NCBI RefSeq assembly: GCF_000341395.1
Contig: NC_020304.1
Coordinates: 2,400,001 to 2,432,000, forward strand
Origin: Desulfocapsa sulfexigens DSM 10523
GTDB lineage: Bacteria; Desulfobacterota; Desulfobulbia; Desulfobulbales; Desulfocapsaceae
Direction of reading: 5' to 3'
Length of the DNA: 32,000 bases
This document shows positions 1 to 32,000 of the stretch, in pieces; within the stretch, counting starts at the first letter, position 1, and each line of letters begins with the position of its first letter. A program made the translations under genes and the position numbers. The notes below the pieces were generated by a model. It was not told where the DNA came from, made no database searches, and saw only the letters and a program-made list of their open reading frames with translations.

Positions 1-297
1 TTTTTCCCTGCGGCAGCTTTCATAAAAGAGTTGTTCAGCCTGATTCTTCTGTTTAGGAAAAAGCAGGGGGCTGTACAGTGCCTCACCAGCCCAGCTGTTT
101 TTTGCGAGATAGTGGTAGGTTTCGGTACCAATGGCAGCGGCGGCATTGAGGTAGGGATGGAAAAGGCTTGTTACAATGGAACCGTTTTCTCTGGTGTCGA
201 GCCAGGATTTGAGTGCGGCAAGCTGGATGGAGGGACGATTAAAAATCGACCAGGGCATAGAGACCAGTCCCAGCCGAAAGGGAGTTGCTTGTTCCAT
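1..297 (-). CDS. partial CDS (first 99 codons, continues past the window edge); N-terminus resembles B12-binding-domain radical SAM enzymes
   Basis: Not in the supplied ORF track. My minus-strand translation from the ATG at 297 reads MEQATPFRLGLVSMPWSIFNRPSIQLAALKSWLDTRENGS... with no stop down to position 1. The ATG overlaps the TAA stop of the upstream LolA-like gene (TAATG). The LVSMPW..RPSIQL.ALK pattern is recalled from B12-binding/radical SAM N-termini. Confidence 0.4.
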   Translation of the reverse strand, partial: MEQATPFRLGLVSMPWSIFNRPSIQLAALKSWLDTRENGSIVTSLFHPYLNAAAAIGTETYHYLAKNSWAGEALYSPLLFPKQKNQAEQLFYESCRREK

Positions 298-1004
298 TAT
301 TGATTGATGATCTCTGTACCTTCCGGTGGATTGAAATGAAAGAGTTGTTCCATAAGCTCGGTATTGTCTCTGTCAAGAGTATTGACCAGAAGATTACTGA
401 AATTAAGAACAGTCAGCGTGTCGAAATGATCCAGTATTTCTATACGTCGAATAAGGGAATCATCGGTCACCCAGAGATGAATTTCGGCGACCTGAGACTG
501 TTTTGCTTTGGGAATCAATTTGATGATAGTGGTCTGGTCTTCGGGACTCAGGGTCAGATCGGGGGGGAGGACAGTGAAATCCTCAAGCAGATCACCGGAT
601 CCTGTGAAAAAAGAATAGGTCAGATCCTGCTGCAGAGCAGAAGCCGGGCTGATGATCATCTGGGCCATGGAGGCAAAATACATTGAAAATGTGACACCGT
701 CGCTCACCAGCACCTGTTTTTCGGGAGTTGAATAGTTCCAGCGCATTTTACCATTATTCTCACCTGGAGCATTGCTTTTCAAAAAGAAGGCCTGGCCGCT
801 TCCCTTTTTGGGGCGTCCACTGAGCTGGCCTCTGGTGTCCTGATTGAAGTCAAAAGTAAATGAGTAGATAGTGTCGTAGCGCTTCTGCAGTCGTGAGGCG
901 ACTTCCTCAGGTGTTTCTGCCGCATTTACCAAAGAGGGCAGGAGCAGGGTGGTGAAAAAGAGAAAGGTAAAAAGAGAGAGTCTGGCTGCCTGGAAAGTTT
1001 TCAT
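297..1004 (-). CDS. LolA-like periplasmic lipoprotein-carrier family protein (secreted)
   Basis: 235-aa ORF with an N-terminal signal peptide (LLLPSLVNA/AE). Overall pattern matches the LolA-like fold family. ATGA start/stop overlap with murI. Confidence 0.7.
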   Translation of the reverse strand: MKTFQAARLSLFTFLFFTTLLLPSLVNAAETPEEVASRLQKRYDTIYSFTFDFNQDTRGQLSGRPKKGSGQAFFLKSNAPGENNGKMRWNYSTPEKQVLVSDGVTFSMYFASMAQMIISPASALQQDLTYSFFTGSGDLLEDFTVLPPDLTLSPEDQTTIIKLIPKAKQSQVAEIHLWVTDDSLIRRIEILDHFDTLTVLNFSNLLVNTLDRDNTELMEQLFHFNPPEGTEIINQ

Positions 1005-1777
1005 GCAATAATTAGCTCCATTGGACGGGAAAATATACGCTCGGCAACTGGTCGGGCTGTTTCTGTACTGTCAGAGACATAGTATCTGTGACTGGCATTT
1101 CCATTCTTCGATATGATATTCGGGTTACTGAGAAGGAATTCTTTTACATAGTGAGCGGTTTCAATGGAAGAGTCAATGAGTTTAACCCGTTTACCGATCC
1201 GTGGTTGAATCAGATTCTTTAGTAGAGGGTAGTGGGTACAGCCAAGTACCAGTGTGTCGATTTGTCTGTTTTTAAACGGGGCAAGATAGCGACGGAGAAT
1301 CATTTTTGTTTCCCGCTTATTCAGCCAGCCTTCTTCAACAAGTGGTACAAGAAGGGGACATATCTCCTGGAAGACTTTACAGTCTGGTTGCCTGGCAAGA
1401 ATTGTTTTTTGGTAGATGTCACTTCTGACTGTGGCCCTGGTGCCGATAACTCCGATTCTGCCGTTTTGACTTGATGAAATAGCACGGTTGGCCGCCGGAG
1501 TGATCACCTCAATGATAGGGACGCTAAATTTTTCCCGAAGGGTTTCCGTGGCCACTGAAGATGCTGAGTTACAGGCAATAATAATTAACTCCGCACCTTT
1601 ATCCAGCAGGAACTCGGTGTTATGGATGGAGTAGTCGATAATGGTTTTCGGGCTTTTGGGGCCGTAGGGGCTCCGTGCAATATCACCGTAATAGACGAGT
1701 GAATAGTCCGGGAGCAGCTGTTCAACGGCGTGAGCTACTGTCATGCCGCCGACACCTGAATCAAAAATACCTATCAT
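1001..1777 (-). CDS. murI: glutamate racemase
   Basis: IGIFDSGVGGMTV, IIACNSASS and LGCTHYPLL motifs, which carry the two catalytic Cys. Length 258 aa. Confidence 0.95.
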   Translation of the reverse strand: MIGIFDSGVGGMTVAHAVEQLLPDYSLVYYGDIARSPYGPKSPKTIIDYSIHNTEFLLDKGAELIIIACNSASSVATETLREKFSVPIIEVITPAANRAISSSQNGRIGVIGTRATVRSDIYQKTILARQPDCKVFQEICPLLVPLVEEGWLNKRETKMILRRYLAPFKNRQIDTLVLGCTHYPLLKNLIQPRIGKRVKLIDSSIETAHYVKEFLLSNPNIISKNGNASHRYYVSDSTETARPVAERIFSRPMELIIA

Positions 1778-2001
1778 TGATAATACTGTGGTTGTAAATT
1801 GATGGTTTTGCCGGATGCTGTTGTTTCCTCAGCAACGGTGGTTTCTTTTGCAGCTGCAATTGATTTTGTATAAAAAAACTCTCAGTTTGCATCGATAGTA
1901 AACCGGGAACTACAAAAGTCAAGTGAAGAGAAGGCAGGAGCTGCAGCCTACTTCATAATATCCCGATACTGCGAAACTCTTCCAGGAAATGATAGCGGGA
2001 G

Positions 2002-2030
2002 TTGACAGGCCGAAACCTGCGCATTACAGT
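2002..2030 (+). promoter_or_regulatory. candidate sigma70 promoter for the zinc-ribbon gene
   Basis: TTGACA (2002-2007), 17-nt spacer, TACAGT (2025-2030), about 70 nt upstream of the ATG at 2099. Confidence 0.3.
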
Positions 2031-2098
2031 ACGCTGTACCTTGGGAACAGGGAATACAATATAAAAAAAACAAGACAAATAGTGAGACGGAGTCAGAA

Positions 2099-2371
2099 AT
2101 GCCAGTATATGAGTATGAGTGTCCAGCATGTGAAAAAGTTATTGAGGTTCAGCAGCGAATGTCCGACGATCCTTTATCTCAGTGTCCGGACTGTGGTGGG
2201 CCTGTGAAAAAAATCATGTCCATGAGTTCCTTTAAACTGAAAGGCGGCGGCTGGTACGCTGATGGCTACGCCTCTACACAGCCAGCAGGAAAGAGTACAT
2301 CCACCAGTAGTACGGCGGCCCCTCCCTGTAAGTCGAGCGGCAGTTGTCCCTGCGCTGCAGCAAATTCCTGA
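2099..2371 (+). CDS. FmdB-family zinc-ribbon protein (CxxC..CxxC)
   Basis: MPVYEYECPACEKVIEVQQRMSDDPLSQCPDCGG is the canonical FmdB/CxxC_CxxC_SSSS N-terminus. The tail is S/T/A-rich and Cys-containing. Confidence 0.85.
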   Translation: MPVYEYECPACEKVIEVQQRMSDDPLSQCPDCGGPVKKIMSMSSFKLKGGGWYADGYASTQPAGKSTSTSSTAAPPCKSSGSCPCAAANS

Positions 2372-2387
2372 TCACTCTTCTCTGGTT

Positions 2388-3467
2388 TCAGTCGTGGATG
2401 GCCATTGCATCACCGTATGAATAAAACCGATAGCCCTTTTTGATGGCTTCCCGGTAGCTGTCCATCAGGTGTTCACGGCCACAGAGTGCTGAAACCAGAA
2501 ACAGCAACGATGATTCCGGCAGGTGAAAGTTGGTTATAAGATTGTCCACAACCTTGAACCTGTACCCAGGCATTATATAGAGTCCGCACCAGTCTTCTCC
2601 TGCCTGTACCCTGCCGTCAGGATCGGTCATGAACTCCAGGGTTCGCACCGTGGTCGTACCCACTGCCCATATCTTTCCTCCTGCCTTTCGCACTGCGTTA
2701 ATTTTGTCAGCACTTGCCTGTGACACCGAAACATATTCCTGATGTATCCTGTGCTTCCTGATATCCTCACAGCGAACTGGAGCGAAAGTACCATGCCCCA
2801 CATGGAGAGTGATCTCTGTAAACTCCACACCTTTGTTACGAATAGCCTCTAACAGATTCTCTGAAAAGTGAAGTCCTGCTGTCGGCGCAGCGACTGCTCC
2901 TGGGTTTTGAGCATAAACCGTCTGGTAGCGCTTCCTGTCTTCGTCGGTACTGCCCTCTTTCCTGCTGATATAGGGCGGGAGTGGAACCTGTCCGTACTTC
3001 TCAAGGATTGTGGAGAGCTCTTTATCGCTGGAATAGGAGAGCTCAACAGTGACCTTCCCGCCATCAAGCAGTTCCAGCACCCTGGCCTCAAGGTCCGGTC
3101 CCAGCAGGAGCAGAGAGCCGGGTTTCGGCCGTTTGGAACTTTTAATAAGCGTTGTCACTTCGGCATGTTTTTTTCCATTATGACCCTCGGATACAACGGG
3201 GTAAGAAAGGAGAAAAACTTCTACCTTGCCACCACTCTTCTTGTGTCCATGGAGCCGTGCTGGAAAGACTTTTGTGTTATTTACTACAAGCAGGTCGCCG
3301 GGATTCAGCAGGTCGATGATTTGATGGAATTTTCCATGTTCCTGTTTACCTGTGTGGCGATTGAGGATGAGAAGGCGCGAATCTTCCCTGGCATCTGCCG
3401 GGTGTTGGGCAATGTTTTCAGGTGGAAGTGTATAGTTGTAGGCCTGGAGGGTGAATTCCTGTTGCAT
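2388..3467 (-). CDS. queA: S-adenosylmethionine:tRNA ribosyltransferase-isomerase
   Basis: Motifs VFPARL, LPPYI, YQTVYA, GAVAAPTAGLHF, TLHVGHGTFAPV, GTTTVRTLE, TNFHLPESSLLFLVSA. I prefer the internal ATG at 3467 (MQQEFTLQAYNYTLPPENIA) over the ORF-track start at 3515, by analogy with known QueA N-termini. Confidence 0.93.
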   Translation of the reverse strand: MQQEFTLQAYNYTLPPENIAQHPADAREDSRLLILNRHTGKQEHGKFHQIIDLLNPGDLLVVNNTKVFPARLHGHKKSGGKVEVFLLSYPVVSEGHNGKKHAEVTTLIKSSKRPKPGSLLLLGPDLEARVLELLDGGKVTVELSYSSDKELSTILEKYGQVPLPPYISRKEGSTDEDRKRYQTVYAQNPGAVAAPTAGLHFSENLLEAIRNKGVEFTEITLHVGHGTFAPVRCEDIRKHRIHQEYVSVSQASADKINAVRKAGGKIWAVGTTTVRTLEFMTDPDGRVQAGEDWCGLYIMPGYRFKVVDNLITNFHLPESSLLFLVSALCGREHLMDSYREAIKKGYRFYSYGDAMAIHD

Positions 3468-3544
3468 GCGTAATTCGCTAAGTGTAGATTGAAAAAAATC
3501 GGTTGGATGTACCAACTGGTATTCTGGAAAAAGGTTTACCTACC

Positions 3545-4219
3545 ATGTTCCTTGTCGTTTGCGCAACAGAATTTGAGCTCCAATCACTGCTGGATTACAG
3601 TGTTTGTAAGGCTGACGAATGGATGAGCCTGGTCACTGGAGTCGGTATGGTGGAAACAGCATTCAATCTGACCCGGTTCCTTGAAAGAGAAAAGAGCAAG
3701 GGGGAGAATGGAATTCATGCTGTCCTGAATCTCGGAGTCGCTGGTGCCTATCTGGCTGATGGAGAAAAACAGGCAGACCTTCTGCAGATCTGTTTTGCTG
3801 AGAAAGAATTTTTTGGAGATATGGGAATCTGTTATCCAGACCGTATGGAACCCCTTGCTGAGGACTTGCTGCATAGATTTCAGTATGTTTTGGACTCCGA
3901 TCTCCTCAATCGGGCCGAGTCTCTGCTGGAAGAAAACGGTCTTCAGGTTCGGCGCGGAAATTTTGTTACCGTGTGTGGAGTGAGCGCGACCGCCGGTCGT
4001 GGCGCAATGCTCAGGCAAAGGTATGATGCTCTCTGTGAAAACATGGAAGGCGCAGCCGTTGCCAGGATCTGCGAGGAATATATGCTGCCTCTACTTGAAA
4101 TGCGTGCAGTTTCCAACTATGTCGAAGATCGTGATCTAACGCGTTGGAAATTAAAGGAGGCCTGTGATCAGGCAGGAAAGGCGGCCGCCATGCTTCTTAA
4201 AGGTTTGAAAAACGAATGA
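3545..4219 (+). CDS. mqnB: futalosine hydrolase (MTA/SAH-nucleosidase fold)
   Basis: MFLVVCATEFE start, VTGVGMVETA, CENMEGAAVA and MRAVSNYVEDRD motifs. ATGA overlap with the following mqnD. Start at 3545 is preferred to 3503. Confidence 0.8.
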   Translation: MFLVVCATEFELQSLLDYSVCKADEWMSLVTGVGMVETAFNLTRFLEREKSKGENGIHAVLNLGVAGAYLADGEKQADLLQICFAEKEFFGDMGICYPDRMEPLAEDLLHRFQYVLDSDLLNRAESLLEENGLQVRRGNFVTVCGVSATAGRGAMLRQRYDALCENMEGAAVARICEEYMLPLLEMRAVSNYVEDRDLTRWKLKEACDQAGKAAAMLLKGLKNE

Positions 4220-5058
4220 CAACTCCAGTAACTCTTGGTTATTCACCCTGTCCAAACGATACCTATATCTTTTATGCACTGACCCATGGTCTGATTCCAC
4301 TGCCTGATGTGCAGTTGGCAGCACCACTGCTTGAAGATGTGGAAACCCTGAACTCCTGGGCGGTGGAGAAAAAACTCGACATCACCAAGCTTTCCTTTCA
4401 TGCCCTTGGTCATGTACTGGATGAATATTGTGTGCTTTCCGCAGGCGCTGCTCTTGGTCGTGGCTGTGGCCCGCTTCTTGTAGCAAAGCCCGGATTTGAC
4501 CCTGCAGTTCTTGATGATGCACGTATTGCTATCCCGGGCAGCCTGACCACCGCCGCTCTTCTTTTTCGTATGTATTCCCCTAAAGCCACAAATTTGGTGG
4601 TAATGCGTTTTGATGAAATCATGGGGGCGGTAGCAAGTGGAGAGGTGGATGCGGGGGTAATTATTCATGAAAGCCGTTTCACCTATGCAGAACATGGACT
4701 GACTTGTCTGCAGGACCTTGGCACCTGGTGGGAGCAGACCTCGGGGCATCCCATACCATTGGGCTGCATTGCTGCCAGACGTTCCCTTGGAAAAGAGCGG
4801 ATAGAACAGATAGACAGGGCGATCCATGAGTCCATTGTCTGGGCCGATGAACACCCCGGAGAGTGTCTTCCCTATATTCAGCAATATGCTCAGGAGATGG
4901 ATCAACAGGTGATGCAAAATCATATAGATCTGTATGTGAATCAATTTTCCAAGAATCTTGGACCAGAAGGGATGGCAGCGATTGAGAGTTTTCTTCTTCT
5001 TGGCCGAAAGGCGGGTATTCTTCCCATCCTGCCAGATACAGTCACCCTGCAGATATGA
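4216..5058 (+). CDS. mqnD: 1,4-dihydroxy-6-naphthoate synthase (futalosine pathway)
   Basis: LGYSPCPNDTYIFYAL, LEDVETLN, GAALGRGCGPLLVA and IIHESRFTY closely follow the Thermus MqnD sequence as I recall it. Confidence 0.85.
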   Translation: MTTPVTLGYSPCPNDTYIFYALTHGLIPLPDVQLAAPLLEDVETLNSWAVEKKLDITKLSFHALGHVLDEYCVLSAGAALGRGCGPLLVAKPGFDPAVLDDARIAIPGSLTTAALLFRMYSPKATNLVVMRFDEIMGAVASGEVDAGVIIHESRFTYAEHGLTCLQDLGTWWEQTSGHPIPLGCIAARRSLGKERIEQIDRAIHESIVWADEHPGECLPYIQQYAQEMDQQVMQNHIDLYVNQFSKNLGPEGMAAIESFLLLGRKAGILPILPDTVTLQI

Positions 5059-5657
5059 GAGAATTAACAGGAATACAGCAGGAAGCACCCATTCGTGCCT
5101 GTCTGCTTATCGGTGGTCGCAGTTCCCGCATGGGTCGCCCCAAACACCTGATTACTGGGGTCAACGGCAGAACATGGGTTGAGAATACCGTGGATCTGCT
5201 GCAGCCCTTTACCAGCAAGATCGTTCTTTCAGGACGGGGGGAGGTGCCGGAAAGTCTTGCCGCACTTACACGTATTCCTGATGTCCCCGGAGTACAGGGC
5301 CCACTCACAGGAATCCTTGCAGCCATGCGCTGGCGACCAGATTCCTGCTGGTTGCTACTGGCCTGCGATATGCCTAATATTACCACGGAATCTCTGGAGT
5401 GGCTGATTGCCAGCAGAAGCCCCGACTCCTTCGGAACGGTTCCCCGTCTTCAGGAAAATGGTTTTGTCGAACCTCTTCTTGCCCTCTATGAACCGCAGGC
5501 CAAAGACTATTTTGAAGAACTCTGCTCCTCCGGTGTCTTACGGATTTCCATGGTGGCCAGACGTGCGAAGATAGCAACTCCAGTTATTCCACCGTCACTT
5601 TGTGGTGCCTGGAGCAATATTAATACCCCGGATGAATTGTCCCAGTCGCTTTTGTAA
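5055..5657 (+). CDS. mobA: molybdenum cofactor guanylyltransferase
   Basis: LLIGGRSSRMGRPKHL and LLLACDMP motifs, about 200 aa. ATGA overlap with the mqnD stop. Confidence 0.85.
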   Translation: MRELTGIQQEAPIRACLLIGGRSSRMGRPKHLITGVNGRTWVENTVDLLQPFTSKIVLSGRGEVPESLAALTRIPDVPGVQGPLTGILAAMRWRPDSCWLLLACDMPNITTESLEWLIASRSPDSFGTVPRLQENGFVEPLLALYEPQAKDYFEELCSSGVLRISMVARRAKIATPVIPPSLCGAWSNINTPDELSQSLL

Positions 5658-5715
5658 AAAAAGCGAACCGGAGTTAGTCCCAAACCACCACACATATTTG
5701 TTACCATCATATTCA

Positions 5716-6771
5716 ATGCAACAACAAGATAGAATACAGAATATTCAGGCGCTCCGTGGTGTCGCTGTCCTTTTTGTCGTGTTTTTACACCTTTTCAGTG
5801 TTGAGCGGAAATATGGCGGTTTGGAGACGATCCTTCCAGATATTCTGCAATTTGGAATATTCGGGGTGGATATGTTTTTTGTGATCAGTGGCTTTGTAAT
5901 GGTCACCGTAACAAGAGGAAAATTTCGCAATTTCAGGCATGCAGTAACCTTTATCTATCGCCGTCTTTCAAGGATTTATCCATTGTACTGGGTGTACACT
6001 TTACTGGTTTTGGTTGTTTTTCTCATCCAGCCGTCCTGGGTTAACAGCAAACAGGGAAACCATATCTCTATTCTTGAGTCTTTTTTGTTGATCCCGTCGC
6101 ATTATTTGCCACTGGTTATGGTTGGATGGACTCTTATCCATGAAATCTATTTTTACACTGTCTTTTCATTGGCACTGCTCTTTTCCTCCGAAAAAAGACT
6201 GCCATTTGTGCTTGTGGGCTGGGGCGGAATTGTTGTTTTGGGGAGTGTCCTGTTTACTGTTACGCTCCCAACTCTCAGGATACTTTTTCATCCTCTGACT
6301 CTCGAGTTTATTGGGGGCTGTTTTCTGGCAATCCTGTACCAAAAAAGGAACTTCACTGTAAAACCTGCTATCCTCGTTGTTCTCGCTTTAGCTGCTCTCG
6401 TGGCCTCGGTCTCCGGATACTATCTCTTTACTGTTGTTACAGGAAGGATCGAACCGCTCTATTGGTGGAGGGTATTCATTTTTGGTATCCCTGCTCTGGC
6501 AATTGTATTCTGTCTGATCAATGCAGAGAGGAATGGCTATCTCATGAACCGCTATCTGATCAGGGTTGGAGATGCCTCATATTCCATATACCTGTCGCAT
6601 ATATTGAGCTTAAGCCTCGTCGGGAGGATTTGGGGGACTTTTTCTGTCAATGGTCTTGCTGATAATATGGTAGTCCTTCCACTTGCACTGGTATTTGTCA
6701 TTATTGTTGGCATGGCCAGCTACTCGTTAGTTGAAAAACCACTCCTGAGAATAAGCCGAAAACTGATTTAG
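5716..6771 (+). CDS. acyltransferase family 3 integral membrane protein
   Basis: IQALRGVAVLFVVFLHL and GVDMFFVISGFVM motifs, multiple TM segments, YSIYLSHIL near the C-terminus. The ATG at 5716 is preferred to the ORF-track start at 5602, which overlaps mobA. Confidence 0.8.
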   Translation: MQQQDRIQNIQALRGVAVLFVVFLHLFSVERKYGGLETILPDILQFGIFGVDMFFVISGFVMVTVTRGKFRNFRHAVTFIYRRLSRIYPLYWVYTLLVLVVFLIQPSWVNSKQGNHISILESFLLIPSHYLPLVMVGWTLIHEIYFYTVFSLALLFSSEKRLPFVLVGWGGIVVLGSVLFTVTLPTLRILFHPLTLEFIGGCFLAILYQKRNFTVKPAILVVLALAALVASVSGYYLFTVVTGRIEPLYWWRVFIFGIPALAIVFCLINAERNGYLMNRYLIRVGDASYSIYLSHILSLSLVGRIWGTFSVNGLADNMVVLPLALVFVIIVGMASYSLVEKPLLRISRKLI

Positions 6772-6924
6772 GTCCTAAAAGGGGCAGTACAGTGCTGTAA
6801 CATCTTCAAATCAACAAAAACTGTGGATTCAGATGATACAAGATCACTCTTATACGAGACTTGATAAAGCAAAACAGGACATATGAATATTTACAGCAAG
6901 CATATTTTACTTTTGGCATTCGTA

Positions 6925-6959
6925 CTCACTGAACCTCGCCGCTCAACACTACGTTAGCG
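6925..6959 (+). repeat. partial attC-like junction element (family motif plus core-like GTTAGCG)
   Basis: CTCACTGAAC (6925-6934) matches the TYCAC..GGAC family motif. ACGTTAGCG (6951-6959) lies 37 nt before the PEBP ATG. It aligns to 13071-13129 with an internal deletion. Confidence 0.3.
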
Positions 6960-6995
6960 ATAGAAGAAACCATTAACTTTCAATAAGGAGACATT

Positions 6996-7550
6996 ATGTT
7001 CAAGTATTTTTTTGTGACAATCTTTACCTTGATATTGGCAGTATCAGTTACTCATGCTCAAGAATTTTCTTTAAAAAGCAATGCCATTGAGCCAAATTCC
7101 TTTTTATCTGAAAGCCAACTATTTAATGGATTTGGTTGTACAGGGAAAAACATCTCTCCTGATCTGAGCTGGACCTCCGGACCAAATGGCACTAAGAGTT
7201 ATGCTATAACTGTCTATGATCCAGATGCTCCTACTGGTTCGGGGTGGTGGCACTGGGTTGTGTACAACATACCTAGTACTACCACTGAATTGGTAACAGG
7301 TGCAGGGAGTGAAAGCGGAGAAAAGCTACCAAAAGGAGCTGTTCAAGGGCGTACGGATTTTGGGATTAATGGTTTTGGCGGTGCTTGCCCACCAGAAGGA
7401 GACAAGGCCCATCGCTATATTTTTACAATATATGCACTTAAAATAGAAAAAATTGAACTTCCCAAAGATGCAAGTTCGGCATTAATTGGTTTTATGATTA
7501 ATGCTAATTCACTTGGTAAAGCAAGCTTTGTTGCCAAATATGGCCGCTAA
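6996..7550 (+). CDS. YbhB/YbcL-family phosphatidylethanolamine-binding (PEBP/Raf-kinase-inhibitor-like) protein, secreted
   Basis: Signal peptide ending AVSVTHA/QE. YAITVYDPDAPTGSGWWHWVVYNIP and HRYIFTIYAL motifs. RBS AAGGAG upstream. Confidence 0.88.
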   Translation: MFKYFFVTIFTLILAVSVTHAQEFSLKSNAIEPNSFLSESQLFNGFGCTGKNISPDLSWTSGPNGTKSYAITVYDPDAPTGSGWWHWVVYNIPSTTTELVTGAGSESGEKLPKGAVQGRTDFGINGFGGACPPEGDKAHRYIFTIYALKIEKIELPKDASSALIGFMINANSLGKASFVAKYGR

Positions 7551-7580
7551 TAACACGTGTAAGTGGATTTGCGGTTTAAT
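7548..7580 (+). repeat. short or truncated attC-like junction element
   Basis: TAATAAC (contains the PEBP stop), then GTGGA (7563-7567), a 6-nt spacer, then GTTTAAT (7574-7580). The 3' half has the same architecture as 15728-15745. Confidence 0.3.
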
Positions 7581-7663
7581 GAAGTATGTTGTTTCTTTGC
7601 CCGTTTTATCCAGTGAGCCTTCTCGAAAGGTCGATTTCCATCGATCTTTTCTCCCTTCCCTTT

Positions 7664-7696
7664 AGCCCCCCTGATCTTTTTCAGAGGGGCTTTTTG
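7664..7696 (+). terminator. rho-independent terminator-like hairpin
   Basis: AGCCCCCCTGA / TCAGAGGGGCT stem (10 of 11 paired) followed by TTTTT. Confidence 0.45.
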
Positions 7697-7986
7697 CTTT
7701 TGCTTGACCCCTTTTGCTGTCAAAATGCAGGATTCACAACCCGAATCGGCTATTAAATCGTGTCTAACGGGGAATATGGTTTTGAAACCAGTTTGTGATA
7801 GAGAACTCTGCAGGTACAATCTAATAATTTCGGTATCCCTGCCGGATAAGTTCGTAAAACTCAATAAAATCAGACATAAAGAGACTATGAAATGGTTGCT
7901 TTTTAACACAAATCACTCTATCTATGATAGATGATTGAATTTCGAATGGATATAAAAGATGTGCAAACAAAAGAATTGAATAATGA

Positions 7987-8106
7987 AAGGGGTCAAGTCT
8001 CCCTTTGACCTTTGTAGTGGTTGTGTGATATAGCAAAAACATGTCAATACTACTACGTATGGAATATCATGGCGCTTGGTATCATGTTCACTTAGAAACG
8101 GGGTAG
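7987..8106 (+). pseudogene. remnant of a RAYT/IS200-like (Y1) transposase gene: 5' leader plus a truncated, frameshifted N-terminus (copy 1)
   Basis: ATG at 8041 reads MSILLRMEYHGAWYHVHLETG*. R.EY.GAWYHV is the conserved N-terminal motif of REP-associated tyrosine transposases. The leader 7987-8046 is repeated at 9474-9533 with about 3 mismatches in 60 nt. Confidence 0.45.
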
Positions 8107-8292
8107 GATAAAGCTGGCGGATGACAACATAATGATACGACAAGTTGAATTTACAAAATAATCACATTTTTTATTCTTGGTAACGAAAGGGGGCAAATCT
8201 GCTTTTTGGCTTTTGCTTGGCCTCTAAGGTCAAAAGGAGACTTTGTTTATTGTTAAAGGACCAGTGTGTCGCAAGGGGGAGACATCGACAAG

Positions 8293-9378
8293 ATGAATTT
8301 GCAGAGTAGTAATTATTCGTACATGCCCCAGCTTGACAGTATTAAAGGTTTGGCAGTTGGAATGATGATTTTTTATCATTGGCTACCAGAACAGTATCGC
8401 TTTCTGGTTTTTGCCGATTTTGGTTTACAGTTTTTCTTTATTATAAGTGGATTTTTCGTTACTCGGACTCTAGTGCATACCCGCTGTGATTCTTCCTTGT
8501 TCAGTGAAAAAATCAGGATTTTGGCTACATTTTATGCGCATCGTTTTCTACGTATTTGTCCACTTTATTATATCCTCATCCTCTTAACATATGTGGTTGG
8601 CATTGCCTCTGTACGCGATTCCTGGCCGTGGCACATAACGTATCTTTCGAACTATTATTTTTTTTTCATCCAGAGTTGGCACGATGAGACATCTCATTTC
8701 TGGTTCTTAGCAGTGCTTATGCAGTTTTATATGTTGTGGCCTGGGATTATTCTTTTTCTTCCAAGAAATTGGCATAAACAAGTATTCTTTGGTTGTATTT
8801 GTCTGACGGTTCTGTTTCGATTTACCATTCCATTGTGTTGGCCCGAGATCAAAATGCTTTCAGTTCTTCCTTGTATGTATCTGGATGCTTTTGGGATTGG
8901 TTCTTTACTCGGATATTTAACAGCTGAAAAATGTGATTTGACTTTGTTTTATAAGATATGCTTGTGGGGGGGAGTTTTGTATGTGGCTTTTCAAGTGGCT
9001 AAATGGCTCGGATTTTCATCTCCTGTGACTATTGTTGCTCAGCGTGAATGTATGTTGTTGGGAATAGGCTGGTTGCTTTTCCATGCCTCTCAGGGCTATG
9101 GTGGAATCGCTGGTATGATTTTAGGAAACAGGGTTTTAAGGTATTTGGGAAAGATTAGTTTAGGATTGTTTCTGATCCATAATTTTTCGGGTATTTTGAT
9201 TTCACTACTAAAACCGGTAATAGACATACCGACGAATAGGTTCAGTGTTACTATTCTCCTATTGAGAATCCTCTTCACTGTCGCTCTGGCAATGGTTTCG
9301 TATCGTTTTCTTGAAAAGCCAATAGCTCAGTTTAAACGGTATGTACCATATCCTGAAATGAGCAAAGGAAACAATTAA
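8293..9378 (+). CDS. acyltransferase family 3 integral membrane protein (second copy of the family)
   Basis: LDSIKGLAVGMMIFYHW, FFFIISGFFVT, multiple TM segments, LGLFLIHNF. ATG at 8293; a GTG at 8266 is an alternative start. Confidence 0.8.
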   Translation: MNLQSSNYSYMPQLDSIKGLAVGMMIFYHWLPEQYRFLVFADFGLQFFFIISGFFVTRTLVHTRCDSSLFSEKIRILATFYAHRFLRICPLYYILILLTYVVGIASVRDSWPWHITYLSNYYFFFIQSWHDETSHFWFLAVLMQFYMLWPGIILFLPRNWHKQVFFGCICLTVLFRFTIPLCWPEIKMLSVLPCMYLDAFGIGSLLGYLTAEKCDLTLFYKICLWGGVLYVAFQVAKWLGFSSPVTIVAQRECMLLGIGWLLFHASQGYGGIAGMILGNRVLRYLGKISLGLFLIHNFSGILISLLKPVIDIPTNRFSVTILLLRILFTVALAMVSYRFLEKPIAQFKRYVPYPEMSKGNN

Positions 9379-9414
9379 AAACTGCTTTTTTCCACCCGGG
9401 GACCTCTGTTAACC
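9376..9414 (+). repeat. short attC-like junction element
   Basis: TAAAAAC contains the acyltransferase stop. Followed by TCCACCCGGGGAC (family motif) and GTTAACC (9408-9414). Confidence 0.3.
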
Positions 9415-9473
9415 GAAGCAAAACTGGAACAGGCCATCATCTCCCTACATGACCAATCGCAATGGAAGGGTGG

Positions 9474-9560
9474 AAGGGGTCAAGTCTCCCTTTGACCTTT
9501 GTGGTGATTGTATGATATAGCAAAAACATGTCAGAAGCACTACGGATATGTTCCATGAGA
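9474..9560 (+). pseudogene. RAYT/IS200-like transposase 5' remnant (copy 2), truncated after about 10 codons
   Basis: 60-nt near-identical leader (GGGGTCAAGTCTCCCTTTGACC...CAAAAACATGTCA), then weaker similarity to copy 1 (CTACG.AT...CATG) up to the cupin RBS. Confidence 0.4.
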
Positions 9561-9572
9561 AAAGGAGTAAAT

Positions 9573-9624
9573 ATGAATACTATATTCCCTGAACCAATTG
9601 GGAATTTACCAAAAGCCGACATTC
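9573..9624 (+). pseudogene. cupin-domain protein, 5' fragment (17 codons) cut by the IS21-family insertion
   Basis: RBS AAAGGAG, then ATG at 9573: MNTIFPEPIGNLPKADI. It joins in frame to 12280 once the IS and one CATTC copy are removed. Confidence 0.8.
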
Positions 9625-9651
9625 TGCATATTCCAGACGATTCCGGCCACC
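9625..9651 (+). repeat. IS21-family left terminal inverted repeat
   Basis: TGCATATTCCAGACGATTCCGGCCACC, compared with the reverse complement of the right end, TGCGTATTCCAGTGAATCCGGCCACC. Confidence 0.8.
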
Positions 9652-9816
9652 GATTCCAGAGTAAACCGGCCACTCATTCCACGTGATTCCGGCCACCGAT
9701 TCCATTTCATTCCGGCCAGTGATTCCAGAGGAATCCGGTCACCCCAAATAGGGAGTAGCGACGCATAGAACCAACTGGTAGAGAGTGCCTTTTTGAATAA
9801 AATTCAAGGAGGGCTC

Positions 9817-11370
9817 ATGCCGAAGAAGAGGTTATCTATGCGAAAAATTAGAGAGGTACTACGACTCAAGTATGAACTTGGGCACAGTAACCGTGAAATT
9901 TCCCGTAGCTGCGGTATTGGCAGCAGCACGGTAAGTGACTATTTACAACGAACCAAAAGAGCAGATCTGGGTTGGCCCCTTCCTGACGACCTAAGCGACA
10001 GCAGCCTTGAACAAACCCTTTTCCCTCCACCGCCTCCACCGGGGACAAGCCGGCTAATTCCAGATTTCTCTGAGATCCACAAAGAGCTCCAATCCAAACG
10101 AGGGGTTACCCTGAACCTGCTGTGGCAGGAATACAAAGAGCAGCATCCTGACGGCTACCAGTACAGCTGGTTCTGCCATAGTTACCGGGATTGGGCCGGC
10201 AAGCTTGATCTGGTCATGCGCCATGAACACCGAGCCGGTGAGAAACTGTTTGTCGACTACGCAGGCCAAACCGTCGATGTCGTTGACCAACACACCGGAG
10301 AAATCACAAAGGCTCAGGTCTTTGTTGCGGTCCTTGGTGCCAGCAACTACACCTATGCTGAGGCCACTCCCAGCCAGAAGATTGAGGATTGGATCGGTTC
10401 ACATGTCCGTACATTTGCTTTCCTGGGTGGGGTTCCGGAAGTTGTCGTTCCAGATAACCTGAAAAGTGGCGTCACAAAAGCCTGCCGTTACGAACCTGAC
10501 CTTAATCCCACTTATCATGATCTGGCCCGACATTATCAAACCGTGGTGCTGCCTGCAAGGGTTAGAAAACCAAGGGACAAGGCCAAGGCTGAGGCCGGTG
10601 TATTGCTGGTGGAACGCTGGATTCTGGCAAAACTCCGTAAACATACTTTCTTCAACATTGACGATCTCAATCGCGAAATAGGCAAACTCCTTGAGCAACT
10701 GAACAACAAGCCTTTCAAGAAGTTATCCGGCAGCCGTAAAAGTCGCTTTGAAGAACTGGACAAACCTGCCCTGAAACAACTTCCAGCCAGCCCTTATGAA
10801 TTATCCTACTGGAAAAAGGCCACTGTACATATCGACTATCATGTGGAGGTCGAGGGACATTACTATTCCGTTCCATATAACCTGGTCAAAAAACAGATTG
10901 AGGTGCGCTATACCAAAAGCACGGTTGAGTGTTACTTTCGTGGTAAACGGGTGGCCAGTCACATCCGGGAGAATCAACGAGGGCACCACACTACCGTCAA
11001 AGAGCATATGCCTGTCAACCACCGAAAGTACATGGAGTGGAATCCGGACAGGTTCAAGCGCTGGGCTGCCAAGGTCGGGCCGGAGACACTCTGCCTCACA
11101 GAGACGCTTCTTGTAAAAAGAGCTCACCCACAACAGGCCTATCGCACTTTGCTGGGCATTCTCCGTCTTGGCAAAGCCTATGGAGATTCACGCCTTGAGG
11201 CAGCATGCCATCGGGCCCTGCATATCAACGCCCTTTCTTACCGCTCAGTGGAATCCATACTCAAAAGCGGCCTTGATCAGAAGCCACTACCGAAGCCGGC
11301 TACAGAGGACAAGCCGGTTAATCACGCAAATATCCGTGGCTCTCAGTATTATTCTCCCTCAACCCACTAA
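9817..11370 (+). CDS. istA: IS21-family transposase IstA
   Basis: N-terminal HTH (MPKKRLSMRKIREVLRLKYELGHSNREISRSCGIGSSTV). DDE core region (FVDYAG...VPDNLKS...). RBS AAGGAGG precedes the ATG at 9817; the ORF-track start at 9793 is a TTG. Confidence 0.92.
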   Translation: MPKKRLSMRKIREVLRLKYELGHSNREISRSCGIGSSTVSDYLQRTKRADLGWPLPDDLSDSSLEQTLFPPPPPPGTSRLIPDFSEIHKELQSKRGVTLNLLWQEYKEQHPDGYQYSWFCHSYRDWAGKLDLVMRHEHRAGEKLFVDYAGQTVDVVDQHTGEITKAQVFVAVLGASNYTYAEATPSQKIEDWIGSHVRTFAFLGGVPEVVVPDNLKSGVTKACRYEPDLNPTYHDLARHYQTVVLPARVRKPRDKAKAEAGVLLVERWILAKLRKHTFFNIDDLNREIGKLLEQLNNKPFKKLSGSRKSRFEELDKPALKQLPASPYELSYWKKATVHIDYHVEVEGHYYSVPYNLVKKQIEVRYTKSTVECYFRGKRVASHIRENQRGHHTTVKEHMPVNHRKYMEWNPDRFKRWAAKVGPETLCLTETLLVKRAHPQQAYRTLLGILRLGKAYGDSRLEAACHRALHINALSYRSVESILKSGLDQKPLPKPATEDKPVNHANIRGSQYYSPSTH

Positions 11371-11390
11371 AACAAAAAGGAAACGATAAA

Positions 11391-12128
11391 ATGCTTCTGC
11401 ATCCAACACTTGAAAAACTCACAACTCTTCGATTCACCGGCATGGCCGCAGCACTCCAGGAACAGATGGACATGGACACTGCAGATAACCTGGGTTTCGA
11501 AGAACGCCTCGGTCTGTTACTTGACCGCGAGCAGGCGGTCAGGGAAACCAGAAAACTTCAGACCAGACTCAGAAAGGCAAAGCTGCGGCAGGATGGCTCA
11601 ATCGAGGATGTAGACTTCCGTCATCCGCGTGGTCTGGATAGGTCACTGGTAACCAGGCTGGCTGACTGCAACTGGATAAAGGAACATACCAATCTGCTTA
11701 TTACCGGCCCCACTGGAGTCGGCAAATCCTATCTTGCCTGTGCCTTGGCCCAAAAGGCATGCAGAGAAGGCTATAGTGCTCTCTATCTCCGTCTGAGTAA
11801 ACTCTTTGAAGATCTGGCTCTTGCCAAGGGGGATGGCCGTTATCTGAAGTTACTGACTGTCTATTCAAAAACAGATCTATTGGTACTTGATGACTATGGA
11901 CTGGCCACACTCAACCAGGAGCAACGCCATGATTTACTAGAAATACTGGAAGACAGACACGGCCTCAAATCTACCTTGGTAACCAGTCAATTACCGGTAG
12001 AGCACTGGCATGAGCGGATCGGAGATCCGACTTTAGCCGACGCCATTCTTGACCGTCTGGTACATGCCGCTCACAAAATCAAACTGAAAGGAGAATCTAT
12101 GAGAAAAAAGAAAGCACGCTTGACGTGA
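11391..12128 (+). CDS. istB: IS21-family helper ATPase IstB
   Basis: Walker A GPTGVGKSYLA, Walker B LLVLDDYG, and a typical IstB C-terminus (DRLVHAAHKIKLKGESMR). Confidence 0.92.
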   Translation: MLLHPTLEKLTTLRFTGMAAALQEQMDMDTADNLGFEERLGLLLDREQAVRETRKLQTRLRKAKLRQDGSIEDVDFRHPRGLDRSLVTRLADCNWIKEHTNLLITGPTGVGKSYLACALAQKACREGYSALYLRLSKLFEDLALAKGDGRYLKLLTVYSKTDLLVLDDYGLATLNQEQRHDLLEILEDRHGLKSTLVTSQLPVEHWHERIGDPTLADAILDRLVHAAHKIKLKGESMRKKKARLT

Positions 12129-12248
12129 GAGCAACACACAGAGTAAGAAGGAAATATTCGCGTCGCTACGCTCCGACACCCTGGCCGGAATCCTCTGGAC
12201 TGGGTGGCCGCTTTGCCGTGGAATTACTGGCCGGAATCAAGTGGACTG

Positions 12249-12274
12249 GGTGGCCGGATTCACTGGAATACGCA
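12249..12274 (-). repeat. IS21-family right terminal inverted repeat
   Basis: Its reverse complement matches the left IR at about 21 of 27 positions. The element ends in CA at 12274. Confidence 0.8.
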
Positions 12275-12563
12275 CATTCCAATGGAGGGCTTAAAAGCGT
12301 ATCTTTCCCAGGCCGAAAACCATCAGATTGTATTTATGGAATTCGAGACTGACGTGGACCTCGCAGAGCATTCACACGCAAGCCAGTTCGGGATTGTCCT
12401 CGAAGGAAAAATTGATCTAAATATTGATGGTAAGAAACACACTTTCGTAAAAGGCGATCGTTATTTTATACCTGGTGGTACTATCCATTCAGGTAAAATA
12501 TATGCAGGGTATGCCGATGTCTCATTTTTTGAAGAACCAAGTAGGTATAGGGTTTCGGAATAA
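12275..12563 (+). pseudogene. cupin-domain protein, 3' fragment
   Basis: PMEGLKAYLSQAENHQIVFMEFETDVDLAEHSHASQFGIVLEGKIDL..GDRYFIPGGTIHSG is a cupin_2 signature. The N-terminal part of ORF 12204..12563 is read-through of the IS right end. Confidence 0.85.
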
Positions 12564-12660
12564 CGGCGACAGCATATCCACTCATTCGAGTGGACGCGAA
12601 GTTGCTGTGCGCCTTTTTTGGGAAAGGTATTTCGTGCGCCACTCAATGACAGTGTTCAAA
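12558..12660 (+). repeat. attC-like junction element (long, composite)
   Basis: GAATAAC contains the cupin stop. TCCACTC/GAGTGGA hairpin (12577-12596). Outer stem GGCGACAGCA/TGCTGTGCGCC with one bulged base. GTTCAAA (12654-12660) lies 10 nt before the next start. Confidence 0.35.
12565..12619 (+). terminator. hairpin plus T6, rho-independent terminator-like (inside the junction element)
   Basis: A 10-bp outer stem encloses a 7-bp inner hairpin and is followed by TTTTTT (12614-12619). Confidence 0.4.
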
Positions 12661-12670
12661 AGGAGAAATC

Positions 12671-13060
12671 GTGGAGTTAATTAAGTCGTTTGTAATCGCT
12701 TCATTATTTGTACTGTTATATGGCTGTGCGTCAATGAATACGCCCTCATCGTCCTTAATTGAAACAAAGCCAGTCGTTACAATTGGTGAAGTCAGCCGTG
12801 CGTCAGAAGATCATGTTGTTTTTATTCCTGCAAATAAAGAATTTCCTGTTGAATTCTCAGTTAAAGGAAATGTGTTTGAAAAAAATGTTTCATCAAAGGC
12901 AATGGTGAGTTTTAAAAAAGACATTTATTTATATAAATATTGGGCAAGCCTTGATGGAAAAAAGTGGGCAAATTCTCACAAGCTTATGAATGTTGAGCCA
13001 TCTGGTGGTTTTGATGTATCTGGCGGCAAAGTCGGAGTTGAAATCAACTTTGCAAAATAG
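12671..13060 (+). CDS. small lipoprotein of unknown function
   Basis: GTG start with RBS AAGGAG. Lipobox VLLYG/C. 129 aa. Confidence 0.7.
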   Translation: MELIKSFVIASLFVLLYGCASMNTPSSSLIETKPVVTIGEVSRASEDHVVFIPANKEFPVEFSVKGNVFEKNVSSKAMVSFKKDIYLYKYWASLDGKKWANSHKLMNVEPSGGFDVSGGKVGVEINFAK

Positions 13061-13129
13061 AAACATGACAAGGCAATTTCACACGGACGTCTCGCTACCG
13101 CCCTACTTCGGAGAATTGCGACGTTAGTG
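13058..13129 (+). repeat. attC-like junction element
   Basis: TAGAAAC contains the stop. TTCACACGGAC (13078-13088) is the family motif. AATTTC pairs with GAGAATT leaving one bulged G. GTTAGTG (13123-13129) lies 11 nt before the GNAT ATG. Confidence 0.4.
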
Positions 13130-13140
13130 TAATACAACCA

Positions 13141-13625
13141 ATGATAAGACAAGCTGAAATTCAAGAAGCGGAAATTTTGACAGAAATATCTTTTAACTCT
13201 AAAGGATACTGGAATTATCCAAAGGAGTTTTACGAAATATGGTCCAAGGAACTGATTATAAGTTCCGATTACATACAAAACAATGATGTATTAGTTTTTG
13301 AAAACGCTGGAAAGATTATCGGTTATTATTCAATTGTGGAACTCAAAGATGATATTGAAATTTCAGGTATCATCATAAGCAAAGGTTTCTGGCTTGAGCA
13401 TGTGTTTATCGAGTCTCATAGTATAGGTCAAGGAATAGGAACAAAAATGTTTGATCACTTACGGGAAAGGTGTTCTTCCCATGGCCTTTGTGAATTGGGT
13501 ATTCTTGCTGATTCTAATTCAGAGGATTCTATGAGAAAATTGGCTGTGAATATAAATTTGAATATCCATCAACTATCAAGAATCGTACAACCCCTTATCT
13601 TCAATTGAAAATAGGGAGGTGCTAA
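13141..13625 (+). pseudogene. GNAT-family N-acetyltransferase with a -1 frameshift near the C-terminus
   Basis: The frame beginning at 13141 carries the GNAT core (LEHVFIESHSIGQGIGTKMFDHL). After about 13522 the conserved continuation GFYEKIGCEYKFEYPSTIKNRTTPYLQLKI is in the neighbouring frame, ending at TAA 13623-13625. Confidence 0.6.
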
Positions 13626-13684
13626 GCACTGCATTGAGAGGATGCAGAAATATCGTTGTGCATTTTTAATGCGGGACGTTAGCC
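13620..13684 (+). repeat. attC-like junction element (best-formed example)
   Basis: TGCTAAG (holds the corrected GNAT stop) pairs with GTTAGCC (13678-13684) over GCTAA/TTAGC. A 4-nt spacer precedes GCATTGAG, which pairs with TTTAATGC at 6 of 8 positions. Apical hairpin ATGCA/TGCAT. A 5-nt spacer GGGAC precedes the core. Total 65 nt. Confidence 0.5.
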
Positions 13685-13699
13685 GGATAAATAGGAATT

Positions 13700-14428
13700 A
13701 TGAAGACACCTTTTATACAGAAATCATCAACCGAAGAGATAAGAAAACGATTTGATAATGATGTCGCACGTTTTTCAAATCTTGAAACCGGGCAGTCTGC
13801 GACTATCGATGCTCCATTAGCTATGGAACTGATTACACGAGCGGCAGTTAAATCAACCAGCAACATACGAAGAGTTTTGGATATCGGCTGTGGAGCGGGA
13901 AATAATACGCTTAAACTTTTACAGTATGCCTCTCCTTTCGATTGTGATCTTATTGACCTGAGTTTACCGATGTTGGAAAAAGCTTGTGAGCGTATTGCAG
14001 CAGTAAACTCGGGGAAAATCAAAACTATTCAGGGCGATTTTCGTAAGATTGATTTGCCACATCAAGGATATGACATCATTCTTGCTGCTGCTGTCCTGCA
14101 TCATTTACGTGATGACCAGGATTGGGAAAAAGCATTCAAAAAGCTTTACAATTTAACCGCCCCTGGCGGAAGCATCTGGATTACGGATTTGATATCTCAT
14201 GAGTCCAAAGCAGTTCAATCTCTCATGTGGGAACGGTATGGAGAATATCTTTGCTCTATGGGAGGTGCCGATTACAGGACAAAAGTATTTGAATACATCG
14301 ACAAAGAAGATTCACCGCGGCCAGTTACATATCAACTGGATTTGCTACGGAAAGTTGGATTTAAACGCACTGAAATTTTACACAAAAATTCTTGTTTTGC
14401 TGCTTTTGGTGCGATAAAAATGGGCTGA
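13700..14428 (+). CDS. class I SAM-dependent methyltransferase
   Basis: Motif I VLDIGCGAGNNT. Acidic D at the end of beta-2 (DLIDLS). AAAVLHHL. 242 aa. Confidence 0.85.
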   Translation: MKTPFIQKSSTEEIRKRFDNDVARFSNLETGQSATIDAPLAMELITRAAVKSTSNIRRVLDIGCGAGNNTLKLLQYASPFDCDLIDLSLPMLEKACERIAAVNSGKIKTIQGDFRKIDLPHQGYDIILAAAVLHHLRDDQDWEKAFKKLYNLTAPGGSIWITDLISHESKAVQSLMWERYGEYLCSMGGADYRTKVFEYIDKEDSPRPVTYQLDLLRKVGFKRTEILHKNSCFAAFGAIKMG

Positions 14429-14514
14429 CAAATCACTGCATTGGAAAAAGGGGTCAAGGGTTTGGGTTACTTTTAGGTATGCACATTTTTTTCCAGTGAG
14501 CTTAAAGGTTAAAT
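14426..14514 (+). repeat. attC-like junction element (subfamily shared with 13620-13684)
   Basis: Shares CACTGCATTG with the previous junction. TCACTG (14433-14438) pairs with CAGTGA (14494-14499). Ends in a perfect GTTRRRY core, GTTAAAT (14508-14514). Contains an AAAAAGGGGTCAAG motif copy. Confidence 0.4.
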
Positions 14515-14565
14515 TCCAAAGATCAGTGCAAAATTAATTTCAATGTAAAGTCATAGGTATTAATA

Positions 14566-15412
14566 ATGTCCCTTTCGGTTATGTTAGTCGTTTTACTTGC
14601 AGCTACACTACATGCGTCATGGAATTTCCTTATTAAACAAAAGAAGGACAAACACATAAGTATGACAGCAGTAGTTCTGGGACATGCCCCATTTGCTCTC
14701 GCTGTACTATTATTCTCACCTCTTCCTCAAATTGAGTCACTTCCTTATATCGTTATTGGAGCGTTGTTGCACACTGGTTATCAACTATTCTTACTATATT
14801 CTTATCGTATTGGTGACTTAAGCCAAGTTTATCCTTTAGCTCGCGGAGTAGCTCCTATAGTTGTCGCTGTTGTTTCAGTTGTTTTTTTGGGAACTCACCT
14901 TGACCAAATAGAACTGTCAGCAATAGCCATTATTGGATCTGGTATAATAAGTTTATCATTGGTTCGACGAAGTCGATGGTTTAAAAAATTATAAAGCCGC
15001 AATTTTAGCAATAGTTACTGGAGGATTTATTGCTGCTTATTCTCTAGTTGACGGACTGGGGGCTCGTGTCGCTACAACTGCACTTGGGTTTTATGGCTGC
15101 TTATCGATCTTAAATGCCATAATTTTTACTATTATAATAAATTTTATTAAGCCAGGGATGGTCAAGATCGTGGCCCAAGAAAATTACAAGTTGGCTTTGA
15201 GCAGTGGTGGTGCATCTTTTACAGCCTACGCATTGGTGATTTGGGCTTTCACCATGGCACCTATTCCAGTAGTCACTGCCCTGAGAGAAACAAGTATAAT
15301 TTTTGCTCTTTTTCTAGGTGTGTTTGTACTTAAAGAAGGACTTGATTTAATTAAAGTATTTGCATCAATGGTTACAATCCTTGGTGCAGGGTTGCTTCGC
15401 ATTAATCGTTGA
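14566..15412 (+). pseudogene. EamA/DMT-family transporter, frameshifted and split into ORFs 14566..14994 and 15158..15412
   Basis: The second half (KAAILAIVTGGFIAAYSLVDGLGARV...) reads continuously in the +1 frame from about 14948. The frame change must lie between 14948 and 14992, a stretch that includes an A6 run (14983-14988). Confidence 0.65.
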
Positions 15413-15419
15413 GGTGCAG

Positions 15420-15463
15420 GTGAAACTACTTCACAATAAAAACTTTATTTAAACCGGTTACCC
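15420..15463 (+). repeat. short attC-like junction element
   Basis: GTGAAAC, then a GTGAA/TTCAC hairpin, the palindrome AACCGGTT, and GTTACCC (15457-15463). Confidence 0.25.
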
Positions 15464-15492
15464 AGGCCCTTAGGAGCACAAAAGATACAATT

Positions 15493-15689
15493 ATGAACAT
15501 TGACATATACATTTATGATCAAGCAGAAGTGCTCGACTTTTCGGGACCACTTCTGGAAACATAGTCACTTCGGGTGGAATATCCGCAGGTATTGACATGA
15601 GTCTATATCTTGTAAGTAAATTGCATTCAATAGAACTAGCAGAAAAGACAGCTCGCCAAATGGAGTTTGACTGGATTAAAAACTCATAA
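15493..15689 (+). pseudogene. DJ-1/PfpI-family protein remnant with a large internal deletion and frame change
   Basis: N-terminus MNIDIYIYDQAEVLDFSGP, then a stop. From about 15555 another frame reads GNIVTSGGISAGIDMSLYLVSKLHSIELAEKTARQMEFDW, the conserved C-terminal third. The central part, about 100 or more codons, is missing. Confidence 0.6.
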
Positions 15690-15745
15690 CCAACTGCTCC
15701 ACTGGACCAGGAAACTTCGCCGGTTCGGTGAATTCTGCGTTATAT
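15684..15745 (+). repeat. attC-like junction element
   Basis: TCATAAC contains the stop and pairs with GTTATAT (15739-15745) over ATAAC/GTTAT. A 7-nt unpaired spacer precedes TCCAC (15698), which pairs with GTGAA (15728). A 6-nt spacer follows. Total 62 nt. Confidence 0.45.
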
Positions 15746-15775
15746 TTAAAATTCAAGAGTAGAAGGAGAAACAGA

Positions 15776-16489
15776 ATGTCGACCAACTCTACTACCCACC
15801 CTACTTGGCTTATCGCGTGGATGGAAGCAAAAGAAATTTCTCTATGGGGTGCCGCAGACCTTCGAAATTTTTCAACACCTTCAGATCAAGCAGGAAATCG
15901 ATTTCCAATCGCTATTTCATTTGTGATTCCCATGAATCCCATAATAATGGATAGTATCCATAAAGGGCCTAACCAGGCATATGCCGATGAATACACACGA
16001 GTGAACAAACACATTAATGAATTATCAACAACCCTATCAGTAGAAATCAAATCAAGAGGTTTTCAATCCCTACCTTTAGCGGCATCAGTACGTTCAGATC
16101 CTGTGAACATTAAGGGAGATTTTCCACACAAAACTGCGGCAACAAGAGCGGGTTTGGGATGGATAGGGCGTCATTGTCAGCTCATTACGCGTCCTTTCGG
16201 TTCATGGGTTCGGTTGGGAACCGTCTTTACTGATATTGAAATTCCGTGTGGACCGCCGGTGAAAAAGAATTTTTGCGGTAGCTGCATGAGTTGTGTCGAG
16301 GCTTGCCCTGCAAAAGCATTGAAAGGTAGTGAGTGGTATCCGGGGTTGGCTCGGGAGGAAATATTGGATGTGCAAGCATGTGATCAATGGAAAAAGGAAC
16401 ATTATTTTCAATATCACAAAGGACACAATTGCGGAATCTGTTCAGCAGTTTGTCCTTATGGTCAGCGATTGTTAAAAAAACTTCGATAG
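15776..16489 (+). CDS. 4Fe-4S cluster protein related to epoxyqueuosine reductase / reductive-dehalogenase C-terminal domains
   Basis: Two ferredoxin-type motifs, CGSCMSCVEACP and CGICSAVCP. RBS AAGGAGA lies 7 nt before the ATG at 15776. The ORF-track GTG at 15728 falls inside the junction element. Confidence 0.75.
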   Translation: MSTNSTTHPTWLIAWMEAKEISLWGAADLRNFSTPSDQAGNRFPIAISFVIPMNPIIMDSIHKGPNQAYADEYTRVNKHINELSTTLSVEIKSRGFQSLPLAASVRSDPVNIKGDFPHKTAATRAGLGWIGRHCQLITRPFGSWVRLGTVFTDIEIPCGPPVKKNFCGSCMSCVEACPAKALKGSEWYPGLAREEILDVQACDQWKKEHYFQYHKGHNCGICSAVCPYGQRLLKKLR

Positions 16490-16503
16490 TGAATGAAATC
16501 TGT

Positions 16504-16590
16504 AAATAACAGCTATTTCACATGGACTTACAGGAGTTCGACGGTCACCCCGGACATCAGCTTTAGTGGAAAGAATTTATTGCGTTCATA
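16504..16590 (+). repeat. attC-like junction element (last in the array, degenerate)
   Basis: AAATAAC, TTCACATGGAC (16517-16527), GTGGAAA pairing with TTTCAC leaving one bulged G, and GCGTTCATA (16582-16590). Confidence 0.35.
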
Positions 16591-16731
16591 AATTGGGGGA
16601 CGCAATACCATTTCAAGTTGCAAGTAAAGCCTATCAAGAAACTTCAAGGACCATTTGAAATGGAAAATTGGTTGTAGCGCACCTAAAAGCAATCAAGCAA
16701 GAACGTTCCTCTATGTCTGTGAGAGGCTGTC

Positions 16732-17478
16732 TCAAGGAGAAGGGGATGTATGAATCCGTATATAGTCGAGGCAGGCTCTGGCGGATTCACCAGTGTTGTC
16801 TGAGTCGCTCATAACTGCAATGGCGGCGATTGAAGGGGGATCTTCGCCAAAGGCGGAACGGTAATCCTGGAGAATGTTGGCGGTATGTTCCAGCCACTTG
16901 CCCACATCTTCTTTTCCGGATGCCATCGGGAAAACCATGGCCAGGTCGGTGTAAGGGTTGGGGAGAAAGTGTTCGGGGTGTTTCCGACTGGACCAGACAT
17001 AGTTGAGCGAGCTGTGAGGAGGGTATTTCCCGTATAGGGCTCGGATAACTTCATATTTTATCTTCTTGAATACGGAAGCTTTTTCCGGGTCATACTCAAA
17101 CATCACATAGATGCGTACAGGAGCATCGTCACCTTCCTTTTTGCTTATATCCCCTTTCTGGTATATGTTGCTGATTCGCCAGCGCCAGCTAATCATGGGG
17201 AAAATGTAGGCGTCGAACCGTTCAGAGAGAAGCAGGGCTGAGGCGGAGTTATCGGAACTGGCCTCAAGGCACGATGTTCCCATCAGATCGGTTGCTTGAT
17301 AGGTGGAACGATTTTCAATATTTTTGAATGAAAACAATTCCCAGCGCTCAATCCCATCAAATTGTTCATCCAGGAAAATATCAGCTGCCGGGCTCTGCAG
17401 TGGAAATGCGAGCAGCAATAAAAGAAGCAGGAGTACAGTGGCAGGTGGTCGTCGGCATCCGCTTGTCATAGTTTCCAC
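16732..17478 (-). CDS. DUF3047-family secreted protein
   Basis: Signal peptide (LLLLLLLLAFPLQSPA/AD). ISWRWRISN....GDDAPVRIYVMF matches the DUF3047 signature as I recall it. Confidence 0.75.
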   Translation of the reverse strand: METMTSGCRRPPATVLLLLLLLLAFPLQSPAADIFLDEQFDGIERWELFSFKNIENRSTYQATDLMGTSCLEASSDNSASALLLSERFDAYIFPMISWRWRISNIYQKGDISKKEGDDAPVRIYVMFEYDPEKASVFKKIKYEVIRALYGKYPPHSSLNYVWSSRKHPEHFLPNPYTDLAMVFPMASGKEDVGKWLEHTANILQDYRSAFGEDPPSIAAIAVMSDSDNTGESARACLDYIRIHTSPSP

Positions 17479-18437
17479 CCGTAAAATTTGAGGAATCCGG
17501 GGAAGTCGTTCATGTCTGAAACCCTGCGATTCCAGACCTTCAGACTTGTATAGAAGGGATTAGCGCCAGTTCCGGTGCCGGTGAATTCCTTGTCCATCCC
17601 AACGTAGAAATCAAAACTGATAAGGCTGAGGAGCAGTGATTCCCATGGCTTGATAGCTCCCTTCACATGACCCTGCAGGGGCCAGGTCTGGTAATAGAAA
17701 CTGGTGCTGCCTCCGTCTGGAAGTTGCAGTGCCTTCAGTGATTCCAGGTTCATCACTTCTGCCTCGATAAAGGGTGCATCCAGTGGGGTGTCTCCTGAGA
17801 TAATGGAAAGAGCGCTAACCCGGTGTATTTCAGGTCGAACCTGGATAACGAGTAGATCGTCAGCCGAGTATGGAGGAAGTATTGCCGGCAGTAGTTCCCC
17901 ATAGATATTCTGGTTGTCATCCGGCCATTGTTCAGGGTAGGCAGTAACCGACAGGTGGGCAGTGGGAACGATGGCGATATAGCAGCCGCAGGTTTGCACC
18001 GTAGTCACCAACAGTGGATTCTGGTTGTTGTCCATGGTGATGATTACCAGGATTCCAGGATTTTTGCCGGCCGTCAGGTAAAATGGAAAGAGGCTGAATG
18101 GTGTGTCGGAAAAGTGGATCCGGTAAACCAGGTTGCTATAGTTTCCATTGGCAGTGGAGAAGGGGAAGGTGCCGGCATAGATAACTGAGCGGTCCGGGTC
18201 GACGGAGATGCATTCAACCTCATCAGTCTTTGCTGCAGTTGCCAGGCCGATGCGGTTGTGCGGACGATCCCATCCTGGTACCTGGAAAATTGGAGAAAAG
18301 CGGGTGATCAGTTCATCCTGGCGGTTTGTTGGACCGACATAGCGGTTTGTGTCAGGTGAGGGGCCGGGGCTATGGAGAGAACAGCCTGTAAGGCAGAGAA
18401 ACAGGAAGGAAAAGATGAAATACAGGCAGTTGTTCAT
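17466..18437 (-). CDS. lipoprotein of unknown function (323 aa)
   Basis: Lipobox LCLTG/C. Long ORF whose 3' end overlaps the DUF3047 start by 13 nt. I do not recognise the family. Confidence 0.7.
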   Translation of the reverse strand: MNNCLYFIFSFLFLCLTGCSLHSPGPSPDTNRYVGPTNRQDELITRFSPIFQVPGWDRPHNRIGLATAAKTDEVECISVDPDRSVIYAGTFPFSTANGNYSNLVYRIHFSDTPFSLFPFYLTAGKNPGILVIITMDNNQNPLLVTTVQTCGCYIAIVPTAHLSVTAYPEQWPDDNQNIYGELLPAILPPYSADDLLVIQVRPEIHRVSALSIISGDTPLDAPFIEAEVMNLESLKALQLPDGGSTSFYYQTWPLQGHVKGAIKPWESLLLSLISFDFYVGMDKEFTGTGTGANPFYTSLKVWNRRVSDMNDFPGFLKFYGWKL

Positions 18438-18636
18438 TGCTTTACTGGTTAGTTATAGGAATGGGCAGGTCAAGTAAAAAAACAGCACTTTATAAAGATA
18501 GTTTTTGAAAAGCCAGCTTTATTTCAAATTAAATAGTTCCTGCCTTTGCAGACTTTTTTTGAGTTATGTAAAATGATTACAGGGGGGCATATTGGCGGAA
18601 AGTCTTGCATCAGAGAGGAAACAAATTTTGTCTCCT

Positions 18637-19203
18637 TCAGAAAACCTCTAAAAACGCTTTGTGATCTTCCTGGTTACCCTGCATGTCTGCCAGGGAAAGG
18701 GTGAGTACGTAATGACCAGCACTCAGTTTGGGGATTCTTGCGTCAATAACATAGTCAGCATTCTCACCATCCAGAGGATCGCGCATAAAGGGCATCATCC
18801 GATCAGTGATATTTAAGGAAAAAAAACCACGTTTTCCTTTGACACGCAAGGAGTCGAGATTGATTGGTGCCATACGACTTTTCAGGTAAACCAGAAGTCG
18901 TACCGGAGCAGCAGAGCGGTAGATGTCTCCCACCGGCGTAGGATCAATTATGGAGACAATTGGTCCCAGCTCATTGTCGCTATCGAATTTGATTTTGTCA
19001 CCTGTGGTGTATGGTTGAGCATCTTGTTTTACCGAGAGGAATTTTTGATGCTGAGCCAGTTCAAGTGACCATTCTTCCTGGGTCAGTTTAAGCTGTTCCA
19101 GCTCGTTATCGCTGAATAGGGGAGAGTGCTCCGTGTACCCTGGATTACTGAAAAAAAAGAGGAAAATAAAGGCTAGGGGCAGGGAATATTTTCTAAGTAA
19201 CAT
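18637..19203 (-). CDS. secreted protein of unknown function (188 aa)
   Basis: Hydrophobic N-terminal signal (LPLAFIFLFFFSNPGYT). I do not recognise the family. Confidence 0.6.
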   Translation of the reverse strand: MLLRKYSLPLAFIFLFFFSNPGYTEHSPLFSDNELEQLKLTQEEWSLELAQHQKFLSVKQDAQPYTTGDKIKFDSDNELGPIVSIIDPTPVGDIYRSAAPVRLLVYLKSRMAPINLDSLRVKGKRGFFSLNITDRMMPFMRDPLDGENADYVIDARIPKLSAGHYVLTLSLADMQGNQEDHKAFLEVF

Positions 19204-19451
19204 ATATCGTCACCTCGGAATAATTTAACCTGAACGATTCGACAAGCATAGCGGTGAGTATGGAGCAACATCTCTTTCATGATACAGCTATCTCAGCAGG
19301 AGGGACACATAAAAAAGCACTGGTGTTACAAATTAAGCATTATGACTACTTCAGGTTAGATGGGTCTCTTCAGCAGCATATTAGCTTCTTTAAAGAATTT
19401 TCGACAAAAGTAATTCTCTGAAAAATCCAGTCCCAGCTACCACATTTTCCC

Positions 19452-19530
19452 TTGACACCGTCATCGATATTAGTATCCTTCCAAAATTGTATTGGACAAT
19501 ATTGTATTGCCAAATTAAATATTGCAAAAT
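19452..19530 (+). promoter_or_regulatory. candidate proV promoter/operator region
   Basis: TTGACA at 19452-19457. Three TATTG(G/C) repeats at exact 15-bp spacing (19490, 19505, 19520). Perfect palindrome ACAATATTGT (19496-19505). Confidence 0.35.
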
Positions 19531-19676
19531 AGTAATTTTGAGTTTAACCGCCTGCCTGGATCTCCTTAGTAAGACTGAACGGTGGAAAGTGTCAGACTGT
19601 CTGAGCTAATGTAGCTTATTCGATAATGAACCGGTGACCTCTCTTTTGAAATGTATTCCGGAGAACAGATACTTGT

Positions 19677-20876
19677 ATGGAAAAAATAGTCGTAGAAAAT
19701 CTGTATAAAATTTTTGGTGACAACCCAAAACAGGCTCTGGATCTGCTCAAGCAGGGAAAGGACAAGGATGAAATACTTGAGGCAACAGGCATGTCTGTCG
19801 GCGTTCAGGATGCCAATTTCGTAGTGAACAGTGGTGAGATATTTGTCGTTATGGGACTGTCCGGCTCCGGGAAATCGACCCTGGTTCGCATGTTGAATCG
19901 ACTCATCGAGCCAACCAGTGGAAAAGTTCTGGTTGACGGAAAGAACGTGGTAACAATGTCACCAGATGAACTGGTCAAGTTCCGTCTCCATAATATGAGC
20001 ATGGTCTTTCAGTCGTTTGCCCTTATGCCCCATCTTACCGTCCTCGAAAATGCCTCATTCGGTCTCGATCTGGCAGGGTTTGATAAGGCCAAGCAGAAAA
20101 AACGTGCAATAAAAGCCCTTGAGCAGGTTGGGCTTTCAGGATGGGAGGATTCTTATCCAAAACAGCTCAGCGGTGGTATGCAACAGCGCGTTGGTCTGGC
20201 CCGCGGCCTTGCCGTTGATCCTGATATTCTACTTATGGATGAGGCATTTTCTGCACTTGACCCACTTATACGGACGGAAATGCAGGATGAGTTGCTCAAA
20301 CTCCAGAAACGAGATCAGAGAACGATAGTTTTTATTTCTCATGACCTTGATGAGGCACTACGAATCGGAGATAGAATTGCCATCATGGAAGGAGGACGCG
20401 TGGTTCAGGTTGGTGCTCCCGAGGAGATTCTGCAAAATCCTGCAGACGACTATGTTCGAGCATTCTTCCGTGGCGTGGATCCCACCAGTGTGATTTCGGC
20501 AGGGGATATCGTCAGGAACGACACGCAGTTGACGATCATCAAATCTCGTGTCGGAAGCCTGAGGTCAGCCCATGAACTGCTGAGTATTAAGGATAGAGAT
20601 TTCGCCTATGTTCTCGATTCGGATCATAAATTTCTGGGTCTGGTTACTGCTGAAAAACTAAAAGAACTCCTGGAAAATGGTGCTCCTGATAATCCCATTG
20701 ACCAGAGTTTTATGACTGAAGTTTGCACTGTGCAACTTGGTGACTCTATGCAGGATATCTTGCCGGAGGTTGCATCCCGCTCATGGCCGGTACCAGTGGT
20801 TGACGAACAGGGTGTCTATAAGGGGGTGGTCTCTAAGAACAGATTCTTACAGACACTCCACCGAACTGAGCAGTAA
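19677..20876 (+). CDS. proV: glycine betaine/proline ABC transporter ATP-binding protein with C-terminal CBS-type domains
   Basis: Walker [10 protein letters not shown], signature [13 protein letters not shown], Walker [14 protein letters not shown]-terminal extension of about 120 aa, typical of ProV/OpuAA. Confidence 0.93.
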
Positions 20877-20909
20877 GCCGAATGAATAAACGACACAAAG
20901 GATACATGT

Positions 20910-21740
20910 ATGTTTGAAGACAAAGTCATACCGTTAGATGCCTGGGTCTCACAGGCTGTTGACTTGCTGGTGGGGAATTATCGTGACATTTTCCAGACCA
21001 TCAAGTGGCCCGTGGAGCAAACCCTGAATGGACTTGATGCAGGGCTTAATGCCCTGCATCCTCTGATCGTCATTGCAGTAATTGTGATTGCTGCTTATCG
21101 CTTTGCCGGAAAAGGACTTGCTGTCTTTTCTGTTGTTACCCTCTTCCTGATCGGTTTCCTCGGGCTTTGGGAAGATACTATGACCACTCTGGCCATGGTT
21201 CTTTCCTCTGTGGTATTCTGTGTTCTTGTTGGGGTACCGCTTGGCATATGGGCTGGACGAAGCGATCGGTTCAATGCAAGCCTGCGCCCTCTGCTGGACG
21301 CCATGCAGACAACTCCGGCATTTGTCTATCTTGTACCGATTGTCATGCTTTTTTCTGTTGGCAATGTGGCAGGCGTTCTGGCAACCATCGTCTTTGCCCT
21401 GCCGCCTGTGATCCGTCTTACCAGTCTTGGAATTCGTCAGGTTCACCCTGAGCTCATAGAAGCGGCCCAGGCCTTTGGTGCAACCCGCTGGCAGGTTCTT
21501 CGAAGAGTACAGATTCCTTTGGCAATGCCGACTATCATGGCAGGTCTCAATCAAACCATAATGATGGCCCTGTCCATGGTCGTCATTGCCGCACTTATTG
21601 GAGCTGGGGGCCTGGGTTCACCAGTTATTCTTGGTTTGAATACACTTGATATCGGGCAGGCCGTGATAGGTGGTTTGGGGATTGTTCTTATTGCCATTAT
21701 TCTGGATCGAATCACCCAGGCCATGGCCCAAAAGAAGTAA
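20910..21740 (+). CDS. proW: glycine betaine/proline ABC transporter permease
   Basis: Multi-TM BPD-type permease with the ProW-like segment ATIVFALPPVIRLTSLGIRQV. Confidence 0.92.
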   Translation: MFEDKVIPLDAWVSQAVDLLVGNYRDIFQTIKWPVEQTLNGLDAGLNALHPLIVIAVIVIAAYRFAGKGLAVFSVVTLFLIGFLGLWEDTMTTLAMVLSSVVFCVLVGVPLGIWAGRSDRFNASLRPLLDAMQTTPAFVYLVPIVMLFSVGNVAGVLATIVFALPPVIRLTSLGIRQVHPELIEAAQAFGATRWQVLRRVQIPLAMPTIMAGLNQTIMMALSMVVIAALIGAGGLGSPVILGLNTLDIGQAVIGGLGIVLIAIILDRITQAMAQKK

Positions 21741-21819
21741 TACCTGAGACCAGTTGTAACACAGGTATAGATTAGCACTATTTGTAAACCCATAAAGAGA
21801 TACAAAAAAGGAGATCAAG

Positions 21820-22854
21820 ATGCAAAAGCTTAAAAAAGTTCTAACTGCTTTAACAATTGGCCTGGTTCTGTCTGTTGGACAATCCATGGCATCGGAGGAC
21901 CAACCAGGAGCAGGGAAAACGGTCGAGCCTGCTCGTGCAACGTGGAATACCGGTTTTTTTCAGGAGGCCCTTGTTCGTCGCGGCCTGGAAGAGCTGGGGT
22001 ATAAGGCCAAGAAACCAAAAGACCTTGCCAATCCAATCTTTTACAACGCATTAACTCTTGGTGACCTTGATTACTGGTGCAACGGCTGGTTCCCCATGCA
22101 TGATGCCCAGCTGCCGAAAAATTTTGACGAAAAGGCCGCTAAATATGGATATGTTTCCAAGGCAGGAGGATTACAGGGCTATCTTGTTTCAAAAAAAGAA
22201 GTCGAAAAATATAACATCCAGTCTCTTGATGACTTCAAACGGGATGATGTAAAAAAAGCCTTTGATAAAAACGGTGACGGCAAAGCAGACCTGACTGCAT
22301 GTCCTCCAGGTTGGGCTTGTGAGGGGGTCATTACCCACCATATGGATGTCTATGGTCTTGAGGATCACATCAACCCCGTCAAGGCATCATATGAGGCCGG
22401 GATGGCTTCTGCATTGGCGAGTTACAAAAGTGGAGAACCCGTCTTTTTCTATACCTGGGCTCCAAACTGGACTATTTTCAAGCTCAAACCTGGACAGGAT
22501 GTGATGTGGATTAATGTTCCAGAAATAATACCCACCGAATCACAAAAAGTTGCTGAAGACAGAATGACTGTCTCTGGTATCGAAGGTGCGGTGAGTGACC
22601 CCGTTAAACTTGGTTTTGTAGTCTCTGATATACGGATTGTTGCGAATAAGAAGTTTATTGCTGAAAATCCTGCAGCGCAGAAATTTTTCGAGCTCTTCGC
22701 CCTGCCTCTCATTGATATTAACGAACAAAACACCAAAATGAATGAAGGTGAAAAGTCTGAAAAAGATATCAGTCGTCATGTGGACGAGTGGATTGCAAAA
22801 AACAGCGCAACCTGGAATGGCTGGCTTGCCGCAGCACGTGCTGCAGCTAAATAA
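21820..22854 (+). CDS. proX: glycine betaine-binding periplasmic protein
   Basis: Signal peptide. Strong resemblance to E. coli ProX as recalled (NGDGKADLT.CPPGW.CEG, KSGEPVFFYTW.P.W, IVANK.F...NPAA.KLF). Confidence 0.92.
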   Translation: MQKLKKVLTALTIGLVLSVGQSMASEDQPGAGKTVEPARATWNTGFFQEALVRRGLEELGYKAKKPKDLANPIFYNALTLGDLDYWCNGWFPMHDAQLPKNFDEKAAKYGYVSKAGGLQGYLVSKKEVEKYNIQSLDDFKRDDVKKAFDKNGDGKADLTACPPGWACEGVITHHMDVYGLEDHINPVKASYEAGMASALASYKSGEPVFFYTWAPNWTIFKLKPGQDVMWINVPEIIPTESQKVAEDRMTVSGIEGAVSDPVKLGFVVSDIRIVANKKFIAENPAAQKFFELFALPLIDINEQNTKMNEGEKSEKDISRHVDEWIAKNSATWNGWLAAARAAAK

Positions 22855-22875
22855 GGATTTACCTCCCTTTTTTAT

Positions 22876-22914
22876 AGCCTGGATCTTTTTTTGAAAGATT
22901 CAGGCTTTTTTTTC
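22876..22914 (+). terminator. rho-independent terminator of proVWX
   Basis: AGCCTGGATC / GATTCAGGCT stem (one G-T pair) followed by a T8-9 run. Confidence 0.7.
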
Positions 22915-22952
22915 CATTAAAATATGCCCAAATTTTTCAGAATGACCATGCA

Positions 22953-22994
22953 GTCAATGATTGATTGACATCAGTTGGGAAAATATCGTATATG
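22953..22994 (+). promoter_or_regulatory. candidate MarR-gene promoter with an overlapping palindromic operator
   Basis: GTCAAT-N5-ATTGAC inverted repeat (22953-22969) overlaps TTGACA (22965-22970). A TATAT-type -10 lies 17-18 nt downstream. Confidence 0.35.
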
Positions 22995-23070
22995 CACCTA
23001 GATAATGTGAGTGGTTTCTGCGTATGCTAAGAGACCGATCTTTAAAGTAACAAGAGAAGAGAATGGTCTT

Positions 23071-23562
23071 ATGGAAAATCGCCAGGACTGCATGCAGAAT
23101 ATCACCAAACAGTTGCGGGTGTTATTCCGAACTATTCAGGTCCATGCCAAAACCGTCGAACAGCAATGCGGATTGAGTAGCGCCAAGCTGTGGATGATGT
23201 GGGAACTTTTTGCCAATCCCGGTATCAAGGTTTCAGAGCTTGCCCGGGCTCTGACAATTCATCCGTCGACATGTAGCAACATGCTGGATCAACTTGAAGA
23301 TAAAGGGTTGACCCGTCGGGACAGAAGCAAGTCTGACCAGCGTGCTGTCCATCTTTATCTCACCGAAGCAGGAACCCAGTTACTGGCAACAGCTCCTCGC
23401 CCTGCCCAGGGCACTTTGTCTTTGGCACTTGAGAACCTCAGTGATAATCACCTCACCTACCTTGAAGAAGGATTGGACCAACTTATTCAGGCGATGCAGG
23501 TGAAGGATGATGAGGCAGGTATGCTTCCTCTTTCTAGCCGTGACTCTGATCTTAGAGAGTGA
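23071..23562 (+). CDS. MarR-family transcriptional regulator
   Basis: Winged-helix region (VSELARALTIHPSTCSNMLDQLEDKGLTRRDRSKSDQRAVHLYLTEAG). The ATG at 23071 is preferred to the GTG at 23011. Confidence 0.88.
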   Translation: MENRQDCMQNITKQLRVLFRTIQVHAKTVEQQCGLSSAKLWMMWELFANPGIKVSELARALTIHPSTCSNMLDQLEDKGLTRRDRSKSDQRAVHLYLTEAGTQLLATAPRPAQGTLSLALENLSDNHLTYLEEGLDQLIQAMQVKDDEAGMLPLSSRDSDLRE

Positions 23563-23652
23563 CTCTCCTGGTAACCAGGCCTCGGGGCACATCTTTTTTC
23601 CTTATTTCAGTAAGCATAGTGTGACTGTTTGAATGATGTACGCATGAAAGCA

Positions 23653-24171
23653 TCATTTATGGTCCTTTAGGGGCAACATTTTCATACACAATCCCTGAAT
23701 GAGTGCACCAAAGAGCATATAAAAAGAAAAAACAATGGTAAAGGTCCAGCCAAAGTAGTCGATCATAATTGGCAAAAGAGGAACTTTAATAGCCCGGGAA
23801 GCAAAAAAGACGACAATATATTCGTCCCTCATCCCATGACTGCGCAGATCCTCAAGAAGAGGATACCAGGCATACATTGGTCCGTGGCTGATGACTCCTC
23901 CGGCCAGGGCCCATAACCAGCCCTTAATGTCATTCCCTTCCCCCAGGTGCCTGGCGATTTGTTTTGGTTTTACGAAATAGTTCAGTATGGAAGTGAGCAG
24001 GATTACAATGCAAAATATTGGCAGAATTTTTGTTAGAACAGTACTGCTTTTTTGCAGGGCTAACTGGGCAGATTCACTATTTATGAGAAAAAAGACACCA
24101 TAAAAGACAAGGACACTCAGCAGGAGGTATTTACCACGAAAGGCGAAGGGTTTATTATGGTTTTTTTTCAT
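23653..24171 (-). CDS. small integral membrane permease-like protein (second gene of a pair)
   Basis: 172 aa with about 5 TM segments. ATGA overlap with the upstream 156-aa membrane protein. Possibly a split DUF318/ArsP-like permease; that family call is low confidence. Confidence 0.6.
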   Translation of the reverse strand: MKKNHNKPFAFRGKYLLLSVLVFYGVFFLINSESAQLALQKSSTVLTKILPIFCIVILLTSILNYFVKPKQIARHLGEGNDIKGWLWALAGGVISHGPMYAWYPLLEDLRSHGMRDEYIVVFFASRAIKVPLLPIMIDYFGWTFTIVFSFYMLFGALIQGLCMKMLPLKDHK

Positions 24172-24638
24172 GATAGCACCTGCATGGTCAGGGTGGTGAG
24201 CGCTGCTGTAATCATGACAAAGATAAAGGCCAGGATATTCCGGTAGAGGGTAAAGCGTCCGCCAAACACCTCAATCTCGGCGGGTAACTGGATAAAACCA
24301 AGAGTTATCCAGGATAAAAGAAAGGCGCTCACAGCATAGAGTGAAACTCCCTGATTAAGCAGCTCGCCGCCAATAATATAGCTGACGATAGGATTACCAG
24401 CGGCTACCGCGCCACTCAGGGTTCCTGTCAATGTGTCTAATAGAGGATTGCCACGAAACATGGAGGTGAGCATCTTTGGGGTCACCAGCACCTGGAATAT
24501 GCCAACGAGTCCAATGGTTGCGAGCAAGAGTGGTGTCATAGCAAGAAAAGAAAGACTGCTTTTTTGTAATACCTTTTGAAAGGAAGGCTTTTGTGACGCC
24601 ATTTTCTGCCGCTTCTTCTCTGTGTCCGGTTCTGTCAT
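24168..24638 (-). CDS. small integral membrane permease-like protein (first gene of a pair)
   Basis: 156 aa with about 4 TM segments. Translationally coupled to 23653..24171. Confidence 0.6.
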   Translation of the reverse strand: MTEPDTEKKRQKMASQKPSFQKVLQKSSLSFLAMTPLLLATIGLVGIFQVLVTPKMLTSMFRGNPLLDTLTGTLSGAVAAGNPIVSYIIGGELLNQGVSLYAVSAFLLSWITLGFIQLPAEIEVFGGRFTLYRNILAFIFVMITAALTTLTMQVLS

Positions 24639-24936
24639 TTTCCATGCCCTTGTATTTGGTTGCCCTGTTTCAGTATTCTGGAACAGGCTATTCTTTGCTT
24701 TGTCATGTATTCAGGATAAGCAGGAAGTAAGGTAAATCAAGATTATACTATTGACTTCCTTGTTTCTGTTCACTCACAATTCCCTATACGCGATTCCATT
24801 TCTCATGATGTCTTCAGTTGGTTGTGAGTTGTCAGGTTTTACTAAGATATTTCGTCGTTCTTTGATATATATCCTTGCCAGGGGTATTTACTTGAAATGG
24901 AATTATTCTACACAATGTGTGATTTTCTTTAAGGTA

Positions 24937-25114
24937 CCTGATTACCATCGAAACTCAGCTTTGCAACCCGGAGCTGTTCCGTGTCGATTGTATGGGACGC
25001 CATAAACCCATACCTGGGGGCTCTGCAGCGGCCGTCCAGGCCGCAGATGCCCATATAATCAACACGAAACAACTCCTCCTCAGGCGGGTAGGCTGAGGAT
25101 CAGTGGTAATCAGG
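24937..25114. mobile_element. MITE-like non-autonomous element (178 bp)
   Basis: Perfect 10-bp termini CCTGATTACC...GGTAATCAGG, extending to about 19 of 23 matches. Immediately flanked by the 8-bp direct repeat TTAAGGTA (24929-24936 and 25115-25122). GC-rich structured interior with no ORF. Confidence 0.6.
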
Positions 25115-25184
25115 TTAAGGTATGTCCCCGTGAAGTCAGTCGGACAAGTAAAGAAATTGATGACACAGTGTGCTTTTCCTGTCA

Positions 25185-25208
25185 ATATAACAACTGTTGT
25201 TGTTATAT
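25185..25208 (+). promoter_or_regulatory. 10-bp perfect inverted repeat (candidate operator) upstream of the efflux operon
   Basis: ATATAACAAC-TGTT-GTTGTTATAT, about 90 nt before the ATG at 25297. Confidence 0.3.
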
Positions 25209-25296
25209 GTTGCCTTACTTGTTTCATAGGAGAGGAGATATACCTTTCTCCTGTCCATACCGGCATTGATCCGGTTCTTTCATTGTTTTTTGAGGT

Positions 25297-27171
25297 ATGA
25301 AAAGCGTGGAATATTCTTCCTTTTCTGTGTCCGTAGTCGTGTCACTTTGCCTCTTGGCTGCCGGCTGTTCCCCCACCCACTACCGCGAACAAAGCGATCA
25401 AAATGCCTACACGATAATCAAGCAGAAACAGCAGCAGGCCCTTGGGCACCAAGAGGAATTCAACATCGAATCTCCCGAAGAGACCCTTCGCGTGCGACTG
25501 CTGCTTGATCAGAATCTCCCCTATGCCGATTCCTCTTCCCTTGGCAGCAGCTATCTAAAAGAGATCGAGCACTGGCCGGAAAAACGCACTCGACCAGTCC
25601 CTGAGCGTGATAGATTACAGACTGCGGCCACCCCTCTTTCTCTCACACTCATTGAGGCCTTACAGATCGCTGCCCACAATAGCCGGGAATACCAGGCCAG
25701 CAAGGAAGACCTTTTTCGCATGGCCCTGGATCTTGATTTTGAGCGGGATGCTTTTCGCAACACGCTTTCAGGACAGGTATATGGTCAATACACTGACGGG
25801 CATATCGGTGCGGAGGAGAGTGTTGTGTCAGGCAGCGAAGCTTCTGCAGCGACTTCACTTTCCCGCACTTTCCAGAACGGTGCCACTTTCACCACCAGAG
25901 TAGGTTTTGATCTGGTCCAGCTACTGCAGCCCACAAAACTTTTTTCCCGCTCTTTTTTTGGTGATGCCAGTATCACCATTCCTCTTTTTCGGGGTTCAGG
26001 ACAACATATCGTTACTGAGCCGCTGACTCAGGCTGAGCGAGAAGTTTTGTATGGAGTATGGCGCTTTGAGCGCTACAAAAAAGAATTTGTTACAGACCTC
26101 ATCGAGAGTTATTTTACTGTCTTCAACTCGGAGGATCAGGTCCATAATCTGGAGGAGAACTATAAAGGTCTTGTACAGGCATCCCGCCGGGCACAGCGTT
26201 TGGCAGAAGCCGGTAAAACACCTCAGGCCCAGGTCGATCAGGCTATCCAGAACGAACTGCGGGCCAGAGACCGCTGGATAGTTTCACGCCAAACATTTGA
26301 ACGTGACCTGGATCTGTTTGCCATAAAGATCGGCCTGCCTACCGATGTTGATATCGCCCTGAACAGGGAAGAATTTAACACGCTTAAGGAATATATTAAC
26401 ACCAGGCTGGCTCATTTATTTACCATTGATGAAATGGCACTATCCCTTCCTTTTGATGCTCCCATCGTCCTTGTACCACCAACCTCTAAAGATCGAGGCC
26501 CCCTTGAACAGGAACCTGACGATGCGATACGCACCGCGCTTGCAAATCGACTGGATCTTCGCATAAAACAGGGTCGGGTATATGATGCGCAACGCAAAGT
26601 AGTGGTGGCTGCGGATCAACTTGGCCCGGAACTTTCTTTATTTGGTTCGGTCAGCGTCGGTGAACGGCGTAGCTTAAGCGATGCATCTCTCAACAGCAAC
26701 AACCGGATTGATTTTTCCAATGGTATCTACACCAGCCTGTTAACCCTTGACCTGCCTTTGGAACGAACTGCCGAGGCGAGTGCCTACCGAGACAGCTATA
26801 TTCTGCTGGAACGTGCTGTACGTGATGTTCAGGAAATGGAGGATCAGATCAAATTGCAGATACGAAACGGTATCCGTAATCTGGAGCAATTCAGGGCCAG
26901 CCTGAAAATTCAGTACCAGGCGGTCAAACTGGCCGAACGCAGGGTTTACGGGGCTTCTCTTAACCTGGAAGCGGGACGAGCAGAGATTCGCGACCTCTTG
27001 GAGGCCCAGGAGGCTTTGTTAAGCTCACAGAACAGTTTTACAGCAGCCATGGTCAACTACCGTGTTGCCGAAATCAGGATGCAGAGCGATCTTGGCATTC
27101 TGCAGGTTGACAGTAATGGACTCTGGCATGAACACATACCGGGAGAAAATTCTGATGCACTTACCCAATAA
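25297..27171 (+). CDS. TolC-family outer-membrane efflux protein, lipoprotein-type, unusually long (624 aa)
   Basis: Lipobox LLAAG/C. Two OEP-type repeat regions with long helical heptad stretches (LTLIEALQIAAHNSREYQ..., AIRTALANRLDLR...). Confidence 0.8.
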   Translation: MKSVEYSSFSVSVVVSLCLLAAGCSPTHYREQSDQNAYTIIKQKQQQALGHQEEFNIESPEETLRVRLLLDQNLPYADSSSLGSSYLKEIEHWPEKRTRPVPERDRLQTAATPLSLTLIEALQIAAHNSREYQASKEDLFRMALDLDFERDAFRNTLSGQVYGQYTDGHIGAEESVVSGSEASAATSLSRTFQNGATFTTRVGFDLVQLLQPTKLFSRSFFGDASITIPLFRGSGQHIVTEPLTQAEREVLYGVWRFERYKKEFVTDLIESYFTVFNSEDQVHNLEENYKGLVQASRRAQRLAEAGKTPQAQVDQAIQNELRARDRWIVSRQTFERDLDLFAIKIGLPTDVDIALNREEFNTLKEYINTRLAHLFTIDEMALSLPFDAPIVLVPPTSKDRGPLEQEPDDAIRTALANRLDLRIKQGRVYDAQRKVVVAADQLGPELSLFGSVSVGERRSLSDASLNSNNRIDFSNGIYTSLLTLDLPLERTAEASAYRDSYILLERAVRDVQEMEDQIKLQIRNGIRNLEQFRASLKIQYQAVKLAERRVYGASLNLEAGRAEIRDLLEAQEALLSSQNSFTAAMVNYRVAEIRMQSDLGILQVDSNGLWHEHIPGENSDALTQ

Positions 27172-28840
27172 CGTTTTGAAAGGGATATCCCGCCTGCGTC
27201 TTTCCTGGATGATTGTATTTTTTTCTTTGATATTGCTCGTTCTCGGCTATCTGGTTTTCTTCAGCAAAGAATCCGGTCAGGAAATAAAAACATCTGAACA
27301 AGCATTTTTTTCCGTCCGGCAGGGTGCTCTTATGATCGATGTTACCCAGGCAGGTACCATTCGTCCACGAGAGCAGATCATTCTGAAAAATGAGGTTGAA
27401 GGACAAACTGTCATTCTCTTTCTAATAGATGAAGGGACAGAAGTCAAAAAAGGAGACCTTCTTGTTGAACTCGATGCCAGCCAGCTTGAAGACCAGCGTG
27501 TTAACCAGCAGATCCAGGTGATTAATGCCGAGGCGACCTTTATTAATGGGCGTGAAAATCTTGAAGTGGTCAAAAACCAGGCCCTGGCTGACGTTGATCA
27601 GGCCACCCTTGACCTGGAGTTTGCCAGACAGGATCTTATTCAATATCAGGAGGGTGAGTATCCAAAGCTTGAAAAAGAGGCTAAGGCCAAAATCACCCTG
27701 GCTGAGGAAACCTTGACCAATGCAAAAAATACATTTGAATGGTCAAAAAAAATATATGAAGAAAAATATATTTCCGAGACGGAACTGAAAAGGGATGAGC
27801 TTGCCTGGCAGAAGGTACGACTGGATCTTGATCTGGCAAATGATGCGCTGGATCTGCTCCAGAATTTCACTGTAAAGCGACGCATGGCAGAACTAGAAAG
27901 CAATCTGCGGCAGACGACCATGGCCCTGGAACGAGTAAAGCGAAAGGTGTCAGCAGACATAGCTCAGGCAGAAGCCAAACTCAAAGCCAGCCAGGCTGAG
28001 TACCAGCAACAGCAGGACAAACTGGATAAGATCACTGTGCAGATCGGAAAAACCAAGATATATGCTCCCATGGAGGGTACTGTCATTTATGCCACCAGTA
28101 CCAAAATAAACTGGCGAAGTTCAGAGGAACCGCTTGATGAGGGACAGGCTGTGCGGGAACGGCAGGAGTTGATCCATTTGCCAACCACCTCCTCATATAA
28201 CGCCGAGGTTAAAATTCACGAATCCAGACTGGAAAAGATCCGAATCGGTCTTCCCGTGCGGATCACCATTGATGCCCTGCCCGACAGAACTTTTACCGGC
28301 ACTGTTGCAAGCATTGCTCCTCTGCCTGACCCGACCAGTACCTTTATGAATCCGGATCTCAAGGTCTACAACTCCGTCATTCATATTGACGGGAACGGTC
28401 AGGGCTTGAGAAACGGCATGAGTTGTCAGGCTGAAATCATTATTGACCAGTTTGACAACGCCATTTATGTGCCGGTCCAAGCCGTCATCCAACAAAACGG
28501 CAAGCCAACTGTGTTCGTCGTTCGGGACAATAGATTTATTGTACGACAGGTGAAAATCGGTATGGACAACAACCGGATGGTTCATGTACTCGAGGGGCTG
28601 CAACCCGGCGAAAACGTGCTGCTGGCCCCTCCGCTTACCGAGGCAGCCAAAACGTCACAAGACATGATCCCGACCGAAGGAAACACCCAGGAAACATTAG
28701 CGACTCGTCAAGTGGGCTCGACAATTGAATCGGACAAACAGCGGTCTAAAGGCCTTAAAAACATGACGCCGGAACAACGTGAGGCCTTTGGTAAGAAACC
28801 GAAAAATGGCAACGGTACAAACAGGCAGCCAAAAGACTGA
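27155..28840 (+). CDS. HlyD/MacA-type periplasmic adaptor with an extended coiled coil and a basic low-complexity tail
   Basis: N-terminal TM anchor, lipoyl-like half motifs (VKKGDLLVELD / IYAPMEGTV), a long coiled coil, and beta-barrel/MPD regions. RBS GGGAGA precedes the ATG at 27155, which overlaps the TolC-like stop. Confidence 0.85.
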   Translation: MHLPNNVLKGISRLRLSWMIVFFSLILLVLGYLVFFSKESGQEIKTSEQAFFSVRQGALMIDVTQAGTIRPREQIILKNEVEGQTVILFLIDEGTEVKKGDLLVELDASQLEDQRVNQQIQVINAEATFINGRENLEVVKNQALADVDQATLDLEFARQDLIQYQEGEYPKLEKEAKAKITLAEETLTNAKNTFEWSKKIYEEKYISETELKRDELAWQKVRLDLDLANDALDLLQNFTVKRRMAELESNLRQTTMALERVKRKVSADIAQAEAKLKASQAEYQQQQDKLDKITVQIGKTKIYAPMEGTVIYATSTKINWRSSEEPLDEGQAVRERQELIHLPTTSSYNAEVKIHESRLEKIRIGLPVRITIDALPDRTFTGTVASIAPLPDPTSTFMNPDLKVYNSVIHIDGNGQGLRNGMSCQAEIIIDQFDNAIYVPVQAVIQQNGKPTVFVVRDNRFIVRQVKIGMDNNRMVHVLEGLQPGENVLLAPPLTEAAKTSQDMIPTEGNTQETLATRQVGSTIESDKQRSKGLKNMTPEQREAFGKKPKNGNGTNRQPKD

Positions 28841-28846
28841 TCCCCT

Positions 28847-29563
28847 ATGACGTCAGACCAGAAACAGATACCAACAGATACCAGGAAAGCTGAGGCAGTT
28901 CTCAAGGATATCTGGAAAACCTATACCATGGGGGCAGAAAAGGTCCATGCTCTGGCCGGGGTTTCTCTCGTTTTTGAACGTGGCTCCTTCTGGGCCATTC
29001 TCGGCACCAGTGGCTCTGGAAAAAGCACCCTGCTCAACCTCCTTGGCTGTCTGGACCGGCCCACATCGGGACGATATCTTTTACGGGGGAATGATATAAG
29101 CCTTATGGACGATGATGCCCTCAGTGAAATACGACTGCGCAATATCGGATTTATATTCCAGAGTTTTAATCTTATCCAGCAATCCACCGTCGAAGAAAAT
29201 ATAGAACTGCCCCTCTATTATCAGGGAATCGATGCTGCAGAGAGCAGGAATCGCGCCAGAAAGCTTGCTGCCATGGTGGGGCTTGAAAAGCGTCTCAACC
29301 ATCGTCCCATGGAACTCTCGGGAGGACAGCAGCAGCGAGTTGCCATAGCCAGATCCCTGGCCAATGATCCGGGATTACTCCTTGCCGATGAGCCAACCGG
29401 GAACCTGGATTCACAAACCAGCGCTGAAATCATGAGGCTGCTCTGCAAACTCAATGATCAGGGGAAAACCATAATTATGGTAACCCATGAACCCGACATT
29501 GCTGCCTTTGCCCACAAACGGCTTTATATGAAAGATGGCGCTATAGAGCGCCTTGAGGGATAG
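28847..29563 (+). CDS. MacB/LolD-type ABC transporter ATP-binding protein
   Basis: Walker [11 protein letters not shown]-loop FIFQSFNL, signature [13 protein letters not shown], Walker [14 protein letters not shown]-loop VTHE. Confidence 0.93.
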
Positions 29564-29568
29564 GTGCC

Positions 29569-30837
29569 GTGATTTTTACGAAATATTTACGTGAAATAAA
29601 ACTTGGTATCAAGAACCTGATTCAGCACAAGCTTCGTTCATCCCTGACAATGCTTGGAATGGTCTTCGGGGTCGGCAGTGTTATCGCTATGCTTGCCGTG
29701 GGGGAGGGGGCTAGTAAGCAGGCCCTTGATGAAATCCGCAAACTTGGTAGCAATAACATTATCATCACTGCCCAAAAACCGGCCGATGAACAGAATCAGC
29801 AGAATACCCGTATTCTGATGAGCATCTATGGTCTCTTGTATGAAGACGTACAACGGGTTTCCCAGAGCTTTCTTAATGTCCTGAAAGTTGTCCCGGTTAA
29901 AATTGTTCGCAAGGAAGCACGCCTGGGAGAACGAGTCATGGATATGCGCATCCTCGGCACCACACCTGACTGGTTCGAGCTGGTACGCCGACCTCTCATC
30001 GCCGGTCGTACCCTGTCCCGTTATGACCTTGATAATTTCTGTAATGTCGTGGTGCTGACAGAGCATGGAGCCAGACGGTTGCTGGCAACCAGAAGTACTA
30101 TCGGCCAGACGATTAAGCTGGGTAGTGATTATTTCGAAGTCATAGGTGTCGTCAGAAGTGAAAACAGTCAAGGGGGAGGCTTACAGAGTCCAGACCAGCA
30201 GATTGACGCCTATATTCCGCTCAATGTTGCAAAGGCTACTTTCGGCGATGTCTTCACCATGTCGAGCGCGGGGTCTCGTACCCGGGAACTCGTCGAACTT
30301 CACCAGATCATTGCTGAAGTGGATGACACAGCCAATGTGGAATCAACTGCGGCAGGCATAGAATCGATGCTGAAAATATTTCACAAAAAAAAGGATTATA
30401 CCATATCCGTTCCCCTTGCTCTTCTTCGTCAGGCCGAATCAACAAAACGTACCTTCAATATTGTACTCGGCTCCATCGCAGGTATCAGCCTGTTGGTCGG
30501 CGGTATTGGTATCATGAATATCATGCTGGCATCCGTTACTGAACGAACCAGGGAAATTGGTATTCGCCGGGCCATCGGAGCAAAACGCCGGCAGATTATT
30601 ATCCAGTTTCTCATCGAAACGGTTGTTCTCTCCACAACCGGTGGGCTTATCGGCATTGCCATCGGCATCTTCATCCCCTGGCTCATCACAACAATGGCGA
30701 AAATGCCCACAGTTGTTACTCCATCCAGTGTTATCCTTTCACTCGGTATCAGCTCGGGAATCGGCATCATATTCGGACTTTACCCGGCAATACGCGCTGC
30801 CAGTCTTGATCCGATCATTGCCCTCCGCCATGAGTAA
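29569..30837 (+). CDS. MacB/FtsX-type ABC transporter permease
   Basis: N-terminal TM (LRSSLTMLGMVFGVGSVIAM), a large periplasmic domain, and C-terminal FtsX 3-TM module (TERTREIGIRRAIGAKRRQI). GTG start. Confidence 0.9.
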   Translation: MIFTKYLREIKLGIKNLIQHKLRSSLTMLGMVFGVGSVIAMLAVGEGASKQALDEIRKLGSNNIIITAQKPADEQNQQNTRILMSIYGLLYEDVQRVSQSFLNVLKVVPVKIVRKEARLGERVMDMRILGTTPDWFELVRRPLIAGRTLSRYDLDNFCNVVVLTEHGARRLLATRSTIGQTIKLGSDYFEVIGVVRSENSQGGGLQSPDQQIDAYIPLNVAKATFGDVFTMSSAGSRTRELVELHQIIAEVDDTANVESTAAGIESMLKIFHKKKDYTISVPLALLRQAESTKRTFNIVLGSIAGISLLVGGIGIMNIMLASVTERTREIGIRRAIGAKRRQIIIQFLIETVVLSTTGGLIGIAIGIFIPWLITTMAKMPTVVTPSSVILSLGISSGIGIIFGLYPAIRAASLDPIIALRHE

Positions 30838-30873
30838 TCAGCTGAGGATTGTTTTGCTCTGTTGATTGTATCC

Positions 30874-31986
30874 CTATTCCGTCCCTTCCTGAAGTAGCCG
30901 TTTATTCAACTTCCAGTTTACTCTGATTGTTTTTACAAGAACAAAAAGTAAGGGTGCTAACAGGATGAAATATGGTACGGAAAAAATATTCAGCAAACCA
31001 GAATGGATAAGAGCTTTGTCGAGAAAAAACATCCCGAAAACCCAAAATGCCACACCGGGACAAATAAGGGCGTAACTGGCGGGAGTCCTGGCTGCGGCAA
31101 TCTCAGGATCGAGATTAACACCATGGATGAATTCGGAAAAATAGTCATTCTGACGCATGATTACAAATCCCAGGATGCCAGCAAAAATCTGGATGGACAC
31201 GATAGAACTGCACCAGATAAAATAAAAGGATGGGCTGCCGGAACCATGAAAAAGAGTGTGAAATCCGTGATGAAGGCGGATAGCTGTAATACCAAGCAGA
31301 GTAAGGATGGGAATAAGAATCCACAGGCTGGCGCTGGCTTCACGACTAATCCCTTTGTCCATCATGGCATGAAAACCTAACAACAGATTCTTGATCGCAA
31401 GCAGGGTTGCTATGGCAAAGAAGAAAATGGAACAGAATGCCGCAATGCTGATCATTACAGGATTCTCACTCATGGCGGCGGGGGCGGCAAAGCCTACGGC
31501 ATTCATGGCAAAAGTAAACGATGAAAGCATTTGACTCAGAGAGTTGTTCTTGGAATGCTGAAAGTTGCCACCGGTGAGTAGTCTGCGGTAATAGTTGTAA
31601 AACAGGGTGAGACTATAGATACCTGTGGCCAGAAATGCAAGAAAGGCAAAGGGGAAGAGGTACTCAACAATATTCCAGAGGCCGGGAACCAGCATTGCGC
31701 CGAGCACGAACATGACGTTGATCGTCATTGTCAGGGTGAGGGGAATGGTCATTAGAGATATTTCATTACTACCCTGAATAAGCTCATTATAGTCGTCAGT
31801 TTTCTTGAATAAGCGGTATTCCCGGATATTCCACACCAGCATTCGCAGATGATTGAATGCGAAATAGAGCATAAGGGCGTAGCAGACAGCAGCAAGTGCT
31901 TTGACGGGGAGTGAAGTGGCTGCAAGAGAAGTCCACACCGAGTCAAAAGTCGCAATGGGTGTATCTGGGTGGGGTGTCATAAACAT
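30874..31986 (-). CDS. polytopic (about 10 TM) membrane protein, transporter-like; family not confidently recognised (possibly TDT/TehA-like)
   Basis: 370-aa ORF, hydrophobic throughout with regularly spaced TM segments. Convergent with the ABC permease gene. Confidence 0.6.
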   Translation of the reverse strand: MFMTPHPDTPIATFDSVWTSLAATSLPVKALAAVCYALMLYFAFNHLRMLVWNIREYRLFKKTDDYNELIQGSNEISLMTIPLTLTMTINVMFVLGAMLVPGLWNIVEYLFPFAFLAFLATGIYSLTLFYNYYRRLLTGGNFQHSKNNSLSQMLSSFTFAMNAVGFAAPAAMSENPVMISIAAFCSIFFFAIATLLAIKNLLLGFHAMMDKGISREASASLWILIPILTLLGITAIRLHHGFHTLFHGSGSPSFYFIWCSSIVSIQIFAGILGFVIMRQNDYFSEFIHGVNLDPEIAAARTPASYALICPGVAFWVFGMFFLDKALIHSGLLNIFSVPYFILLAPLLFVLVKTIRVNWKLNKRLLQEGTE

Positions 31987-32000
31987 GAAAAAGATAAAGA

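Follow-up and report, generated by a model that had tools for sequence, protein, structure and literature searches.

The window, i.e. the whole stretch of 32,000 nucleotides of the Desulfocapsa sulfexigens DSM 10523 chromosome analyzed here, contains a block of open reading frames (ORFs) that lie on one strand and have unrelated functions (Table 1), with Pfam domains PBP, Acyl_transf_3, Cupin_2, GNAT, methyltransferase, EamA (twice) and Fer4. These domains, together with a PDB match of the DJ-1 remnant to a ThiJ-family structure (E 2.9e-4, residues 153-192 of 211), bear out the sequence-only reading of a run of unrelated plus-strand ORFs. That reading was also right in describing the block as AT-richer than its flanks (GC 0.38-0.40 vs 0.47-0.52) and as littered with insertion sequence (IS) debris, which consists of an IS21 element within the cupin gene and of IS200/IS605-like end remnants; an 87-nt repeat considered as part of an attC site was ruled out, being the end of the IS200/IS605-like element. 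Instead of the three decayed genes claimed, we counted four: the cupin gene, split by IS21 into parts 9574-~9637 and ~12264-12563, the GNAT and EamA genes, which carry frameshifts, and the DJ-1 gene, which suffered a deletion. From direct reading, the GNAT frameshift lies near 13520; once the frame is restored, its stop codon (TAA, 13622-13624) falls within the R'' box of the following element.

Table 1. Coordinates of genes, insertion sequences and attC-derived elements, numbered from the first nucleotide of the window.
Feature	Position	Strand	Description
Acyltransferase 1 (Acyl_transf_3)	5716-6771	+	Pfam; outside supported cassette units
R'-like core CTAC/GTTAGCG	6953-6959	+	Just upstream of PEBP ribosome-binding site; 3' half-site only
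PEBP/YbhB-family gene	6996-7550	+	Common to sister strain; candidate cassette only
Degenerate attC 3' arm (TTTTATCCAGTGAGCC...GTCGATT)	7604-7637	+	Homologous to 14423-14514 3' arm and L012 attCs
Inverted attC 5'-arm fragment	7703-7734	-	Reverse complement of 14431-14458 type
IS200/IS605-like (Y1-transposase) left-end remnant	7974-8095	+	Hairpin GGTCAAGTCTCCCTTTGACC, then truncated ...EYHGAWYHV... frame
Strain-specific segment	7979-16654		Sister strain: 5.5 kb of different, attC-free DNA
Acyltransferase 2 (Acyl_transf_3)	8266-9378	+	Pfam; candidate cassette only
IS-end remnant, second copy	9461-9548	+	Directly upstream of cupin start
IS21-family insertion	9630-12263	+	istA 9793-11370, istB 11391-12128, repeated 23-nt terminal motifs
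attC of cupin cassette	12572-12660	+	R'' GCATATC, spacer CACTC, L'' ATT-C-GAG, L' CTC-AAT, R' GTTCAAA
Lipoprotein cassette (gene 12671-13060)	12655-13123	+	89-93% nt identity to cassettes in other arrays; GTT-bounded
attC of lipoprotein cassette	13063-13129	+	R'' ACATGAC, spacer AAGGCA, L'' ATT-T-CAC, L' GAG-AAT, R' GTTAGTG
GNAT acetyltransferase pseudogene	13141-13624	+	Pfam; sequence reading
attC remnant after GNAT	13620-13684	+	R'' TGCTAAG (AAC to AAG), half L box, 3' end GGAC/GTTAGCC
SAM-dependent methyltransferase, intact	13700-14428	+	Pfam
attC, Desulfocapsa-type family	14423-14514	+	R'' GGCTGAC, arms TCACTG[CAT]TGGAAAAA / TTTTTTCCAGTGAGC, R' GTTAAAT
EamA transporter pseudogene	14566-15412	+	Frameshift, leaving 14566-14994 and 15158-15412; Pfam
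DJ-1/ThiJ/PfpI remnant	15494-15689	+	N-terminal 23 codons and C-terminal 40 codons only
attC, best preserved	15684-15745	+	R'' TCATAAC, spacer CAACT, L'' GCT-C-CAC, L' GTG-AAT, spacer TCTGC, R' GTTATAT
Fe-S cassette (Fer4_16, QueG-like; gene 15776-16489)	15740-16590	+	82% identity over 819 nt to JGI metagenome-array cassette
Degenerate attC of Fe-S cassette	16504-16590	+	R'' AAATAAC, L'' ATT-T-CAC, R' GTTCATA, long 3' spacer

A sister strain is 97% identical in both flanks of the strain-specific segment. The breakpoints, 7978/7979 and 16654/16655, lie away from GTT cores, the left one coincides with the IS200/IS605-like remnant, and a scan of the sister strain's replacement DNA revealed no attC. 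Comparison with close relatives had been proposed as a way to find cassettes present or absent at exactly the G/TT boundaries; the off-core breakpoints and the attC-free replacement indicate instead that the block was replaced as a whole rather than gained or lost cassette by cassette. Acyltransferase 1, also found in the sister strain, is the first gene past the conserved synteny ending at mobA. In relatives retrieved via MqnA, synteny stops at mobA and none of the block genes is present, so that the right boundary of the block is not definable from them.

In an attC site, the inverse core R'' (RYYYAAC) pairs with the core R' (G/TTRRRY), and unpaired spacers of 4-6 nt lie between the R boxes and the L'' and L' boxes, whose first three pairs are followed by an extrahelical base. 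The whole site forms an imperfect palindrome (R''-L''...L'-R'); the integron integrase cuts its bottom strand, once folded, at the G/TT of R', and cassettes are inserted or excised singly through this cutting (PMC4889954). We built attC models solely from external arrays, with seed sites found via homologues of window genes; neither the sites of the window nor the nearest orthologue (L083) was in the first seed set. The attC geometry held for all 21 external seed sites, 20 of which have 6/6 L pairs. On an alignment of one geometry class, the reference attCs were clearly structured (88.8% of cells paired, compensatory changes in 11/16 pairs), and 0 of 500 shuffles reached the observed values; RNAalifold found no structure on the raw MAFFT alignment because variable loops misalign the 3' arms. 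Infernal models were trained on 15 and then 44 external attCs; searched against control loci totaling 1.2 Mb, they gave no match at E<=10. Our own position-and-pair model scored held-out true sites at 25-50 bits and, at 24 bits or more, returned 93 matches in 238 kb of array loci vs 2-3 in 1.14 Mb of control DNA. Rfam, which has no attC family, gave no useful match at either the gathering or the E<=10 threshold. Whole-element DNA folding, like an energy-based AAC...GTT scan, was discarded as non-discriminating, since coding DNA yields many false matches; the arms of true attCs range from -0.5 to -14 kcal/mol.

A covariance-model search of the junctions, suggested along with the sequence-only reading, succeeded at one place: 15684-15745 is the single significant Infernal match in the window (18.6 bits, E 0.011 with the first model; 25.6 bits, E 1.9e-4 with the second), and the other junctions gave no significant match with these home-built models. 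The same Infernal model also misses the attC sites of the array of a related Desulfocapsa metagenome-assembled genome (MAG), L012. The three best matches of our own model in the whole window are 15684-15745, 13063-13129 and 12572-12660, all on the plus strand and at gene ends, and half-site scores are enriched at the junctions. The first of these (34.4 and 30.5 bits) has 5/7 R-box pairs, two 5-nt spacers, the bulged base and an L box with 4/6 pairs plus a G-T pair. The lipoprotein site (28.0 and 24.0 bits; 5/6 L pairs), for which Infernal gave no match, reads ACATGAC at R'' where its orthologues have ACATAAC. The cupin site has kept 6/6 L pairs and scores 21.6 bits (5' arm 14.2 bits), with Infernal values of 10.6 and 8.2 bits (E 1.2 and 4.3, the latter for 12576-12656). 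At 13620-13684, the whole site is at noise level (15.1 bits), its 3' end reaches 11.9 bits (0.01 per kb) and the element folds end to end with a z of about -2.5. The 14423-14514 element obtains 12 bits with our model and 7.2 bits (E 7.6) with Infernal. In the Fe-S site, the GTG and AAT of L' are both present, split by a 5-nt insertion; its 5' arm scores 10.9 bits, the whole site is at noise level (~4-12 bits) and the orthologue is intact. The half-site at 6953-6959 scores 8.9 bits (background 0.12 per kb per strand), and the attC models give 7604-7637 no significant score. Across the six recognizable sites, the R'' AAC is altered in four (12572 ATC, 13063 GAC, 13620 AAG, 14423 GAC) and the R' GTT is intact in all six.

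These results redraw several element ends. Among the R'' positions first proposed, 13620, 15684 and 16504 hold, 7548 and 9376 do not, and two others are displaced: the lipoprotein R'' is ACATGAC at 13063 rather than TAGAAAC at 13058, and the cupin R'' is GCATATC at 12572 rather than GAATAAC at 12558. Among the R' positions, 12654, 13123, 13678, 14508 and 15739 stand, 6953 and 16584 are plausible, and 7574 and 9408 fall, the pairs 7548/7574 and 9376/9408 scoring at background level. The recurring motif TYCAC(N)GGAC is real and corresponds to the conserved L'' region, where external attCs read GCTCCACCGGAC and similar. The statement that a related element follows each ORF was too strong, because junctions compared in pairs mostly show similarity close to noise and fold weakly as DNA, most of them no better than shuffles. 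Junctions after the PEBP, acyltransferase 2 and EamA genes score at background in the half-site scan, with no recognizable attC 3' of the EamA pseudogene. Among PEBP homologues, no clean homology to attC sites emerged, and the element that follows acyltransferase 2 (9376-9414) is at background; these two genes are candidate cassettes at most, left out of the supported units. The array itself stands, with ~6-7 units supported rather than the approximately nine proposed; attC-derived elements, all oriented alike, lie at the 3' ends of no fewer than six: the cupin, lipoprotein, GNAT, methyltransferase, DJ-1 and Fe-S units.

Two of these units recur, as gene plus attC, in different arrays with homology bounded at the GTT crossover. 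Among the 132 homologues of the lipoprotein gene, most contigs examined show GTTATGT followed by TTCAAAAGGAG upstream of the gene and canonical attC sites downstream. Positions 12655-13126 share 89% identity with a contig of Ca. Thiodiazotropha (L083, a gammaproteobacterial MAG) and 93% with L082; the homology begins directly after G12654 (G/TT 12654/12655) and stops in the GTTA at 13123-13126. The Fe-S homology (15728-16545, 82%) includes the GTTATAT ahead of the gene and reaches into the attC's 5' portion, and the homologue (L113/L114) is a cassette in a series of 15 small ORFs on one strand; where a copy of the gene lies outside any array (L118), only the coding part matches. In addition, the element at 14423-14514 and the 7604-7637 3' arm are members of the attC family of the array in L012, whose attCs are homogeneous.

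The block could be an ordinary strain-specific island at a rearrangement hot spot, its motifs being terminators, REP-like elements or chance resemblances and its cassettes one or two strays that arrived by the SALIN/attG route. The sister strain's unrelated, attC-free genes and off-GTT breakpoints would fit such an island, as would the single covariance-model site, junction similarity near noise and a terminator-like cupin junction (a GC-rich hairpin, then a tract of six Ts), and insertion of cassettes by integrases at places other than att sites has been documented (bioRxiv 10.1101/2022.09.11.507474). We nevertheless regard this explanation as very unlikely: two distinct units are genuine cassettes bounded by GTT, attC arms occur at six consecutive junctions in the correct order and orientation, a terminator scan yields fewer sites than shuffles, and the motif represents the L'' consensus of attC sites rather than a genome-wide repeat, comparable scores being absent from the rest of the window. 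Compared with the SALIN/attG insertions described by Loot et al. (bioRxiv 10.1101/2022.09.11.507474), the locus is alike in having cassette DNA outside an integron platform and in that a covariance model alone would score a single attC; it differs in that several consecutive units carry attC-derived ends, which argues for a former array rather than isolated insertions.

No integrase is in view within the window, as had been stated. An IntI1 query gave no tblastn match at E<=1e-3 in the window and comparison loci. ORFs of at least 100 aa in the window were listed, and Pfam, run on DUF3047, the genes of the block and the reading frames open in the 7.5-8.3 kb gap, revealed no recombinase; this gap, the one long non-coding stretch, had no Pfam match at all. 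One tyrosine-recombinase-like match was seen, in an unrelated control locus (L027). A complete integron, with intI, attI and a Pc promoter by the first cassette, is not found in the window, and our literature search retrieved no report of integrons in Desulfocapsa.

We conclude that the block is very probably a relic integron cassette array without integrase, of the CALIN type, in a Desulfocapsa sulfexigens-like chromosome, in agreement with the core of the sequence-only reading. Three independent lines support this: the lipoprotein and Fe-S units recur as cassettes with GTT boundaries and conserved attC 5' parts; externally trained models rank the predicted plus-strand junctions at the top and find almost nothing in control DNA; and 14423-14514 and the 7604-7637 arm belong to the attC family of the Desulfocapsa MAG. 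The definition of CALIN asks for two or more attC sites within 4 kb of each other and no intI nearby (PMC4889954). Our own model places 13063-13129 and 15684-15745 2.6 kb apart, in addition to 12572-12660, and a standard covariance-model scan, like Infernal here, would see one site; the locus therefore sits at the CALIN detection limit, with one site passing the covariance model and two passing ours. It resembles known CALIN (PMC4889954) in its same-orientation cassettes, attC spacing below 4 kb, lack of a neighboring intI, IS elements in or beside the array and mostly non-resistance, poorly known functions, and departs from them in that most of its attC sites are mutated. With sedentary chromosomal integrons such as the Vibrio superintegron, it shares a chromosomal array in which each promoterless accessory gene has an attC at its 3' end, the R''-spacer-L'' (with bulged base) and L'-spacer-R' organization and cassettes common to other bacteria; unlike them, it has no intI, attI or Pc in view, is heavily pseudogenized and carries heterogeneous attC sites rather than one homogeneous family.

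Each unit would once have been a promoterless gene followed by its attC site. The array was probably separated from its integrase, or the integrase lost, with IS-mediated rearrangement as a likely route, given that an IS-end remnant sits exactly at the sister-strain breakpoint. The array now appears to be decaying, with four R'' AAC lost, one L' insertion, one junction deleted and four genes inactivated; most units would no longer be excisable, leaving the block as an ordinary strain-specific accessory island whose surviving genes presumably rely on local promoters or read-through. Alternatively, the array could still be a working reservoir from which an IntI encoded elsewhere in the 3.99-Mb genome or on a mobile element excises cassettes in trans. 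One site (15684-15745) does look intact in its R box, spacers, bulged base and L box, half of the known CALIN are in IntI-encoding genomes and trans-mobilization has been proposed (PMC4889954), and a related Desulfocapsa MAG has a homogeneous attC array. Excision requires two usable sites, however, and the neighbors of 15684-15745 are degenerate or missing; with the invariant AAC lost at four sites and four genes reduced to pseudogenes, we find a working reservoir improbable.

Decay of the relic array might also be non-neutral, the persisting cassettes being those immobilized by R'' mutations that survived excision by an integrase acting in trans; we offer this as a long shot. If true, the locus would be a natural record of cassettes becoming fixed chromosomal genes, and the near-identical lipoprotein cassette of Ca. 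Thiodiazotropha, a sulfur-oxidizing symbiont, would point to a cross-phylum marine-sediment cassette pool. The understanding of integrons is unchanged by this locus, and CALIN are a known kind of element. What it adds is a documented cassette relic for the sulfur-disproportionating Desulfocapsa lineage, and one cassette, including its attC, common to Desulfobacterota and Gammaproteobacteria at 89% nucleotide identity. Cassette arrays can decay below covariance-model detection, so that surveys counting only model-positive attCs will undercount old arrays, and intact orthologous cassettes still reveal their origin.

From about 12.5 to 16.6 kb, the window securely holds the decayed remains of an integron cassette array that lacks an integrase; this array plausibly extends back to 9.4 kb and, less securely, may reach back to 6.95 kb. 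The sequence-only reading, which had proposed a CALIN-like array (an attC cluster lacking an integrase) over 6790-16600, stands firmly for its right-hand part and with decreasing confidence towards the left. The block is flanked by housekeeping genes, and the order lolA-murI-queA-mqnB-mqnA-mobA is conserved in Desulfocapsa relatives up to mobA, where conservation ends. ORF listing and Pfam searches show ORFs of unrelated function in the block region, all on the + strand (see table), with a GC content of 0.38-0.40 (IS21 element left out) versus 0.47-0.52 outside. Right behind the mobA stop and 36 nt ahead of acyltransferase 1, positions 5658-5679 read AAGCGAAC-CGGA-GTTAGTC, i.e. heptamers resembling R'' (the inverse core) and R' (the core) separated by 4 nt, both with background-level scores.

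Genes and attC sites of the block region (bit scores and E-values for the position-and-pair model and the Infernal models R1 and R2)
Feature	Position	Strand	Gene support	Own model (bits)	R1	R2
Acyl_transf_3 (acyltransferase 1)	5602-6771	+	Pfam			
PBP (PEBP gene)	6996-7550	+	Pfam			
Acyl_transf_3 (second acyltransferase)	8266-9378	+	Pfam			
Cupin_2	12204-12563	+	Pfam			
attC	12572-12660	+		21.6	10.6 bits, E 1.2	8.2 bits, E 4.3
Lipoprotein, 129 aa	12671-13060	+	no Pfam family			
attC	13063-13129	+		28.0 / 24.0	not listed	not found
GNAT	13141-13608	+	Pfam			
attC	13620-13684	+		15.1	not listed	not listed
SAM methyltransferase	13700-14428	+	Pfam			
attC	14423-14514	+		12.0	not listed	7.2 bits, E 7.6
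EamA, two halves	14566-14994, 15158-15412	+	Pfam			
ThiJ/DJ-1 remnant	15494-15689		comparison with solved structures			
attC	15684-15745	+		34.4 / 30.5	18.6 bits, E 0.011	25.6 bits, E 1.9e-4
Fer4_16 protein (Fe-S gene)	15728-16489	+	Pfam			

Judged by single-sequence tests alone, the array would look doubtful. An Rfam search of the window gave no match in the block, junctions compared in pairs were, one 87-nt repeat aside, similar at a level close to noise, and most junctions, folded as single-stranded DNA, were no better than shuffles, end-to-end closure being obtained only at 13618-13686 and 15682-15747. It is the comparative evidence that decides the question.

For the lipoprotein, 132 homologues were found, reaching 93% identity, with Ca. 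Thiodiazotropha and Sedimenticola MAGs among the hosts. On L082, a JGI contig of 23 kb, its gene is one of a series of small ORFs on the same strand; on the Thiodiazotropha contig L083, its neighbours are a group II intron and a FitA/PIN pair. A metagenome scan added 29 loci, most of them with GTTATGT and TTCAAAAGGAG upstream of the gene, and a textbook attC downstream, e.g. ACATAAC-TAGGC-GCT[C]CACCCGAC...GTCGGGTGAGC-TTTAAC-GTTATGT. Nucleotide homology with the window covers 12655-13072 for L082 (93%) and 12659-13126 for L083 (89%), starting directly 3' of G12654 and ending within the GTTA at 13123-13126. By sequence comparison, the 3' element of the unit is identified as the orthologue of the external attC sites; its 5' end, previously placed at TAGAAAC 13058, is instead the R'' at 13063, ACATGAC in the window versus ACATAAC in six orthologues. 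In the Thiodiazotropha array (L083 1100-3756), the group II intron (RVT_1 and GIIM) directly follows a cassette, and the FitA/PIN toxin-antitoxin pair lies in the same array. Group IIC introns that target attC are expected to have their 3' ends against its 5' side; there and at L091 1150-1276, intron-like 3' ends (...GCCGGGCAAAC / ...GCTGGGCGTAC) touch the 5' side of attC sites.

The Fe-S gene matches a JGI copy at 81% identity for the protein and 82% over 819 nt, and the JGI contigs carry it among 15 small same-strand ORFs with attC sites between them. The core GTTATAT ahead of the gene and the 5' part of the attC behind it are common to the window and JGI copies, whereas homology with a copy outside any array (L118) is limited to the coding part. 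This QueG-like family occurs as a cassette in L113-L117 and as an ordinary chromosomal gene beside a LysR regulator in L118 (8001-8726), with 80% identity between the two forms; the pair could reflect cassette genesis or domestication.

The attC models were seeded exclusively with external sites. All 21 hand-parsed reference sites fit one geometry, namely R''(7), spacer(4-6), 3 pairs, one bulged base, 3 pairs ... 3+3 pairs, spacer(4-6), R'(7), and 20 of them form all six L pairs. In an alignment of 15 sequences, 88.8% of cells are paired and 11 of 16 pairs show compensatory changes; neither shuffles nor slid registers came near this pairing. The position-and-pair model scored held-out true sites at 25-50 bits and returned 93 sites at ≥24 bits from array loci (238 kb) versus two or three from control loci (1.14 Mb), at least one of which resembles a real attC; over both strands of the whole window, its noise ceiling is ~15-18 bits. 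R1 and R2 were built from 15 and 44 attC sites, respectively, and with R2, control loci totalling 1.2 Mb yielded no match at E≤10. Half-site scores added the 5' arm at 16504 (10.9 bits) and the 3' end at 6953 (8.9 bits); the element ends suggested earlier at 7548, 7574, 9376 and 9408 gained no support from them. The motif TYCAC(N)GGAC, singled out in the sequence-only reading, proved to be the conserved L'' region of such sites. At the cupin junction, a strong hairpin at 12565-12622 (GGCGACAGCA...TGCTGTGCGCC, with a nested stem TCCACTC/GAGTGGA, then six T residues) resembles an intrinsic terminator that overlaps the 5' region of the attC. An isolated inverted repeat at 25185-25208 (ATATAACAA...GTTATAT), ~90 nt 5' of a TolC-like gene (25297), reaches E ~1.5 on both strands in both Infernal models and is probably an operator, not an attC.

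A Desulfocapsa MAG (L012) has a series of small ORFs along which an attC family, TATTCACTGGAAAAC...GTTTCCAGTGAG, recurs; in the window, this family is matched by the arms of 14423-14514 and by the 3' arm at 7604-7637. In this MAG (Desulfocapsa sp. MC-05), positions 139-3503 comprise small + strand ORFs upstream of queA with several attC-like sites of a single homogeneous family (TATTCACTGGAAAACAAGC...GCTTGTTTCCAGTGA), unreported by the Infernal model, and are probably the cassette array of a related species. Another Desulfocapsa MAG carries a 26-bit attC-like site (ATATAACAATAAGCTCCACTGGACGGG...) at the murI 3' end (L009 1391-1494), which could be chance or a solitary stray attC.

Decay affects both sites and genes. 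The R'' triplet is altered at 12572 (ATC), 13063 (GAC), 13620 (AAG) and 14423 (GAC) and unaltered at 15684 and 16504, while the R' GTT is intact in all six recognisable sites (12654, 13123, 13678, 14508, 15739 and 16584). For this contrast (4/6 versus 0/6), a hand-calculated one-sided hypergeometric test gives p ~0.03, with ascertainment bias likely because the GTT had itself served, in part, to find the R' sites. The site at 16504-16590 has two L' triplets separated by a 5-nt insertion, and no recognisable attC follows EamA. Four genes are inactivated: cupin by an IS21 element, EamA by a frameshift, DJ-1 by an internal deletion, and GNAT by a frameshift near 13520, its restored frame ending at TAA 13622-13624 within R''. 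As noted from sequence alone, the 32 kb contain no intI: tblastn with IntI1 found no match in the window, and Pfam gave no match for the one long non-coding gap.

The IS21 element (istA, istB) interrupting cupin has repeated 23-nt ends at 9630-9744 and 12181-12263, arranged in inverted orientation as four tandem motifs (ATTCCAGAnnATTCCGGCCACCG), and flanking the insertion is the imperfect 8-nt duplication CAyATTCC. A second repeat, of 87-110 nt, occurs at 7974-8095 and 9461-9548, in the sister-strain assembly (L119 15793-15902) and in a cassette locus (L088 1722-1900). It starts with the hairpin AAAGGGGTCAAGTCTCCCTTTGACC, followed by a truncated reading frame (...EYHGAWYHV...). In L088, an identical 18-nt end precedes a Y1-type transposase gene (start MARPLRIEFAGALYHVTARGN), and the insertion breaks a cassette gene; the repeat resembles the left terminus of an element of the IS200/IS605 type (Y1 transposase). 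A short copy of its motif also lies at 14446, inside the attC.

Window positions 1-7978 and 16655-20751 are matched at 97% identity by the sister strain (Logan assembly, L119/L120). Between these flanks it carries 5.5 kb encoding SNase, NYN/OST-HTH, bPH_2, DUF5131 and an Ig-like protein, in which no attC was found. Acyltransferase 1 and PEBP are common to both strains, and only this strain has the stretch that begins with the second acyltransferase and ends with the Fe-S gene; on the left, the breakpoint falls where the IS200/IS605-like remnant ends. The polymorphism is therefore not a turnover of single cassettes but the replacement of a whole block at a hot spot marked by an IS.

The block is best placed in the CALIN class of Cury et al. 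(PMC4889954), who found IS elements within or near many CALIN and proposed that these originate by rearrangement or integrase loss. The homology to cassettes, its limits at GTT, the attC architecture, the orientation and decay of the sites and the lack of intI across 32 kb are shown directly. An integrase would have acted on the array in the past; at present, most units would be immobile, and their expression would depend on local promoters.
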